This document shows positions 1 to 64,000 of a stretch of 64,000 nt of DNA, piece after piece. The notes beneath the pieces were generated by a model. The model was not told the DNA's origin, ran no database searches, and saw only the letters and a list, made by a program, of their open reading frames with translations. The stretch's first letter is position 1. Every line of letters begins with the position of its first letter. Both the position numbers and the translations under genes were made by a program. The stretch spans positions 480,001 to 544,000 of the forward strand of contig CAWHWQ010000001.1 of assembly GCA_963833095.1 (NCBI GenBank), in the 5' to 3' direction. The DNA is from Vulcanimicrobiota bacterium (lineage in GTDB: Bacteria; Vulcanimicrobiota; Vulcanimicrobiia; Vulcanimicrobiales; Vulcanimicrobiaceae).

Positions 1-45
1 GAGCGTGCGCGCAAGAGCGCCGTCATAGGCTCGCATCGTCTTCAT
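1..45 (-). CDS. 5' end of a gene running off the window (possibly hypoxanthine phosphoribosyltransferase, by tilS-hpt synteny only)
   Basis: ATG at 45 overlaps the tilS TGA stop; reads MKTMRAYDGALARTL. Confidence 0.3.
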   Translation of the reverse strand, partial: MKTMRAYDGALARTL

Positions 46-938
46 CACGCCTGCTCCGTACCCACGATCACCCCGTGCTCGATTTGCAGCTCGACACCCG
101 TCTTCATATGAAAGCGGCCCGAACCGCCGCGCTCGATCGCGCGAACGGCGGCTTCGACGTGAACGAAATCGACGTCGCGCAAGCCGTCTTGTTCCGCGAG
201 CGCCGCGCGCACCTCGCGCCGCAGATCGGCGCGCTGCGTTCCGGCCATCTCTTCGGCCAGCACTTCCGCAGTACGCGCGACCGCCGCGTCCAGCCCGGGA
301 AAGAGCGGGCGCAGCGCCTCGAGCGCGTCGCGCACCGCATTGCGGCGCAGTCCGCGATCGGCGTTGGTGGGATCGACCGCGTACGGCAGCGCGTGCGCGT
401 GACAGAGCCGGCGCAAATCTTCGGCGGCAACGCGCAGCAACGGGCGCGCCAAATCGACGCCCGGCGCCAGCGGCCGGCGCGCGCGCATGCCGGCAAGTCC
501 GTCGGGACCCGCGCCGCGGAAGCAGCGCAAGCAAGCACCGTTTCGCTCTGATCCTCCGGTGGTGCGCGGTCGCGACGGCGTTCGCGCCGGCGGCTCGCGC
601 GCGATCTGCGCGAGCGCTTCGTAGCGCGCGTCGCGCAGCGCGGCTTCGTCGTGCGATCGCCCTCGAGCGCTGCGACGCGCACGGCCAGCCCGAACGTTGC
701 GCCGACGCGCAGAACGACGCATTCGTCTTGCCAAGCCGATGCGCGCGTCGCCGTGATTGACGTGCGCGATCGCGAGCTCCAGGTCCATCGGCTTTGCGCA
801 GCGCGCGAGCGCGTGCGGCGAGCGCGACCGAATCGGCACCGCCGCTGCACGCGATCGTGACCCGATCGCCGCGACGGATCACGCCGCTCGCGTTCGATCG
901 CTCTGTTCGATCGCCGCTTCCGGCTTCGCGCCGCGCAT
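45..938 (-). CDS. tilS: tRNA(Ile)-lysidine synthetase, frameshifted in this assembly
   Basis: Motifs across frames: RRGDRVTIACSGGADSV, IAHVNHG, EDQSETVL, RPLL, DPTN..RRNAVR; start at ATG 938 (MRGAKPE) is inferred. Confidence 0.85.
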
Positions 939-1430
939 CGTTATCGCAGTGCGGGCGATTTCGCGCTCGACGTCGCGCTTGGCGACGTCCTCGCGCTTGT
1001 CCCAGAGCTTCTTGCCTCGCGCAAGGCCGAGCTGGACTTTCACTTTGCCGCGCGTGAAATACATCCGCAGCGGAACGATCGTCAGGCCCTTCTCTTCCAC
1101 GCGCGCCTGAAGATCGGCGATCTGCTCTTTGTGCAGCAGCAGTTTGCGCGGCCGATTGGGATCTACGTTGGAAAAGCTGCCTTGCTTGTAGGGCGGAACG
1201 TGCATGCCCATCAGCCACGCCTCGCCGTCGCGAAAGCGCGCGTACGCTTCGCTCATACTGACGCCGCCGGCGCGAATCGACTTGACCTCGGTGCCGGTCA
1301 GGGCAAGCCCCGCTTCGACTGAATCGAGAATGTGATACTCGTGCCGCGCGCGGCGGTTGTCGATCGCAGGCTCGTTGCGCTTCTTAGCTTGCTCTTTAGC
1401 AGCGACGCGCGGTTGTTTCGACTTAGCCAT
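879..1430 (-). CDS. smpB: SsrA-binding protein SmpB; true stop is probably TAA at 941-943 if one indel is corrected
   Basis: NRRARHEY, EAGLALTGTEVKSIR, RKLLLHK, GLARGKKLWDKRE. Confidence 0.96.
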   Translation of the reverse strand: MAKSKQPRVAAKEQAKKRNEPAIDNRRARHEYHILDSVEAGLALTGTEVKSIRAGGVSMSEAYARFRDGEAWLMGMHVPPYKQGSFSNVDPNRPRKLLLHKEQIADLQARVEEKGLTIVPLRMYFTRGKVKVQLGLARGKKLWDKREDVAKRDVEREIARTAITMRGAKPEAAIEQSDRTRAA

Positions 1431-1495
1431 GCGAAAGGCGCTCCGCCCGAGGCTCGCCCCACGCTGCGTGGGGCCCCGAAGTAGACATAACGTCG

Positions 1496-1968
1496 TTAGC
1501 CATCCTGGGATCGGGACTTCGACTCGTTATTTCGTCTTCCAACACGGTAATCGTCGACCGCGTCGAGCGGCCCCCGCGAGACGAATTTGCCTTCGCCGTC
1601 GGCAAGCACGTGCCGCGCGTCGCTCACCTGTGCTTCGAGGCCCAGCACGTTGCGGCGCTGCCAAGGTGACGCGTCCGCGTAATCGGGATCGGCTCGCCGA
1701 TCGGCACGGGCTTGCGAAAGCGCACGTTCACGCTGGCAGTGACGCCGCGATGTCCGGCCGAAGCCGGCGGCGTGCGCCATCGCTTCGTCGATAAGCGACA
1801 TCGCGATGCCGCCGTGCGCCACCGATTCCAGCCTTGAAATTCCGGTGCGAGCGTGGTTTCCGCTCGCACGCCGTCGCCGTCACCGTCGGCGTCAAAATGC
1901 AAATGCAGGCCGATCGGGTTCTCCGGGCCGCACGCAAAACAATTCCCGTCGTCGACCGGCACGCTCAC
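1496..1968 (-). CDS. PaaI family (hotdog-fold) thioesterase, frameshifted
   Basis: CFACGPENPIGL, FQGW, AHGGIAMSLIDEAM and TASVNVRFRKPVP lie in different frames. Confidence 0.8.
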
Positions 1969-2696
1969 CGTCCCGACTCCAACCGCATCGCGAGATACTC
2001 GGGCAGATGGGCCTCGTGAATCTTATCCTGAACCTCGCGGATCGGATAGGGATACCGTACCCACTCAACTTTGCGGCTTTGCGGATCGTAAAAAACGAAC
2101 GACGCTTCGCGGATTGAGGTCGCGCGGCTGCCCGACGCTGCCGACATCGACGATGTAGCGCTGCGACCCTCTTCGAGGCGCAGCTCGCCGCCGTGCTGCA
2201 TGTGCCGATGCCCAACGTTGCCGTCGGGCTCGGGAACCCAGTACTCCGCGATGTGCGTGTGCCCGATAAAGACCAGCGGCGCGTCGGTCAGCGCAAACGC
2301 TTTGGCCGCCGTGCGCTTGTCGAGAATGTATTCGAAGTAGTTTACCGGCGCGCCATGCACCATCAGGAAATCCGGATAGCGAATTTCGTACGAGAGGCTG
2401 TTGAGCCATGCGCGGCTCTCGTCGTTGAGCACGCTTCTGCGTCCAGGCGATCGCCGCGCGCGCCGCGTCGTTGAAATACTCCACGCCGAAGTTTTCGAGC
2501 GCCGCGAGGTCGTGATTTCCCAGCACTGCATGCTTGCAGCGCGAGTCCGCAGCAGCGCGATGCACTCGTTGGGATTGGGACCGTAGCCGACGATGTCACC
2601 CAAGCACAACACCTGGTCGTCGGGCTCCATCAGCGAAAACGCGCGCTCGAGCGACTCGATGTTCCCGTGAACGTCGGAGACGATCGCGTACCTCAC
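1965..2696 (-). CDS. Metallophosphoesterase family protein, frameshifted
   Basis: SDVHGN, LGDIVGYG, LGNHD, VHG, GHTH, DVGSVGQPRD motifs. Confidence 0.88.
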   Translation of the reverse strand: MRYAIVSDVHGNIESLERAFSLMEPDDQVLCLGDIVGYGPNPNECIALLRTRAASMQCWEITTSRRSKTSAWSISTTRRARRSPGRRSVLNDESRAWLNSLSYEIRYPDFLMVHGAPVNYFEYILDKRTAAKAFALTDAPLVFIGHTHIAEYWVPEPDGNVGHRHMQHGGELRLEEGRSATSSMSAASGSRATSIREASFVFYDPQSRKVEWVRYPYPIREVQDKIHEAHLPEYLAMRLESGR

Positions 2697-3812
2697 GCGT
2701 GCACGCTCGGAAGAGCAGCCACGACGTCGCGGAAGGCGGCCGCAAACGCGTCGCGCATCGGCGGCGTTCCGGCACTGACGCGCACGTAGCGGTCGAGCGG
2801 CGGCAAACCCGGCTTGCGGATCCACACGCCACGCACCAGCAATTCGTTCATCACCGTCGTCGCGCGCGCTGCCTCGCCCAGGTCGATGCATACGAAATTC
2901 GTCGCCGACTCGATCGCACCCAAGCCGAGCTCGCGGGCAAGCGCGTAGTAATCCTCGCGCGCTTGCGCGACCGCGTCAACGACGTAGCGGCGAAAGGGCT
3001 CGTCGGCGAGCGACGCGAGCGCCCCGATCTGCGCGTTGCGATTGACGCCGTAGTGCAGGCGAATCTTCTGGAGGATGCCGATCACTCGCTCGGAGGCGAT
3101 GGCGTAGCCGATCCGCGCGCCCGCCATACCGTAGGCTTTGGAGAACGTGCGCATGCGAATCAGCCGGTCCTCGACGTGCATCGGCAACAGGGCCGACTCG
3201 TCGACGAAGTCGGCGTAGGCTTCGTCGAGCAACAAGACCGCGTCGCGCGGAAGCGCGTCAAAGAAGCGCTGCATCTCGTCTCGTGCGACAAACGTGCCGC
3301 TCGGATTGTCGGGATTGGCGAGGTAGATGACCGCTGCGCGCTCGCGCGCGGCGACCGCGGCAAGTTCGTCGAGATCGAGTTGTCCGTCGGCGCGATAGTG
3401 CGCGTACACCAGACGTCCGCCGTAGCCGTTGACGTGATAGTTGAAAGTTGGATACGAACCGCGCGTGGTCAAGCGCGGCGCCGCCGGGCGCGACAAACGC
3501 GCGAACCACCAGGCCCATCAAATCGTCGATGCCGGCACCGACGACGACCTCTTCGACGCGGCAGCCGTGCTTGCGCGCGAGCGCTTCGCGCAGGTCGTAC
3601 GATTCGGGATCGCCGTACCACGATAGACGCTCGAGCTCGGCCGTCATTGCGGCGACGGCGCGCGGCGACGGACCGAAGGCGCTTTCGTTGGCCCCCAGGC
3701 GAACGAGCGACGAATGCCCGGTCTCGCGCATGAGTTGCTCGGGGCCGATAAAGGGTGTCATCGGCTCGATCGCTTCGATCGCGGGCGCAGGGCGGATCAC
3801 CAGCTTTTCCAT
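2693..3812 (-). CDS. PLP-dependent class I/II aminotransferase (HisC-like), one frameshift near 3470
   Basis: RLGANESAFGPSP, NPDNPSG, LDEAY, RTFSKAYGMAGARIGY; SD GGAGG upstream. Confidence 0.85.
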
Positions 3813-3824
3813 ACCTCCATAAAA

Positions 3825-5064
3825 CTAGATGAATCGCCGTATCGTCACAGGCGACCCTATCTCCAAGTCTTCGGCTTCTTCAGGGACGACTATGTATCCA
3901 TCGGCTTGGGCCGTAAGGCTCTACGAGCGCGGAGCGAACCGGCAACGGCCACGCGGTCCAATGATCTGAGTCGCTTTCGGGGTCCCGCTCGGCGCGGACA
4001 GGCACGAACCAGGTCCATCCTTTGCGGGTATGCACGCCGGCGCCAAGACGCGCAGAGAAGGTGGCCGGGGGCAACGGTGCGCCTGCTAGCGCTTCAATGA
4101 TCGGTGCAACCACCGCTTCTAGAATCACCAGCGCCGACGTTGGGTTGCCCGGTAGCCCGATGACCGGCTTGGATCCAACCGCCGCGAGCACCGTCGGCTT
4201 ACCGGGTTTGACCCGCAGCCCATGAACGATGACGCCCGGTGCGCCAAGTGCGGCAATCGCTGCCGGCGTACGATCCATTTCACCCACCGACGAGCCGCCG
4301 GTTACGATCGCCGCATCTGCTTCGGTAAGCGCGCGACGTAAGGCGCGCTCGAGCGCGCCTGGCACATCGGATACGGTCGCCCCGTGAAACGGCTGCGCGC
4401 CCATACCTTGTAGCGCACCAGCCACCGCGTGGCGATTCGAATCGCGCACTTGTCCGGGCGCGGGATGCATGCCGGGCGGCACCAGTTCATCGCCGCTCGA
4501 GATTACCGCGATGCGCGGTCGCGGAAAGACCGGCACCATGGTGACACCGAGCGTTGCTAAGACGCCCATCTGTGGGCCACCGATGCGCGTCCCCCGCGCG
4601 AGCATCGTCACCCCTGCCAGCATGTCGCCCCCGGCCGGGTTGACGTTGGTTCCCGGCTCGAGAACGGTCTCGATAGCAACATTTGCGCCCAGCAAGCGCA
4701 CCTCTTCGATCGGAACGACCGCGTCTGCGCCTTCGGGTACGACGCCGCCGGTCGGAATGCGCAGCGCCTCGCCGGCCTGCAGCGGCAGCGCCCACGGACG
4801 GCCCATCGCGATCTCGCCGGCGATGACAAAGACGCCCGGCCCCCGCGCGCTATCGATCGCAAACCCGTCCATCGCCGAGCGCGGAACGCTTGGATAGTCG
4901 GCGTCGGCGACGATTTGCTCGGCTAAAATGCGACCGCACGCATCCTCGAGCCGGACGCGTTCGGGCGCCCGAGGCGCCACCGCCACACGAGAGAGGAACG
5001 CCGCAACCGCCTGCGCGGGCGACAAAAGATTTTCCTCGAGAAAGACGAAGCCGCGCTGTTCCAT
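3825..5064 (-). CDS. moeA: Molybdopterin molybdotransferase, frameshift near the 3' end
   Basis: SAMDGFA, IPTGG, SSGDEL, DSN, TGGSS, VKPGKP, GLPGNP; C-terminus ...ADGYIVVPEEAEDLEIGSPVTIRRFI* continues in another frame. Confidence 0.92.
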
Positions 5065-6346
5065 GCTCGATATCGCTCTTGTCCGACGCGATCCCGATCG
5101 CGTGCGCCGTTCGGCGCAACGTCGTGGGATCGACGCCTCGTTTGTGGACGAGGTTCTGCGTCTGGATGCGCAGTACCGCTCCGAGTTGGCGGAAGCCGAG
5201 CGGTTGAAAGCTGAAAAGAACGTCCTGTCCGCGCAGATCGCCAAAGCCGCTGACAAAGCGGCGGCGGCGCGCGATTTGCGTCCGCAACTCGACACGATTT
5301 CGGCATCGATCGCGGTGCATGACGAGCAGGCAAAGGCCCTAGCTCCCGACTCGCCGCAGTCTCCGCTGCGCGCGCTGCTCGAGAATACGCCCAATGTACT
5401 CGACGACTCGGTTCCGAGCGGCAGTGATTCCAGCGCAAATGTCCTCGTGCGCACGTGGGGCACGCCGCGCCGGTTCGATTTTGCGCCAAAGCCGCACTAC
5501 GAATTGGGCGAAGCGCACGACATTCTCGATTTCGAGCGCGCGGCCAAACTCTCGGGCAGCCGCTTTTGCGTGCTCAAAGGCAAGGGCGCAAAGCTGCAGC
5601 GGGCGCTCGCGCAGTTTTTCCTGGATCGCGCAACCGCGCGCGGGTATGCGGAGATTGCGCCGCCCGTGCTCGTGACGCGCGAAACGATGTGGAGCACCGG
5701 ACAACTGACCAAATTTTCCGACGCGATGTTCGCGGATCCCGATGCGGACCTGTTCATGATTCCGACTGCCGAGGTGCCGCTGACCGCCCTGCATTCGGGT
5801 GAGATTCTCGACGCGGCCGAGCTTCCGCGCAGGCTGACCGCGCACACGCCGTGTTTTCGTAAAGAGGCCGGCGCCGCGGGAAGAGATACGCGCGGGCTTA
5901 TTCGGCAGCACCAGTTCGAGAAGGTCGAGCTCGTGTCGCTGACGTTACCGGAGGCTTCGTTCGAGATGCTCGAGCAGATGACGGCGGACGCCGAGGCGCT
6001 CCTGCAAGAGCTCGAGCTGCCGTATCGCACGATGCTCTTGTGCGCGGGCGATGTCAGCTTCAACAGCGCCAAGACCTACGATTTAGAGGTATGGCTTCCA
6101 AGCGCGAATACGTATCGCGAAATCAGTTCGTGCTCGAACTGCACCGACTTTCAGGCGCGGCGCGCGTCGATTCGAATGCGCCGCGACGCTAAGGCCAAAC
6201 CCGAGCACGTTCACACGCTCAACGGTTCGGCGCTGGCCGTCGGACGCACGCTGCTCGCGGTCTTGGAAAATTTTCAGCAGGCGGACGGATCGATCGAGAT
6301 TCCGCGCGCGCTCGTGCCATACACCGGCTTCGAGCGCATCGGCTAA
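5063..6346 (+). CDS. serS: Serine--tRNA ligase
   Basis: MLDI N-terminus, PTAEVPL, CFRKEAG, GLIRQHQFEKVE, EISSCSNCTDFQARR, HTLNGS. Confidence 0.98.
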   Translation: MLDIALVRRDPDRVRRSAQRRGIDASFVDEVLRLDAQYRSELAEAERLKAEKNVLSAQIAKAADKAAAARDLRPQLDTISASIAVHDEQAKALAPDSPQSPLRALLENTPNVLDDSVPSGSDSSANVLVRTWGTPRRFDFAPKPHYELGEAHDILDFERAAKLSGSRFCVLKGKGAKLQRALAQFFLDRATARGYAEIAPPVLVTRETMWSTGQLTKFSDAMFADPDADLFMIPTAEVPLTALHSGEILDAAELPRRLTAHTPCFRKEAGAAGRDTRGLIRQHQFEKVELVSLTLPEASFEMLEQMTADAEALLQELELPYRTMLLCAGDVSFNSAKTYDLEVWLPSANTYREISSCSNCTDFQARRASIRMRRDAKAKPEHVHTLNGSALAVGRTLLAVLENFQQADGSIEIPRALVPYTGFERIG

Positions 6347-6549
6347 CTTGTCATCCCAGCGTAGCGAACGCAGTGAGCGTAGTCGAGGGACCGCCTAACG
6401 TCCGTCCCTTCGACATTCGGCCTCACTAAGCGCCTCGCGTCTCGCACAAAGCTACATTGTCAGGGTGCTCGCCGCTCGGCTAACCCGTTCAGCCGAACGT
6501 CGAAGTCGGGCCGTTGCAGCGGTCCCCCGTCTACGCTCGGGATGACAAG
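6347..6549. repeat. Palindromic REP/MITE-like element, copy 1
   Basis: Terminal inverted repeat CTTGTCATCCC(G)AGCGTAG...CTACGCTCGGGATGACAAG, shared with 29872-30101 and 56798-57052; inner IR TTCGACATTCGGC/GCCGAACGTCGAA. Confidence 0.88.
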
Positions 6550-6896
6550 GCATCGGCTAGCGCATCGACAACGGGCGAGCGCTGCGGCCGCTCGACGCCC
6601 GCTGGATAGTGCGCCTCGATGTACACACGCGTTTGCTCCGGTCCTTCACGTTTGAACGTCGCGCTCACGCGCTCTTGGTTGACCGTGCCAAAGCCCGCCT
6701 CGATCGTATGCGAGAGTCGGTCGTCGAGGTAGATGTTCGCTCCGAGTACGCGCACGAACGCATCTCGCGCGCGCTCGTACGCTTCGTCGATTCCAATTGA
6801 AACGATGACCTCGCGATGCGCCCGCAGCCCGATCGCCGGAACTTGCCGTTTGCGCAAGCCGAGTGATTCGAGCAGATCGCCGAAGAACGAGCTCAC
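6531..6896 (-). CDS. Hypothetical protein
   Basis: GTG overlaps the upstream stop; plausible composition; last codons come from the repeat terminus. Confidence 0.7.
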   Translation of the reverse strand: MSSFFGDLLESLGLRKRQVPAIGLRAHREVIVSIGIDEAYERARDAFVRVLGANIYLDDRLSHTIEAGFGTVNQERVSATFKREGPEQTRVYIEAHYPAGVERPQRSPVVDALADALSSRA

Positions 6897-8128
6897 CGCG
6901 CCATGATCCACGCCGCGATCAGGCCAAGCACACAGAGCCCGGTGAGGGCGGCCGCCGGAACGACGCTCTGCGGACGCCGGGTGAAGGCCAGTGTGTAGGC
7001 AGCCTTCAGTACGTTGTTCGAGGACGCGGCGATGACGATGGCGATGGACGCGGTTGCAACGCCGATGGTCGCAACGCCGCCCTGCGCGAGGCTCAGCACG
7101 AAGGGGTCAACGTCGGTGACACCGACCAGCGCGGCCAACGCCAGCACGCCGTGCGCACCCGCATTTGCCTGCACCCATTTCGAGAGCACCGAGATCGCGA
7201 TCAACAGCGCGGCGAAGATCGCCGCCGTACCGAGACGGAGCGGGTTCTTTGGAACGACGTTGGGCGCTTTGACGCCGGCGCCGCGACGCGCGAAGATGGC
7301 AGCGATTGAAATTGCGATTGCCGCCAGGACGACCATCGGAATCACGATCGAACGCGCAAGTGCGATATTGAAGATCGCGACGATGGCCATCATGCGCAGA
7401 AACATCATCGCGGTGGCGGCGACGATTCCGGCCGTGATCTCCGGTGTGACCCCTTCGTCGTGCGCTGTGCGCGCCAGCACGACGGTCGTCGCCGTGGAGG
7501 AATAAAGACCGCCGAGCGCCGCGGCGACGATCACACCGCTCTGCGGAAGCACGTAGCGCTGCAGCAGGTAGCTCGCATACGAAAGCGTCGAAACCGCGAC
7601 AACCGCGAGCCAGACGCTGAAGGGAGTAATTTGGGTGTACGGAATACGCGGCGCGCCATAAAGCAGCGGCAGCACGACGCCGACCAGCAGCAAGAATTGG
7701 CCCAGCGTGACGGCTTCTTCTTTCGGAACGCGCGCGACGAACGCGTGCAGCCAGGCACGCGAGCCCACAAGCAATACCGCGCCCACGATGAGCGCAAACG
7801 AAACCCACAGTGGTTGCGTCAGCGCAATCGGCCCAAGTACGAACGCGATCACCACGCACATCGGGACGATCAATGGTCCGTCGGCTGCTTTGCGAGCGCC
7901 ATCGAGCACGCTGCGAATGTACAGACCGATCCATGCGCCCAGCACAAACAAGCCTGCGATAAACGCAAGCGCGAAGCGGGGTTCGATCAGGTAGAGCGCA
8001 GCACCGGCGAATGAAACAAGGGGGAAGGTACGGATGCCACCCGGCACCGGCGGGTTCTCGCCGCCAAAAAATTCCTCAAACGCAAATCCGAAGAAGAGCG
8101 AAAGCGCGAGGAGGACGAGGTAACTCAC
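6893..8128 (-). CDS. MgtC/SapB-like plus DUF4010 membrane protein
   Basis: GGIRTFPL, GGLYSSTATT, GVTDVD, AASSNNVLK; many TM segments. Confidence 0.85.
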   Translation of the reverse strand: MSYLVLLALSLFFGFAFEEFFGGENPPVPGGIRTFPLVSFAGAALYLIEPRFALAFIAGLFVLGAWIGLYIRSVLDGARKAADGPLIVPMCVVIAFVLGPIALTQPLWVSFALIVGAVLLVGSRAWLHAFVARVPKEEAVTLGQFLLLVGVVLPLLYGAPRIPYTQITPFSVWLAVVAVSTLSYASYLLQRYVLPQSGVIVAAALGGLYSSTATTVVLARTAHDEGVTPEITAGIVAATAMMFLRMMAIVAIFNIALARSIVIPMVVLAAIAISIAAIFARRGAGVKAPNVVPKNPLRLGTAAIFAALLIAISVLSKWVQANAGAHGVLALAALVGVTDVDPFVLSLAQGGVATIGVATASIAIVIAASSNNVLKAAYTLAFTRRPQSVVPAAALTGLCVLGLIAAWIMAR

Positions 8129-8724
8129 ATGCCGCGCCAGATTTCGCGCACCGTCGTGCTGCGATCGACGCGTTCGACGTCACGATACGTTGCGCCGGCA
8201 AAGTCCATCGACGGATTGGTGACGCCGTACCAGAAGTGCTCGTTCTTGAAGTGATGCCAGAGATGGTACTTCTTCACGTACCGTCCAAACGGTGTGACTG
8301 GATTGAACGCAATATGCGCCACGTAATGGACCCACTCATAGTAAAACAGCGCGCACATGCTTCCGAATGCAAGACAGAGCGCTACTGCCGGATTGCGGAC
8401 GATCGCAAGAAAGATTCCATAGTACGCCACGACGGTCGGGATCACGAACCACCACGGAAGAAAGAGCAGCTCGATCTTGGGCGGGTCGATGTGATGGTCA
8501 TAGTGGAGCTTGTGCTGCAATTTGAGAACGAACGGAATCTTCGAAGGCTGCGCGTGAAAGAGGAAACGATGCGTCGTGTATTCGGAAACAAAAAAGACAG
8601 CCGCGCCCACAACCGCTCCCACGAGCGAGAAAGGCACGGCTCCGATCGCAAAGACTACAACGGCCGCCACGATCGCGGCGGCTAAAATCGCGTTACTTCC
8701 ATGACGGAAGAACGAAAGGATCAT
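8125..8724 (-). CDS. Fatty acid hydroxylase/sterol desaturase family protein
   Basis: His boxes EYTTHRFLFH, HYDHH, YEWVHYVAH, HLWHH; YGVT. Confidence 0.9.
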   Translation of the reverse strand: MILSFFRHGSNAILAAAIVAAVVVFAIGAVPFSLVGAVVGAAVFFVSEYTTHRFLFHAQPSKIPFVLKLQHKLHYDHHIDPPKIELLFLPWWFVIPTVVAYYGIFLAIVRNPAVALCLAFGSMCALFYYEWVHYVAHIAFNPVTPFGRYVKKYHLWHHFKNEHFWYGVTNPSMDFAGATYRDVERVDRSTTVREIWRGM

Positions 8725-9656
8725 CCAGCGTCCTTGATCATGTCCAGCAATCCTTGACGATCGAGGTAGCGGATGTGTCCGCGCTCGCGCTTGAGCAGCT
8801 CACGCTGCTCCAACTCCGCGATCGCTCGCGCGGCAACCTCTTTGACCGTGCCTGCGGCAGCGGCGATTTGCGCCTGCGTGAGGTGTGGAAGCGGCAGGCG
8901 GGCCGGGCTGAGGCCTCGCTCTGGAATCGCGTAGGGCACGAGCACGTGCGCAATGCGCGCGATGATCGGCATCGTGGACTGCGTTGCGAGCGCCTGCATG
9001 TGATCCCGGCGCCGCTGCGCATTCACGCGACCTAATGCCAGGAGGATGTGCGTCTCACGCGCGCCCGCTTCAAGAACGACGCGCCGCGGAACGCGCAGGT
9101 ACCGGGCGACCTTCGAGAGCGCGATGACGCGTCCGCTGGCCGGCGCTTCGTCGAAGAGCTCCAGTTCACCGAAGAGTTCGTACGGAAAAATTTCGAGGAA
9201 GATGCGCGGGCGACCGTTGCCGTTTCCGGTCGTGAGCGCCAGCACGCCTTCGAAGACGATGCCTAGGTACGGCCATTCCGTGCCTTCGGTCACGATGGTC
9301 TGTCCACGTCGCATCGTGTGCAAACTCGCGTGCGCAGCAAGCTCGCTGCGCACGTCCTCGCTTGCGCCTGCAAAAACGGCGGAGCGCTTGATGATTCCCG
9401 CCGGAGAGGGCGCGTCATTCTCGACTGCGACCCGAGTAAGATGAATCATCCATTCGCGTTCGCCGACACGGCGATGATCCACCAGCACTTCACGCGGCCG
9501 CGCCTGCTCCATACGGAAGGCGAGGCCGCGCGGTTCGTGATCGGTCACGATGCTGAGCGATCCGCCCAGGGGCAGGCGATCGAATAGCTCCGAGATCATT
9601 CCCGGGCGCTCCCATACGGGAAGAGTACGCAGATCAAGACGCGCTACATCCATCAT
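8721..9656 (-). CDS. Crp/Fnr family regulator with N-terminal DUF2249 domain
   Basis: LDLRTLPVWER...DHEPRGL N-terminal domain; FGELE; HTH LTQAQIAAAAGTVKEVAARAI. Confidence 0.88.
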   Translation of the reverse strand: MMDVARLDLRTLPVWERPGMISELFDRLPLGGSLSIVTDHEPRGLAFRMEQARPREVLVDHRRVGEREWMIHLTRVAVENDAPSPAGIIKRSAVFAGASEDVRSELAAHASLHTMRRGQTIVTEGTEWPYLGIVFEGVLALTTGNGNGRPRIFLEIFPYELFGELELFDEAPASGRVIALSKVARYLRVPRRVVLEAGARETHILLALGRVNAQRRRDHMQALATQSTMPIIARIAHVLVPYAIPERGLSPARLPLPHLTQAQIAAAAGTVKEVAARAIAELEQRELLKRERGHIRYLDRQGLLDMIKDAG

Positions 9657-9674
9657 TTGGAACGCGCTTTCTCT

Positions 9675-10253
9675 TTAGCGGGTGGAACTACTGCCTGCCG
9701 GCGGCGGCAGCGCGGAGAGCGGAGCAAGCGCAACGGGCGTTTTGAGCGACTTCCACACCTTCTGCGGTGTCGCGGGCAACGTGTCCATGTGTTTAAGGAA
9801 GAGCGCCAGCGTCCAAATCTGGTCGTCGCTCAGTGACTTCGTGAACGCCGGCATGCCGGTCATCCGAATGCCGTGCTTGATGGTCCAAAACGTCTGGCCA
9901 GCGGGGTCATCCTCGACGCCGTGCTTGGCGAGCTGCGGTGCGTGCACGTAAAGCCCAATCGCTACCGTGCTCGACTGCTGGCCCGGGACGCCGTGGCAAG
10001 CGGAGCAGTTTTCGCTGTACAGTTTTATCCCGGCCAGATAGTCGGCATCCGTCGCGGCAATCGGGTTCGGCTGGGTCGGCGCCTCACGGGCGACCGTTGC
10101 GTGGAGCGAGCGTGACGCTGCCCAACGCTCCAACCGCGACGGTTTCGCATCAGCGTTGGCCGGAATCAACAACCCCTGGGTGATACCCACATAGCCAACC
10201 ACGAGCGCGAAGACGATGGTCGCAAGTACGCCAAGAATGAATCCCTTGAGCAC
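9675..10253 (-). CDS. Membrane-anchored c-type cytochrome
   Basis: N-terminal TM segment, CSACH heme motif, GIRMTGMPAF; SD AAAGGAG. Confidence 0.92.
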   Translation of the reverse strand: MLKGFILGVLATIVFALVVGYVGITQGLLIPANADAKPSRLERWAASRSLHATVAREAPTQPNPIAATDADYLAGIKLYSENCSACHGVPGQQSSTVAIGLYVHAPQLAKHGVEDDPAGQTFWTIKHGIRMTGMPAFTKSLSDDQIWTLALFLKHMDTLPATPQKVWKSLKTPVALAPLSALPPPAGSSSTR

Positions 10254-10274
10254 TGTTTCTCCTTTAGGACGGGT

Positions 10275-11186
10275 ATGGATTCGCAGATCAAAGCACAGTT
10301 CCCCGACGAGCAATCCGCCGACGGCGAGTTCGTTCGCCAAGAAGATCACTTCCGTGGCTGGGTCTCGGCCGATGGGCACAGCGGCTTCCCGGCCGTCGCC
10401 GGTCGATACCAGCTCTTTGTTTCACTTGCCTGCCCGTGGGCGCATCGCACGATCATCATGCGCAAGCTCAAGCGCCTCGACGCTGCGATTCCGATGACGA
10501 TCGTCGATCCGATTCGCGACGAACGAGGCTGGCGCTACGGTACCCATTTCTTGAGCGAACTCTACGCGGCGAGCGATCCGACCTATCGTGGCCGAGTGAC
10601 AGTCCCAGTGCTCTGGGACATGCAAACCAAACGGATCGTCAGCAACAACGACGATGACATCCTACGGATGTTTGAAACCGAGTTCGACGCGATCGGCGAC
10701 CCCGAGCCGGATTTTTATCCGCGCGAATATCGCACCGAGATCGACGCGCTCAACGCGGAGATCTTCCACGAGCTCAACGACGGCGTCTATCAGGCCGGCT
10801 TCGCCACCAGCCAGTCCGCGTACGAAGAAGCCGCCTACCGCGTCTTCGCGATGCTGGATCGTTTGGAGGAGCGTCTTACGACGCGGCGCTTTCTCTTCGG
10901 CAAGAAACCGGTTGAGACCGATTGGCGCGCGTTTGTGACGCTGATTCGCTTCGATCCGGTCTATTACGGTCACTTCAAGTGCAATCTGCGCCGGATCGTG
11001 GACTACCCCAATCTCTACGGCTACCTACGCGATCTCTACCAGTATCCTGGCGTCGCGCAGACGGTCGACTTCGATCACATCAAGCGCCACTACTACTACA
11101 CTCACGACGACATCAATCCGACCCGCATCGTGCCGATCGGCCCGCTACAATATCTCGAGATGCCCGCGCTCCGCGAACATCTTTAG
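10275..11186 (+). CDS. yqjG: Glutathionyl-hydroquinone reductase (Xi-class GST, YqjG-like)
   Basis: ACPWAHR, TVPVLWD, GVYQAGFA, RFDPVYYGHFKCN, INPTRIVPIGP. Confidence 0.93.
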   Translation: MDSQIKAQFPDEQSADGEFVRQEDHFRGWVSADGHSGFPAVAGRYQLFVSLACPWAHRTIIMRKLKRLDAAIPMTIVDPIRDERGWRYGTHFLSELYAASDPTYRGRVTVPVLWDMQTKRIVSNNDDDILRMFETEFDAIGDPEPDFYPREYRTEIDALNAEIFHELNDGVYQAGFATSQSAYEEAAYRVFAMLDRLEERLTTRRFLFGKKPVETDWRAFVTLIRFDPVYYGHFKCNLRRIVDYPNLYGYLRDLYQYPGVAQTVDFDHIKRHYYYTHDDINPTRIVPIGPLQYLEMPALREHL

Positions 11187-11443
11187 GAGCCGCAGCCGAT
11201 TGCGGCGAGCTGCTCGGCAGCAATTCCCTCAACGTTGAAGCTCTTAAACGGACTGCGTCCGCCTTGAATCAACCGCACACGCGAGGGCGCAATGCGCAGC
11301 TCGAGCGCGATTGCCTTCACGCACGCGTCATTCGCGGCCCCCTCGATCGCTTTCTCGCGCACTTTGAGGACCAGCTCGTCGCCAATCCGCGAGAACCCGG
11401 GCTTCGGCGATCCCGGCTTCACGTGCACACGCAGGATGCCCAC
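11183..11443 (-). CDS. DUF167 (YggU) family protein
   Basis: VHVKPGS, AIEGAAN, GGRSPFK. Confidence 0.85.
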   Translation of the reverse strand: MGILRVHVKPGSPKPGFSRIGDELVLKVREKAIEGAANDACVKAIALELRIAPSRVRLIQGGRSPFKSFNVEGIAAEQLAAIGCGS

Positions 11444-11448
11444 CGGCG

Positions 11449-11838
11449 CTAGCGGCTGGCCAAACGCACGAGCGTAACGCCGGCAGCTGCGGCGAGGAAT
11501 CCGAAGCCGACCGATGACGCAAGATAGACAAGCGCCGGGAAAACGCCCTGTTCGAGCAACGTGAACGCTTCAAGCGAAAACGACGAAAAGGTCGTGTAAC
11601 CGCCGAGTACGCCGGTCGCGAGCAAAACACGAAGAAATGGGGTCATACCTAGCGCGCGCGTCGCAGCCAGCTGCGCGATGATGCCGATGCAGAAGCTTCC
11701 CGATACGTTGATGAAAAGCGTGCCGTAAGGAAAACCGGGTCCGAGGCGCTGCAGAAAAACTTGCCCGATGACGTAACGCAGCACGCCGCCGATCGCCGCG
11801 CCGACCGCGACCGCGACCACGGCACGCCACTCGATCAC
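11449..11838 (-). CDS. crcB: Fluoride efflux channel Fluc/CrcB
   Basis: GAAIGGVLRY, FPYGTLFINVSGSF, TGVLGGYTTFSSFSLE. Confidence 0.97.
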   Translation of the reverse strand: MIEWRAVVAVAVGAAIGGVLRYVIGQVFLQRLGPGFPYGTLFINVSGSFCIGIIAQLAATRALGMTPFLRVLLATGVLGGYTTFSSFSLEAFTLLEQGVFPALVYLASSVGFGFLAAAAGVTLVRLASR

Positions 11839-12173
11839 GTTTTGCCTCGCGAGATACGCATCAACTCGAGGTTCTCGAGCGTAATCAAACCCTCGCTCAC
11901 CATCGAACGCAGCGTCGGCAGAAAGGCCAGAATCTTCGCCTCTTCTTCGATCACCTCGATGAGGGTCGGCAGGTTCGTCGACTGATCGAAGTTGCGCGCC
12001 GCGTGCACGGTCTTGTGAACGCCGAAGCCTTCGATCCCTTTGAGCACCGTTGCTCCCGCAAATCCCGCCGCCTTGAGCGCTTCGACGAGCGCCATATAAA
12101 GCGGACGGCCATCGAAACGGTCGTCCTCGTCAACGAAGATGCGTAGGAGTTTTCCAGTCGTTCGGTCGGGCAC
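11835..12173 (-). CDS. DUF190 (PII-like) protein, copy 1 (alternative TTG start at 12182)
   Basis: LLRIFVDEDD, AGATVLKGIEGFG, NLPTLIEVIE, EGLITLE; coupled to crcB. Confidence 0.92.
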   Translation of the reverse strand: MPDRTTGKLLRIFVDEDDRFDGRPLYMALVEALKAAGFAGATVLKGIEGFGVHKTVHAARNFDQSTNLPTLIEVIEEEAKILAFLPTLRSMVSEGLITLENLELMRISRGKT

Positions 12174-12225
12174 GTTGGCCAATTCCCCCCGCAACCCGCG
12201 ATCGCCCGCAGGGAGGCTTTGCCTG

Positions 12226-12255
12226 TTGCCACGACGGCGCCTCTTCGCGTATAGT
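12226..12255 (+). promoter_or_regulatory. Sigma-70-type promoter for the riboswitch/hyf transcript
   Basis: TTGCCA (12226-12231), 18 nt spacer, TATAGT (12250-12255), 11 nt before the aptamer. Confidence 0.65.
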
Positions 12256-12266
12256 AGTGGCAACTC

Positions 12267-12311
12267 AGCGATGAAGCTCGCTTAACGCCCTCCCGGGCTG
12301 ATGGCTTCTAC
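12267..12311 (+). ncRNA. Fluoride riboswitch (crcB motif) aptamer
   Basis: AGCGATGAAGCTCGCT-TAAC-GCCCTCCCGGGC-TGATGGCTTCTAC: P1 AGCGA/TCGCT, P2 GCCC/GGGC, pseudoknot GAAGC/GCTTC, conserved GAUG, UGAUG and CUAC. Confidence 0.93.
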
Positions 12312-12346
12312 TCAAGACCGCCCGTACTTTGAGTGGAGCTTTTTTT
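12304..12346 (+). terminator. Intrinsic terminator forming the riboswitch expression platform
   Basis: GCTTCTACTCAAG pairs with TTTGAGTGGAGC, followed by 7 T; the 5' arm is the pseudoknot strand of the aptamer. Confidence 0.8.
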
Positions 12347-13295
12347 GTTACAAAGTATCGCGATCAATCTCTGCCAAGTCGCGTTTGTCTGTGGGCTCTC
12401 CCCGCTTGTGGCCGGCATTCTTGCCAAGCTCAAGGAGTTGACGCAGTCCAAGCGCGGGCCCAGTATTTGGCAGCCCTACCGCGACCTGCGCAAGCTCTTC
12501 CAAAAGGACGAGGTCATCTCGAACGAGAGCACGTGGATCTTCCGCGCAACACCGTTCGTCGTCTTCGTTGTCCCCCTCGCCGTCACTCTGCTGATTCCAG
12601 TACTCACGAACTTCCCGCTCTTCTTTGCCTTCGCCGGGGACATGCTCGCAGCGGGCTTCATTCTCGCCCTCTCGGGCTTTTTCTTGACGCTTGCCGCAAT
12701 CGATGCGGGCAACCCCTACGGGGTGATGGGTGCGAGCCGCACACGCATGGTTGGAGTGCTGGTCGAACCCGTGATCATCGTCGCACTTTTCACCGTCTCC
12801 TTCGTTGCGAACTCGACGATTCCGTACATCGTGCAACAGCATTGGGTGACTCCACCGTCCAACTTTTTTTCCGCATCGCACGTACTCGTGCTGATCGCGT
12901 TCTTCATGGTCATCCTAGCCGAAACCGGCCGCATTCCGGTCGATAACCCGAGCGGGCACTTCGAATTGGCGATGATCGATAAATCAAAGACGCTCGAGTT
13001 TTCCGGACCGTCGATGGCGTTGGTCAAGTGGGGCGGCTATATGAAATTTGTCGTCCTCTCGTGCGTATTGCTCAATGTCTTTCTCGCGCCGTGGGGCCTC
13101 TCGCCGTATCCATTACCACTCGCTATTGCGTCCGCCGCATTTTGGATATTCGTGAAGATCCTGGTTCTGATCGGCGTCGTCGTTTTCGTGGAATCGTCGT
13201 TTTCGAAACTTCGGCTCTTTCGCATCGCGGAATTCGTTGGATTCTCTTTCATTGCGTCGGTAACCGCAATGATCACGCAACTCTTACACCTGTGA
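12333..13295 (+). CDS. hyfC: HyfC/HycD/NuoH-like membrane subunit
   Basis: QSKRGPSIWQPYRDLRKL, AETGRIPVDNP..HFELAMI, LEFSG; start uncertain (GTG 12333 or TTG 12345). Confidence 0.88.
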   Translation: MELFLLQSIAINLCQVAFVCGLSPLVAGILAKLKELTQSKRGPSIWQPYRDLRKLFQKDEVISNESTWIFRATPFVVFVVPLAVTLLIPVLTNFPLFFAFAGDMLAAGFILALSGFFLTLAAIDAGNPYGVMGASRTRMVGVLVEPVIIVALFTVSFVANSTIPYIVQQHWVTPPSNFFSASHVLVLIAFFMVILAETGRIPVDNPSGHFELAMIDKSKTLEFSGPSMALVKWGGYMKFVVLSCVLLNVFLAPWGLSPYPLPLAIASAAFWIFVKILVLIGVVVFVESSFSKLRLFRIAEFVGFSFIASVTAMITQLLHL

Positions 13296-13314
13296 GCGCC
13301 GGAGAACACACGAC

Positions 13315-13980
13315 ATGACGACGTGGCTTTACGACCTCAACGCCTTGGTACTCGGATTATTTGTCCTCTGCGCGATCGGCATGGCGGTCATGCGTCAGGT
13401 CGGGGCCTGCTTACAGGTATTCGTAATCCAATCGCTGCTCTTGGCGGCCTCCGCCTTTCTTTTGGGCGGATCGCCGTGGTCATGGCATCTCTTTGCGCTC
13501 GGCTGCGTTACCATCGCGAGCAAAGCCGTACTGATTCCATGGATACTACGCGCGCTGGTGCCGGGCGAGGTCTACGCACGACGCGAACTTTCGCAGGCGA
13601 TCGGCGTTCCGGCAATTCTCTTGGCGACGCTGGCCCTCGTCCTCGCCGGATATGCGTTTGCCCGCCCACTCAATGCGGCGGCGCCAAGTCTCTCCGCTGC
13701 GAACGTTTCGCTGGGGGCTGCAGGCCTCTTTATCGCGCTCCTGTCGCTCGCGGTGCGCCGTGAAGCGGTTCCGCAAATTCTCGGAATCTTGGCGATGGAG
13801 AACGGCGCCTTTCTCGCCGGCATCGCGATTGCTCCGGACTTTCCGCTCATCGCCGAACTCGCGATCGCATTCGATGTTCCGCTGCTCGCGTTCATCGTGG
13901 CGTTGCTCACCCGCGCCGTCTACCATCACATCGGGTCAACCGAGATCGCCAAGCTCTCGACACTGCGGGAGGCCCCGTGA
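13315..13980 (+). CDS. hyfE: HyfE-like membrane subunit
   Basis: KAVLIPWIL, QILGILAMENG, PLIAELAIAFD. Confidence 0.85.
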   Translation: MTTWLYDLNALVLGLFVLCAIGMAVMRQVGACLQVFVIQSLLLAASAFLLGGSPWSWHLFALGCVTIASKAVLIPWILRALVPGEVYARRELSQAIGVPAILLATLALVLAGYAFARPLNAAAPSLSAANVSLGAAGLFIALLSLAVRREAVPQILGILAMENGAFLAGIAIAPDFPLIAELAIAFDVPLLAFIVALLTRAVYHHIGSTEIAKLSTLREAP

Positions 13981-15404
13981 CCCTACTGCCCTTTGCTATC
14001 GCCGGGACGCCTCTTGCGGCCGCCGCACTTCTCGCGCTGCCGCGAAGCGAACGAATCGCCGGCGTCGTCACGGTGGTCGCGGCATCGCTTTCATTCGTGC
14101 TGGCCGTCACGCTTATTATCGGCGTGCGCTTGCACGGGCCGCTCATTGCAATCCCGCACTTCGTCGAGATCGACGGCTTCGGGGCCCTACTGGCGCTTTT
14201 GATCGCACTCGTTGCCACGACCGCGGCGCTCTTTTCCTACGGCTACATCAGGCACGAAGATCCGAATCCGCGACGCGTCAGGCTCTATTATGCGAATTTC
14301 AATCTCTTCGTCTTCTCTATGCTCACCATTCCGCTCACCGTCGAGCTCGGGATGGTGTGGATCTTCGTCGAGTTGACCACGCTGCTCTCGGTGATGCTCG
14401 TCAGCTATGAAAACACGCGCGCGGCACTCGAAGCGGCCTGGAAGTACATGGTGCTCACGCTGTTGGGTGCGACCGTTGCAGTACTCGGTGTTCTCGTTCT
14501 CTTTTGGGCGCTGCACCAGACCGGATCGACCGACTTCACCTGGAACGGCCTGCTCGCTCATGCGGCAGCGATGCCCCCGGCGCTGGTAAAAGGCGCCTTT
14601 GTTTTGCTCCTGATCGGTTACGGCGCAAAGATCGGCCTCGTTCCGTTGCACACGTGGCTACCTGACGCGCACAGCCAGGCGCCTTCGCCGGTGTGCGCGC
14701 TGCTTTCCGGCATTGAAACGACCGCCGTGCTCTACGTGCTCCTGCGGTTGCGCAACGTCTTTGCGCGTGTTCCTGGAACCCATGTGGGGACGTGGTTTGC
14801 GGTTTTCGGAGCGATCTCCGTCGTCGTGGCGGTGCTGTTAATCGTCCAGACGCGCGATTACAAGCGACTGTTCGCATTTTCGACGGTCGAACACATGGGG
14901 ATCATTCTGGCCGCGGCAAGCCTGGGGACGCCGCTTGGCGACGCCGCCGTCGTCTGGCAGATCGTCGCGCACGCCGTCACCAAATCATTCTCTTTCTACG
15001 CAGCCGGATCGACGCTTCTCGTTACCGGAACGCGGGCGATCGATGAGGTGAGTGGATTGCTCGGGCGCTCGCGTACTGCTGCCGCGGCGCTGATCGCCGG
15101 CGCGCTTGCGATCTCGGGTGCCCCGCCATTCGCGGTCTTCTTGAGTGAACTCGCCGTGCTGCGGGCCGGCATCGATGCGCATGCGTACCTTCTAACAGGA
15201 GTGCTGGCCGTGGCGATCGTGATTGGCTTCTGCGCAATGCTCTGGCACGTCACCGGAATGGTCAGCGGGGAATCGCGACCGAAAGCGCCGGAACAAGCAG
15301 CACTCCCGCGATCCTGTCGCGCGGCGCTGGCAATTGCAGCGGTTCCCATGCTGCTTTTAGGTCTATGGGTTCCGCTCTCGATCGGAACGTTATGGACGCC
15401 GTAA
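13977..15404 (+). CDS. hyfF: HyfF-like antiporter (NuoL/M/N, MrpD-type) subunit
   Basis: LEAAWKY, KIGLVPLHTWLPDAHSQAPSPVCALLSG, YKRLFAFSTVEHMG. Confidence 0.9.
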   Translation: MTLLPFAIAGTPLAAAALLALPRSERIAGVVTVVAASLSFVLAVTLIIGVRLHGPLIAIPHFVEIDGFGALLALLIALVATTAALFSYGYIRHEDPNPRRVRLYYANFNLFVFSMLTIPLTVELGMVWIFVELTTLLSVMLVSYENTRAALEAAWKYMVLTLLGATVAVLGVLVLFWALHQTGSTDFTWNGLLAHAAAMPPALVKGAFVLLLIGYGAKIGLVPLHTWLPDAHSQAPSPVCALLSGIETTAVLYVLLRLRNVFARVPGTHVGTWFAVFGAISVVVAVLLIVQTRDYKRLFAFSTVEHMGIILAAASLGTPLGDAAVVWQIVAHAVTKSFSFYAAGSTLLVTGTRAIDEVSGLLGRSRTAAAALIAGALAISGAPPFAVFLSELAVLRAGIDAHAYLLTGVLAVAIVIGFCAMLWHVTGMVSGESRPKAPEQAALPRSCRAALAIAAVPMLLLGLWVPLSIGTLWTP

Positions 15405-16879
15405 TGGTGCCGGCCGAACACCTCGTGGCCGAGGTCGCACGATTACACGCGGAGCAAAAGCGTCTCGGGACGATTGTCGCAACCGAGGCAGCCGGCACGA
15501 TCGTGCTTCGCTATTTTTTCTACGACGTCGCTGCGCCCGACTGGGTGGAGCTTGTCGTCGAGGTGGATCCGGCGCAGCGCTGTGCTCCAAGCATTACCGG
15601 CATCACCATCGCGGCGGATTGGCAAGAGCGCGAGATTGAGGATCTGTTCGGTATCAGCTTCTCCGGCCATCCGCGGCTTGGCGACTTCGTATTACACGAC
15701 GACAAATGGGCCGAAGATCTCGGGCTCATGCGCCCACAGGTTCCCGATGAGGCCATCGCGCAGACGCGCCGGCACTGGGCGCCGCTGCGCGTCCTGCAGG
15801 AAGACGGCGCATTCGTCATGCCGGTTGGGCCGATTTACTCGGGCGATGCAGAGTCCTCGCTCTTCTTGCTCGAGACCGTTGGCGAAGACGTGGTGCGCGC
15901 GGTCCCGCGCCTCTTTTATAAGTTTCGTGCAATCGAGCGACTCGCCCAAGGGCGCAGCATGCAGGACGTGCTGCTGCTCGCCGAGCGATGCAACGGAACC
16001 GCCGCGTTCGGAAATGGGTGGGCCTATTGCCGCGCCGTAGAGTCCGCGCTGGGCGTCCACGTTCCGCCCGAAGCAATCGCATGGCGAACGTTCTTGGCGG
16101 AACTCGAGCGCGTCCGCCACCATGCCGGCGCGATTCGCGCGATCTGCGATTCGACCGCGCTCGGGGTTGCTGCGGCACAAGCCGCCGCATACGAAGAGCG
16201 GCTGCTCCGCGTGAGCGAAGGATTGACCGGGCATCGGTATCTCTTCGGTGCGCTGTGCATCGGCGGCATTTCCTTCACGCCGGAGCGGGCGGACGCCGAA
16301 CATGCGTACGAGTTGGTGCGCGCGCTGATCGATGAGCTGCAACCGTTCCGCGCGCTGCTCGAACGCACGAGCAGCTTTCTGGACCGTATCGAAGCTGTCG
16401 GTGTGATCGGCACGGCGCAGGCGCAGGCCTTCGAACTCGTCGGCCCGATCGCACGCGCAAGCGGTGTTGGGATCGACCTGCGCGTCGCGCAGTTCTACGG
16501 CGTCTACGATGCGCTGACGTTCGAGGTGCCTGTCGAGGAAGAGGGCGATGGGTTTGCGCGCCTGCGCGTGCTCTTCCGCGAAATTGGCGCGTCGGTGCAG
16601 CTGATGGCCCAGTCGTTGCGCCTCCTGAGCGGTGGACCAGTGCGCACGCAAGTTCAGACACGTGACGGGGCGGCGCTAGGATGGACGGAAACGCCGCAGG
16701 GCGCTTCGCTCTGTTGGGTCGCGCTGCGTCCCGACGGCCAGGTGACGCGCTTTCGCATTTCGCCGCCGTCGTTTTGTAATTGGCACGGTTTTCACATTGC
16801 TACCGAAGACTTCGCCTTCCAAGATCTCCCAATTATCCTGGCCACGATGGGCCTTTCGGTCGCTGAAAACGATCGATGA
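15392..16879 (+). CDS. hyfG: HyfG/HycE-like large subunit (NuoC+D) lacking the Ni-binding CxxC motifs (Ehr type)
   Basis: WQEREIEDLFG, AELERVRHH, VGPIARASG; L1 site reads ERCNGTAAF, L2 site reads MGLSVAENDR. Confidence 0.88.
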   Translation: MDAVMVPAEHLVAEVARLHAEQKRLGTIVATEAAGTIVLRYFFYDVAAPDWVELVVEVDPAQRCAPSITGITIAADWQEREIEDLFGISFSGHPRLGDFVLHDDKWAEDLGLMRPQVPDEAIAQTRRHWAPLRVLQEDGAFVMPVGPIYSGDAESSLFLLETVGEDVVRAVPRLFYKFRAIERLAQGRSMQDVLLLAERCNGTAAFGNGWAYCRAVESALGVHVPPEAIAWRTFLAELERVRHHAGAIRAICDSTALGVAAAQAAAYEERLLRVSEGLTGHRYLFGALCIGGISFTPERADAEHAYELVRALIDELQPFRALLERTSSFLDRIEAVGVIGTAQAQAFELVGPIARASGVGIDLRVAQFYGVYDALTFEVPVEEEGDGFARLRVLFREIGASVQLMAQSLRLLSGGPVRTQVQTRDGAALGWTETPQGASLCWVALRPDGQVTRFRISPPSFCNWHGFHIATEDFAFQDLPIILATMGLSVAENDR

Positions 16880-16892
16880 AAGGAGCACGCAC

Positions 16893-17609
16893 ATGAGTTG
16901 GTTTTGGCGTGGGTTGATCGCGGGCACGCGAACCGAACGATATGACGAGTCAAAGCCTGCGCCGGTCGGCACGACGCCGGGGATGCCGGTAACGACGACG
17001 TTCGCGGATCCATCCGCGCCACGCGAACTCGCGACGCTCTGCCCCACCGGCGCGATCGAGGCGCAAGGCGAAACGGCACTCCTCGATCGCGATCGCTGCG
17101 TTCATTGTTTGCGATGCGCACCGAAACGCGGCTCGCAGGCGCTCACCTGGAACGACAGCTTCGCGTGGGCGCACGCGCCGGACGGGAACGCAGTGCGAGC
17201 GCTCCCGGCACGCTTTCGCCGCTCGATGCATGTGCGGGTTGTCGACGCAGGCGACTGCGGATCGTGCCTCAACGAAATAGTCCACCTCAACGACCCTTTC
17301 TATAACATGCACCGGTTTGGTTTTTTCATCACGCCGACGCCACGCCAAGCCGACGTTCTGCTGGTTGTCGGGCCGGTGACGCAACAGATGCGCGAAGCCT
17401 TGCTCACCGCCTATCAAGCAATGCCCGAGCCCAAACGCGTCGTGGCCGTGGGCGTGTGCGCCGTGAGCGGAGGCATATTTGGGCCCAGCGTGATGTGCGC
17501 GGCAGGAGCGGGCGACGTGCTCCCGGTCGACGTCGTGGTGCCGGGCTGCCCTCCTCCGCCTTTGGCTATTCTCAACGCGCTCATGGAGGTCTGCAACCGC
17601 AAGCCGTGA
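16893..17609 (+). CDS. hyfI: HyfI/NuoB-like small subunit with fused N-terminal ferredoxin-like segment
   Basis: LCPTGAI and CVHCLRC, then DCGSCLNE, TPRQADVLLVVGP, GVCA, PGCPPPP; SD AAGGAG. Confidence 0.9.
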   Translation: MSWFWRGLIAGTRTERYDESKPAPVGTTPGMPVTTTFADPSAPRELATLCPTGAIEAQGETALLDRDRCVHCLRCAPKRGSQALTWNDSFAWAHAPDGNAVRALPARFRRSMHVRVVDAGDCGSCLNEIVHLNDPFYNMHRFGFFITPTPRQADVLLVVGPVTQQMREALLTAYQAMPEPKRVVAVGVCAVSGGIFGPSVMCAAGAGDVLPVDVVVPGCPPPPLAILNALMEVCNRKP

Positions 17610-19738
17610 CGAATTTGCTGCTCGCCGCCTATGCGTCGACGTTTGCCCTTGCACTGCTGGGAGCAATTGCCGCGCTTGTATTTCCGTCGCGCGCGCGCAC
17701 CTTGCTCGCGTGGTTTTCGCTTGCGGCGTCGCTCGCGGCGCTCGCGGCGGGTACCGTCTCATTCTTCGTTCCCGATACCCATGTGGCGCTGTGGGCTCTG
17801 CCCGCGTACGGCCCGCTGTTGCTCAAGACCACGCCGCTGGGCGCGTTCTCGACTTGCATTGCCGCGTTGATCTACGTTCCGGTCTCGATCTACAGCGGCG
17901 CTTACCTTCGGCGCTACGAAGGCGCTTATTCGGTCGCCTCGTTTGCTCTGTGGTACTTCCTGCTCTTCGCGTCGGTCATCGCCGTCTTCGTCTGCGCCGA
18001 CGTCGTCTCGTTTTTCGTCGTCTGGGAAATCGCAGCGATTGCGAGCGCAGCGCTGGTTGCCTTCGAGTGGCGCGACCGCTTGTGCACGCGCGCGGCCTAT
18101 CTCATGCTGGCCATGACGGAGGCCGGTACGGCGACAGCAATCCTCGCGATGTTGATCGTCTTCGCCGGCTCGGGCTCCTATGCGTTTGCACCGGGCGCAG
18201 GCGCGCATCTGCCGCCGCAGCTCGGATGGTCCGCTGCTTTACTTGCGCTCTTCGGTTTTGGCGTGAAGGCTGGGCTTGCGCCGGTGAACTCGTGGCTGCC
18301 GCGCGCCTACCCCGTCGCGCCCGCCAACGTCTCGACGATCCTTTCCGCGATCGTCGTAAATCTCGGTGTGTACGGCATCCTGCTCGTGAACGTCGAATTT
18401 GCGCCGCTGCATTCCCTCGCGTTCGGCGCCCTGATGCTTGCAATCGGCGCCGTTTCAGCTCTCCTCGGCATCCTGTATGCCTCGGTAAGCGATGACGCAA
18501 AAGCAGTCCTGGCCTACAGTTCGATCGAGAATCTGGGAATCGTCGTCGCGGGCATGGGCGCGGGCCTCGTCTTTCTCGACGCAGGGAAGCCCGCCTTCGC
18601 GGCGCTCGGATTTGCCGCTGCACTCTACCACCTGCTAAATCATTCCACGTACAAGGCGTTGTTGTTTCTCGGAATCGGCGTCGTCGATATGCACGCTGGG
18701 ACCCGGAGCATCGATCGTATGGGCGGATTGATCCGGTTGCTGCCCGCGACGGCAGCGTGCGTATTGATCGGTTGTCTTGCGATCTCGGCGATCCCGCCGC
18801 TCAATGGATTTACGAGCGAATGGCTCACACTGCAGTCGCTGCTGCGCAGTTCGGAACTGGCGTCCATTGGGATGCGCGTGACCTTCGCACTCTCCGGCGC
18901 CGTTCTTGCGCTCACCGCAGCACTGGCGATCACCACCTTCGTCAAGATGTTCGGCATGATCTTCCTCGGCGTCGCACGCACGAATTGGGCCGATCGACCG
19001 ATCACCGAAGCTCCCCTTGCGATGCGCGCGGCAATGTATCTCCTGGCCGCCGCGTGCGTGCTACTCGGCATCGGACCGACGTATGTGCTCGGTGTCGTGG
19101 ATCGCGCCTTGCGCGACCTGTCCGGATCGATCGCGTCCTACACGCTCGTTCCGGGATTCCTCTCTCCGTATCCTGGACGGGCACCATTGCCCGCCGGCTT
19201 CGTTGCAACGTTCCACGCATTGGGTGCACAAGTCGGCATGCATGTGGTTCCCGGTCACGGCTTGGTCGTGATGCTGCGCGGCGGCAGCGCAAACCCGGTG
19301 GTGTTTGCGATGTCCACCACCTATCTGTGTCTCATTTTATTCGTACTGTTCACGGCGACATACGCGGGCGTACGTCTGGCTGCGCGCGGTCGCCTCGTGC
19401 AACGTGCGCTCGCGTGGGCAGGCGGACTGCGCGTATTGGCCCCGAGCATGACCTACACGGGTACGGGGTTCTCGAATCCGATCCGCGTGATCTTCGAAGC
19501 GGTGTTCCAACCGGCAACGAACGACGAGCGCGAGACCGTCCAGGAGCATTTTCGTACCGCGATACGGCGCGAACGCCGGAACGACTACATCGGCGACCGG
19601 CTCGTGATAGTACCTGCTACGCGCGCGGTACAGTGGTCTGCGCGCCTGCTCGCCCGCATGCATCACGGCCACCTCGACGCCTACGTGCTCTATGCGCTGT
19701 TCACGCTACTGCTTGCGCTCGGAATCATGTTCGGCTAA
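17606..19738 (+). CDS. hyfB: HyfB/HycC-like antiporter subunit
   Basis: FFVVWE, KAGLAPVNSWLP, LAYSSIENLG, NHSTYKALLFLG, PPLNGFTSEW, MTYTGTGFSNP. Confidence 0.9.
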   Translation: MTNLLLAAYASTFALALLGAIAALVFPSRARTLLAWFSLAASLAALAAGTVSFFVPDTHVALWALPAYGPLLLKTTPLGAFSTCIAALIYVPVSIYSGAYLRRYEGAYSVASFALWYFLLFASVIAVFVCADVVSFFVVWEIAAIASAALVAFEWRDRLCTRAAYLMLAMTEAGTATAILAMLIVFAGSGSYAFAPGAGAHLPPQLGWSAALLALFGFGVKAGLAPVNSWLPRAYPVAPANVSTILSAIVVNLGVYGILLVNVEFAPLHSLAFGALMLAIGAVSALLGILYASVSDDAKAVLAYSSIENLGIVVAGMGAGLVFLDAGKPAFAALGFAAALYHLLNHSTYKALLFLGIGVVDMHAGTRSIDRMGGLIRLLPATAACVLIGCLAISAIPPLNGFTSEWLTLQSLLRSSELASIGMRVTFALSGAVLALTAALAITTFVKMFGMIFLGVARTNWADRPITEAPLAMRAAMYLLAAACVLLGIGPTYVLGVVDRALRDLSGSIASYTLVPGFLSPYPGRAPLPAGFVATFHALGAQVGMHVVPGHGLVVMLRGGSANPVVFAMSTTYLCLILFVLFTATYAGVRLAARGRLVQRALAWAGGLRVLAPSMTYTGTGFSNPIRVIFEAVFQPATNDERETVQEHFRTAIRRERRNDYIGDRLVIVPATRAVQWSARLLARMHHGHLDAYVLYALFTLLLALGIMFG

Positions 19739-20091
19739 GCGTGCGTCGACGTAGGTCTGGAAAGGCGCAGGTATTGCGCCGCTTCAACCGTGAGCAAGCC
19801 CTCGCCCATCATCGTCTCGAGTTCGCCGATCAGCGGCTCGAGTACCGACCAGTCATCCACGACTTCGATGAGGATCGGAAGGTTCGGCAGCCACGAAAAA
19901 ACTTTGGCCATGTGCACTTGGCCATGCCCACCGAAGCCTTCGATCCCGCGAAAGACCGTGGCGCCCGCGACACCGCGCTTGCGCAAGAATTCGACGATCG
20001 CCGTGTAGGTGGGCTGCACGCCGCGCCGATCCGCTTCGTCGACGAAGATCCGCAGCAATTTGCCGTCCCGAAAGCCCTGGGCGCTTTGCAT
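19735..20091 (-). CDS. DUF190 (PII-like) protein, copy 2
   Basis: LLRIFVDEAD, AGATVFRGIEGFG, NLPILIEVVD; SD GGAGG. Confidence 0.92.
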   Translation of the reverse strand: MQSAQGFRDGKLLRIFVDEADRRGVQPTYTAIVEFLRKRGVAGATVFRGIEGFGGHGQVHMAKVFSWLPNLPILIEVVDDWSVLEPLIGELETMMGEGLLTVEAAQYLRLSRPTSTHA

Positions 20092-20124
20092 CGACGCGCC
20101 TCCGCGTAGCAAGTAAGAATTCCA

Positions 20125-20211
20125 AGGAGAGGGAGAGATTCGAACTCTCGGAACGCTTTCGCGTCCTGCGGTTTTCAAGACCGCTGCATTAAACCACTCT
20201 GCCACCTCTCC
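20125..20211 (-). tRNA. tRNA-Ser (anticodon UGA), CCA not encoded
   Basis: GGAGAGG acceptor stem, GCGGT-CTTGAAA-ACCGC anticodon arm, long variable arm, GTTCGAATC T loop. Confidence 0.96.
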
Positions 20212-20371
20212 GGGCGCAGACCCGTATTTTGGTGAGGACCGGCCTCCGACCTTGCGTCGCTCAGCCATGTCCTAGACAGAGGCCGCCGGATCGTCACATT
20301 TTGGGATGCCTCCGGCCCACTTCGCGGGGCTACGATGAGTGGACCACTTCGAAGGGGGAGACGATACAACA

Positions 20372-21886
20372 ATGCCAGCGAAGAAACCCAACATTCTGAT
20401 ACTCTGGGGCGACGATGTCGGCATCTGGAACATCAGCAAATTCAGCAACGGGATGATGGGGTACCGGACCCCCAACATCGACCGGGTTGCCAACGAAGGC
20501 GGCCTCTTCACCGACTACTATTCGCAGCAGAGCTGCACCGCGGGCCGCGCCTGCTTCATCACCGGTCAGAATCCGATCCGGACCGGCCTTACCAAGGTCG
20601 GCATGCCCGGCGCCACGGTTGGCCTTCATAAGGAAGACCCGACAATCGCCGAGATGCTCAAGCCCCTCGGCTACGCGACCGGTCAGTTCGGCAAGAACCA
20701 CCTCGGCGATCGCAACGAATTTTTGCCGACGGTGCACGGCTTCGATGAATTCTTCGGCAACCTGTATCACCTCAACGCCGAAGAAGAGCCCGAGCTGCCG
20801 GATTATCCCAAGGATCCTCGGTTCAAAGCCATGTTCGGGCCGCGCGGCGTGCTGCATTGCAAGGCGACTGACAAAGACGACGCAACCGTCGACCCGCGCT
20901 TCGGCAAAGTCGGCAAACAGACGATCCAAGATACCGGCCCGCTCACCAAGAAGCGCATGGAGACGATCGACGAGGAGATCACGTCCGCCGCAATGGCGTG
21001 GATGGAGAAGCAAGCCAAAGCCGATCAACCGTTCTTCCTGTGGTACAACTCGACCGCGATGCACTTCCGCACCCACGTGGCCGAAAAGAACATCGGCAAG
21101 AGCGGTCAAGATCCGTACAGCGATCGCATGGTCGTGCACGACGAACAGATCGGCATGATGCTCGATAAGCTCAAAGAGCTCGGGCTCGAGGACAATACGA
21201 TCGTCATGTACTCGACCGACAACGGTCCGGAGAACGACACCTGGCCGGACGGCGCCACGACCCCATTCCGCGGGCAAAAGGACTCCAACTGGGAAGGCGG
21301 ATGGCGCGTGCCGTGCTTCTTGCGCTGGCCGGGCGTCATCAAACCCGGATCAGTCTACAACGGCATCGTCTCGCACATCGACATGTTCCCGACGTTGCTC
21401 GCTGCTGCCGGTAATCCGGACGTCACCGAGCAATTGCTTAAGGGCACCACGGTAAATGGCCAGAAGTACAACGTCCACCTCGATGGCTACAACCAAATTC
21501 CCTACTTAAAGGGTGACGTAAAAGAAAGCCCGCGAAACGCGCTCGTGTACTTCAGTGATGACGGCGACGTTATCGCGGTGCGCGTCGGCGATTGGAAGTT
21601 CAACCTGTCGGTGCAACGGGCAAACACGATGCAGCAGTGGGCGGAGCCCTTCATCAAACTTCGCTTGCCGCATATCATGAGTATGCGCCGCGATCCGTTC
21701 GAGCGAGCCGATTTCAACTCAAACACGTACTTTGACTGGATGGTCGATCACGTGCCGCAGTTGTACATGATGCAAGCGGTGATCGCAGGTCAGATCGAGG
21801 ACTTCGTCAAGTTCCCACCGCGTCAAAAGCCGGCCTCGTTCAACCTTGATTCGGTCATGGAACAGGTCAAGACACCACACGGCTAG
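20372..21886 (+). CDS. Arylsulfatase (Cys-type, formylglycine-dependent)
   Basis: KPNILILWGDD, SCTAGRA, GKNHLG, HGFDEF, STDNG, WEGGWRVP. Confidence 0.95.
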   Translation: MPAKKPNILILWGDDVGIWNISKFSNGMMGYRTPNIDRVANEGGLFTDYYSQQSCTAGRACFITGQNPIRTGLTKVGMPGATVGLHKEDPTIAEMLKPLGYATGQFGKNHLGDRNEFLPTVHGFDEFFGNLYHLNAEEEPELPDYPKDPRFKAMFGPRGVLHCKATDKDDATVDPRFGKVGKQTIQDTGPLTKKRMETIDEEITSAAMAWMEKQAKADQPFFLWYNSTAMHFRTHVAEKNIGKSGQDPYSDRMVVHDEQIGMMLDKLKELGLEDNTIVMYSTDNGPENDTWPDGATTPFRGQKDSNWEGGWRVPCFLRWPGVIKPGSVYNGIVSHIDMFPTLLAAAGNPDVTEQLLKGTTVNGQKYNVHLDGYNQIPYLKGDVKESPRNALVYFSDDGDVIAVRVGDWKFNLSVQRANTMQQWAEPFIKLRLPHIMSMRRDPFERADFNSNTYFDWMVDHVPQLYMMQAVIAGQIEDFVKFPPRQKPASFNLDSVMEQVKTPHG

Positions 21887-21902
21887 CATCATCACTGCAC
21901 TC

Positions 21903-23111
21903 ATGCACGACGAAGTGAGTGCGTTCTACGAGATGCATCCTTACCCACCGGCGGTAGACGACTTGGTCGCCTACCGCCGGCTTTGGGACGACGCGCGCCG
22001 GCGCGCCGACGCGCATCTCTTCTGGCCGAACGATGCGTATCGCGACGACCGGAGCATCCTCGTCGCCGGGTGCGGCACCTCACAAGCCGCGCATTATGCG
22101 GTGCGCTGGCCGAACGCGCGCGTCGTTGGTATTGACGTCAGCGCGAACAGCATCGCCTTCACGCAAGAACTTAAGCGAACGCACACGCTGCAAAATCTCG
22201 AGGTCTACCAACTGCCGGTCGAGCGTGCAGCCGAACTCGGGCAAACCTTCGATCACGTCGTCTGCACGGGGGTGCTGCATCACCTTGCCGACCCCGACGC
22301 GGGTTTGCGAGCCTTGCACGACGCTCTGGCACCAAACGGTGCGCTGCACGTGATGGTGTATGCGCCGTACGGCCGCGCCGGCGTGTACATGCTCCAAGAC
22401 TATTGCCGGCGCTTGGGCATCGCCACAACCAACGACGCTATCCACGACCTCGCCGCAACGCTGCGCGCCCTTCCGCCCGATCATCCGCTCGTGCCGTTGC
22501 TGCGCAACTCACCCGATTTTGCGGATACTGCCGCGATGGCGGATGCGCTGTTGCATCCGCGCGATCGCGCCTACTCGGTTCCGCAACTCTACGAATTTCT
22601 CGCTCACGCGGATCTGGAGTTTGGGCGCTGGATTCGCCAAGCGCCATATCTGCCTCAGTGCGGGGCCATCGCCGCAACGCCACACGCGGCGAAGATCGCG
22701 TCGCTAGCGCCGCGCGAGCAACACGCGGCGATCGAACTCTTCCGCGGCACGATGGTGCGCCATAGCGCCGTCGCGTACCGCAGCGATCGACCGCCGCACG
22801 CGCACGGCGACTTTGACGGCGTCGACTGGCCGAACTACGTGCCCATCCGGCTGCCCGAAACGATCGCGGTACGTGAGCGCGTCCCGGCCGGTGCAAGCGC
22901 TGTGTTGATCAATCGCAATCATCGCTACACCGATCTCTACCTCCCTATCGACGCGACGCAAGGGGCGTGGCTCGACGGCATCAACGATCAGCGCACCATC
23001 GCCCAGATCGTCGGCGAGAACGGCGACCGCAACCGTGCGCGCGCGTTCTTTGCGCAGCTCTGGGAGTGGGACCAGGTTGTGTTTGATACCTCCGGGAAGC
23101 CCCCGCCATGA
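21903..23111 (+). CDS. Class I SAM-dependent methyltransferase
   Basis: FYEMHPYP, ILVAGCGT, FDHVVCTGVLHHL, DALLHPRD. Confidence 0.9.
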   Translation: MHDEVSAFYEMHPYPPAVDDLVAYRRLWDDARRRADAHLFWPNDAYRDDRSILVAGCGTSQAAHYAVRWPNARVVGIDVSANSIAFTQELKRTHTLQNLEVYQLPVERAAELGQTFDHVVCTGVLHHLADPDAGLRALHDALAPNGALHVMVYAPYGRAGVYMLQDYCRRLGIATTNDAIHDLAATLRALPPDHPLVPLLRNSPDFADTAAMADALLHPRDRAYSVPQLYEFLAHADLEFGRWIRQAPYLPQCGAIAATPHAAKIASLAPREQHAAIELFRGTMVRHSAVAYRSDRPPHAHGDFDGVDWPNYVPIRLPETIAVRERVPAGASAVLINRNHRYTDLYLPIDATQGAWLDGINDQRTIAQIVGENGDRNRARAFFAQLWEWDQVVFDTSGKPPP

Positions 23112-23881
23112 GCGCCACAAAAACCCCAGCCGCCGGCGTCCGCGACCGCGTCACGGCCCAAGAGTGGGAACAACGGGTCGACCTTGCCGCAGCCTATCGG
23201 CTGGTCGCGCATTTCCATTGGGATGACTTGATCTTCACCCATCTCTCAGCCCGCGTACCCGGGCCCGAGCATCACTTTCTCATCAATCCCTACGGCATGA
23301 TGTTCGATGAGATCACCGCCTCGAGTCTGGTCAAGGTCGACCTTGGCGGCAACAAAGTGATGGAATCACCGTACGAGATCAATCCCGCCGGTTTTACCAT
23401 TCACAGCGCGATTCACGAAGCCCGCGACGACGCCAAGGCCATCTTTCACGTACACAGTTTGAACGGTATCGCGGTCTCCGCGCAGGAGCACGGCGTGCTG
23501 CCGATTTCGCAGCAGTCGACCTTTGTGCTCTCGTCGCTTGCCTATCACGACTACGAGGGCGTCGCGTTACGCGATGATGAGAAGCCGCGGCTAGTAGCCG
23601 ACCTCGGCGGCAAAGGCTTTCTGATGCTGCGTAACCACGGGCTCCTCACCGTGGCCGAAAATATCGCTGAAGCGTTTCTCGCGCTCTACATCTTCGAAAG
23701 CACCTGCGCGATTCAAGTGCGCGCGCAAGGCATGGGCGACAATCTCATTCGCGTTGACCCGCGGATCGTCGCCGGCGCGCAAGCCAATTCCAAGGCGGTC
23801 ACCCGCGGCGCCGGCGGCACACTCGCCTGGCCCGGCCTCATTCGTAAACTCGACCGGATCGATCCCAGCTACGCACAATAA
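23108..23881 (+). CDS. Class II aldolase/adducin family protein
   Basis: RVDLAAAYRL, FTHLSARVP, AGFTIHSAIH, HVHS, LRNHG. Confidence 0.93.
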   Translation: MSATKTPAAGVRDRVTAQEWEQRVDLAAAYRLVAHFHWDDLIFTHLSARVPGPEHHFLINPYGMMFDEITASSLVKVDLGGNKVMESPYEINPAGFTIHSAIHEARDDAKAIFHVHSLNGIAVSAQEHGVLPISQQSTFVLSSLAYHDYEGVALRDDEKPRLVADLGGKGFLMLRNHGLLTVAENIAEAFLALYIFESTCAIQVRAQGMGDNLIRVDPRIVAGAQANSKAVTRGAGGTLAWPGLIRKLDRIDPSYAQ

Positions 23882-23897
23882 AACATAAGGAGGTCAC

Positions 23898-24572
23898 ATG
23901 AACTACGACCGTCGCGCGTTTCTTCTTCAAGCGAGCGCAGGTCTTGCAGTTGCATCAACAGCTTCCGCTTCGGCCGCCCCGGTATCGGGGGCCCCACTCG
24001 ACGCAAACGGCGCCCTCGCCGCGCTTATGGCCGGCAACGCGCGCTTCGTAGCCGATAAGGCGGCGTGTCCACCGCTCACGGCGCGGCGCATCGAGCTCGC
24101 CGAAGGACAAAGCCCCTTCGCTATTATCGTGAGTTGTTCTGACTCGCGCGTTCCCGTCGAAACCGTTTTCGATCAGATTCCGGGCAATATTTTCGGCATC
24201 CGCATCGCCGGAAATTTCATGGATCGCGGCGGGGTCGGTTCGATCGAATACGCGGTCGCCGTTTTGAAATCACCGCTGATTCTCGTTCTCGGCCATAGTG
24301 AGTGCGGTGCGGTCAAAGCGGCACTCGCGTACGCCAAGGATTCGTCAGCGACGCAGCCGGGTGATATTCAATATCTCGTCGAGAGCATTGCGCCCGGCAT
24401 CAAAGGCGCAACCGGCTCGCTGCATGCGGCAATCGCCGCAAATGTGCGCGTCGAAATGCATCGCGTGCAAGCGATGTCAACGATCGTTAGCGACGCAGTA
24501 ACCGCTGGCAAAGCGAAAATCGCCGGCGGCGTCTACGATCTCCACTCGGGTCACGTAACGCTACTTTCCTAA
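23898..24572 (+). CDS. Beta-class carbonic anhydrase with Tat signal
   Basis: DRRAFL Tat motif, CSDSRV, GHSECGA. Confidence 0.95.
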   Translation: MNYDRRAFLLQASAGLAVASTASASAAPVSGAPLDANGALAALMAGNARFVADKAACPPLTARRIELAEGQSPFAIIVSCSDSRVPVETVFDQIPGNIFGIRIAGNFMDRGGVGSIEYAVAVLKSPLILVLGHSECGAVKAALAYAKDSSATQPGDIQYLVESIAPGIKGATGSLHAAIAANVRVEMHRVQAMSTIVSDAVTAGKAKIAGGVYDLHSGHVTLLS

Positions 24573-24606
24573 AGCCTTCCCTACTTTACTGATCGGAGCA
24601 AGAGTA

Positions 24607-26445
24607 ATGGCAATTCGCGCATCCTTCGGATTGGCTGCCGCTGCGTTCTTCATGCTTTCCGCCTGCGGCGGAGGCGGCAACACCTCCAATTCGATCCCCA
24701 CGGCCGGCATGACGCAAGGTAATCTGGCCAACTCGGCGCCTGCCGCAACGCAGTCGTACGCCTATCCCGACAGCGCTCCGGCGGGCGTGCGTATCTACGT
24801 CCACCTCCCGTTGCGTAACAGCGCCCAGCTGGATCAACTTATCTCGCAACAGAGCACCAAGGATTCCTCGCTCTATCATCAGTGGCTAACGCCTGCGCAA
24901 TTTCGCGCGGAGTACGGACCAACGGCGAGCAGTCTTGCGACTGCGGCCGCAGCGCTGAGCGCGCAAGGGTTCAAAACGGCGATCACCTCGCAAGGCATCG
25001 TGGCCGACGCACCGCAAGCGACCGTGGAGCGGCTGTTCAACGTCCGCCTTTCAAACCGGTCGGCCGCCCTTTCTCGCGGTACCGCGGTAACGCTGCTCCA
25101 AGCCGATAAGGCGCCGACGGTTCCCGCGGCGCTTGCCAGCGTTGGCGCGCAAGTCGCTGCGTTCGCGCCGCTTCCGGCGATGCGGCCCAGCTTCGCGAAG
25201 GTCAGCACCGCGTCGTTTGCGGACAATCGCTACAGCAATGCCGGACCGTATTGGTTCGACGACCTCAAACAGGCGTATCAGTATCCGTCGTATGCAACCG
25301 CCACCGGCCGCGGACGTACGATCGGCATCGTTGCCGCGTGCGATTACCTCGACAGTGACGTGTCGCTCTACTTTGGTCATGAGAACCTCACCCCGCCCAC
25401 GGTCGCACGGCGCGCGGTGGACGGCGGAAGCCCGCCGTTCGACATCAATAACGGTGATTGCGACGAGGTTTCCCTTGACGTGCAGCAGTCCGGCGGCTCC
25501 GCGCCCGGCGCAACCATTCTAGTCTACGAGGCGCCGGATGCTTCGATCGTGCCGTCGTTCCTGGATATGTACACGGCGATCGTCGAAGACAACAAAGCCG
25601 ACGTGGTTAGCACGTCGTTCGGCCTCTGCGAACTCTACTTCACGGCGGCATATAACGGCGGCGAGGACTTCACGTACTTGTTCAATACGTTCCACGACCT
25701 CTATCGGCAAGGTAATGCGCAGGGCATCACGTTCGTGCAATCCTCCGGTGACAACGGGGCGCTGAACTGCACCGACGTAACCGGCGCGGTCGCAACCCTC
25801 GGCGTCAATTGGGCGTCCGATGACACCGACGTCACCGGCGTCGGCGGCACCAACCTCGTTACGAGCTTTAACAGCGGCTCGTTGCGCTCGGCGTATGTCT
25901 CCGAAAACGCCTACGACGACATCTTCTCCCCAAGCTCCGGTGAACCGGCCGGCGCGGTGTGGGGATCGGGCGGCGGTAAGAGCCTCTACTTCCAAAAGCC
26001 GATCTATCAATATCTTGTCAATACCGGTGCATCGACGCGAACGGTTCCCGACGTTGCGATGCACATGGGCGGCTGCCCATACGGCGCGGTAACACCGTGC
26101 GGAGCGGATCGCAGTTCGGACGTCACGGCCCTCGGGGGCGGCTTCTATCTGCTGATCGGAACGAGCGCTTCGTCACCGGAGTTTGCCGGTCTGCAAGCCG
26201 TGCAAGACCAACTCCTCGGTAGCCGCACCGGAAACGTCAACTATCTACTCTACGCGCTCGCGGCGCTGGGCTCGGTCGGGAACGGGCCGATCTTCCACAA
26301 CAATATCCCGGGTAACAACGGATATTATCCATCGCATCCTGGATATAACGAGGTTGTCGGCAACGGAACGCCGCGCGGTGCTCAATACGCGCTCGATCCG
26401 TTCGGGCCGCAAGCGGGCAACCCACAAACACCAAGTAACCCCTAA
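24607..26445 (+). CDS. Sedolisin/kumamolisin-like S53 peptidase, lipoprotein
   Basis: Lipobox LSAC, prodomain (YHQWLTPAQF), EVSLD, SSGDNG, RTVPDVA, GTSASSP. Confidence 0.93.
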   Translation: MAIRASFGLAAAAFFMLSACGGGGNTSNSIPTAGMTQGNLANSAPAATQSYAYPDSAPAGVRIYVHLPLRNSAQLDQLISQQSTKDSSLYHQWLTPAQFRAEYGPTASSLATAAAALSAQGFKTAITSQGIVADAPQATVERLFNVRLSNRSAALSRGTAVTLLQADKAPTVPAALASVGAQVAAFAPLPAMRPSFAKVSTASFADNRYSNAGPYWFDDLKQAYQYPSYATATGRGRTIGIVAACDYLDSDVSLYFGHENLTPPTVARRAVDGGSPPFDINNGDCDEVSLDVQQSGGSAPGATILVYEAPDASIVPSFLDMYTAIVEDNKADVVSTSFGLCELYFTAAYNGGEDFTYLFNTFHDLYRQGNAQGITFVQSSGDNGALNCTDVTGAVATLGVNWASDDTDVTGVGGTNLVTSFNSGSLRSAYVSENAYDDIFSPSSGEPAGAVWGSGGGKSLYFQKPIYQYLVNTGASTRTVPDVAMHMGGCPYGAVTPCGADRSSDVTALGGGFYLLIGTSASSPEFAGLQAVQDQLLGSRTGNVNYLLYALAALGSVGNGPIFHNNIPGNNGYYPSHPGYNEVVGNGTPRGAQYALDPFGPQAGNPQTPSNP

Positions 26446-26454
26446 GGGATCGTA

Positions 26455-26487
26455 AGCGGGCGCCGTCCTCGACGGCGCCCGCTCTCT
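26455..26487 (+). terminator. Hairpin, probable terminator
   Basis: 13-bp perfect stem AGCGGGCGCCGTC/GACGGCGCCCGCT just after the stop; weak U tract. Confidence 0.6.
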
Positions 26488-26541
26488 GCGCCGTCCTGGA
26501 TTCGCGCTGTCGCATTTCTGGGCATCTGCTACCATTCGCGC

Positions 26542-27753
26542 ATGAAGCCCGATCCCGTCGCTGCGCAGGCGTACCTCTACGGCTTTCCGCTGCTGCTCAT
26601 GGATGCAGCAGCTCGGCGAGGGACCGGGAGTGCGGGGGCGGTCCTCAATCGCTTTACGCATTGCTTCGATCTTGCGGAAACCTCACTAGGCGGCGTTGTG
26701 CTCCCGAGCAGAGATCTCGCGTCTTCCGTCGCCTGGCTGGACTTACGCCGAGCACCGGTGATACTCACGTCGCTTCCCACCAACAGTTACTACGTGATGT
26801 CGTTGATCGATGCGTGGAGCAACGTCTTCGCGACACTCGGTACGCGCGCGGCGGGGAACGCCGAAAATCGGTTCGCCATCGTCGGCCCAAATTGGACCGG
26901 TTCTATCCCGTCAAACTGTACGCGCGTCTGCGCTCCGACGAACCTTGCGTGTATCGTCGTGCAAACGTCCGTGGAAGAGCTCTTGCAAACCCTTGCGCTC
27001 GCCTCACTTGACGAACGCTACCGTCTCGAACCATCCGGGAGCGAATCGCCGGGGCTCGAGCCCGCGTCGGTGCTGAGCGACGTCGACGCGCTTAGCGCAG
27101 AGGAGGCGTTCACCCGCATCCGCGAGCTGATGATCGACAATCCAGCCGCCCGCTCCGACGCATCAGCCATCGACGCATTGGACGCGTTGCGCGGCCACGA
27201 AGCGAGCGCAGCGTCGGCGAATGCCGCTGCGCAAGCGCGCAGGCAAATCGATGAGATCCCCGACACCGAGCAGGGCGGATGGGCGCTTGACACAGGCACC
27301 GGCCGCTACGGAACCGATTATTTGCGGCGCGCGCGCGGCGCGCGACATAACTTTCTTGCAAGCACGGCGCATGATGTTCTCTGCGTCCAGGCGCGCTCTG
27401 ATACGCATAACCTCCGCCTGACGGGAACCAAAGACTACGTGCTGCACTTCGATCCTTGGGACGAACCGCCGGCACGAGCCTTCTGGTCGCTATGCGCATT
27501 CGATAACGAGCGCCGTTTTACGACGAATGCCGCGGTGCCAACGACGATCGACAGCCGCGAGCCGCTCGCTCGCCGATCGAATCGTTCGCTCGATCTCTAT
27601 CTCGCGCACGATCAACCGATCGACGATCGCGTGCAGAATTGGCTGGCCTGCCCGCAGTCCGAGTTCACGCTTGCGCTCCGTCTTTACTGGCCTCGGCAGG
27701 CAGCTTTGAGCGGAGTCTGGATGCCGCCGAACATTGCCGCGCTATCGCGCTAA
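26542..27753 (+). CDS. DUF1254/DUF1214 domain protein
   Basis: AYLYGFPL, AWLDL, IVGPNWTG, GRYGTDYLRRA, PPARAFWSL, LRLYWP. Confidence 0.88.
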   Translation: MKPDPVAAQAYLYGFPLLLMDAAARRGTGSAGAVLNRFTHCFDLAETSLGGVVLPSRDLASSVAWLDLRRAPVILTSLPTNSYYVMSLIDAWSNVFATLGTRAAGNAENRFAIVGPNWTGSIPSNCTRVCAPTNLACIVVQTSVEELLQTLALASLDERYRLEPSGSESPGLEPASVLSDVDALSAEEAFTRIRELMIDNPAARSDASAIDALDALRGHEASAASANAAAQARRQIDEIPDTEQGGWALDTGTGRYGTDYLRRARGARHNFLASTAHDVLCVQARSDTHNLRLTGTKDYVLHFDPWDEPPARAFWSLCAFDNERRFTTNAAVPTTIDSREPLARRSNRSLDLYLAHDQPIDDRVQNWLACPQSEFTLALRLYWPRQAALSGVWMPPNIAALSR

Positions 27754-28491
27754 GAATTTCATGAACGCGGCGCGCGCTTCGTCGGATTGCAGTGCCGTCG
27801 CGAAGGTGGTAAGCTCCTCGTCCATCGCGCGGTCGACGAGATCGGCAAATCGCGCCTTGAGCAGTCGTTTGGTATTCGCAAGCGCCTTGGGCGGCAGTTC
27901 GGCTAGCGCCCCGCACATCATCGCGACCGCGCCGTCGACATCGACGTCGTCCGTCACCCGGTTCACGAGACCCATCTCCCTGGCTTCGTCGGCGCCGAAT
28001 TGCTCGCCGGAGAGCATCAACCACGATGCCCGCGTGCGTCCCGCAATCAACGGAAAGAGCACGCTCGAGGCAGCTTCGGGAACCAGGCCGAGTCGCACGA
28101 ACGGCAAGGCGAAGCGCGCCGATCGCCCGGCGACGACCGCATCGCAGTGCATGAGCAGTGTGGTGCCGATCCCGATCGCCACGCCTTTGACGCCTGCAAG
28201 CAGTGGTTTTGGAAACGCCACAAGCGCGCGCAGGAGCTTGATGACCGGTAAGTCGCCGTCGGTCGCGGCACCGCCCGCCGCAAGAAAATCACCGAGATCG
28301 TTTCCCGCGGTAAACACGTCGCCTCCGAAGAGGCCGACGGCGCGCACCGCATCGTCGCTGGCCGCATCGTCAAGCGCGTCGACGAGCGCCTGATACATCG
28401 CGACCGTGATCGCATTTTTTTTCTCAGGCCGATTAAACCGTATCGACGCTACGGCGCCGTCTTTGCTGTAGATAATCTGTTCGCTCATCAT
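27742..28491 (-). CDS. Enoyl-CoA hydratase/isomerase
   Basis: FNRPEKKNA, FTAGNDL, AIGIG, LGLVPEAASS. Confidence 0.93.
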   Translation of the reverse strand: MMSEQIIYSKDGAVASIRFNRPEKKNAITVAMYQALVDALDDAASDDAVRAVGLFGGDVFTAGNDLGDFLAAGGAATDGDLPVIKLLRALVAFPKPLLAGVKGVAIGIGTTLLMHCDAVVAGRSARFALPFVRLGLVPEAASSVLFPLIAGRTRASWLMLSGEQFGADEAREMGLVNRVTDDVDVDGAVAMMCGALAELPPKALANTKRLLKARFADLVDRAMDEELTTFATALQSDEARAAFMKFLAR

Positions 28492-28492
28492 C

Positions 28493-29371
28493 TCATACCG
28501 GGAGTGGCAGCAGTTTGGTCTTCGAGCGCGCAATCGCAGCGTCCGGAACGAAAAAGTCCGGCATCAGCGGCGAATGCGGATCGTAGGCATAGGACGTGAA
28601 ATCGGTGACGCCGTCGGCAACCAGTACCTCTTCGTCGATAAAGAAGTTTCCGGTGCATTCTCGGGATGGCCGGTGCAAAATGGCAATCGCCGCGTCGCCC
28701 ATGATCTCGGGCTTACGCGACACCCGCGCCATCGAATCACCGCCCAGCAGATTGCGCACCGCCGCGGTGTCGATCGTCGTGAGCGGCCAGAGCGAGTTCA
28801 CGGCGATGCCTTGCTCGGCAAGCTCCGCCGACATGCCCAGCGTGCACATCGACATCCCGAATTTCGCCATCGTGTAGGCGACGTGATTTTTGAACCAGCG
28901 CGCTTGCATATCCAGCGGCGGGGCCAGGTTGAGGATATGCGGGTTCTCGGCTTTGGCTAAGTGTGGAATCGTCGTTTTCGCGCACACAAACGTCCCGCGC
29001 GCATTGATCTGGTTCATTAAATCGTACCGCTTCATGTCCGTGTGCGTGGTTAGCGTGAGCGAAATGGCGCTTGCATTGTTGATGCAGACGTCGATCCCGC
29101 CGAACTGCGCGACCGTTTTTGCCACCGCCTCCTGCACTTGCTCTTCGAAGCGGATGTCGCATTGCAGCGGCAACGCGGCCCCGCCCGCAGCCTCGATCTC
29201 TTGCGCGGCGGTATAAATGGTTCCCGGCAGCTTGGGATTGGGCTCAACGGTCTTCGCCGCGATCGCGACGTTTGCGCCCTCGCGCGCAGCACGCAGCGCA
29301 ATCGCTAAGCCGATCCCGCGGCTCGCTCCGGTAATGAATAGGGTTTTCCCTTTGAGCGAAAAGGTCTTCAT
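28493..29371 (-). CDS. SDR oxidoreductase (HSDL2-like)
   Basis: TGASRGIG, NNASAI, YTMAK, NSLWP. Confidence 0.93.
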   Translation of the reverse strand: MKTFSLKGKTLFITGASRGIGLAIALRAAREGANVAIAAKTVEPNPKLPGTIYTAAQEIEAAGGAALPLQCDIRFEEQVQEAVAKTVAQFGGIDVCINNASAISLTLTTHTDMKRYDLMNQINARGTFVCAKTTIPHLAKAENPHILNLAPPLDMQARWFKNHVAYTMAKFGMSMCTLGMSAELAEQGIAVNSLWPLTTIDTAAVRNLLGGDSMARVSRKPEIMGDAAIAILHRPSRECTGNFFIDEEVLVADGVTDFTSYAYDPHSPLMPDFFVPDAAIARSKTKLLPLPV

Positions 29372-29398
29372 CAAAACTCCGCAAAGGCTGCATGCAAC

Positions 29399-29869
29399 AT
29401 GGCTCAGGCCGAGATGACGGTTTCCACGCCCATCGGCGCAGTACTGCACGTTGGGGCACAGCAGGGCCGTATCGTCGTCTGCGCGTTTCGGCCACGCGCT
29501 CGCGCTCGCTCATCGACGCTGCGCGATCCGCTTCTTGCGGAGGCGCGCAGCCAGATCGACGCTTATTTTCGCAAGAAGCTGCGCCGTTTTGACCTACCGC
29601 TATTGCTGGAAGGCACCGCCTTTCAATGCGCCGTGTGGGAACTCGTTGCAAGCCTGGAGGTCGGCGAATTGATTTCCTATGGTGATGTTGCGCGCGCCAT
29701 CGGCGCGCCACGCGCGCACCGCGGCGTTGCGGCTGCGATGCGACGCACGCCCTACGATCTGCTGATTCCCGCACACCGCGTGATCGGCGCAGACGGCACG
29801 GTCAAAGGCGCCGGACCGAACTCGCTTCGCCGCCGCCTCCTCGCTTTCGAAGGCATCGTGCTTCGCTAG
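29399..29869 (+). CDS. Ogt-like O6-alkylguanine DNA-binding protein with PAHRV (no catalytic Cys)
   Basis: GTAFQCAVW, ISYGDVA, RGVAAA, LLIPAHRVIG, LLAFEG. Confidence 0.88.
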   Translation: MAQAEMTVSTPIGAVLHVGAQQGRIVVCAFRPRARARSSTLRDPLLAEARSQIDAYFRKKLRRFDLPLLLEGTAFQCAVWELVASLEVGELISYGDVARAIGAPRAHRGVAAAMRRTPYDLLIPAHRVIGADGTVKGAGPNSLRRRLLAFEGIVLR

Positions 29870-29871
29870 CC

Positions 29872-30101
29872 CTTGTCATCCCGAGCGTACGCGCAGCGCT
29901 GAAGTCGAGGGAAGCGCCATGCGGCTTTCGCTTAGCGAAGGCTCGAAGTTTTGCGCCATTCGCAGGATGCGAACTTCCTTTGGACGTGGCGCAAAACTCG
30001 CGCAGCAGGACCGGCGCAGGATGCGCCGCGAGGAGCGTCTTCGCGGGCGGAAGCCGCATGGCGTTCCCTCGACTACGCTGCGCTACGCTCGGGATGACAA
30101 G
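29872..30101. repeat. Palindromic element, copy 2, with AGGA-hairpin core
   Basis: TIR CTTGTCATCCCGAGCGTA/TACGCTCGGGATGACAAG; nested IRs; core shared with copy 3. Confidence 0.92.
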
Positions 30102-30107
30102 AGAGAA

Positions 30108-30830
30108 TTAACGCAGGAGTTGGCGCCACTCGATGATGGGGCCGAAGCCCACATTCCGATCGGCGGCTTCGCCGGTGAGCGGATAACGCGCGGTAAAGTT
30201 CAGCGTGCGTAGGCCAATGAGCCATTGTGAACGGCGATGCGTGTATCCGAACGTGAGCGACGCATCGACCTCCGAAGCGCGCTCGGGCTTGATCGTGTTC
30301 GGCGACCCATCGAGATAGACGTAGACGTCGGATCCGGTCAAGTAGGGTGCCGTACCGACGAACCCTTCGAGGAAATGCGATTGCCCGAATGCATGATGAA
30401 GACGCAGCGTGTAGCGCGCGCCGGCCAGACGCGACGACACCGTCTGCGACTGCGCGGGTAACGGCGTGCGTTGATTGTAGATCGTTTCGCCCAGGCCGAG
30501 CCATACTTGCCCATGCGGATCGATCGCATACTCGGCCTGACCGTTGAAGATGCCAAGTGCCGGCGTCGCTTGTCCGTAGGTGGCGGACGGACGCGTGCCG
30601 GGAATGCTCACGACGGGAATGCCCTCGAGGTGAATGGCCAAGCGCGGTCCGCCGAGCTGCACTTCCAGCAACGGTCCGCCGCCGATGCCGTATTGGCTTC
30701 CCGCAACGTCGCGGTGAACGCCCACAAGCGCAAGTCCTTGCACGCCGATGTATGAGTAGGGCGACGTCGCGGCGGTTGTGAGAAAAATCGCAAACGCCGC
30801 GAGAATGCGGCGCTTAGACTTTGGCGGCAT
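30108..30830 (-). CDS. Hypothetical exported protein, possibly beta-barrel
   Basis: Basic-hydrophobic N-terminus; amphipathic beta-strand-like pattern. Confidence 0.6.
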   Translation of the reverse strand: MPPKSKRRILAAFAIFLTTAATSPYSYIGVQGLALVGVHRDVAGSQYGIGGGPLLEVQLGGPRLAIHLEGIPVVSIPGTRPSATYGQATPALGIFNGQAEYAIDPHGQVWLGLGETIYNQRTPLPAQSQTVSSRLAGARYTLRLHHAFGQSHFLEGFVGTAPYLTGSDVYVYLDGSPNTIKPERASEVDASLTFGYTHRRSQWLIGLRTLNFTARYPLTGEAADRNVGFGPIIEWRQLLR

Positions 30831-31461
30831 CGACCAACACCACGCCGCGTTGTCCGGAATCGCGCAATGCCTTCGCCGCCGCAAGCGCCGCACCGATCGG
30901 TTGCGACGGGTCGAGCGCTTGGCTTACGGTGAAACCGGTGCGCGCCTTGGCCTGCTGGTCGATGGGATCGCGAAAGCTTTGCGGAAGCATCGAGTACTTG
31001 TCGATCAAGCCGAGCACCGGGCCTGCCTTGGTCTCAAAGGTGGCTGGGTCGAGCACCACCACCACCAACTCGTGGGTCTTTCCGTCCTGCGTATGCGAAA
31101 AGACCTGAAACTGTAAGCCCATCGCTTGTGCGTGACGGTGCGCCGCGTCCACGCTCGAACCGCTCACCGCCACGCTGTAGCCCGGCGGCGGATTCGCGCT
31201 GACGTCGTGGAGCCAGCCTTCGAGTGCCTCGAGCGTCGCGCCTGATTCGGCGATCACCTCGCGGCCTGTTACGGCGACGCTCTTGCCGGTTGTGCCGCTC
31301 CAATCCCGAGCGGTGATCACGGTGCTGCCCGTATATAAAGGAAAGTCGATCGAATTGGTCGCCGCAGCGGAGGGCGAGGAGGACGAGGTAGATTGGGCTG
31401 ACTGCTGCGAGCAGCCGGCTACCAGCAAGATAAGCGCCATTGCACCGAGGGCTCGTTTCAT
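30814..31461 (-). CDS. Hypothetical lipoprotein
   Basis: Lipobox LVAGC followed by a Ser-rich linker. Confidence 0.75.
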   Translation of the reverse strand: MKRALGAMALILLVAGCSQQSAQSTSSSSPSAAATNSIDFPLYTGSTVITARDWSGTTGKSVAVTGREVIAESGATLEALEGWLHDVSANPPPGYSVAVSGSSVDAAHRHAQAMGLQFQVFSHTQDGKTHELVVVVLDPATFETKAGPVLGLIDKYSMLPQSFRDPIDQQAKARTGFTVSQALDPSQPIGAALAAAKALRDSGQRGVVLVDAAKV

Positions 31462-31511
31462 GCGCGTCGCTTCGAGGAGAAGCCGCCCGAGCCCCGTATC
31501 CGGGGGATGTT

Positions 31512-31832
31512 ATGAATTTCGAAGAGTTTTGGCCGCGCTATCTGCAAGCGCACAGCGATCGGCGCACGCGCGCCCTTCATGTCGCCGGAACGATCGCCGC
31601 GACAACGATCGTCCTAGGAGCGATCGCGCTGCGCAAACCGTGGCTCGCGGGCATCGGCCTGGTGGCCGGGTATGGTCCGGCATGGTTCTCGCACGCGTTC
31701 ATCGAGCACAACAAACCCGAGACGTTCGCAGCGCCCTTTGCCTCGCTGCGCGGTGACTATTTGATGGCATGGCACGTCCTGCGCGGATCGATCGACGAGG
31801 AGATTGTGCGCACGCGGGGAGCGGTTGCATGA
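31512..31832 (+). CDS. DUF962 (Mpo1-like) protein
   Basis: FEEFWPRYLQAH, RALHVAGT, GYGPAWFSHAFIEHNKPETF. Confidence 0.88.
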   Translation: MNFEEFWPRYLQAHSDRRTRALHVAGTIAATTIVLGAIALRKPWLAGIGLVAGYGPAWFSHAFIEHNKPETFAAPFASLRGDYLMAWHVLRGSIDEEIVRTRGAVA

Positions 31833-32221
31833 ACCGCTTTCTCCTGATACTTCTCGCGGTGATGCTCGCCGCAGCGCCCGCCTCGGCATTTAGCCCCCAT
31901 TCGCCGGTCTTTATCGAGAGCGATGCCGCGCAGGGGATCACGGTCACGGCGGGCGAGGACTTCTTCATCGCGCTTTCCTCGAACGCGTCGACCGGATATA
32001 GCTGGGGGCAGACGCTGCCGGGCGGCGATTTGATCGTCGCGTATGAGGGCAACGTACGCCAGCCCGCGGCACAAGCCGTGCCGGGCGCAGCCGGCCAGCA
32101 GATCTTCATCTATCACGCCAACCGGACGGGAACCGCAACCATCGTGCTAAGCTACAGCCGCGCATTCGAACCCGACGCGCCGCCCGCGAAGACGTTGACT
32201 TATACCGTCACCGTTCAGTAG
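31829..32221 (+). CDS. Chagasin-family (I42) protease inhibitor, secreted
   Basis: Signal peptide, SNASTGYSW, PGAAG, YSRAFE. Confidence 0.85.
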   Translation: MNRFLLILLAVMLAAAPASAFSPHSPVFIESDAAQGITVTAGEDFFIALSSNASTGYSWGQTLPGGDLIVAYEGNVRQPAAQAVPGAAGQQIFIYHANRTGTATIVLSYSRAFEPDAPPAKTLTYTVTVQ

Positions 32222-32225
32222 CGAC

Positions 32226-33002
32226 GTGGACGATCGTCTGTCGTACGGCTCGTACCTGAAGGTCAACGAGCTGCTCGACCTGCAAGCCCCGCTCTCTCGC
32301 CCTGAGCATCACGACGAGATGCTCTTTATCATCATCCACCAAGTCTACGAGCTCTGGTTCAAGCAACTCAAGCACGAACTAGAAGCGACGATCGAAGCGC
32401 TGGACCGCGATGAACTCCTTCGCGTTTCCAAGTATTTCCGCCGCGTGCACACGATTCAGCGTCTCCTCGAATCGCAAGTCGACGTGCTCGAGACGATGAC
32501 GCCGCAAGAGTTCAACGCGTTTCGCGATAACCTCAATCCGGCCAGCGGATTCCAATCGATCCAATTTCGCGAAATCGAGTTTCTGTGCGGCGTGCGCCGG
32601 ACCGAGACGCTCGCGCACATCCAGATGGACGACGCCCAGCGGGCGCGCTTACACGCGCTCCTCGAAGCGCCCTCGCTCTACGATCACGTCAAAGCGCTGC
32701 TCGCGCGGCGCGGATTCGCGAGCGAGGCGGGCGCACCGCTCATCGAAAGCTTGCGCATGATCTACACAAACGCCGAAGCGAATTACGACCTGTATCTGCT
32801 GCTCGAGGATCTGATCGAATTCGACGAGCGTTTTCTGCTCTGGCGCGGGCGCCACGTACGGATGGTCGAGCGTATGATCGGCCAGCGAACCGGCACGGGC
32901 GGTTCTTCGGGTGCGCAATATCTGCAGGGCACACTGGTCCATCGCTTCTTTCCCGAACTGTGGGATGTACGCAGTTACCTCGGCAAAGGGTCCTACGCAT
33001 GA
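32226..33002 (+). CDS. kynA: Tryptophan 2,3-dioxygenase
   Basis: HDEMLFIIIHQVYELWFK, ASGFQS, VERMIG..GTGGSSG. Confidence 0.96.
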   Translation: MDDRLSYGSYLKVNELLDLQAPLSRPEHHDEMLFIIIHQVYELWFKQLKHELEATIEALDRDELLRVSKYFRRVHTIQRLLESQVDVLETMTPQEFNAFRDNLNPASGFQSIQFREIEFLCGVRRTETLAHIQMDDAQRARLHALLEAPSLYDHVKALLARRGFASEAGAPLIESLRMIYTNAEANYDLYLLLEDLIEFDERFLLWRGRHVRMVERMIGQRTGTGGSSGAQYLQGTLVHRFFPELWDVRSYLGKGSYA

Positions 33003-34147
33003 GCGCAACGACGACACAGCCACGGCATCGCGAGCAGTTTCCAATTCTCGCTGACTCTGCGTATCTGGTCAGCCACTCGATGGGCGCAGCGCCGCTCGGC
33101 GCCAAGGCCGCGCTCGACACCTACTGGGACGAATGGGCGGCGAACGGCCCCGAAGCGTGGGAAGCATGGCTGCCGCGGATTGGCGCGATCGCCGACGGCA
33201 TCGGCGCGCTCATCGGCGCGCCTGCGGGCAGCATCTTTCTCGGGCCGAACGTTTCGGTGTTGCAGGCGGCGCTTGCAAGTAGCCTCGACTTCAACGACGC
33301 GCGAAACGAGGTCGTCTACGAAGCGCTGCAGTTTCCGTCGCTCACCTATGTATGGCGCGCCTGGGAGCGCTACGGCGCCCGCGTCCGCGTTGTCGATTCG
33401 CCGGACGGGCGCACGATCCCGACGGAGCGCATCATCGGCGCGATCACCGAGCGCACGGCGATCGCGGCGCTCTCGCACGCGTACTACGTCTCCGGAGCGA
33501 TCGCCGACGTGCGCGCGATCCAAGCTCACTGCCGCAAGGTCGGAGCATTGCTCTGCGTCGACGCCTATCAAACCACCGGCGTCTATCCCTACGACGTGAC
33601 CGCGTGGGATCTCGACATCGTCACCGGCGGCTCGCACAAGTGGCTGCTCGGCGGTCCCGGCTGCGGCTGGATCTACGTCAAGCCCGAATTGCGCAAGTAC
33701 CTCAATCCGGCAGTGACCGGCTGGATGGCCCACGCGCGGCCATTCAATTTTGAAGACGCACCGATTCACTACGCCGACTCGATGTATCGCTTTGGAAACG
33801 GAACGCCGACGATTCCCGGCTATGTCGTTGCGCAGGCCGGTCACCAATTGATCGCGCAGATCGGCATCCCTCGCATTCGCGAACACAACGTGCGCCTCAC
33901 GACGATGATCGCGCAGATGGCGCTTGAGCGCGGTCTGCGCGTCAACACACCGCTCGAGCCGGAGCGCCGCACGGGATGGATCGGGATCGACTTCGACGGT
34001 TCGGATCGCGCGTATCGCGAGCTAATCGCGCGACGCGTCTTTATCGATCACCGGCCGGGTTGTGGCTTACGCGTGAGCCCGCACTTCTATACCAGCGACG
34101 GCGAAATCGAACGCTTCTTCCGCGAGCTGGATGCCATTCGAAAATGA
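32999..34147 (+). CDS. kynU: Kynureninase (class V aminotransferase fold)
   Basis: YLVSHSMG, QFPS, DAYQ, SHKWLLGGPG, GWMAH; coupled to kynA. Confidence 0.85.
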   Translation: MSATTTQPRHREQFPILADSAYLVSHSMGAAPLGAKAALDTYWDEWAANGPEAWEAWLPRIGAIADGIGALIGAPAGSIFLGPNVSVLQAALASSLDFNDARNEVVYEALQFPSLTYVWRAWERYGARVRVVDSPDGRTIPTERIIGAITERTAIAALSHAYYVSGAIADVRAIQAHCRKVGALLCVDAYQTTGVYPYDVTAWDLDIVTGGSHKWLLGGPGCGWIYVKPELRKYLNPAVTGWMAHARPFNFEDAPIHYADSMYRFGNGTPTIPGYVVAQAGHQLIAQIGIPRIREHNVRLTTMIAQMALERGLRVNTPLEPERRTGWIGIDFDGSDRAYRELIARRVFIDHRPGCGLRVSPHFYTSDGEIERFFRELDAIRK

Positions 34148-35508
34148 CCGACGCGCAGTCTATGATCGTCGATCACACCAAGATAGGCGCCGCACTGCGG
34201 CGCCTATCGCTGCCTCTTGCCGTGCAGATGCTCGGGGATCAACTTCTTGGCGCCGTTGACACGATCGCGATCGGCTATATCAGCGTCGGGGCGCTGGCCG
34301 GCGTCACGGCCGCGACCACCGTCTTCTTCACGCTGATCATGCTGCTCGGCGGCCTATGGAGCGGTCTTGGCATCATCGCGGCGCAGCGGATCGGGGCACA
34401 CGACGTCGATGGCTTCGCGCGCACGGTCCGCGCCGGTTTTGTTGTGCCTGCGATCGCCGCGGTCGCAATGACAATAGCAAGCATCCTCGGTGCGCAGCCG
34501 CTGCTTCACGCCATGCTCGGCAATTTGAGCAGCGTCCACGCCAGCGCAACCTACCTGATCCTGCGCTGCGCCTCGCTGATTCCGATCAATGTTTCAGCGA
34601 CCTTGATCGTCGGCCTCGGCTCGGCCGGCAATCGCAAGCTCGGCGTGTATCTGCTCGGCGTGATCAACCTGATCCACATCCCGCTGTTGGCGGTCCTCGC
34701 GCTGGGGTGGCTGACGCACCGGCCCCTCGGGATCGCGGGCGCGGGCATCTCGACGCTCGCCTCCGAAACGATCGCGGCCGTCTTCGCCCTGATCTACGTC
34801 GCGCGCAAACCGGTCTATCGGATCTTTGCCCAGCGCGGCGTCGATCTCGCGCTCGCGATGCGCTGCGCGTGGCTCGGCTTGCCTGAAAGCGTCTTCGGTT
34901 TTGCGATCGTTGCTCCCGACGTCGCGATCGTCGCGATGCTCGCGCCGCTGGGTTCGACGCTTGTCGCGGCATTCCGGGCGCTCAACGTCGTCTCGGATCT
35001 CACCTTCGTCGTGCCGAGCCCGCTGCAGAGCGCGACACAAACCGTGATCGGTCAGCGGATCGGGGCGCGCGACCCACAAGGCGCGCAAGAATTTCTGCGC
35101 CGGGCGCTACGAACGACGCTCGTGGTCACCACGATTGCGGGCGCGCTGGTAGCAGTTGCGGCGTGGCCGCTCGCGTTTCTCTTTACCATGAATGCCGCCG
35201 TCGCGTCGGTCGCGGCACTCCCACTCGCGCTGCACATGGTCACGATGCCGATCAAGGGATGGGCGATGGTCGCGCTCGCACCAATTCGCGCCGCCGGCGA
35301 TACGCAGTTCTCGATGGCCGTCGGGCTAGCGTGCGGATTACTCGTCTTGCCGATTGCCTGGTTCTGTATCGAGCGCGCGCATATCGGCCTCTTTGCGGTG
35401 CCGGTGGCCTGGATCATCGCGTGGAGCGTTCGCGCCGCTCTCACCGCGATCAAGTTGCGTTACGCCGCAGGCGCCTGGGCCACGTCCTCGATTGAACCGC
35501 GTCCGTAG
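34144..35508 (+). CDS. MATE family efflux transporter
   Basis: LSLPL, VDTIAIG, AQRIGA, LGIAGAGIST, RAAGDT; about 12 TM segments. Confidence 0.9.
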   Translation: MTDAQSMIVDHTKIGAALRRLSLPLAVQMLGDQLLGAVDTIAIGYISVGALAGVTAATTVFFTLIMLLGGLWSGLGIIAAQRIGAHDVDGFARTVRAGFVVPAIAAVAMTIASILGAQPLLHAMLGNLSSVHASATYLILRCASLIPINVSATLIVGLGSAGNRKLGVYLLGVINLIHIPLLAVLALGWLTHRPLGIAGAGISTLASETIAAVFALIYVARKPVYRIFAQRGVDLALAMRCAWLGLPESVFGFAIVAPDVAIVAMLAPLGSTLVAAFRALNVVSDLTFVVPSPLQSATQTVIGQRIGARDPQGAQEFLRRALRTTLVVTTIAGALVAVAAWPLAFLFTMNAAVASVAALPLALHMVTMPIKGWAMVALAPIRAAGDTQFSMAVGLACGLLVLPIAWFCIERAHIGLFAVPVAWIIAWSVRAALTAIKLRYAAGAWATSSIEPRP

Positions 35509-35891
35509 CCGCCGTATGCGGCAACCAGGACGATCACCAGATGCAGCGCGATGTCCCAGCCGTAGACCGGAGCCACGCCGAAGAGCGTGCTGGTAATGGG
35601 GATGATGCCTAGGATCACGATCAACAAATAGATCCAGGCAACGCTTCGACAGTAGAAAAGCGACGACTTGAAGCGCAAGCTCGCAACCACGCCCCAGATC
35701 CCAAAGAGCAGATGCAAGACGTCGTGCGCCACGTTGACCGGAAAAACCCAAAAGAGCATGCGATACGCGATATCGAGCGTGACAACCGGAGCGTCGGGCG
35801 GTGCGCCCGGTGCAACCCACGGTAAGAGCCCCGCAACCCCGGCAACGAGAAAGAGCAGACCGAGAACGCGAGCAATGAGCGGCGCTTTCAT
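35460..35891 (-). CDS. DUF4383-like membrane protein
   Basis: FPVNVAHDVLHLLFG, DIALH. Confidence 0.8.
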   Translation of the reverse strand: MKAPLIARVLGLLFLVAGVAGLLPWVAPGAPPDAPVVTLDIAYRMLFWVFPVNVAHDVLHLLFGIWGVVASLRFKSSLFYCRSVAWIYLLIVILGIIPITSTLFGVAPVYGWDIALHLVIVLVAAYGGYGRGSIEDVAQAPAA

Positions 35892-36676
35892 GGCGCGTCC
35901 TTATCTTCGGATGCAAGGACGCCCTGCAACTCGGCGTGGATTCGCCCGTTACTTGCAAGGATGCTGCGCGCGTCGACCTGCGCCGGATCGTCGTCGACGC
36001 GAGTGACCGTTCCGCCGGCTTCTCGCACCAAGAGCGTGCCTGCCGCGACGTCCCACGCGTGCAGATCGAATTCCCAAAAGCCGTCGAACCGTCCACACGC
36101 GGTAAAGGCGAGATCCAGCGCAGCTGAACCGTCGCGCCGAACGGCCTGCGCGAATCCCGATGCGCGCGCAAAGTACGGCGCGTTGCGTTCGAAGTCGGCC
36201 GGGTGAAAGCCGGTGCAGATCATTGCATCCGCGACGCGATCGATGCTCGATACGCGAATCGGCTCATCGCCCAAGCGCGCACCCGCGCCGCGCTCGGCGG
36301 CAAAGCATTCGTTCAGCGCCGGCGCGTACACGACGCCCGCGATCAATTCGCCCGCGCGTTCGTACGCGATCGAAACGCAGTACAGCGGATAGCCGTGCGC
36401 GTAGTTGGTGGTTCCATCGAGCGGATCGACGATCCAGCGCTCGTGGCTCGTGCCCGGCGTGCTGCCGCTCTCCTCGGCCAGAATCGCCGCCGCGGGAAAG
36501 TCCGCGCGCAGGCGCGCGATCACCGCGCGTTCGCTCGCCCGATCGGCGACGGTCACGATATCGGCGCGCCGGCCCTTCTCCTGGATTTCCAGCGGGCGAT
36601 GCGCGTGCTCGAGCAGCACGGCTGCGCCTTCGCGCGCCGCCGCGAGCGCAGCCGTTAACGGATCGGGAGCGCGCAC
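35888..36676 (-). CDS. suhB: Inositol monophosphatase family protein (start uncertain, up to 36694)
   Basis: VTVAD, LAEES, WIVDPLDGTTNYAHG, GSAALDL, AWDVAAG. Confidence 0.93.
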   Translation of the reverse strand: MRAPDPLTAALAAAREGAAVLLEHAHRPLEIQEKGRRADIVTVADRASERAVIARLRADFPAAAILAEESGSTPGTSHERWIVDPLDGTTNYAHGYPLYCVSIAYERAGELIAGVVYAPALNECFAAERGAGARLGDEPIRVSSIDRVADAMICTGFHPADFERNAPYFARASGFAQAVRRDGSAALDLAFTACGRFDGFWEFDLHAWDVAAGTLLVREAGGTVTRVDDDPAQVDARSILASNGRIHAELQGVLASEDKDAP

Positions 36677-36694
36677 GATGGAATGAGACCCCAC

Positions 36695-37123
36695 ATGTGG
36701 TTTAGCCTACGGATTATCATTCTTGGTCTCTGGGTTGGCGCGATGGTGGGGTTTGCCTTCGTGTTCGCGCCGATCGCGTTCGCGCACATCGGGCCGACAC
36801 CAGCCTTCGCCGCAGCGATCGCGGCTTGCGTGCAGACAATCGTTCGCGTCGGCGGGTGGATCGCCGTCGCGGCGGCGGCCATCACAGTGTTTGCCGGGCT
36901 TGAATCGCGGCGCGCCGCGGCGCTCATCGTGGGATTGCTCGCGCTCGCTATTGCATGCGGTGCATACGAGACGTCGGTCATCGTCCCGCACATGCAACAA
37001 ACGCCGCTTCTTACCCCGGCCTACGAGGCTTTGCATCGGGAAAGCAGCAGCGTCTACGGGATTGCGTTGCTCGCCGCGCTCATCGCACTCGGCGTGTGCT
37101 CGCGACGAAACGCGCGAAGTTAA
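36695..37123 (+). CDS. DUF4149-like membrane protein
   Basis: LWVGAMVGFAFVFAPIAF, four TM segments, LHRES. Confidence 0.75.
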   Translation: MWFSLRIIILGLWVGAMVGFAFVFAPIAFAHIGPTPAFAAAIAACVQTIVRVGGWIAVAAAAITVFAGLESRRAAALIVGLLALAIACGAYETSVIVPHMQQTPLLTPAYEALHRESSSVYGIALLAALIALGVCSRRNARS

Positions 37124-37839
37124 TTGAACAGCGTGTAGACGGCGTAGCTGGAATAGGTGCCGTCGAGGGTCGTGGCCGGAACGGTCACCGTAAGGTCGAC
37201 GCAATAGGTGGTTATTGCCGTTCCGCTAGCCAAGCCGGACCAAACGCTACCGTCATTGGCATACACGATGTACGGAGTAGACGTCGGCAGCGGCGTCGCC
37301 GAGTTCTTATAGGTGTCGTTGGCGACACCCTTACCTGGGAGCACCGACCCGCTCGACGACTTCAGATCGGTCGCGAGCCCTTCCTCCAGCGACCAAGCTG
37401 TGCTCATGTTGACCGTGACCGTCAATGCGCACGGCGGCGTCACTTTAACGGTCTGGCCCGGCGCAGCCGTGATCGTAACGTTCGGCACATTACTGACGAG
37501 GATCGTTCCTTTAGGATTGGGTGTGACCTCAGCTTGCACCAGCACCGAATGCTGGACTTGTGCCTGCGCGACGAGCGTCGAGTCGCCGTCGAAATGAATT
37601 CCCTCCGCGCGAAACCCGCGCTGGATTGACGGAACCGCGCGTCGCAGTGCGGAGGCGATCGTCATTTGCCCTGAAGCCTGGTGCGGAACGTATCCTACGG
37701 GGGTTCCGGAGACTTGCACCGTGAGGTTCAAGAGAATCTGGGCCTGCTGCGTTTGGATTGTTGCCTTCACCGGCTGCGTCAGCACGATCCCAAGAATGGC
37801 GAGCCCGAGCACGACGAGCAAGAGTTGTGCGCGTTTCAT
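37120..37839 (-). CDS. Secreted pilin-like subunit (minor)
   Basis: Signal peptide; beta-rich; C-terminus DGTYSSYAVYTLFN. Confidence 0.65.
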   Translation of the reverse strand: MKRAQLLLVVLGLAILGIVLTQPVKATIQTQQAQILLNLTVQVSGTPVGYVPHQASGQMTIASALRRAVPSIQRGFRAEGIHFDGDSTLVAQAQVQHSVLVQAEVTPNPKGTILVSNVPNVTITAAPGQTVKVTPPCALTVTVNMSTAWSLEEGLATDLKSSSGSVLPGKGVANDTYKNSATPLPTSTPYIVYANDGSVWSGLASGTAITTYCVDLTVTVPATTLDGTYSSYAVYTLFN

Positions 37840-38511
37840 TGGCCAACCACCGTATAGACGATCCAAAGGTAGAAGTTGCCGCCGGCTCCGACGGCTACGT
37901 TGGGCACCTTAAACTGGTAATCGTAGTAGAAGTCGTTGTTTGCCGTGGCGCTCTGCGCTATAGGGTTCGGGTAGACGCCCCCGTATGTGATCGTCGCTCC
38001 AGGCGGCCCGGCGGCGTCGACATTACCGGAAACGAGACCGCTGGTGGTTGCGAAGGGAAGCCCGGGCGTGAAACCGGTGTTGGAGTCCGACGCCGCGCCG
38101 CTAGGAAGATAGTACAAATATTGTCCCGGATAAGTATCGCCGTTGCTATTGTTCGTCAGCACGGCAGCCGCTTCGCCGTAGACGTCGAAGCCGGACGGAT
38201 CGTTGGTCGTAACGTGTATGTGCGCCGCGTACTTGTAGAGATACGTGTCGCCACCGATCGTGGTGCCGAAGTCGACCGTTGCCGGTGCTCCGGGCCCATG
38301 CGTGGGCGCGGGCTGCGTGCCGAAGGTCGCGAGGACCGCACCGTAGCCGGTATAGTAGTTCGGCGTCAGCGTGAAATTGATAACCGGTAGTGCGTGCCAC
38401 TCGACGTTCACGGTGCCGGTCGCGGCTATCGCGCCGGCCGGGGACAAGATCGACGATCAACGCCATCGCGGCGAAGACCCCGCCCATCAATCCCAAAAGA
38501 TACCGTTTCAT
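37836..38511 (-). CDS. Secreted pilin-like subunit, frameshift near 38450
   Basis: Signal MKRYLLGLMGG..., mature ATGTVNVEW, VDFG, C-terminus IVYTVVGQ. Confidence 0.7.
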
Positions 38512-38551
38512 CGCTAAGACCTACACGCTCCCTGTGCTCGTTTGTTGCGGG

Positions 38552-39348
38552 CTAGTGGACCTCGAAATTGATCTCGCCGCCCGTTTCCGTTTTTCCACCG
38601 TAGTCGATGGTGGCGATTGCCTGATACGTACCGGGCTCGAGTGGTTTGCCGGTAAGCTCGATCATTCGCACTCCGCCGCGCTCGACCAGCATATTATCAG
38701 GCATCGGCACCTGATATAAGACCGTTCCAGCCTTCTGCACCGTTACTTGACCGCGCAGATATTCGTGAGCATTGCCGACGTTTTTGAAGAGCACTCGGTA
38801 GACTTGACGACCTTGCGCCTTCGCACTCGTCATCTTGGTAATCGCGCCATTGACTTGCACCGTATTTGGTATGGTGATATAAAACTTCGACGCGACCCGG
38901 GCCGAGAACGCGACGCCGCCTTGGCGCCGCTCCGGCCTGGTTTGGAAGAACACTATGCCCGCGTATTCCCCCGAGAGTTTGTCGTCAGACGGCACTGCGA
39001 TCGTGAGCTGCACTTGCTGCGACGTCCCCGCGGGGATGTCGAATTCGCGCGGCCGGATCGATCCCCAGCGGAGCAACGAGTACTCGCTGGTGCCGATCTT
39101 TTCGAACTCGTAGTTCCCGCCTTGCGAGAGCGAGAAATCCGATAGGGACGCCAGGATGTGGACCGAGTTCGTGGTAGTGTTGGCGACCGTTACCGGTACG
39201 TTATAGGTGGTTCCGAGCGGGATAGAAGCTTCGAATTTCCCCGGGGTTACCGTGATACCGAGTCCGATGGTATCCCCGGTTGCCGTCATCGCGCCAAAGA
39301 GGATGGCGAGTGCGACGAGTAACGAAGTAGGCGATTGAACTGCAGCAT
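38552..39348 (-). CDS. Putative fimbrial chaperone (two Ig-like domains, PapD/DUF916-like); start inferred across a frameshift
   Basis: Signal peptide, GITVTPGKFE, SGEYAGIVFF, KNVGNAH, PGTYQA. Confidence 0.65.
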
Positions 39349-39413
39349 ATCCCAACTCCCTTCGCCGCGGAGCGTTGTCCGGTCCCGCGACGAAGGGCGC
39401 TCTTCCTCTTATC

Positions 39414-40136
39414 CTAGTTCTGGTGAGCGTGTAGGTCAGCGGTACGTTCTGCGCGCCGCTCGATTTGCGGTCGCCATGTTGAGCTGGACGTCTGAGTTGA
39501 GGTCCGAGCCAGTCGTCGCCTTGGTCAGCGCCAGAAGTGGCGCGGATGACGTGGTCACGGCCGTACCCGAGGTGCACGCGGTCGTGCTGTTCATCGAGAT
39601 TGCCGCCGCGCGGGCTGAGGCAGTCCACGCCGTGTTACCGGTGGTGTTCCACACGCCATCGGGCAGGATGCAGAGGAGCGACGCCGTTGCCGGCCGGTCG
39701 TAGTCTGTCGGCACGTCGGAGCGCCCGAGGCCTGAACGGTCAGGTTCGCGCCAAGGCTGTCATTGGTGACGATATAGGCGTCGATCGGCGTTGATTTCGA
39801 GGCAGTTGGTATAGCGGCGCTGTCTGCGGCACGAAACCGAAGTTGACGACGGGTGGCCCATGAGCCGTTAACGCCGCCGCCGTCTTTACCGGCAGCGTGG
39901 CCGAGCTGTTGCACGTGACGTGCTGCCGGCCGGGCTGTGGCCAGAAGATGTCGTTGGCAGCAGGCGTGACCGTAGGTCTGCGAGGCCGTCGTCTGAGTGT
40001 ACATCGTGATGGTCGCCGTAATGGCGTAGTTCCATTCGACGTTGACCGTTCCGGTCGGGGCCACGGCCAGAGCCGGGGCTGCGGTTGAGAGAAGAGCGCC
40101 CAGTGTGAGCAGCGCTGCGATGCGTTTAATGTTCAT
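39414..40136 (-). CDS. Probable major pilin-like subunit, multiple frameshifts
   Basis: Signal MNIKRIAALL...ALA, PTGTVNVEW, VNFG, C-terminus SGAQNVPLTYTL; own promoter and SD. Confidence 0.7.
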
Positions 40137-40163
40137 GATCCTTTCACCGTATGCGCGAGAGTT

Positions 40164-40175
40164 GCCATCCATGGC
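40164..40175 (-). promoter_or_regulatory. CsrA/RsmA-type site (ANGGAN hexaloop hairpin) in the leader
   Basis: GCC-ATGGAT-GGC on the minus strand; a second GGA lies in the SD (AAAGGATC-ATG). Confidence 0.6.
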
Positions 40176-40198
40176 GAGGATTAGTAGGTACATAGAAC

Positions 40199-40226
40199 TT
40201 ATCGGCAGCCTTAAGCCCCTGGTTAG
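40199..40226 (-). promoter_or_regulatory. Sigma-28 (FliA/SigD) promoter
   Basis: (C)TAAC-N15-GCCGATAA; the -10 matches consensus exactly. Confidence 0.72.
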
Positions 40227-40387
40227 TAGCTGTGCGTGCAGGGGGCGTTAAGAAATGCCTAGAGGTTCGGTAAAGAAGCGCGGACCCGCGATTTCGCGGC
40301 ATTTGTGCGCATAAACACTGCGCAAAGGAAAAGGCGCCGCGCAATATCGCGACGCCTTGGTTTACACGTGGCGGAAAAAACTTTAGC

Positions 40388-43300
40388 TTAATTTCCAATC
40401 AAAGTGTAAAGAATTGTCACTTGGTGGCCCGAAATATCGGCGCCGTTCATGAATCTCAAAGTTCTGCAGCACATCGTAGTCGGGGTTATTGGCCCCGTAA
40501 TTGCCGCAAGCAAGCGTCGTGCTCGACGCGGTCGGACTAAAGTACGTGCGACGCCGGTGCCGTAAGTAAGGCCGCTAGTGGAGTTTGTTTCGTCCACTGA
40601 GGTCAGCAGCTCCGTCGTCGCATTGGCCGAAGCCGAGACTTGTAGCTGCCACGTATTGGCGACGGTGCCGGCCCCCGCCGGGCACGTGGCTGTTAACTGT
40701 CGATCCTTCGTACACGACAGTCGCACGAACGACGTCGGTGCCTGTAATCGTCGTGTTGGCGCCGAACTCACCGAAGTTCACGGTCTCGCCCGAGAACGTG
40801 CATTGCGCGGGATTGCAGACCACGTTGGGATGCGAGTTACCCGGCCCCGGATTTGACGGGTCGACGCTGATCGCAAGGCCCAACGAGAACGCCACCGACA
40901 CCTCATCCGAACCCGTCCAGGCCAAGCCGGCCGTGACGCCATCGATCGTCGAAGGGAACAAATAACTGTCGCTTTGCGTGTTCGGCGTATTGGCGACGAA
41001 CTCAACGGCGATGTTCGAGTCTGTAGCGAGGCCGGTGCAACCGCTCACCTGGATTTGGCCCGGGGTGCTCCCAGGCGTCGGGTTGAACGTTTGCGCGACA
41101 TTGATCGCGCATCCGGCCGGGAGACCTGTCGTCACAAAAACGCCGGCGTTGATCCTTCCGAGCACGACGTATTGCGTGACCGGACTTCCCACGAGGGACC
41201 AATCGGTTCCGCTCGTCGCTAGCCCGTTGATATCGAAGGCGGGTAGCGAGATGTTGACGGTCGCGATGTTCTGACCGCTCGAACTCGTATTGGTCACTTC
41301 GAAGATAAAACAATTCGGTGACTTCGAAACCGACGCTACCGTGTTGGTGAGGACCGTTAGAGCCGTCGAACAACTCGCGTCGGTGGCTCCTTGCTTAACC
41401 GAGTAGAACTTCGCGCTCGCCGTCTTGGATGACGAGGTCACGGTCACCGTCTTGGGCGCTGACCAGCCTCCGCCGTTCGCGCCATGCGCGTACAGGTAGA
41501 ACGTCTGCGTTCCGGTTGTTGTATTGGCGAGATTGAAATTGATCGTGAGCATGCCGCCGGCTGCGACAGCATCCTGCTCTTGAGCAGCCGTACAGGCGGT
41601 TCCGGCCGTCGTCTGATAACCCGTCGGATAGGTAGGAGCGGTCGGCGGCTGCGGCGGCTCGTCGGTGGTGCGGCTGGTGTACATGAAATTGCAAACGCCG
41701 AAGTAGTACAGCATCGTATTTCCAGCCGGATTGTACGTATTCTCTCCGGTCGTGGTCCACGACGCAGAACCGGTACCGGTGAATGACCGGCGCCGTCAGC
41801 GCCCAGCCGCTGCTCGTCGTTTGCTCGATGACGATCGCATCCACGGGGTCGGGATTCGGATCCGCAGCGAACGTCGTGTTCCCGAACGTGAGCGAATAGC
41901 TCGTGGTCGTTGCCCCCGGCGAAACGGTCGACGGGTTGAACTGCGCGGCCATCAGGTTGCTGTTGAGCGAGAATGCTTGAATCGAAAGGCTGTCGACACC
42001 GCCCGTGGTGGCCGCGCCTCCAATAACGGGTATTTCGGATGTGCCGTCGGCGGTCAGCGTCGTAAAGGTGTACTCGCTGGTCGACCAGCCCTGCACTTGG
42101 AGTTCCTGTGAGATGAATGCTGCTTGCGACGCGGGGACGTCAAGCCAAACTTGCCCCTGCCCGCCGGGATTGATTGCCACCGTCGTATTGCTGCCATTTA
42201 CCGCATTGTACGCGCTGCCGCCCGGGTTCAAACAAATCGCATTGGTTGGCAGGGTGGTTTGGCACGCGTTGCCGCCGGTCGTCGCGAGCACGTAGTACTT
42301 TCCACCGCCGTACGACGGCTCGCTCGGATCGATCGTGATCGCGGAGCAGTCGATGTTGGTCGGGAACGTGATCACGATCTCGCCGAGGCCATAACTGCTG
42401 GCCGCGGAGCAGCCTTGCGAGGGCGCCTTGTTTCCGCTGCACGACGCCAGATTGACGGCGAGGATATCTTCGCGGCCCGCTGCCAGCGCAAACGGCGTGC
42501 TGTTTTGGTAGTCGGCTTGCGCAAATGGGCTGTAGTAAAAATGCGTGTCCGGGAACGGCGACGGCGGGCTCGTGGCTTCCGTAACGGTCAATCGCGACGT
42601 ATTGCCCGGGAATGTGCCCGCGCCGATGTAATGCGCGTTGACGGTACCCGAAAGCGATGCGCCCGAACTTCCATACGTGACCGGCGACCACGCCGGGGAG
42701 GCTGCATTCGTGCTCGACCATGACAGGCCATCGGCGGGAAGGATGGACGTCGTGGTCGCGCAGGGCACGAGGTAACACGGCCACGCTCCGGTTCCGCCCT
42801 CGCCGTAGAACGTCATACCCGAGACGGTGATCGATTTGCCCGGAAGCAGCGTCACCTGGTTGGACGGTGAAAACTTGAGCACGCAATAGTCTCGCGGACC
42901 GGCGGTCGCGGGATTGGCGATGTCACACCAGTCGGTAAGCGTCCAACTATTTCCGCTGGTATCCACAACGGTCTCCGAACATCCGCCCGCGCTGTTGTAC
43001 GCGCCGGTACAGGCGCCCAGTGTGATACCCACGCCGCCGATGGTCGTCCCGTTCGGAAGTTGCGCCGGCGGAGTAAAGGTCCCGTTGAGCGTCGAGCCCG
43101 GTCCCGTCGTGTATTCGATACCGCGAATCGGGTCCGGTGCGTTGGGATAGTTGAAGTTGGCGGTGTTGGTGAAGACCATACTCGCGGCAACGTTGTAATC
43201 GCCGCCGGCGCAGCAGCCGAACGTCATCGTGTTGCTGTTGACGCCGCCGATAACGAACTGCGTCTGTATGCTATAGCCCATCAGTTGGAACGCCTGCGAG

Positions 43301-44794
43301 GCTTCGACCGTCTGCGTCGACGGATTGTAGAGCTGCATCGTCCAGATATTGTTTGGATATGTGCCCGGCGAGTTCAGGATCGGGTTCGCACTCGAAAACG
43401 CGAAGGTTCCGGTCGCCGTGCAGGTCGGAGAATTATTATTCACCAGCGTGCACGTTCCCGGGATCGTATTGGTCGTTTGAACGTAAACGACTTGACCGTC
43501 AGGATCCGTCGAGGTCATACGATACGTGCCGCCGACTTGATTGGGAACCGTTCGCAACGATGCCGCCCGTCGACTGATCGATCGCGCTGTCCCACGCAAA
43601 TAGTATTGCCGACGGCGTTGCCGGCGCGGCGGGCGACGGAGCCGGTGCCGGCGACCCGAAAGAGCAGGAATCCGTACTGCTGGAAGCCGGTCAGCGAAAC
43701 CTGAACCTGGCCGACCGTTTGACCCGCCGTCTTGTCGTACACGACCACCGAGTACGTTCCAGCCTGTAAGCCGTTGTTCAGCGCCCACGTCAGCGAGAGC
43801 TGGCCGCTCGGCGCTTGGATGCCCGGCGAGTTCGCGGGATTACAAATCAGTGCGTTACGGCGCCCCGCTGGGCATTGGACTCGGTGACCCCGGCGCGGGC
43901 GTCGAATTCGGCGTCACGTAGACGCAGTACGAATTTACCGATGTCGACATCACGTACACAACGTAGGTGTCGTTGGTCGAGACGTCCGGAAGATAGATGT
44001 ACGCCGCCGAGCTCGTGTTGACGTTGAACTGATATGACGCTTGACGTATGATACGGGTCCTGGTAGACGCCGATCGAGAACGACTGCCCGGCATTCACGT
44101 AGACGATCGAGACGATGACTTTTGCCGTCACGTCGTAGACAAAGAACGCATAGGTTCCCTGCGCGCTAAGCACGGTTACGTGCGCGGTCGGCGCGTTGTA
44201 CGCATAGCCGTTCGTGCCGACTAAGGTCGCGGTCGTCGAGTTCGGCAGCACCTGGTAGTCAGCGTAGGTGTCGGTCGTGCTCCAGTCGCCGTTGTTGGTC
44301 GCTTCCCACGTGAGCGAACAGCCTATCGCGTAGAGCGCGCCCTGGGTGCCGCAGTTGTTCCCGGCAGTGAGGTCGACGGTGGCACCGGTTGCGGCCAGCG
44401 GATGATAACGACCACCCTTTGCCGTTGCCTTCGGGGTTGCCGTATTCGCCGCACTCCGCAAGGGGAGGACCGGCAAGCATGAAAGGGGCACCTTCTCGCC
44501 CGACTTGATAGCCTGGAGGTTGATCCCAGGACAGTGGCCGGGCACGGCACGTCTTGCGCCATTCGCCGGAATCGGCAGCGCGGTAGCAAGCGGTCTTGAT
44601 GAAATCCCCGGGTGCGGATTGACTGGGAGACGCGGCGGAGCGACGTCGCCGCCGGCAAATGCAGCCGTTGCAATCACCAGTGACGCGAGAGCCGAAAACG
44701 CTGCGGCCGCCCAACCGCGCATACGTGGGCGCAAGTTCACGCGAGAGAGCTTTTCACGTAGCGTTGACCTTGTCGCCATGCGCGAGGGTGCCAT
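40388..44794 (-). CDS. Large secreted adhesin-like protein (about 1450 aa reconstructed) with C-terminal pilin-like domain; several frameshifts
   Basis: Signal-like N-terminus; T/S/G/N-rich beta segments with Cys pairs across ORFs 43847-44794, 41395-43788, 40575-41714 and 40388-40771; TVNFG; ends ILYTLIGN. Confidence 0.65.
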
Positions 44795-44818
44795 CCGTTG
44801 CTAGAGTGGGGAGCAAGT

Positions 44819-47800
44819 TTACAACAGTTCTATCGGTATCGGGCCTCGGGGAGTTAATAACAGTCCGTGTAGGGGAAGTAAAGTTAGCTGTTTTTGGAAC
44901 GTAAAGACGCGCCCGCTAACGGGCTTCCCAAGCACGGTTTGCGTCCCGTCCTCCCACGTGATTTTGTCCCCCGGGTGGACGTCGACGAGGAAGCGCGCTC
45001 GGACCGTAACGGTCTGGCCGACCAGCGTTGTTGTGCGACAAAAACTGCACGATGACCAGCGGCAACTTCGGATCCACGGTAAGGATTGTGTTCGGTGAAA
45101 TCGTCGTCCCGTGGACGCTGCCGTCGATCGGAGATGGACCCGCGGCTTGCGTGATATGGGGACCTCGATCTCGCCCAGCCACTTTTCGGCTTCTTTGTCA
45201 TACGCAAGCGTGACGCGCTTTCCAAAGCAGTAGCAAAAATGTCCTGCGCGTCTGCCGGCGCAGCTAATCGAACAGTGGTCGTCCCACGGGGGGGCAGCCG
45301 CGTCTCGCTCAGATGGATCGTCGGCTCGGCGGCGGCGGTGCGGCTCCCCCACCGGAAAGCAGCGAGAAGACCACCTTCTTTTCGAACGCGCCGACAAGGA
45401 ACTGAATCCGCTGTAATGTTCGCCCGGAGCCAAGTGCACGGTTACCTGTCTGGCGAGGCGCCGAGGCTCGGCAGGAATCGTTTCAGGATCGACCGAGACC
45501 GTATAATCTCCCGCCGGAAGTTATCGATGATGAAGCTGCCGTCGTCTTCGTCAATGGCGGCGTAGCTCGCCCGGCTCGCCAACCACGTAGGCATTGATGC
45601 ACACCGACTCCGGCCTGTTTGCCCATATCCTTCGCATCACAATCGTGCCCGCAATCGAACCGAGCAGTTGCGCGCGAAAATCGAAAGTAGCGTATCGGCC
45701 ATCGCTCACGGAAATTTTTTGCACGAGGTCGGACGGCGCAAAGTCGGCGCTCGCCGGAATGGATTGCGGAATGACCGTGACCACATGTTGCCCCGCACTC
45801 AGACCGCCGAACCCGAAGGCTCCGCTGTTATCGGTTTGCGCATAGGTTCCGCCGTCGACCCGAAGTTGCACGTTCGAGAGCGGCATCGGGTTGCCGAGGA
45901 ATCGGTCCCGTACACGTGGCCAAGAATACCGCCATAGGTGCCGATGTAAAACGACGCCGTTGCCGCCTGTCCACCTTGAACCGTGATGGTCTGCACCGGA
46001 TTGCTTGCGGTGAACCCGCGTGGGATCGACGAATTGTCGATCGTGAACTTGGTGTTGGCCGGGCGGAACGAAGGAGAACTCGAAACTGCCGGTCACATCG
46101 GTGCGCTGGACGTATCTGTTGTCGAGCGTCACCAACACGTTGCCGACGCCGCCGCCGGAGTTCCCAAACGTTGCGAAGTTTGAATTCGCGCCTGATCCTG
46201 TGGCATTCGATCCCGCGATCAGTACCTTACCCGAGATCGTTGCCGGAAGGCGCGGATCGATTCGTCCACTCATGCTGGTATTTCCGTACGTGAACGGCGC
46301 GCTAAGCGCAATGGAGAAGACCCGAGTATGGCCGTTAGCCGCGGGATTGAGCCGGTCGCGTAGCGTTTGAAGCCGAATGGATGTCGTTACTGAAATCACC
46401 GGCGAGATCCGTTGCGTCAAGTTGATCAGCGGGAGTTCGTTGGAGCGCGTCGCTCGTATCCGAGATCGTTCGCGTGATCGTTTCGCCAATTTGTACGGTC
46501 GTTTTTTTCCATTGCTGTGCAACATCGAATGCAAAGCCTTTTTGCAGTCCCATGCCGGCGTTAGCGCGCCGAACGGGGTCGCCGTTGCATCCGGCGAGGG
46601 CGGTGCGGCAATTGCGTCGACTTTTGAATTTGCCCGCTGAGGCCGACGCTGAAGTGGCGTGCCGAACGGACGCCGTAGGCTCGCCAAGACCGATTGGGTT
46701 TCGTTGGTTGCACCGTCGTCCAGGGTGCGCTGAAACTGGCCGCCGATGAGCGCACTCGTGTGAAGAAATTGCGTTGCCAGTGATACGACGCCGGTGTTCG
46801 ACCAGAGCATATTCGCCACCACTGTTTGCGTCTTGGCGCGTAAAGGTGAACGAGAGTCCACCGAATTTCGGCGTGGGCGAATAGCTGATCGTTTCAACCC
46901 GTTGTTCCGTCACGCCGAAGATCGCGTCGCCGGTCTTCTCGTAGTTCGCGTCGACAAAGACGGGTAAGCTCGAAGAGTGACAGTTCACGTCGGCATAGCT
47001 TATCGCTATAGATTTCGCCCGCGGTAAAAGTCACGAACTGATCGGGAACGCTGCGTACGCTCGCCGCGCACTCGCCGTTCTTCCCGAGATCGTCTAAGCG
47101 CAATTGCACGGCGATCCCGTGCGGCGAGCCATCGCCGCCCGACCGTGACTGCCATGCACCTTCTGCGATGAGGCTAAGATTATGCGGGCGGTCGCGCCGC
47201 CGAATTCGAGCATCTTCAACTTTCCGGTCGCGGGCCCCGCGGCGTAGCGTGAATCCGCCCTCGTAGAGGGTATGCCGCGGGCCTGCTGCACGAGCACGCC
47301 TTCGAGCCGTCGGTTTCCTCGTTCGGCCCCAGCCCGGTCCCTCGTAAAACGTTGCTTGCCCATAGCGCTGCGGAACCACTAATGAAATTCCGCGCAACGT
47401 TGAGCCCAACTGGAGTTGCCCGAGCGCAAGCAATTGCTGGATGCCGTATCCCAGCGAATACTTCGGGGTGGAGTAGAGGAACTGCGGCACTCCGAGCCGT
47501 CGAAGCGCCGTTGGCCGAAAATCCGAAGGGAAACTTCAAGTCTGTGCTCGTGGTCGCGGTGCGGCGGGAGACGTCCGCGGTGAAGCCGGCGCCGATCTCG
47601 GCTGAATTCTGTGCGGTGGTCGATGCTTGCTGAAACGGAAAAGGCCCGGGCGAGGGCGTGCCGCTGGGGCCGGGCGTCGGCGTGAAAAACCCGGTCTGCC
47701 CAAAGGTGCTCGTGGTGGACGACTCGCCGAGCGAGAGACTGCCCGAGACATTGAACAAGAGTGGACCGCCGCTATTCGAGGGCAACGAGCGCGGGCTTGG

Positions 47801-47976
47801 GAGTCGGGGTCGGGACTGGGAGCCGGCGCTCAACCGCGCCGGCCCAGCCTGACCGCCGCCTCAACGGCCCGCGCCAGGGGTGCCAAAATATCGGCATCCG
47901 CCCGGCTGCCGCCCGCGGCGGCGCCGGCTGCGGCAAGCATCAGCACACAACCGAGTATCTGAAGAAGGCGGCCCAT
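44819..47976 (-). CDS. Large exported protein: beta-barrel-like N-half plus carboxypeptidase-regulatory/SdrD-B-like repeats (usher-like); heavily frameshifted
   Basis: SD AAGGAG, signal MGRLLQIL...; QRTDVTGSFEFSFVPPGQH and AQTDNSGAFGFGGLSAGQH repeats. Confidence 0.55.
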
Positions 47977-48038
47977 GGTTCTCCTTGGGTTTCGGAAAAC
48001 CGGGACCCGGCTCTTAATCAACCTTATGGCCCTTGGCC

Positions 48039-48066
48039 CAAACTTTTCGGGCCCCCGTGCCGATAG
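48039..48066 (+). promoter_or_regulatory. Sigma-28 promoter upstream of the flagellin unit
   Basis: CAAA(CTTT)-N16-GCCGATAG. Confidence 0.6.
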
Positions 48067-48107
48067 AAGTACTACAGGGAAGTTTCAGGGAGGAAACGAC
48101 TCCGTTC

Positions 48108-48405
48108 ATGGATGTGCTGGGGGGCAGCGATTTCGTTCTTCGGAACGGCTCGCGAGCTCGAATATTACACGGACTGTTGATGCGCGCGAAAGACGAAGTC
48201 TCTCGTGCAGTTTTCGTTTGTGTACCCAGCACCGGTTCTCAATCCGCTTCCGTCACGGCCGTCTGCACGTTGCACCGCATCGAGCGTATACAGCACATCC
48301 GCTCGATCGGTTTCGCACGTCCGCGCGGCCGTTGCCGATTTGCGGTTCATGGCGCACTCCATAGGATGGGAGCGCGCGGATGAACGTACAGATCGGAGCG
48401 GATGA
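48108..48405 (+). other. Possible small hypothetical protein (frameshifted) or long flagellin leader
   Basis: ATG 48108 (MDVLGGSDFVLRNG...); distant SD; no recognisable family. Confidence 0.3.
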
Positions 48406-49753
48406 CGTCCTGCTGAACCTCGACCGCAATCAGCTCGCGTTCGAGAAAACGGTTCAGCAACTCTCATCGGGGCTGCGCATCAACAGCGCAGCCGATGATC
48501 CCAGCGGCAACGCGATCGCGACCAATCTCACGAGTAAAGTCGGCGGCCTCCAGCAATCCGTCAACAACGTGCAGAACGGTATCAACGCGCTCAACGTTGC
48601 CAACGGAGCGCTCGAAACCGTTCAAAACATTCTCGTGCGCGTCAATAACCTGCTCGTCGAAGCGAACAGCGACATTAACTCAACGTCAGACCTCCAGAAT
48701 ATTCAAGCCGAGATCGGTCAGCTGTTGACCGAAATCAACACGATCGGCGAAAAGACCAACTTCAACGGGTTGAATCTACTCAACGGAAAATTCGATATAT
48801 CGCGAGGAACAAATCCGTCGATCACTCAGGTAGCATCACCGACCGGCGGATCGCCTACAGTCGTCAACGCCTACGGGATCACTAACGGTCCGGGTACTCC
48901 CGGTCCACTCATTACCAGCGCGATGATCCCGTCAGTCGGCGGCTTCAACATTCCCGCGTTAGTCGTCTTTACGGTGCTTAGCCAAGGTAATAACGTCGTC
49001 GATCCAGATACCGGTACCGTTCCATTTCCCGGCGCCGGTGTCTTGATACAAACCGACGTGTACAGTACTGCCGGTGCGTCCTTCGGCAGCGCACCGCTTT
49101 ATCAAGACGTTTCGGCGTATCCAGCTGCCGCAGGCAACAACCCGTTTGGCACGCTCGCGCTCTTTGCTCCGCAAGGCGCGACCAACATCCTGAACTACAC
49201 CTTTGGAAACATCACCCAGCAAGATGTTGGCGCGTCACAAGCATTCCTCATAACGTCCGGAACCGGAGCCGCGACGGGCACGGCCCTCACGATCAACGAC
49301 GGGGGCGACGAGGGCCAAACGGTCGGCTTCAGCCTGCCTACCGTTAACACCAACGCACTCGGCATCTCGCAAATCTCATGCGAATTGCCGCAGGTGATAA
49401 CCATCGTGCCCGGGTCAGGCGGTACGCAAGTCGTTTCGACTGCTGCGAGCAATAGCGTGGTCGCGTCGAATTCGCAACTCCTTGTTAAGAACGCGCTCAC
49501 GCAAATTACAACCAACGAAGCGCAAATCGGTGCGCAGATCGTGGCGATGGGTGACGACAGCGCCAACGACAGCACCACGATCGTCAACTTGCAATCGTCG
49601 GCCAGCAACATCACCGATCTCAACGTCGGGCAAGCGACCACCGACTACACGCGCGAGCAAATCTTGACCAGCGTGGGCACCGAGGTGCTCTCGCAGATCC
49701 AGAGCAACGGCAAGATCATGACCGCCCTGCTCATCCAAGCGCTGATCGCGTAG
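48380..49753 (+). CDS. Flagellin
   Basis: LSSGLRINSAADDPSG, NVQNGIN, TNFNGLNLLNG; C-terminal AQIGAQ, ASNITDLN, REQILTSVGTEVLSQ; SD GGGAG 7 nt upstream. Confidence 0.93.
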   Translation: MNVQIGADDVLLNLDRNQLAFEKTVQQLSSGLRINSAADDPSGNAIATNLTSKVGGLQQSVNNVQNGINALNVANGALETVQNILVRVNNLLVEANSDINSTSDLQNIQAEIGQLLTEINTIGEKTNFNGLNLLNGKFDISRGTNPSITQVASPTGGSPTVVNAYGITNGPGTPGPLITSAMIPSVGGFNIPALVVFTVLSQGNNVVDPDTGTVPFPGAGVLIQTDVYSTAGASFGSAPLYQDVSAYPAAAGNNPFGTLALFAPQGATNILNYTFGNITQQDVGASQAFLITSGTGAATGTALTINDGGDEGQTVGFSLPTVNTNALGISQISCELPQVITIVPGSGGTQVVSTAASNSVVASNSQLLVKNALTQITTNEAQIGAQIVAMGDDSANDSTTIVNLQSSASNITDLNVGQATTDYTREQILTSVGTEVLSQIQSNGKIMTALLIQALIA

Positions 49754-49804
49754 CGCGGGTCGCCCGGCAGGGTTGACCCCACAACCTATACTTAAGGATG
49801 AGGA

Positions 49805-49966
49805 TACCTCGCTAGGTGAGGCGTCCACGTGATACACATGCCGCTGCCCCGAAACGTCGAGAGACGCCAAGTGAGGTAGAACAGACTGCGCCGACCTAAG
49901 GCGGTGTCTAACGCGGCTGGCGAGAGCCTAAGATCCGTGGTGCCAAAGCTCTGTCGCGATTGAGGT
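49805..49966 (+). ncRNA. M-box (ykoK) Mg2+ riboswitch
   Basis: CTCGCTAGGTGAGGC, GCTGCCCCGAAACGTCGAGAGACGCCAA, GAACAG, CTAAGG, CTAACGCGGCTGG, GTGCCAAAGCTC, CGATTGAGG follow the ykoK layout. Confidence 0.93.
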
Positions 49967-49971
49967 GGGTT

Positions 49972-51281
49972 ATGGCGTTTACGGAGGGGTTCATCTCCGA
50001 GCTGGTTGGCCGCAGGGCGACGGTGAACGAGATTCCGATCGGCCGGGTCAGCGATTTTCTCGTCAATAAGCCCGACGACGTCTTTCCCCGCATCGATGGC
50101 TTGGTCATCAAGACCTCACAGGGCCTGCGCTTCGCCCCGATCGACACCGTAGCGACCATCGACCCCGACGGCAAGACCGTCGCTCTGACGATGACCCCCA
50201 AAGAGGCGGCGCCCCCCGAGGAGAGCGCGCTGTTTCTGATTGCCGACCTGCTCGACAAGCAAATCGTCGACGTCGACGGCCGCAAGGTCGTGCGCATCAA
50301 CGACCTCGAGATCGCGCGCGCCGGCGATGGGCTGCGGGTGGTCGCCGCCGACGTCGGCGTCGCCGGGCTGCTTCGTCGCCTCGGGCTCAAGTCGTTCGGG
50401 AAGCGCTTCGTTCCGGGAATCTATCGGTCGATTCCACGTTCGATGATCGCCTGGGATTCCGTTGCCCCGATCCGCGATGCCAATCCGACGCAAGTCAACC
50501 TGTCGGTCACCGAAAGCAAGCTCTCGCGTCTGCATCCCTCGGAATTGGCCGAGATCATCAGCGATCTCTCGGCGCGCGAGGCAGCCGCCGTCGTCAGTCA
50601 ACTCGACGATGAGACCGCCGCCGACGCATTCGAGCATCTCGAGCCCGAAAAGCAGCGATCGCTGATCGAGGACATCGGCACCGAGCGCGCCGCCGACATC
50701 ATCGAAGAGATGGACGCAGACGACGCGGCCGACCTCCTCTCCGAACTCGATGAAGAACAGCAACACGAGCTGCTCTCGGAGATGAACGAATACACCGCCA
50801 GTGAACTGCGCGCGTTGGTCAAATACGCCGAGGACAGCGCAGGCGGTTTGATGACCACCGACTACACCTGGATCTACCCGCATCGCACCGCCGAGGCGAC
50901 GATCCGCAAGATTCGCGAGATCGCGCCGACCTCAGAATTCATCTACTATTTGTACGTGGTCGATAAAGAGGACACGTTGCTCGGCGCGCTCTCGCTGCGC
51001 ACGCTACTGCTTGGCGGATCCCGCGGCAGTCGATCGATACGATCATGGAGACGGACCTCGTCGCGATTCATCCCGACATGTCGTCCGAGGAAGTTGCGGC
51101 AACGATCGCACGGTACGATCTCCTCGCCGTGCCGGTCGTCGATGACCGCGGCAAGATGCTCGGCATCGTCACCGTCGACGATGCGATCGACGCCATCATG
51201 CCCGAAGACATGGTGCGCAAACTCCCCAAGTTCACCGCTCGTCATCGTTCGCATCATCCGAGTGCTAGCGTCGCCGGATAG
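49972..51281 (+). CDS. Soluble MgtE-like protein (PRC-barrel, MgtE_N, CBS pair, no TM domain), frameshift near 51020
   Basis: LLDKQIVDVDGRKVVRINDL, LHPSELAEII, DSAGGLMTTD, YDLLAVPVVD, GIVTVDD. Confidence 0.88.
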
Positions 51282-52575
51282 CCCCGCGGCGGCGCCCGAG
51301 GCGCCCCGGCGTCGTTCGCGTTGGCGCTCGCTGCTGCTGCTCTTCGCCGTGCTCGGACCCGGCTTTGTCACGGCGTCGGCGGGCAATGACGTCGGCGGTA
51401 TCGCCACCTATTCGTCAGCCGGTGCGCAGTTCGGCTACAACATTTTGTGGGTGATGATTCCGCTCGCGGTCGCGCTCATCGTCGTGCAAGAGATGTCGGC
51501 CCGCATGGGATGTGTCACCGGCAAGGGGCTAGCGGCGCTGATTCGCGAGGACTTCGGCGTTCGGATTTCGTTCTTTGCGATGATCGTGCTGTTCCTGATC
51601 AACACGCTTATCACGTCGACCGAGTTTGCCGGCATCGCCGCCGCAGCCGAGCATTTTCACGTCTCGCGCTACATCGCCGTTCCCGCCGCGCTGCTCGTCG
51701 TCTTCTTCTTCGTCCTGCGCTTCAACAACAAGATCGTCGAGCGAGTTTTCGTGACGTTCTCGCTGATTTATCTCACCTACATCGTCTCGGCCGTGCTGGC
51801 CAAACCCGACTGGCATCAGGTCGCTGCGGGCACGTTCGTCCCGCACTTCGAGTTCCATCAAGCCGGGCTGGCTCGCGATGGTCGTCACGCTCATCGGCAC
51901 GACGATCTCGCCCTACATGCAGTTCTTTCTCCAGTCGCAGGTCGTCGAGAAGGGCTCGCGCACCGAAGACTTGACGCTTCACGCGAATCGACGTGATCAA
52001 CGGCTCGGCCCTCGCGATCGCACTTGCCGGCTTCATGATCATCGCCAACGCGGCGACGATCTTCGTTGCGAACGAACACGGCGCCAGGCTCAATCCGCAA
52101 ACGGCGATGGACTTTGCGGTGGCGCTAAAACCGCTGGCCGGCGACGCGGCGGCGCTGATCTTCGCGCTCGGCATTCTGAATGCCGGGCTCTTCACCGCGA
52201 CGGTGTTGCCGCTCTCGACAAGCTACATCATTTGCGAGGCGTTGGGCTTCGAAGCCGCGATCGATCGGCGTTTCTCGGAGGCACCGGTCTTCTTCATCCT
52301 GTTCGCGCGCCGGGCTGCTGCTCGGCGCAGGGTTCGTGCTCATTCCGGGCCTGCCGCTGCTGCAGCTCATTCTCTTTGCGCAGGTGCTGCAAGGCATCTT
52401 ACTGCCCGCGGAACTCGTGTTGATGCTGATCATCATCAACCGCAAGTCGGTCATGGGTGAACATACCAACGGGCCGCTGGCCAACACGATTGCCTGGACG
52501 ACGGCAATTGTTATCGGATTGCTCTCGCTACTTTACGTGGTGGGGCAGTTTATTCCGCAGCTTCTCGGCGCATAA
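51262..52575 (+). CDS. Nramp-related divalent metal (probable Mg2+) transporter, frameshifted
   Basis: LGPGFVTASAGNDVGGIATY, QEMSARMG, GTTISPYMQFF, FALGILNAG. Confidence 0.88.
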
Positions 52576-54376
52576 CGCGCGGTTTGTTCAGCGTACGGCG
52601 CGCCGACTCTGCGTCAGCGAAGCACCAGCGGTTGCGGCCTTCTTTTTTCGCCCGATAGAGAGCGCGATCGGCGGCCTCCATCAACTCTTCGATCCGGGCA
52701 CCGTCGCTCGGGTAGAGCGCGATCCCGATGCTCAAACGCACTTTGTGCGGCATGCCGTCGATGACGACCGGCTCCTGCATCGCGACGTTGAGCTTTCGCG
52801 CAAGATCGGCTGCATCGCTTGGACCGTCGACGATCGGCTGTAAGATTACGAACTCGTCGCCGCCGAAACGTGAGATCGTATCGCTCTCACGCGTTGCCAG
52901 ACGCAGGCGGTGCGCGACTTCTTGCAGGGTCGCATCGCCGACCGCGTGGCCATGCTTGTCGTTGATGTTCTTGAAATGGTCGACGTCGAGGTACATCACC
53001 GCAAAGCCACGATCGTAGCGGCGCGCCGTCGCTATCGTTTGCTCGATGCGGTCGGTGAAAAGCACGCGGTTCGGCAAGCCGGTAAGCGCATCGTTAAAGG
53101 CCATCTGTTCTATGCGCTCGTTTTGCGCGGCACGCTCGAGCGCCGCCGAGACGAACAGCCCGATCAGCTGTATCATGTCGCGTTCGCTTGGATCGATGCT
53201 CTCACGTGGCGCGCGACCAGCGAAGACCAGCGCACCATAAAATTCATTGAAGACCGTTAGCGGCACGCCGAAATACGAGCGCCACGGCGTGGTCACCCGG
53301 ATCGGATCCTCACGGTGTTCAGGCGCGTCCATGTCCGAGACAAAACATGGTCCACCACGCTCCATGACGTGATGCGCGAACGAGGCGCGGGCGGGATAAA
53401 TCGTGCCTTTGGTGATGAGTGCCTCGCCCGAGGCGTTGCGCAGCAAAACGCGGTCGCGCCCCTGATATTGCGCGACGTAGCCGATATCCCAGCCGAAGAG
53501 CTCGACGCCCAAGCTCAGCGCCTCATCGATTTGATCTTCGAGCGATTCGTGTCCCGAAGCGGCCACCATCACCAGGCGTCGCAAACGCTCGCTCTGCGCC
53601 TCGATCGCGCGCTCAGCCGCGCGCTGCGCGGCGACATTTTTAAAGATGGCGTACGCACCGGTGATCGCGCCCGAGGCGTGGAGCGGCACGAGTTTGAGTT
53701 GGACGTCGAGACGATTGCCGAGCCGGTCGAGCAACAACGAGTCGGCTTCGACCGCCTCACCGCGCATCGCGCTGCGAAGGAGCTCGAGCGCCGGCTCGCG
53801 TCGCTCCGGCGCGATCAATTCGGTCCACGGTTTGCCGACGATCCGCTCGCCGAAGAAGCCGGTTTCACCTTCGAGTGCAACGTTGACGCGCGAGATCGCA
53901 CCGGTGCTCTTGAGCTCCATGATCCCGTCGGGGTGATATTCGAAAAGCGAACGAAATTTTTCTTGGTTGATCGTGAGTGACGATTCTGCCGAGCGCAGGG
54001 CAACGATGTCGCGTGCCTGGGCAAAGACGCCGACGATCTCACCATTGAAACGTGCCGGAAAGATGTAACATTCGACCGGGATCACCGTGCCGTCGCGATG
54101 CTTGGCGAAGGTGTCGAAGTGATCGGTGCCGCCGGCGAGCGCGGTCTTCATTGCCACGTCGACGCGCGTGAGATCGGAATCGTCGGAAACGTGGAGGCGA
54201 TACGGGGACCCGACGAACTCCTGCGGATTGTAGCCGGTTAGCGCTTGTGCCGCCTCGTTGGCGGCAATGGTATGCCCGGTCAGGTCATAAAGAACGACCG
54301 CATCGGGCGTATCCTGATACATCGAGGCGACGGCCTCGCGCAAAACCTTCGGATCCATCTCCAAGAATATCGACAT
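52550..54376 (-). CDS. Diguanylate cyclase (PAS-PAS-GAF-GGDEF)
   Basis: DALTGLPNR, LDVDHFK, RESD I-site, RFGGDEF, ADRALYRAKKEGRN. Confidence 0.95.
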   Translation of the reverse strand: MSIFLEMDPKVLREAVASMYQDTPDAVVLYDLTGHTIAANEAAQALTGYNPQEFVGSPYRLHVSDDSDLTRVDVAMKTALAGGTDHFDTFAKHRDGTVIPVECYIFPARFNGEIVGVFAQARDIVALRSAESSLTINQEKFRSLFEYHPDGIMELKSTGAISRVNVALEGETGFFGERIVGKPWTELIAPERREPALELLRSAMRGEAVEADSLLLDRLGNRLDVQLKLVPLHASGAITGAYAIFKNVAAQRAAERAIEAQSERLRRLVMVAASGHESLEDQIDEALSLGVELFGWDIGYVAQYQGRDRVLLRNASGEALITKGTIYPARASFAHHVMERGGPCFVSDMDAPEHREDPIRVTTPWRSYFGVPLTVFNEFYGALVFAGRAPRESIDPSERDMIQLIGLFVSAALERAAQNERIEQMAFNDALTGLPNRVLFTDRIEQTIATARRYDRGFAVMYLDVDHFKNINDKHGHAVGDATLQEVAHRLRLATRESDTISRFGGDEFVILQPIVDGPSDAADLARKLNVAMQEPVVIDGMPHKVRLSIGIALYPSDGARIEELMEAADRALYRAKKEGRNRWCFADAESARRTLNKPRVMRREAAE

Positions 54377-54396
54377 ATTCGCCGAAGGAACTGCGC

Positions 54397-55539
54397 ATGA
54401 CCCCCGACCGAATCGTGGAGTTTGCGGAAGAATTAACCCGCGTGGCCGCCGCAGGTGGGGGCGCGAAAGCGCTTGCCACCCACCTTTCGGACGTGACCGG
54501 AGCCGGGGTGCTGGTCGAGGACGCCGAGTGGCGCCACGTGGCGACCGCGGGCAAAGGCAGCCTCCCGGCCACGGCCCGCGGTCAAAAAAACGGCCGGGCC
54601 CACACCGTTCCGATCGCCGCTGGGACCAATCAGCTCGGCTTTTTATCGGTCTTTCCGGGGGCCGACGGGGTCGACGACGACCTGGCGCGCATCGTGCGGC
54701 TGGCCGCGGCCGCGATGGCCCTCGAACTCTCGCGAGAAGCAGACGGCGGCCGAAGCCGCCGTCGCACGTTTTGGGAGCGCCTGATCGGAGGCGCCTATCA
54801 CGAGCACAGCTCCGCGCGCGAAGATGCAAGTGCGCGGGGTATTGCGCTCGCCTCGCATTACGTCTGCGTCGCGCTTGAAGCCGAAGCCGGCGCGGACGAA
54901 GACCACGCGCCCGCGCTCGCGGAACTCCGCGTGCTCGCCGCCGACACGTTTCGCTCGGGCGAGGCCGACGTCGGCATCATCGAACGCGGGGTAACGTTGG
55001 TGGTGCTCATGCCGGCAGCACGCGAGGTCGATGCCGAGAACGCCAAGACCGCGGCGCTCCTGCTGCCCAAGAGCGCCGCGAAACGCAAACCGGGATTACG
55101 CATCGCGGGCGGCGTGGCGTCAAGTGTCACTGCGCTCGAGGCCAAGCGCGGTGTAGCCGGAGCCGAGGCGGCGCTTGCGATCGCGCGCCGCATCTACGGC
55201 ATCGGGCGCGTCGCCGCGTTCGATGAGCTCGGGGCGTATCCATTGCTCTACACCGGCGCCAGCGTCGAGCATCTGCAGCGTCTCTCGGAGAGCGTGCTCG
55301 CGCCGCTGCGCGCCTACGACGAGAAGCATCAAACCGAACTCGAGCGCACACTCGCGCTCTACTTTTCGACGGGACAAAACGTGAAAACGACCGCCTCCGC
55401 GCTCAACGTCCACCGTCATACGGTGTTCTATCGCCTGCGCCAGATCAACGATATCTCGGGCCGCTCGCTCGAGAGCGCGCACGACCAACTCACCCTTCGC
55501 TTAGCGATTGCGATCGATGCACTCCACAACCAGCACTAA
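54397..55539 (+). CDS. PucR/CdaR family transcriptional regulator
   Basis: LAPLRAYD..LERTL, TASALNVHRHTVFYRLRQI. Confidence 0.92.
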   Translation: MTPDRIVEFAEELTRVAAAGGGAKALATHLSDVTGAGVLVEDAEWRHVATAGKGSLPATARGQKNGRAHTVPIAAGTNQLGFLSVFPGADGVDDDLARIVRLAAAAMALELSREADGGRSRRRTFWERLIGGAYHEHSSAREDASARGIALASHYVCVALEAEAGADEDHAPALAELRVLAADTFRSGEADVGIIERGVTLVVLMPAAREVDAENAKTAALLLPKSAAKRKPGLRIAGGVASSVTALEAKRGVAGAEAALAIARRIYGIGRVAAFDELGAYPLLYTGASVEHLQRLSESVLAPLRAYDEKHQTELERTLALYFSTGQNVKTTASALNVHRHTVFYRLRQINDISGRSLESAHDQLTLRLAIAIDALHNQH

Positions 55540-56797
55540 ACGCGACGTCGTCAAACTCGCCAAAGAGCGCAACGTGCGCTTCGTGCGGCTCGTCTTTGCC
55601 GATATTTTCGGCGTCAGCAAGAACGTTTCGATTCCGGCGAGCGAGCTTGAAGCCGCGCTTGACGGCCGCGTGACCTTCGACGGCGGATCGATCGACGGGT
55701 TCGTGCGCGGCGAAGAGCTCGATATGGTGTTGCGCCCGGATCCAACCACGTTTGCAATCTACCCTTGGTCGAATCCCGACGGCGCCGAAGCGCGATTGCT
55801 CTGCGACATCGCGATGCCCGACGGCGCGCCGTTCGAAGGCGATCCGCGCACGACGCTTGCACGCGCGGTCGAAGGCGCCCGCGCCGTCCTACCGGGGTTG
55901 ACGATCGGCCTCGAGGTCGAGTTTTATCTCTTCGAAGGCGGCACCAACACCTCGGATGTGGGGAGCTACTTCGATTTTTCGGCCAACGATCGCGGTGAAG
56001 ATGCGCGCAGCGCCATCGTCGCCGCGCTGCAAAACATGGGTATTGCCGTCGCGTCGGCACATCACGAGATCGGCGCAGGGCAGCACGAGATCGACCTCGC
56101 CTTTGTCGATCCGCTCGCTGCGGCCGACAACGTGCTCACGCTGCGCACGATCGCCAAGCACGTCGCTACGGGATTCGGTCTCGACGCGACCTTTATGCCT
56201 AAGCCGCTCGAGGAACGCGCCGGGAGCGGCCTCCATGTCGAGCTGATGCTTGGTGACGGAGCCGATGAAGAGACGATGCTCTATGTCATCGGCGGCCTGC
56301 TCGAGCACGCGGCGGCGACGACGGCGATCTGCAATCCCACGGTCAATTCCTATAAGCGCTTGGTCGCGGCATGGGACGCGCCCATCTACACAGTCTGGTC
56401 GGAGCGCAGCGTCAACGCGCTCGTGCGGGTTCCGCCGGCAACCCGTCCGCGCCATATCGAGATGCGCAGCCCGGATCCCGCGTGCAATCCCTACCTCGCG
56501 CTCGCGGTCTTGCTCGGTGCCGCGACCGACGGCATCTTGCGCAGCGTGCTCCCGGGCAGCGCACTCGCCGGGTCGACCTACGATCTAGGCGAACGCGAAC
56601 GGCGCGAACGCGGGATCGGCACGCTCCCGAAATCGCTGCGCCAAGCGATCACCGAACTCGACAAAGATGCAGTCGTCCGCGCCGCGCTCGGCGATCATTT
56701 GTACCACGCATTCCGCGACGCAAAACTCGCTGAATATGAGAGCTACCGCCGCGCCGTCCACCCATGGGAACACAAAGCGTACCTCAAACTGTATTAG
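55517..56797 (+). CDS. Glutamine synthetase family protein
   Basis: FDGGSIDGF, GLEVEF, HHEIGAGQHEI, ATFMPKP, GSGLH, NSYKRL, EMRSPDPACNPYL. Confidence 0.9.
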   Translation: MHSTTSTKRDVVKLAKERNVRFVRLVFADIFGVSKNVSIPASELEAALDGRVTFDGGSIDGFVRGEELDMVLRPDPTTFAIYPWSNPDGAEARLLCDIAMPDGAPFEGDPRTTLARAVEGARAVLPGLTIGLEVEFYLFEGGTNTSDVGSYFDFSANDRGEDARSAIVAALQNMGIAVASAHHEIGAGQHEIDLAFVDPLAAADNVLTLRTIAKHVATGFGLDATFMPKPLEERAGSGLHVELMLGDGADEETMLYVIGGLLEHAAATTAICNPTVNSYKRLVAAWDAPIYTVWSERSVNALVRVPPATRPRHIEMRSPDPACNPYLALAVLLGAATDGILRSVLPGSALAGSTYDLGERERRERGIGTLPKSLRQAITELDKDAVVRAALGDHLYHAFRDAKLAEYESYRRAVHPWEHKAYLKLY

Positions 56798-57052
56798 CCT
56801 TTGTCATCCTAAGCGTAGGCTCGAAGCGCCGTAAGTCGAGGGAGAATCAGCGACGTTGCTAAGCGAAGGCTCGAAGTTTTGCGCCATTCGCAGGAGGCGA
56901 ACTTCCTTTGGATGTGGCGCAAAACTCGCGCAGCAGGATCGGCGCAGGAAGCGCCGCGAGGAGCGTTTTCGCGAGCAACATCGCTGATTCGGTCCCTCGA
57001 CTACGCTTGCGAACGCTGCGCGTTCGCTGTGCTACGCTCGGGATGACAAAGG
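56798..57052. repeat. Palindromic element, copy 3, with AGGA-hairpin core
   Basis: TIR CCTTTGTCATCCTAAGCGTAG/CTACGCTCGGGATGACAAAGG; core nearly identical to copy 2. Confidence 0.92.
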
Positions 57053-57053
57053 G

Positions 57054-57434
57054 TTATTTTCTTGCGATCGCGTCTATCTCGACGCGTGCGCCGCGGGGAA
57101 GGCCAGCGACGGCGACGGTCGAGCGGGCGGGTTTGCTCGCGTCGAAGTATTTTCCATAGACCGCATTGACCGCGGCGAAGTCATTCATGTCGATGAGAAA
57201 GATCGTCGTCTTGACGACATCGTCATAGTCGCAGTTCGCCGCTGTGAGGACGGCGCCGAGATTCTTCATCACTTGCTCGGCCTGCGCCGAGACGTCGCCA
57301 TCGATCAGATTGCCGGTGCTTGGATCGAGCGCGATCTGGCCCGAGCAATAGATTGTCTTGCCGCTACGCACGGCTTGACTGTACGGCCCGATCGGCGCGG
57401 GCGCGGCAGCGCTCGCAATGCTATCGTGCCCCAT
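57054..57434 (-). CDS. ridA: RidA family enamine/imine deaminase
   Basis: APAPIGPYSQA, SGQI, PARSTVAVAGLP..ARVEID. Confidence 0.95.
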   Translation of the reverse strand: MGHDSIASAAAPAPIGPYSQAVRSGKTIYCSGQIALDPSTGNLIDGDVSAQAEQVMKNLGAVLTAANCDYDDVVKTTIFLIDMNDFAAVNAVYGKYFDASKPARSTVAVAGLPRGARVEIDAIARK

Positions 57435-58462
57435 TAGGCGGAGACCGATTCGCGCGTCATCGTGCCTTTGAACTTCATCGGCTCTTCCTCGAGCCCGAAG
57501 TTGCCACGGTACAGCTCGTCGATCTTCGTCAGCTCCGCGGCGGTGAGCGCAGGCGACTCCGTCGCGGCGGCAAATTCGCGCAACTGGTCCACATCGTAGA
57601 TGTTCGGAAGCACCGTCATCACACGCGGTTCGTGCAGCAGCCACTGAATCGCCGCCTGCCCCAGCGTGCGGCCAGGCTGTTCGAGGAAGCGCAGTTGATC
57701 GACTTTTTTGATGCCGTTGATCAGCCACGAGCGCGGACGGTGGCGGCGGTGATCGTTCTCGGGAAAGACCGTTTCCTGCGTGTAGTGTCCTTCAAGCATT
57801 CCGCTGGCGTGCGGAACGCGAATCATGAATCCCGTATCGGCTCCGCTTTCGTCCGCGGCCTTGATCTGTGGCGTCCCGGGATACTGCTCGAGCATATTCC
57901 AGATGATCTGTAGCGAGGGAACGTTGTGCTTCTCGATGGCATCGACGCCTTCGTACAGAAAGCCGATCGCGGGGCCGAGCGCGACGCCGTACATGCGGAT
58001 CTTCCCTGCGGACTTGAGCTCTTCGAGCGTGGCCCACATTTCCTGGTTGTCGACGTGCTCCATCTTCGCGTTGTGCAGCTGATAGATATCGATATAGTCA
58101 GTCTGCAGCCGGCGCAGCGATGCGTCGAGCGCCTTACGAATGAAGTCCGGCGATACGTCCTGCGGCAACTCCATCTGTCCGCGCCGCTCGGCTTGCGTCG
58201 AGATGTCATAGCCGAACTTGGTTGCGATGACAACGTCGTCGCGCCGTCCGGAAAACGCCTTCGCCAACTGTTCTTCGCTGCGACCGTTGCCGTAGGTGTC
58301 GGCGGCATCGAAAAACGTGACGCCAAGATCGCGCGCTTCGTGCAGCATGCGCGCAGCCTCGTCGTCGGTCTTCTCGCCCCACCAGCCGGTCGAGGTAGTC
58401 CACAAGCCGAATCCGACCTCACTCACGGTGACGTCCGAGTTGGGGTAAGAACGATATTTCAT
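57434..58462 (-). CDS. Aldo/keto reductase
   Basis: FDAADTYG, ATKFG, SLRRLQTDYIDIYQLH, GKIR. Confidence 0.95.
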   Translation of the reverse strand: MKYRSYPNSDVTVSEVGFGLWTTSTGWWGEKTDDEAARMLHEARDLGVTFFDAADTYGNGRSEEQLAKAFSGRRDDVVIATKFGYDISTQAERRGQMELPQDVSPDFIRKALDASLRRLQTDYIDIYQLHNAKMEHVDNQEMWATLEELKSAGKIRMYGVALGPAIGFLYEGVDAIEKHNVPSLQIIWNMLEQYPGTPQIKAADESGADTGFMIRVPHASGMLEGHYTQETVFPENDHRRHRPRSWLINGIKKVDQLRFLEQPGRTLGQAAIQWLLHEPRVMTVLPNIYDVDQLREFAAATESPALTAAELTKIDELYRGNFGLEEEPMKFKGTMTRESVSA

Positions 58463-58505
58463 AGTAAGCGGGCTTCTCTGGGGCCCGGCGCCAACCCTCA
58501 CAATT

Positions 58506-59930
58506 GTGGTTGGAGAGCGCACTTTTGAGGAAGACTTTGCGCGGGTAGGGCGCTGGATCGAGGAGTATCTCAGCGAGCCCAGCCGCTACCCGGTGTTCCC
58601 GGCAAGTACGCCTGGTGAGGTCGCCGCAGCCCTGCCCGATCACGCTCCCGAAGAAGGTGAGCCGTTCGAGCAAATCATGGCGGATTTCGAGCGCATCATT
58701 GTCCCGGGAATCACGCATTGGAATCATCCCCGCTTTTTTGCGTACTTCGCGACCAGCGCGGCGCCGGCGGCGATCGCAGCCGAAGCACTTGCCGCGACCC
58801 TCGACGTGAAAGTCATGCTTTGGCGGACGTCGCCCTCCGCAGCGGAACTGGAATCGGTCGTCATGCGCTGGCTTGGCCGACTCATGGACGTACCCGAAAC
58901 GTGGACCGGGGTCATTTATGATACCGCCTCGGTCGCCGGGTTCACCGCACTTGCGGCGGCACGCGAATCGCTCGGCCTAAAGATTCGCGAAGACGGCATG
59001 AGCGGGCGCGGACTTCCGGCGTTACGCGTTTATGCAACGTCGCAGACGCACTCGCACATCGAAAAAGCTGCCATTGCACTTGGGATCGGGCAGCGCAACG
59101 TCGTCGCGGTGCCCTGTGACGACGCTTACCGGATGGACCCGGCGGCGCTACAGCGCGCGATCGATGAAGACCGCCGCGACGGCATGCAGCCGATGGCGAT
59201 TGTCGCGACCGTCGGCACGACCTCGACGACGTCGATCGATCCGGTACCGGCCATCGCAGAGATCGCGCGGCGCGAGCGCATCTGGCTTCACGTCGATGCC
59301 GCCTATGCGGGCGTCGCATCGATGCTTCCCGAATTTGCGCATTTGATGGACGGCGTCGAGCGCGCCGATTCACTCGTCGTCAACCCGCACAAGTGGCTTT
59401 TCATCCCGATGGACCTTTCCGTTTTGTTCCTGCGCGACGAGGCGACGGTTCGCCGCGCGTTCAGCTTGGTACCCGAATATCTCACGACCACGGACGGTAG
59501 CGTACGCAATTATATGGACTACGGCATTCAACTCGGGCGGCGCTTCCGCGCGCTCAAACTTTGGTTCGTGCTTCGCCACATGGGCGCAGCGCAGATTCGC
59601 GAGCGCCTGCGCGGCCACATTGCGCTCGCGCAGCGGTTCGCGCGGTGGGTCGACGAGGATCCGCACTGGGAGACGATGGCCCCGCATCCGCTCTCGCTGG
59701 TTTGTTTTCGCTATCACCCCGCCGGCGTCGACGACGAGGCCCAGCTCGAGCGCATCAACGCAGCGCTTCTCGAAGCCGTCAATGCAAGCGGCGAGATGTT
59801 CATCTCGCACACAAAATTACACGAACGCTACGTGCTGCGGCTAGCGATCGGCAACCTGCGTACGACGCGCAGCGACGTCGAGGCCGCCTGGGCAATACTA
59901 CAGCGAGAGGCACGAGGGTTGGCTGTATGA
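58506..59930 (+). CDS. Group II PLP decarboxylase (aromatic-L-amino-acid decarboxylase-like)
   Basis: THWNHPRFFAYF, ATVGTT, WLHVDAAY, NPHKW, LGRRFRALKLW. Confidence 0.93.
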   Translation: MVGERTFEEDFARVGRWIEEYLSEPSRYPVFPASTPGEVAAALPDHAPEEGEPFEQIMADFERIIVPGITHWNHPRFFAYFATSAAPAAIAAEALAATLDVKVMLWRTSPSAAELESVVMRWLGRLMDVPETWTGVIYDTASVAGFTALAAARESLGLKIREDGMSGRGLPALRVYATSQTHSHIEKAAIALGIGQRNVVAVPCDDAYRMDPAALQRAIDEDRRDGMQPMAIVATVGTTSTTSIDPVPAIAEIARRERIWLHVDAAYAGVASMLPEFAHLMDGVERADSLVVNPHKWLFIPMDLSVLFLRDEATVRRAFSLVPEYLTTTDGSVRNYMDYGIQLGRRFRALKLWFVLRHMGAAQIRERLRGHIALAQRFARWVDEDPHWETMAPHPLSLVCFRYHPAGVDDEAQLERINAALLEAVNASGEMFISHTKLHERYVLRLAIGNLRTTRSDVEAAWAILQREARGLAV

Positions 59931-61279
59931 CGCCGCTACGCGTGCTGGTGATCGGGAGCGACGGCATTGCCGACGGACTGCGCTCCCTGCCCGAAGGTGA
60001 CACGCTCCAAATCGAAACCGCGAGCACGCTCGACGACGTGCTTGCCGGCCCAGTATCGGTCGACGTCGTGGTGGCCGATCGTCGTGGGATCGATGGCGGA
60101 AATGAGCGCCTCGCGCAACTTGCTCGCGCGCTCGCCCCCGTGCCGCTCGTCGTCGTCGGCGATGACGAATCGCTTGCGCGCACGATTTTCGCCGCAGCTG
60201 ATCGCGCGTGGCTGCGCGGATCGCTCGCCGCCGCGCTCGACGAGCTCGAATTGCAGCGCTCGGCCGTCATGCAGATTAGCCAACTCAAACACGACCTCGT
60301 GGCCACGCTCGCGCATGACATCAAAGGACCGCTCACCTCGATCATCGGCTTTGCCGAATTGCTCGAAGAAGGCTTTCTCGAGGGCGACGATGCCACCGAT
60401 GCCGCTAAAACGATTCGTTCCAACGCGCAACGGCTCGCCACCCTTGCCAACGATATGCTCGCCCTTTCACGCGTCGAGCACGGCGAGCTCGAGATTGCCG
60501 ATGACCGCGTCGATCTGGGCGACGTGTTGCGTGCGACCGTCGAGTCGATTGGCCCCGAGCGCGCGATCGAACTCGTTATCGACGTTGAGCACCCTCTGGT
60601 GCGCGGCGACGCCGAACGTTTGCGCCAAGTTTTCGACAACCTTCTAAGAAATGCGATCAAGTTTTCGCCCGGCGGCGAGCCGGTGCAGGTGCGCGTGAGC
60701 GAACAAGGCACCGGCTTTTATATCACCGTGCAAGATCACGGCATCGGCATTCCGCCCGACGAGATAAGCAAACTCTTCAATCGCTTTGCGCGCGCCTCCA
60801 ATGCGCGTAAGGCAAAAATCGCCGGAACCGGGGTCGGGCTCTTCATCGTCAAAACCATCGTCGAGCGCCACGGCGGCAACGTCGGGGTGCACAGCGCCAT
60901 CGGTAGCGGAAGCACGTTCTACGTCAGTTTGCCGGCGATCGAACGCGCCCAAGGGGATGGGCCCGGCCGCGTCACGATCGTAACGCAGGATCGTCGGCTC
61001 TCACGCTTTACCGCCTTCGAGTTGCGCGCGCGCGGGTTTCGCGTGCGCGAAGTAAGCGCTCCCGCTGAGGCCGCCACGGGCGCTCGAGCGGGTGACGTAA
61101 TCCTCGTCGACGGGCAGACCGCCGGCGCGCAGGAAACGCGCGAGGCGCTGGGTCAGGTCCCGGTTCGCATTATCGGCGTGGGTTCGTCACTCAGCGATGG
61201 GTGGGACGCGACACTCCCCAAACCGTTCTTGATCAGCGACTTGCTAACGGCGGTTAGCGGTCGCGCGGCGACGACGTAG
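59927..61279 (+). CDS. Sensor histidine kinase with degenerate receiver-like termini
   Basis: LAHDIKGPL H-box, NLLRNAIKFS, DHGIGI, GTGVGL, GSGSTF. Confidence 0.92.
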   Translation: MTPLRVLVIGSDGIADGLRSLPEGDTLQIETASTLDDVLAGPVSVDVVVADRRGIDGGNERLAQLARALAPVPLVVVGDDESLARTIFAAADRAWLRGSLAAALDELELQRSAVMQISQLKHDLVATLAHDIKGPLTSIIGFAELLEEGFLEGDDATDAAKTIRSNAQRLATLANDMLALSRVEHGELEIADDRVDLGDVLRATVESIGPERAIELVIDVEHPLVRGDAERLRQVFDNLLRNAIKFSPGGEPVQVRVSEQGTGFYITVQDHGIGIPPDEISKLFNRFARASNARKAKIAGTGVGLFIVKTIVERHGGNVGVHSAIGSGSTFYVSLPAIERAQGDGPGRVTIVTQDRRLSRFTAFELRARGFRVREVSAPAEAATGARAGDVILVDGQTAGAQETREALGQVPVRIIGVGSSLSDGWDATLPKPFLISDLLTAVSGRAATT

Positions 61280-62522
61280 CCGACGCGCTGAGTAAACTCA
61301 CCCGGCGCGTCGCGATGCCGACCGCGTCGGGATCGGTCCCCTTTTCGCCCAGTTGAAACTGAACGAGGGCATCGGGTCGATCGCCCTGCGCCTCGTAGGC
61401 GTCCCCGAGCAGTACGTGTAAGCGTCCATCGTCGTGCACCGATGCAATACCCTTGATCAGCACCGCCTGCTCGAGCACGTAGAGTTGATGCCGCTGGTAA
61501 TCTAGGGCCAGATCGATGTAGGCTTCGCGCAAATACGGATACATCTCGATCGCTCTGGCGTACTGCGCTACGGCGTGCTGCCAATCGTCCTGCACGTCGG
61601 CGAGGTAGCCGTAGTTGACGAACGTCTCGCCGCGTTCGGGCGCGAGCTTGTAGGCAATATCAAGCGTTTGCTTTGCGTCCTCGAGACGTTGCGCGAGGAG
61701 ATAGGTCGCCGCCATGTTGTCTTCACATTGATAGGACCCCGGCGCGATCCCAAGGCACCTCTTGAACGTCGCAATCGCGTTGTCAAAGTGGTGCAGATCG
61801 AGCTGCGCGAGGCCAAGACCGTTGAGCGCCGTGAGGTCGCGGGGATCCTGATCGAGCGCGCGATTGTAGTAAACCTCGGCTTGTTCGGGCTGGTGGATCG
61901 CGAACAGCACTTGGCCAAGTTCGCCTTGAATCGCGGGATCATTTGGGTACTGAAGCGCCAACTTCTGAACCGAGATTTCATATGCGGGAAGGTCGCCCTT
62001 GCGCTCGTGCAGTTCGACCAAATCGTTGACCGAGTCGGTGCCCGGCAGGGCCGCATTGAACTGCACGATCGCGTCGTCGACGCGGTTCTCTTCGGCGTAG
62101 ACGGTTCCAAGACGATTGTGCGTCTCTTTGTCGTAGGGCGCGGTCTTCAAGACTTCTTCGTAAACGAACTGAGCGCGTTGGATTTGGCCCGTCCGAAAGT
62201 AGAGGTCACCCAGGAAGCGACGTGGAGCGATTTCGCCTGGGTGGATGACCGTGTAGCGCGCAAGGCGCTCGATCGCGCCGGACATATTACCCGCGGCAAT
62301 CAGCTCGCGTGTCGCACGAATCGCGCCGGCGGGATCAGAAGGAAAGCCGTTGAGGACGCTGTCCCCATTGGTCAAGGTCGGGCCGTAGTACACGTCCGGC
62401 GTGCCCGGCTGAGCAGCCTGATCGGCGGCAGACGCGCGTAAAGGCGCGCCGGCAAACAAAGCCGCGAGAACGAGAGCGATACCAAGTGCGACGGCGCGGT
62501 GGTTCATCCCGGGCCTCCTCAT
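61254..62522 (-). CDS. Exported tetratricopeptide repeat protein
   Basis: Signal peptide; repeated TPR units (LGDLYF, HNRLGTVY, LNGLGLA, FVNYGYL). Confidence 0.88.
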   Translation of the reverse strand: MRRPGMNHRAVALGIALVLAALFAGAPLRASAADQAAQPGTPDVYYGPTLTNGDSVLNGFPSDPAGAIRATRELIAAGNMSGAIERLARYTVIHPGEIAPRRFLGDLYFRTGQIQRAQFVYEEVLKTAPYDKETHNRLGTVYAEENRVDDAIVQFNAALPGTDSVNDLVELHERKGDLPAYEISVQKLALQYPNDPAIQGELGQVLFAIHQPEQAEVYYNRALDQDPRDLTALNGLGLAQLDLHHFDNAIATFKRCLGIAPGSYQCEDNMAATYLLAQRLEDAKQTLDIAYKLAPERGETFVNYGYLADVQDDWQHAVAQYARAIEMYPYLREAYIDLALDYQRHQLYVLEQAVLIKGIASVHDDGRLHVLLGDAYEAQGDRPDALVQFQLGEKGTDPDAVGIATRRVSLLSASATSSPRDR

Positions 62523-62632
62523 AGTGACCCTATTGTACTCCTAATTCACGCGCGGGGTGACGCCCGTGTGACAAGACTCTATCCGGACAAAGCTGAAGCT
62601 TTGCCGGCTAGAGTCGCGCGGCTTCGCTCGCG

Positions 62633-63064
62633 CTACGAATCCTCGTCCCTGCAGTTTTCGGCGATTCGGTCGAGCATGTCGGCGAATTCGGCGCGTTCCT
62701 CGAGGGAGAAACCGCGCAGTGCATGCTCGGTCTGCTCACCGATAATTTCGGCAAGGGTGGGGCGCAAGTCAGTGCCCCGCTTCGTAAGGTAGATGCGCAC
62801 CGAGCGAGCGTCCTCGGGGTGCGCTCGGCGCGCAACCAGGCCGTCGCGCACCATGCGCTGCACCGTGCGCGTAACGGTCGGCATCTCGACACCGAGCCGG
62901 TCCGCGATCTCGCGCGGGGTGAGCCCGTCCTCCTCCCAGAGATGCCGGAGCACTTGATATTGTCCTAGGCGCAAACCCGAATGCTGCAACGTGCGATCGA
63001 CACGAGCGCGAAGTGCTCGAACCGCGTTCCCCAAGGCGCGAAAGACCTCGCTCTTGGGGTTCAT
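62633..63064 (-). CDS. MarR family regulator
   Basis: QYQVL, TPREIA, TVTRTVQRMVRDGLV, DARSVRIYLT. Confidence 0.92.
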   Translation of the reverse strand: MNPKSEVFRALGNAVRALRARVDRTLQHSGLRLGQYQVLRHLWEEDGLTPREIADRLGVEMPTVTRTVQRMVRDGLVARRAHPEDARSVRIYLTKRGTDLRPTLAEIIGEQTEHALRGFSLEERAEFADMLDRIAENCRDEDS

Positions 63065-64000
63065 CGCACGAGCGGAAGCACGTTGCTCGGCGTGAGCGGA
63101 TAGAACGTCATCACGATCACGAGGATCGACGCAGACCGCGGCGCTGATCCAGGCAAGCGGCACGAACGGTTTCGCATCGTGCTCGTGTGCCGTGCGCATC
63201 GCGCGCGTACATCGCGCGGATGATCTTCGCGTAGGCGTAGAGCGAGATCGCGGTGCCGACGATCAGCAGCGCCGCCGAGCCAGCGTAGCCGGCATTCACG
63301 CTGGTCGAAAGGATCAGGATCTTTCCGAGAAAGCCGGCCGTCGGCGGCAAGCCCGGCCAGCGCCAGCAAGAAGAACGTCATCAGCCGCGGCCAGCCACGG
63401 GCGGCGATGACCCGAGCCCGCGATAGTTCGCAAGCGCGAACCCTGCTTCGCCGTCGCCCGAAAGCAGCGCGGCGACCGCGAACGCGCCGAGGTTCATGAA
63501 CGTGTACGCCGCGAGATAGAAGATCGCGTAGCGCAGCCCGAGCGCCGTCGCTCCGGCGAGCGCGGTCAAGAATGTAGCCGACCTGCGCGATGCCGGAATA
63601 CGCGAGCAGGCGCTTGAGATCGTGTTGCGCGAGCATGCCGACGTTGCCGACGATCATCGAGATCGCCGGCGACGATCCAGATCGGCAAGCAGCAGACGCT
63701 CCTCGACGCCGGGCGGCAGCGCCGCATAGATGAAGCGCGCGAACACCGCGAGCGTCGCCGGCTTTGGTTGCGACGCTCATGAACGCGGTGACCGGCAGCG
63801 GCGCGCCTTCGTAGACGTCGGGCGCCCAGGCGTGAAACGGCACGAGACTCAGCTTGAACGCGATGCCGATCGAGGAACAAGCCGGCGCCCATCCAGAAGC
63901 AGCGGATTGCGCGGCGAGCGCGGGATTCACGAAATCGGCGAGCATCACGCTCCCGCTCGCGCCGAACAGCAGCGCCATGCCGAAGAGCAAAAATCCCGAC
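63061..64000 (-). CDS. nuoN: NADH-quinone oxidoreductase subunit N (3' part, frameshifted)
   Basis: FKLSLVPFHAWAPDVYEGAP, KRLLAYSGIAQVGY, PPTAGFLGK. Confidence 0.92.
   Translation of the reverse strand, partial: SGFLLFGMALLFGASGSVMLADFVNPALAAQSAASGWAPACSSIGIAFKLSLVPFHAWAPDVYEGAPLPVTAFMSVATKAGDARGVRALHLCGAAARRRGASAACRSGSSPAISMIVGNVGMLAQHDLKRLLAYSGIAQVGYILDRARRSDGARAALRDLLSRGVHVHEPRRVRGRRAAFGRRRSRVRACELSRARVIAARGWPRLMTFFLLALAGLAADGRLSRKDPDPFDQRECRLRWLGGAADRRHRDLALRLREDHPRDVRARCARHTSTMRNRSCRLPGSAPRSASILVIVMTFYPLTPSNVLPLVR

Follow-up and report, generated by a model that had tools for sequence, protein, structure and literature searches.

Why should an operon annotated as a formate hydrogenlyase sit behind a fluoride riboswitch? 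The question is raised by a locus in the window, meaning the whole 64,000-nt stretch of DNA analyzed here, which belongs to a 2.8-Mb, 80.7%-complete assembly. A sequence-only reading had described the gene arrangement, and every element it described was found where it had been placed. Specifically, six plus-strand genes form the operon hyfC-E-F-G-I-B. The hyfC-like gene (12333..13295, with start candidates GTG 12333 or TTG 12345; Pfam NADHdh, 129.6 bits) encodes a NuoH/HycD-like membrane subunit. The hyfE-like gene (13315..13980) encodes a small membrane subunit that has no Pfam match in the profile search and scores 55.2 bits with the NCBIfam model “hydrogenase 4 membrane subunit,” below its cut-off of 136; it is kept in every complete operon among the related loci. 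The hyfF-like gene (13977..15404; Pfam Proton_antipo_M, 159.6 bits; 6cfw_H, E = 1.6e-34) encodes an antiporter-like subunit of the NuoM/N or MrpD type, and the hyfG-like gene (15365..16879) a fused NuoC-NuoD “large subunit” of the EhrL type. The operon ends with a hyfI-like gene (16893..17609; Pfam match), whose NuoB-type small subunit is extended at the N-terminus by a ferredoxin-like segment, and a hyfB-like gene for an antiporter-like subunit of the NuoL, MrpA or HycC type with a C-terminal extension (17606..19738; Pfam match). On the left, the coordinates and strands confirm that a minus-strand crcB-DUF190 pair is divergent from the operon: crcB (11449..11838; 129 aa; Pfam CRCB, 90.8 bits; TIGR00494, 85.2 bits versus a cut-off of 80.45) encodes the fluoride channel Fluc and is the single match in the assembly, and DUF190a (11835..12173; Pfam DUF190, 115.4 bits; PDB relatives 2DCL and 1O51) encodes a PII-like protein (COG1993). 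On the right, a second DUF190 gene, DUF190b (19735..20091, minus strand; Pfam, 100.1 bits), converges on hyfB such that the two stop codons overlap (19735-19737 and 19736-19738). A convergent DUF190 gene also follows hyfB in related loci L005, L008, L014, L015, L038 and L045. The right-hand border of the locus is a tRNA-Ser(TGA) gene (20125..20211), which shares the minus strand with DUF190b and lies 34 nt upstream of it; L005 and L008 likewise have a minus-strand tRNA gene downstream of hyfB.

What suggests that the operon responds to fluoride? First, the proposed aptamer was recovered when the window was searched with Rfam RF01734, at 12258..12317 on the plus strand (E = 2.5e-6). Its score of 36.1 bits is just 2 bits above the gathering score of 34, and it is the single match in the whole assembly. 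A sigma-70-like promoter-like site, TTGCCA-18-TATAGT (12226..12255, plus strand), ends 2 nt before it; this is a consensus match only, at 10/12 positions, with one site found versus a shuffle mean of 0.2. Second, P1, P2 and the pseudoknot are backed by covariation in 23 aptamers from related loci. These elements are paired in 94.6% of cells, versus at most 59.5% in every slid control, and 11 of the 13 base pairs change on both sides, which was matched by 0 of 500 shuffles. The window aptamer's own pseudoknot change, G-to-A with C-to-U, is compensatory. Third, the minimum free energy fold predicts an expression platform (12303..12347, plus strand), with a hairpin at 12303-12340 followed by a U7 run at 12341-12347. 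The 5′ arm of the hairpin includes the 3′ pseudoknot strand of the aptamer (12304-12308), and the 3′ arm holds a GGAG immediately upstream of the candidate hyfC starts. A simple terminator scan did not call this hairpin because of its 11-nt loop. One correction concerns the left-hand genes: no separate riboswitch serves crcB-DUF190a in this genome, and the operon is the sole fluoride-switched unit found there.

The link to fluoride extends well beyond this genome. The operon was compared with its 80 closest related loci, which span more than 10 phyla, and the hyfC-E-F-G-I-B order is unbroken in all 80 as far as the contigs reach. Seventy of these loci have hyfC and at least 300 nt of upstream DNA, making them evaluable for a riboswitch, and all of them, with no exceptions, carry a match before the operon. 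The match is less than 400 nt before hyfC in 58 loci; in 8, riboswitch, crcB and/or DUF190, and hyfC form one unit in that order; and in 4, it is farther upstream (1.7-3.2 kb) and the next ORF encodes a dynamin-family GTPase. At the gathering score, the Rfam model matches at that place in 10 of 14 tested loci, and matches at E ≤ 0.001 occur in 39 of 40 carrier genomes. In a 101-genome sample of the window's phylum, all 6 carriers of the complex have a riboswitch, versus 34 of 95 non-carriers. Thus, the arrangement recurs far beyond chance. Neighboring genes also support membership of the operon in a fluoride regulon: 36/80 loci have crcB or DUF190 no more than 10 kb away, and enolase accounts for 7 of the 30 ORFs scanned downstream of hyfB. 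Genes for enolase, PFK, metallophosphoesterase and NUDIX proteins occur in these riboswitch islands. Two loci (L007 and L009) have a second, more divergent Cys-less cluster with no riboswitch match, indicating that the fluoride link marks this clade rather than all complexes of this type.

What do the subunits themselves suggest? The large subunit had been called nickel-less, and this is borne out by alignment to E. coli HycE (7z0s_E), whose motif R-V-C-G-I-C is R-C-N-G-T-A here. The cysteine-free C-terminus reads LSVAENDR, and the pocket lacks both the four Ni-Fe cysteines and the quinone Tyr/His of complex I. The Ni-Fe ligands are missing from all 19 aligned HyfG homologs, which have a mean column identity of 67% and an invariant C-terminus. 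The window has no hyp or formate dehydrogenase (FDH) genes, as had been noted, and neither HypC nor HypD was found anywhere in the 80.7%-complete genome. Nor was a true hydrogenase; the sole NiFeSe_Hases match in the genome is the operon's own gene, below the cut-off. Two molybdopterin oxidoreductases are encoded, both on other contigs. The claim that the operon is not for H2 metabolism therefore stands. In HyfI, Fe-S ligands are well kept. The extension cysteines (C50, C69, C72 and C75) are present in 73-75 of 76 sequences, and three of the four NuoB-type cysteines (C122, C125 and C189) in 76/76. The fourth, C219, in the motif PGCPP, is kept in 17/17 rows of the window's own clade but gives way to other residues, among them N, H and Q, in 55/76 family members, 15 of which also lack the nearby C202. 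In all 10 sequences tested, the extension gives a Fer4-type Pfam match at E ≤ 0.01, and in 3 of these, the window's included, it exceeds the curated cut-off. The AlphaFold model of HyfI (mean pLDDT 89.5) has HycG (7z0s_G) as its best PDB match. The antiporter-like subunits are similarly conserved. HyfB E141, K221, K350 and E405 are kept in 69-70 of 70 sequences and HyfF E132, K218, K336 and E391 in at least 71 of 74 (at least 93% across the 70-74 sequences), and in alignments they fall at the positions of the Glu in TM5, the Lys in TM7 and the Glu/Lys in TM12 of MrpA, MbhH and HycC. Many buried acidic residues are retained in HyfC and HyfE.

Given the conserved Fe-S cysteines and antiporter Glu/Lys residues, the reading we lean towards, at a little better than even confidence, is that the operon encodes a fluoride-inducible, six-subunit complex derived from complex I/Hyf, of the energy-converting hydrogenase-related (Ehr) type, that is probably a redox-driven pump for H+ or another cation, offsetting the proton load imposed by fluoride. 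Without fluoride, the leader hairpin and U-run would terminate transcription and hide the GGAG before hyfC; with fluoride bound, the aptamer pseudoknot would capture the 5′ arm of the hairpin, allowing expression of the operon and of a complex that probably pumps H+ (or Na+). At low external pH, HF would diffuse in and dissociate, and F− would exit through Fluc, meaning that each cycle would import one proton and drain the membrane potential. The induced pump could then restore cytoplasmic pH and the membrane potential that drives F− out. The analysis shows the parts list, the missing Ni-Fe and quinone ligands, the conserved Fe-S and antiporter residues and the cross-phylum riboswitch linkage; in vivo induction by fluoride, pumping and the choice of ion, as well as the source and destination of electrons, are inferred. 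The earlier proposal of a redox-coupled ion pump is plausible: seven of eight Fe-S cysteines and the antiporter residues are conserved, but an electron-input module and a recognizable acceptor site were not found. Specifically, the operon encodes no NuoEFG, HycB/FdhF or separate ferredoxin, no such module recurs among the 30 ORFs scanned downstream of hyfB, and no acceptor can be assigned to the HyfG pocket. A further point against a pump is that the genome already encodes a canonical complex I, ~10 kb beyond the window, so the need for another would be a matter of argument.

The same gaps would be expected if the complex were a redox-independent, Mrp-like Na+ or K+/H+ exchanger that holds cytoplasmic pH, with the NuoB/CD/H-like module as a structural or regulatory relic. 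We consider this unlikely, although it is the alternative that fares best. HyfB and HyfF are closest to MrpA/MrpD, MbhH and HycC, with the antiporter residues kept, and loss of the fourth NuoB-type Cys in 55/76 members, which also weighs against a redox-driven pump, suggests that a large part of the family may have relaxed redox chemistry. Such an exchanger would be equivalent in role to the Na+/H+ antiporters controlled by the riboswitch, described in the available text of one review as the second most common gene class under fluoride riboswitches and read there as serving pH homeostasis (PMC11139923). Relic status is nevertheless hard to explain for a module with seven Fe-S cysteines near-invariant over more than 10 phyla, an extra cluster that is almost always retained, and a large subunit as conserved as HyfG. 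Mrp antiporters are not known to have a NuoB/CD/H module.

Less likely again is a redox enzyme that helps through its chemistry rather than by pumping, whether as an electron sink, a proton-consuming reaction or a fluoride-insensitive stand-in. It would ease reductant stress or acidification of the cytoplasm during a fluoride block of glycolysis, or replace an inhibited energy-conserving enzyme, as thought for riboswitch-controlled enolase copies. The metabolic genes in the same riboswitch islands and the conserved Fe-S ligands are consistent with this, and the review, in its accessible text, ties the “formate hydrogen lyase” class of riboswitch genes to metabolic shifts (PMC11139923). However, no substrate site can be named, and the two antiporter-like subunits are intact, with a third in 14/80 loci, which argues that ion movement is central.

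Could the complex itself move fluoride, by energized F− export or HF-coupled extrusion? This is very improbable, and nothing in the analysis supports the earlier suggestion of such export. Regulon membership is compatible with it, as are the 44/80 loci with neither crcB nor DUF190 within 10 kb, although a 20-kb locus that lacks crcB is uninformative about the rest of its genome. Against it, we know of no anion transporter in the superfamily, and crcB adjoins the operon in the window and 26/80 loci, which argues for complementing rather than replacing the channel. The reading least able to survive, that the complex really is a formate hydrogenlyase or a group-4 [NiFe] hydrogenase, has in its favor homology and gene order shared with Hyf/Hyc and the source annotation “formate hydrogenlyase subunit 5,” but is refuted at the sequence level by the loss of the Ni-Fe cysteines here and in the 19 aligned homologs, the failure to find HypC or HypD in the 80.7%-complete genome, an operon with no FDH, HycB or HycF gene, and subunits that all score below the NCBIfam Hyf/Hyc cut-offs.

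The DUF190 proteins had been suggested to regulate the complex, for which nothing in this analysis provides support. DUF190a has an ORF (11835-12263, minus strand) open up to TTG 12263, probably starting at GTG 12173, and its stop and the crcB start share 4 nt; DUF190b is 50% identical to it. DUF190 has a weak Pfam P-II match (23.2 bits), and we know of no ligand, partner or function for the family. GlnK-AmtB and SbtB-SbtA, PII-type proteins next to solute transporters, offer an analogy: DUF190 is likewise small, PII-like and translationally coupled to a channel gene. One difference is in oligomeric state, dimeric for Fluc and trimeric for PII proteins.

How does the complex compare with known systems? 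E. coli hydrogenase-4 (the HyfBCEFGI core) and formate hydrogenlyase-1 (Hyc; PDB 7Z0S) have the same six subunit types. Hyc is the best solved relative of four subunits (HycE, E = 2.2e-48; HycC, 7z0s_C, 1.5e-51; HycD, 7z0s_D, 3e-35; HycG, by fold), and in NCBIfam the operon's proteins score best with “hydrogenase 4 subunit B/F” and “hydrogenase 4 membrane subunit.” Unlike Hyf/Hyc, the operon lacks Ni-Fe cysteines, HyfA/HycB, HyfD, HyfH/HycF, FdhF and hyp genes, and is controlled by a fluoride riboswitch. In addition, the one-cluster extension of HyfI replaces the separate HycF, and HyfB keeps a TM7 Lys that is Leu in HycC. Ehr complexes, reportedly the subject of work by Marreiros et al. in 2013, are another close match. 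In the accessible text of two papers, they are defined as group-4 hydrogenase relatives with no Ni-Fe-coordinating residues and with Mrp antiporter-like subunits, and their role is given as unknown or as an FDH-Ehr chain, with fluoride unmentioned (PMC6349859, PMC10284858). The window complex falls within this definition but differs from described Ehr complexes in having a riboswitch and no FDH partner. The same operon is carried by Nitrospira MAGs (L041 and L065).

The pairing of this riboswitch (the crcB motif) with “formate hydrogen lyase” has, going by the accessible text, been in print since Weinberg 2010 (PMC2864571), and Baker 2012 is cited for a class of that name among fluoride-riboswitch genes (PMC11139923, PMC8752731). 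That class has the same combination of aptamer and Hyf-like operon as here. In those excerpts it is read literally, as real formate hydrogenlyase tied to fermentation. Judged by their sequences, the proteins examined here cannot be hydrogenases, and we found no recognition in the literature of the riboswitch-linked operon as a nickel-free Ehr complex. This orphan enzyme family probably aids survival under fluoride rather than making hydrogen. The Mrp antiporter and MBH (PDB 7QRU, 6Z16 and 6CFW) share the Glu/Lys pattern of HyfB/HyfF, MBH differing in having a Ni-Fe site. Riboswitch-controlled simple antiporters are single proteins run by existing gradients, whereas the window encodes a six-subunit complex; Mrp and these antiporters likely share its aim, pH and ion homeostasis under fluoride.

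Fluoride aptamers have been paired in print with genes called "formate hydrogen lyase" since 2010 (PMC2864571). Recent papers repeat the pairing (PMC11139923, PMC8752731), and one of them ranks "formate hydrogen lyase" with the most frequent enzymes under riboswitch control, interpreting it as a shift to fermentation (PMC11139923). A full-text search, with subscription journals mostly outside its coverage, found no paper that recognizes the riboswitch-linked complex as nickel-free or as an energy-converting hydrogenase-related (Ehr) complex, or that ties Ehr to fluoride. Judging from the sequences collected here, the fluoride-switched "formate hydrogen lyase" is one clade of nickel-free Ehr complexes, represented by 80 loci from more than ten phyla.

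The arrangement in the window is simple. On the left, crcB (11449-11838, minus strand; ORF list, Pfam, and NCBIfam) encodes a CrcB that exceeds its family cut-offs (TIGR00494, 85.2 bits vs 80.45; Pfam, 90.8 vs 32.9), and its start is overlapped by the stop of DUF190a, a Pfam-identified gene on the same strand (ORF 11835-12263, likely start GTG 12173). On the right, a second copy, DUF190b (19735-20091, minus strand), is convergent with hyfB, with overlapping stop codons. The two DUF190 proteins (PF02641, PII-like) score 115.4 and 100.1 bits against a cut-off of 23.4. The sequence-only reading had described crcB and DUF190 as divergent on the left and a second DUF190 as convergent on the right with overlapping stops, and every element of that layout is present. 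The plus strand carries a sigma-70-like site (TTGCCA-18-TATAGT, 12226-12255), the aptamer, and then the operon (12333-19738), in the order hyfC-like (NuoH/HycD type), hyfE-like, hyfF-like (antiporter-like), hyfG-like (fused NuoC-NuoD), hyfI-like (NuoB type), and hyfB-like (antiporter-like). These six are the only genes between the riboswitch and DUF190b. The flanks (9675-11186 and 20339-23111) encode a cytochrome c, a GST-like protein, a sulfatase, and a methyltransferase; since none of these has a fluoride link, the cluster forms a compact 8.6-kb unit. Beyond the one fluoride riboswitch, one crcB, and two DUF190 genes of this unit, no further copy of any of them was found in the assembly (2.8 Mb in 8 contigs, 80.7% complete). 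Elsewhere in the window, at 49801-49971 (plus strand), a strong match to RF00380 (122.7 bits) marks an M-box magnesium riboswitch unconnected to the fluoride cluster.

The aptamer at 12258-12317 (plus strand) is matched by the Rfam covariance model RF01734 over model positions 1-64 of 64, with 36.1 bits (gathering score, 34); the margin is small, and the call made in the sequence-only reading holds. All 13 pairs of P1, P2, and the pseudoknot (P1 loop with 3' tail) form in the window aptamer, whose pseudoknot, GAAGC...GCUUC, is a compensated form of the usual GGAGY...RCUCC. In an alignment of the window aptamer and 22 others that Rfam detects in related loci (n = 23), 94.6% of P1/P2/pseudoknot cells were paired and 11 of the 13 pairs changed on both sides; none of 500 shuffles reached the observed level, and slid controls all stayed at or below 59.5% of cells paired. 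Downstream, the MFE fold of 12253-12356 predicts that 12303-12340 form a hairpin, with a run of seven U after it. The hairpin's 5' arm contains the 3' strand of the pseudoknot (12304-12308), so the aptamer and hairpin folds would be mutually exclusive, and the leader architecture is predicted to be that of a classical fluoride ON switch. The hairpin comes from the MFE fold and was not called by a simple terminator scan. Its 3' arm bears GGAG right ahead of the candidate hyfC starts (GTG 12333 and TTG 12345), so translation of hyfC may also be under switch control. For crcB-DUF190a, no minus-strand aptamer was found even at E <= 10, and the likely DUF190a start is only about 85 nt from the hyfC-facing aptamer (12173-12258). 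Some relatives, L014, L005, and L013 among them, have back-to-back aptamers, unlike the window. In this genome a fluoride switch was found for the Ehr operon alone; the channel gene crcB is without one.

By its ligands and subunit content, the predicted complex is neither a hydrogenase nor a canonical complex I. First, an alignment of HyfG with E. coli HycE (7z0s_E, E 2.2e-48) places R-V-C-G-I-C over R-C-N-G-T-A, such that the first Ni-Fe cysteine pair (N-terminal CxxC) becomes N and A. The HyfG C-terminus, ...LSVAENDR, is cysteine-free, and its S and E presumably occupy the positions of the second pair (C-terminal CxxC); the HycE match envelope runs to the last residue of HyfG, which we take to correspond to the mature C-terminus of HycE. 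The earlier description "nickel-less" is borne out for all four Ni-Fe cysteine ligands, in the window HyfG and in 19 aligned homologues (49-61% identity) that also share the absence of the quinone residues. LSVAENDR is invariant among them, which, with these common features, argues for conserved design rather than decay. Second, against Aquifex NuoCD (7q5y_B), "rmdYis" falls over "rcnGta" and "gtHg" over "daEs", aligning Tyr to Gly and His to the invariant Glu163 of HyfG; we take this Tyr and His to be the quinone ligands of NuoCD. Third, gene and profile scans agree with the sequence-only reading that hyp and formate dehydrogenase genes are absent from the window. HypD and HypC have no matches in the genome, and because it is 80.7% complete, the absence of hyp genes is unproven. 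The only NiFeSe_Hases match in the genome is the HyfG gene, under cut-off. FdhF, HycB/HyfA, and HycF/HyfH are absent from the operon, as are the NuoEFG input module and NuoI, A, J, and K; the two molybdopterin enzymes of the genome sit on other contigs. Fourth, no subunit reaches the curated NCBIfam cut-offs for Hyf, Hyc, or Nuo: HyfB scores 501 vs 667, HyfF 322 vs 543, and HyfE 55 vs 136, and the best models for HyfG, HyfI, and HyfC are Nuo, again under cut-off. A separate canonical NuoD at G000:C1:554595-555397, about 10 kb past the window, together with a weak antiporter-like match at the right edge of the window (63064-63999, minus strand), points to an ordinary complex I nearby in the genome.

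How general is the association with fluoride? When 185,579 species genomes were scanned with an alignment as the query (a single protein retrieved no relatives), tblastn confirmed at least 465 relatives, and the 80 best of these were analysed (one, L069, duplicates L070). Record labels among these best 80 include Eremiobacterota/Vulcanimicrobiota, Acidobacteriota, Verrucomicrobiota, Planctomycetota, Gemmatimonadota, Actinomycetota, Bacillota, Nitrospirota, Pseudomonadota, Thermodesulfobacteriota, Binatota, and Chlamydiota, and many are peat, bog, or soil MAGs. The order C-E-F-G-I-B is kept in 80/80 loci, as far as each contig extends, and 14/80 have a second hyfB paralogue. A quick tree separates a 17-row clade containing the window from a 63-row multi-phylum clade. 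Phylum labels change 20 times on it, against a minimum of 12, which would fit some horizontal spread, MAG labels being imperfect.

A covariance model built from the 23 aptamers gave 144 matches at E <= 0.01 in the 80 loci and the window; its scores on those 23 are circular because the model was built from matches in the same loci. Seventy loci were evaluable, having hyfC and at least 300 nt upstream; in the other ten, a contig end cuts off hyfC or the DNA ahead of it. The sequence-only reading had proposed a survey of co-occurrence with the riboswitch, and a match lies ahead of the operon in 70/70 evaluable loci, leaving none without one. In 58 the match is <400 nt ahead of hyfC, in eight crcB and/or DUF190 stands between riboswitch and hyfC, and in four the match is 1.7-3.2 kb upstream and the ORF that comes next after it encodes a dynamin-family GTPase. 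Rfam's own model gave a gathering-level match at the expected place in 10 of 14 loci tested. At E <= 0.001, matches turn up in 39/40 carrier genomes, which often have three to eight apiece. Within a sample of 101 genomes from the window's phylum, the complex occurs in six and the riboswitch in 40, that is, in 6/6 Ehr carriers vs 34/95 non-carriers. Within 10 kb of the operon, crcB is found in 26/80 loci (24/48 with full flanks) and DUF190 in 35/80. Two loci have a second, more divergent Hyf-like cluster adjoining the riboswitch-controlled one (L009, 16384-21472, plus strand; L007, about 75-5567, plus strand). The large subunit of this second cluster is Cys-less too (...AEHVSGATASSH..., C-terminus ...QAEVDR), and no riboswitch match lies upstream of the cluster, so the fluoride link marks this clade and not every Ehr.

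The fluoride switches are shared with a range of other genes. Among 139 riboswitch matches (window and duplicate locus excluded), the first downstream ORF is hyfC in 58, crcB in 10, DUF190 in 10, Hyf-type in 3, none in 3, and another gene in 55. Scanning 53 of these 55 (two short ORFs were left out) identified MutS domain V (10), AAA_16/AAA_22 ATPases (8), dynamin family (6), NUDIX (4), metallophosphoesterase (3), enolase (2), and one each of PFK, MFS, PQQ dehydrogenase, YkoP, MoxR, and CMAS, with 14 assigned to no family. With as many as four riboswitch matches apiece, the related loci (L002-L081; for example, L012 1780-6879, L051 16861-21380, and L023 4061-6490) are "fluoride islands". Directly after hyfB, where 30 of 50 unlabelled candidate ORFs were scanned, 7/30 encode enolase (L024, L035, L039, L044, L053, L056, and L057), a classic fluoride target, and 0/30 encode a ferredoxin, flavoprotein, or formate dehydrogenase. 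PFK (L003), Usp (L037), and an IS1595 transposase (L006) also occur in this position.

DUF190 is linked to the fluoride regulon. The two window copies are 50% identical, DUF190 sits between crcB and hyfC in some other loci, and a convergent copy after hyfB recurs in six (L005, L008, L014, L015, L038, and L045). The crcB coupling, the crcB-hyfC position, and the convergent copy tie DUF190 to the fluoride regulon and to no particular partner. A tRNA-Ser(TGA) gene (20125-20211, minus strand) lies 34 nt directly upstream of DUF190b on the same strand, so DUF190b may be transcribed from the tRNA promoter, outside fluoride control. Minus-strand tRNA genes also lie downstream of hyfB in L005 (14731-14817) and L008 (15223-15310). 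Only two DUF190 structures exist, both from structural genomics, and the full-text search, which mostly did not cover subscription journals, found no paper on DUF190 function. Modelling two copies of CrcB together with three of DUF190a gave no answer (score 0.00 in two runs, made without controls) and counts neither for nor against a complex of the two.

What might the complex do for a cell exposed to fluoride? Being a weak acid, HF dissociates once it has entered the cell, and F- exits by Fluc down the membrane potential; the net effect is proton import and loss of potential, and a common cell answer is Na+/H+ antiporters under the same riboswitch, as set out in a review (PMC11139923). The Ehr complex is best read as a pump for H+ or Na+ that would be induced by fluoride and is probably driven by redox chemistry. 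Such a primary pump would serve the same need without using an existing gradient. The ion-translocating parts look intact, given the conserved antiporter and acidic residues. HyfB conserves E141, K221, H342, H346, K350, and E405, and HyfF conserves E132, K218, H225, H332, K336, and E391, each with at least 93% conservation across 70-74 sequences; in alignments with MrpA, MbhH, and HycC, the Glu and Lys residues among them correspond to the TM5 Glu, TM7 Lys, and TM12 Glu/Lys. HyfC and HyfE conserve many acidic residues.

The electron-transfer parts look largely intact in the family and fully so in the window. In a census of 76 HyfI sequences, an N-terminal extension with C50(P)...C69-x2-C72-x2-C75 is kept in 73-75. 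These four cysteines have the ligand pattern of one putative [4Fe-4S] cluster of clostridial ferredoxin type, and reduced ferredoxin at this extension would be the obvious candidate electron donor. Fer4-type Pfam matches at E <= 0.01 were obtained for 10/10 N-terminal pieces tested, three of them, including the window's, over cut-off. The AlphaFold model of HyfI (mean pLDDT 89.5) matches HycG and NuoB chains in its C-terminal half, and a fold search with it returned NuoB/HycG-type chains only and no ferredoxin; the case for a ferredoxin-like extension is thus the cysteine pattern and weak Pfam matches. For the NuoB-type cluster, C122, C125, and C189 are present in 76/76. The fourth ligand (PGCPP; window C219, 17547-17549) is Cys in 21/76, including all 17 rows of the window clade, and N, H, Q, or others in 55/76. 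C202, 17 residues before C219, is present in 50/76 and in 40 of the 55 members without the fourth Cys, so that loss of C219 with C202 present may represent a ligand swap or a relaxed cluster. Because the fourth Cys is variable across most of the family, a redox-independent, Mrp-like exchanger stays the main rival to the redox-driven pump. It is improbable that the remodelled nickel-free pocket and the PII-like DUF190 proteins make up a fluoride-specific machine with a role beyond supplying proton-motive force, whether it acts in series with Fluc as a primary, redox-energised exporter of fluoride (or of protons derived from HF) or has its activity gated directly by fluoride at the protein level; if true, the complex I superfamily would gain its first anion-stress function and its first ligand-gated member. 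Direct transport of fluoride, also suggested by the sequence-only reading, found no support.

These findings have several implications. Ehr complexes are widespread relatives of complex I, and this clade gains a concrete, testable physiological setting. The misleading annotation "formate hydrogen lyase" is corrected. The results also point to a conserved part of fluoride defence other than export, namely energy supply and pH homeostasis, which is relevant to engineering microbes for fluoride release from organofluorines.

Comparison with known systems helps to place the complex. Group-4 [NiFe] hydrogenases of the Hyf/Hyc type have Ni-Fe cysteines, hyp genes, and formate dehydrogenase and ferredoxin-type subunits, whereas the window complex is without all of these (hyp genes being not found in an 80.7%-complete genome). 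Complex I has the quinone Tyr/His, NuoEFG, and NuoI, A, J, and K, and the operon is without these. The Mrp antiporter has MrpA/MrpD-type subunits with TM5 Glu, TM7 Lys, and TM12 Lys/Glu, which are matched in the operon; however, Mrp is a seven-subunit complex (MrpA-G) with no redox module, and the operon instead encodes NuoB-, NuoCD-, and NuoH-like subunits. Ehr complexes, whose function is treated as unknown in PMC6349859 and PMC10284858, are defined there by features that the window shares. Specifically, a NuoD/group-4-like large subunit without Ni-Fe ligands is common to the Ehr definition and to HyfG, and NuoB-like, NuoH-like, and Mrp antiporter-like subunits are encoded together in Ehr and likewise in the window operon. 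By that definition and its predicted subunits, the window complex is an Ehr complex.
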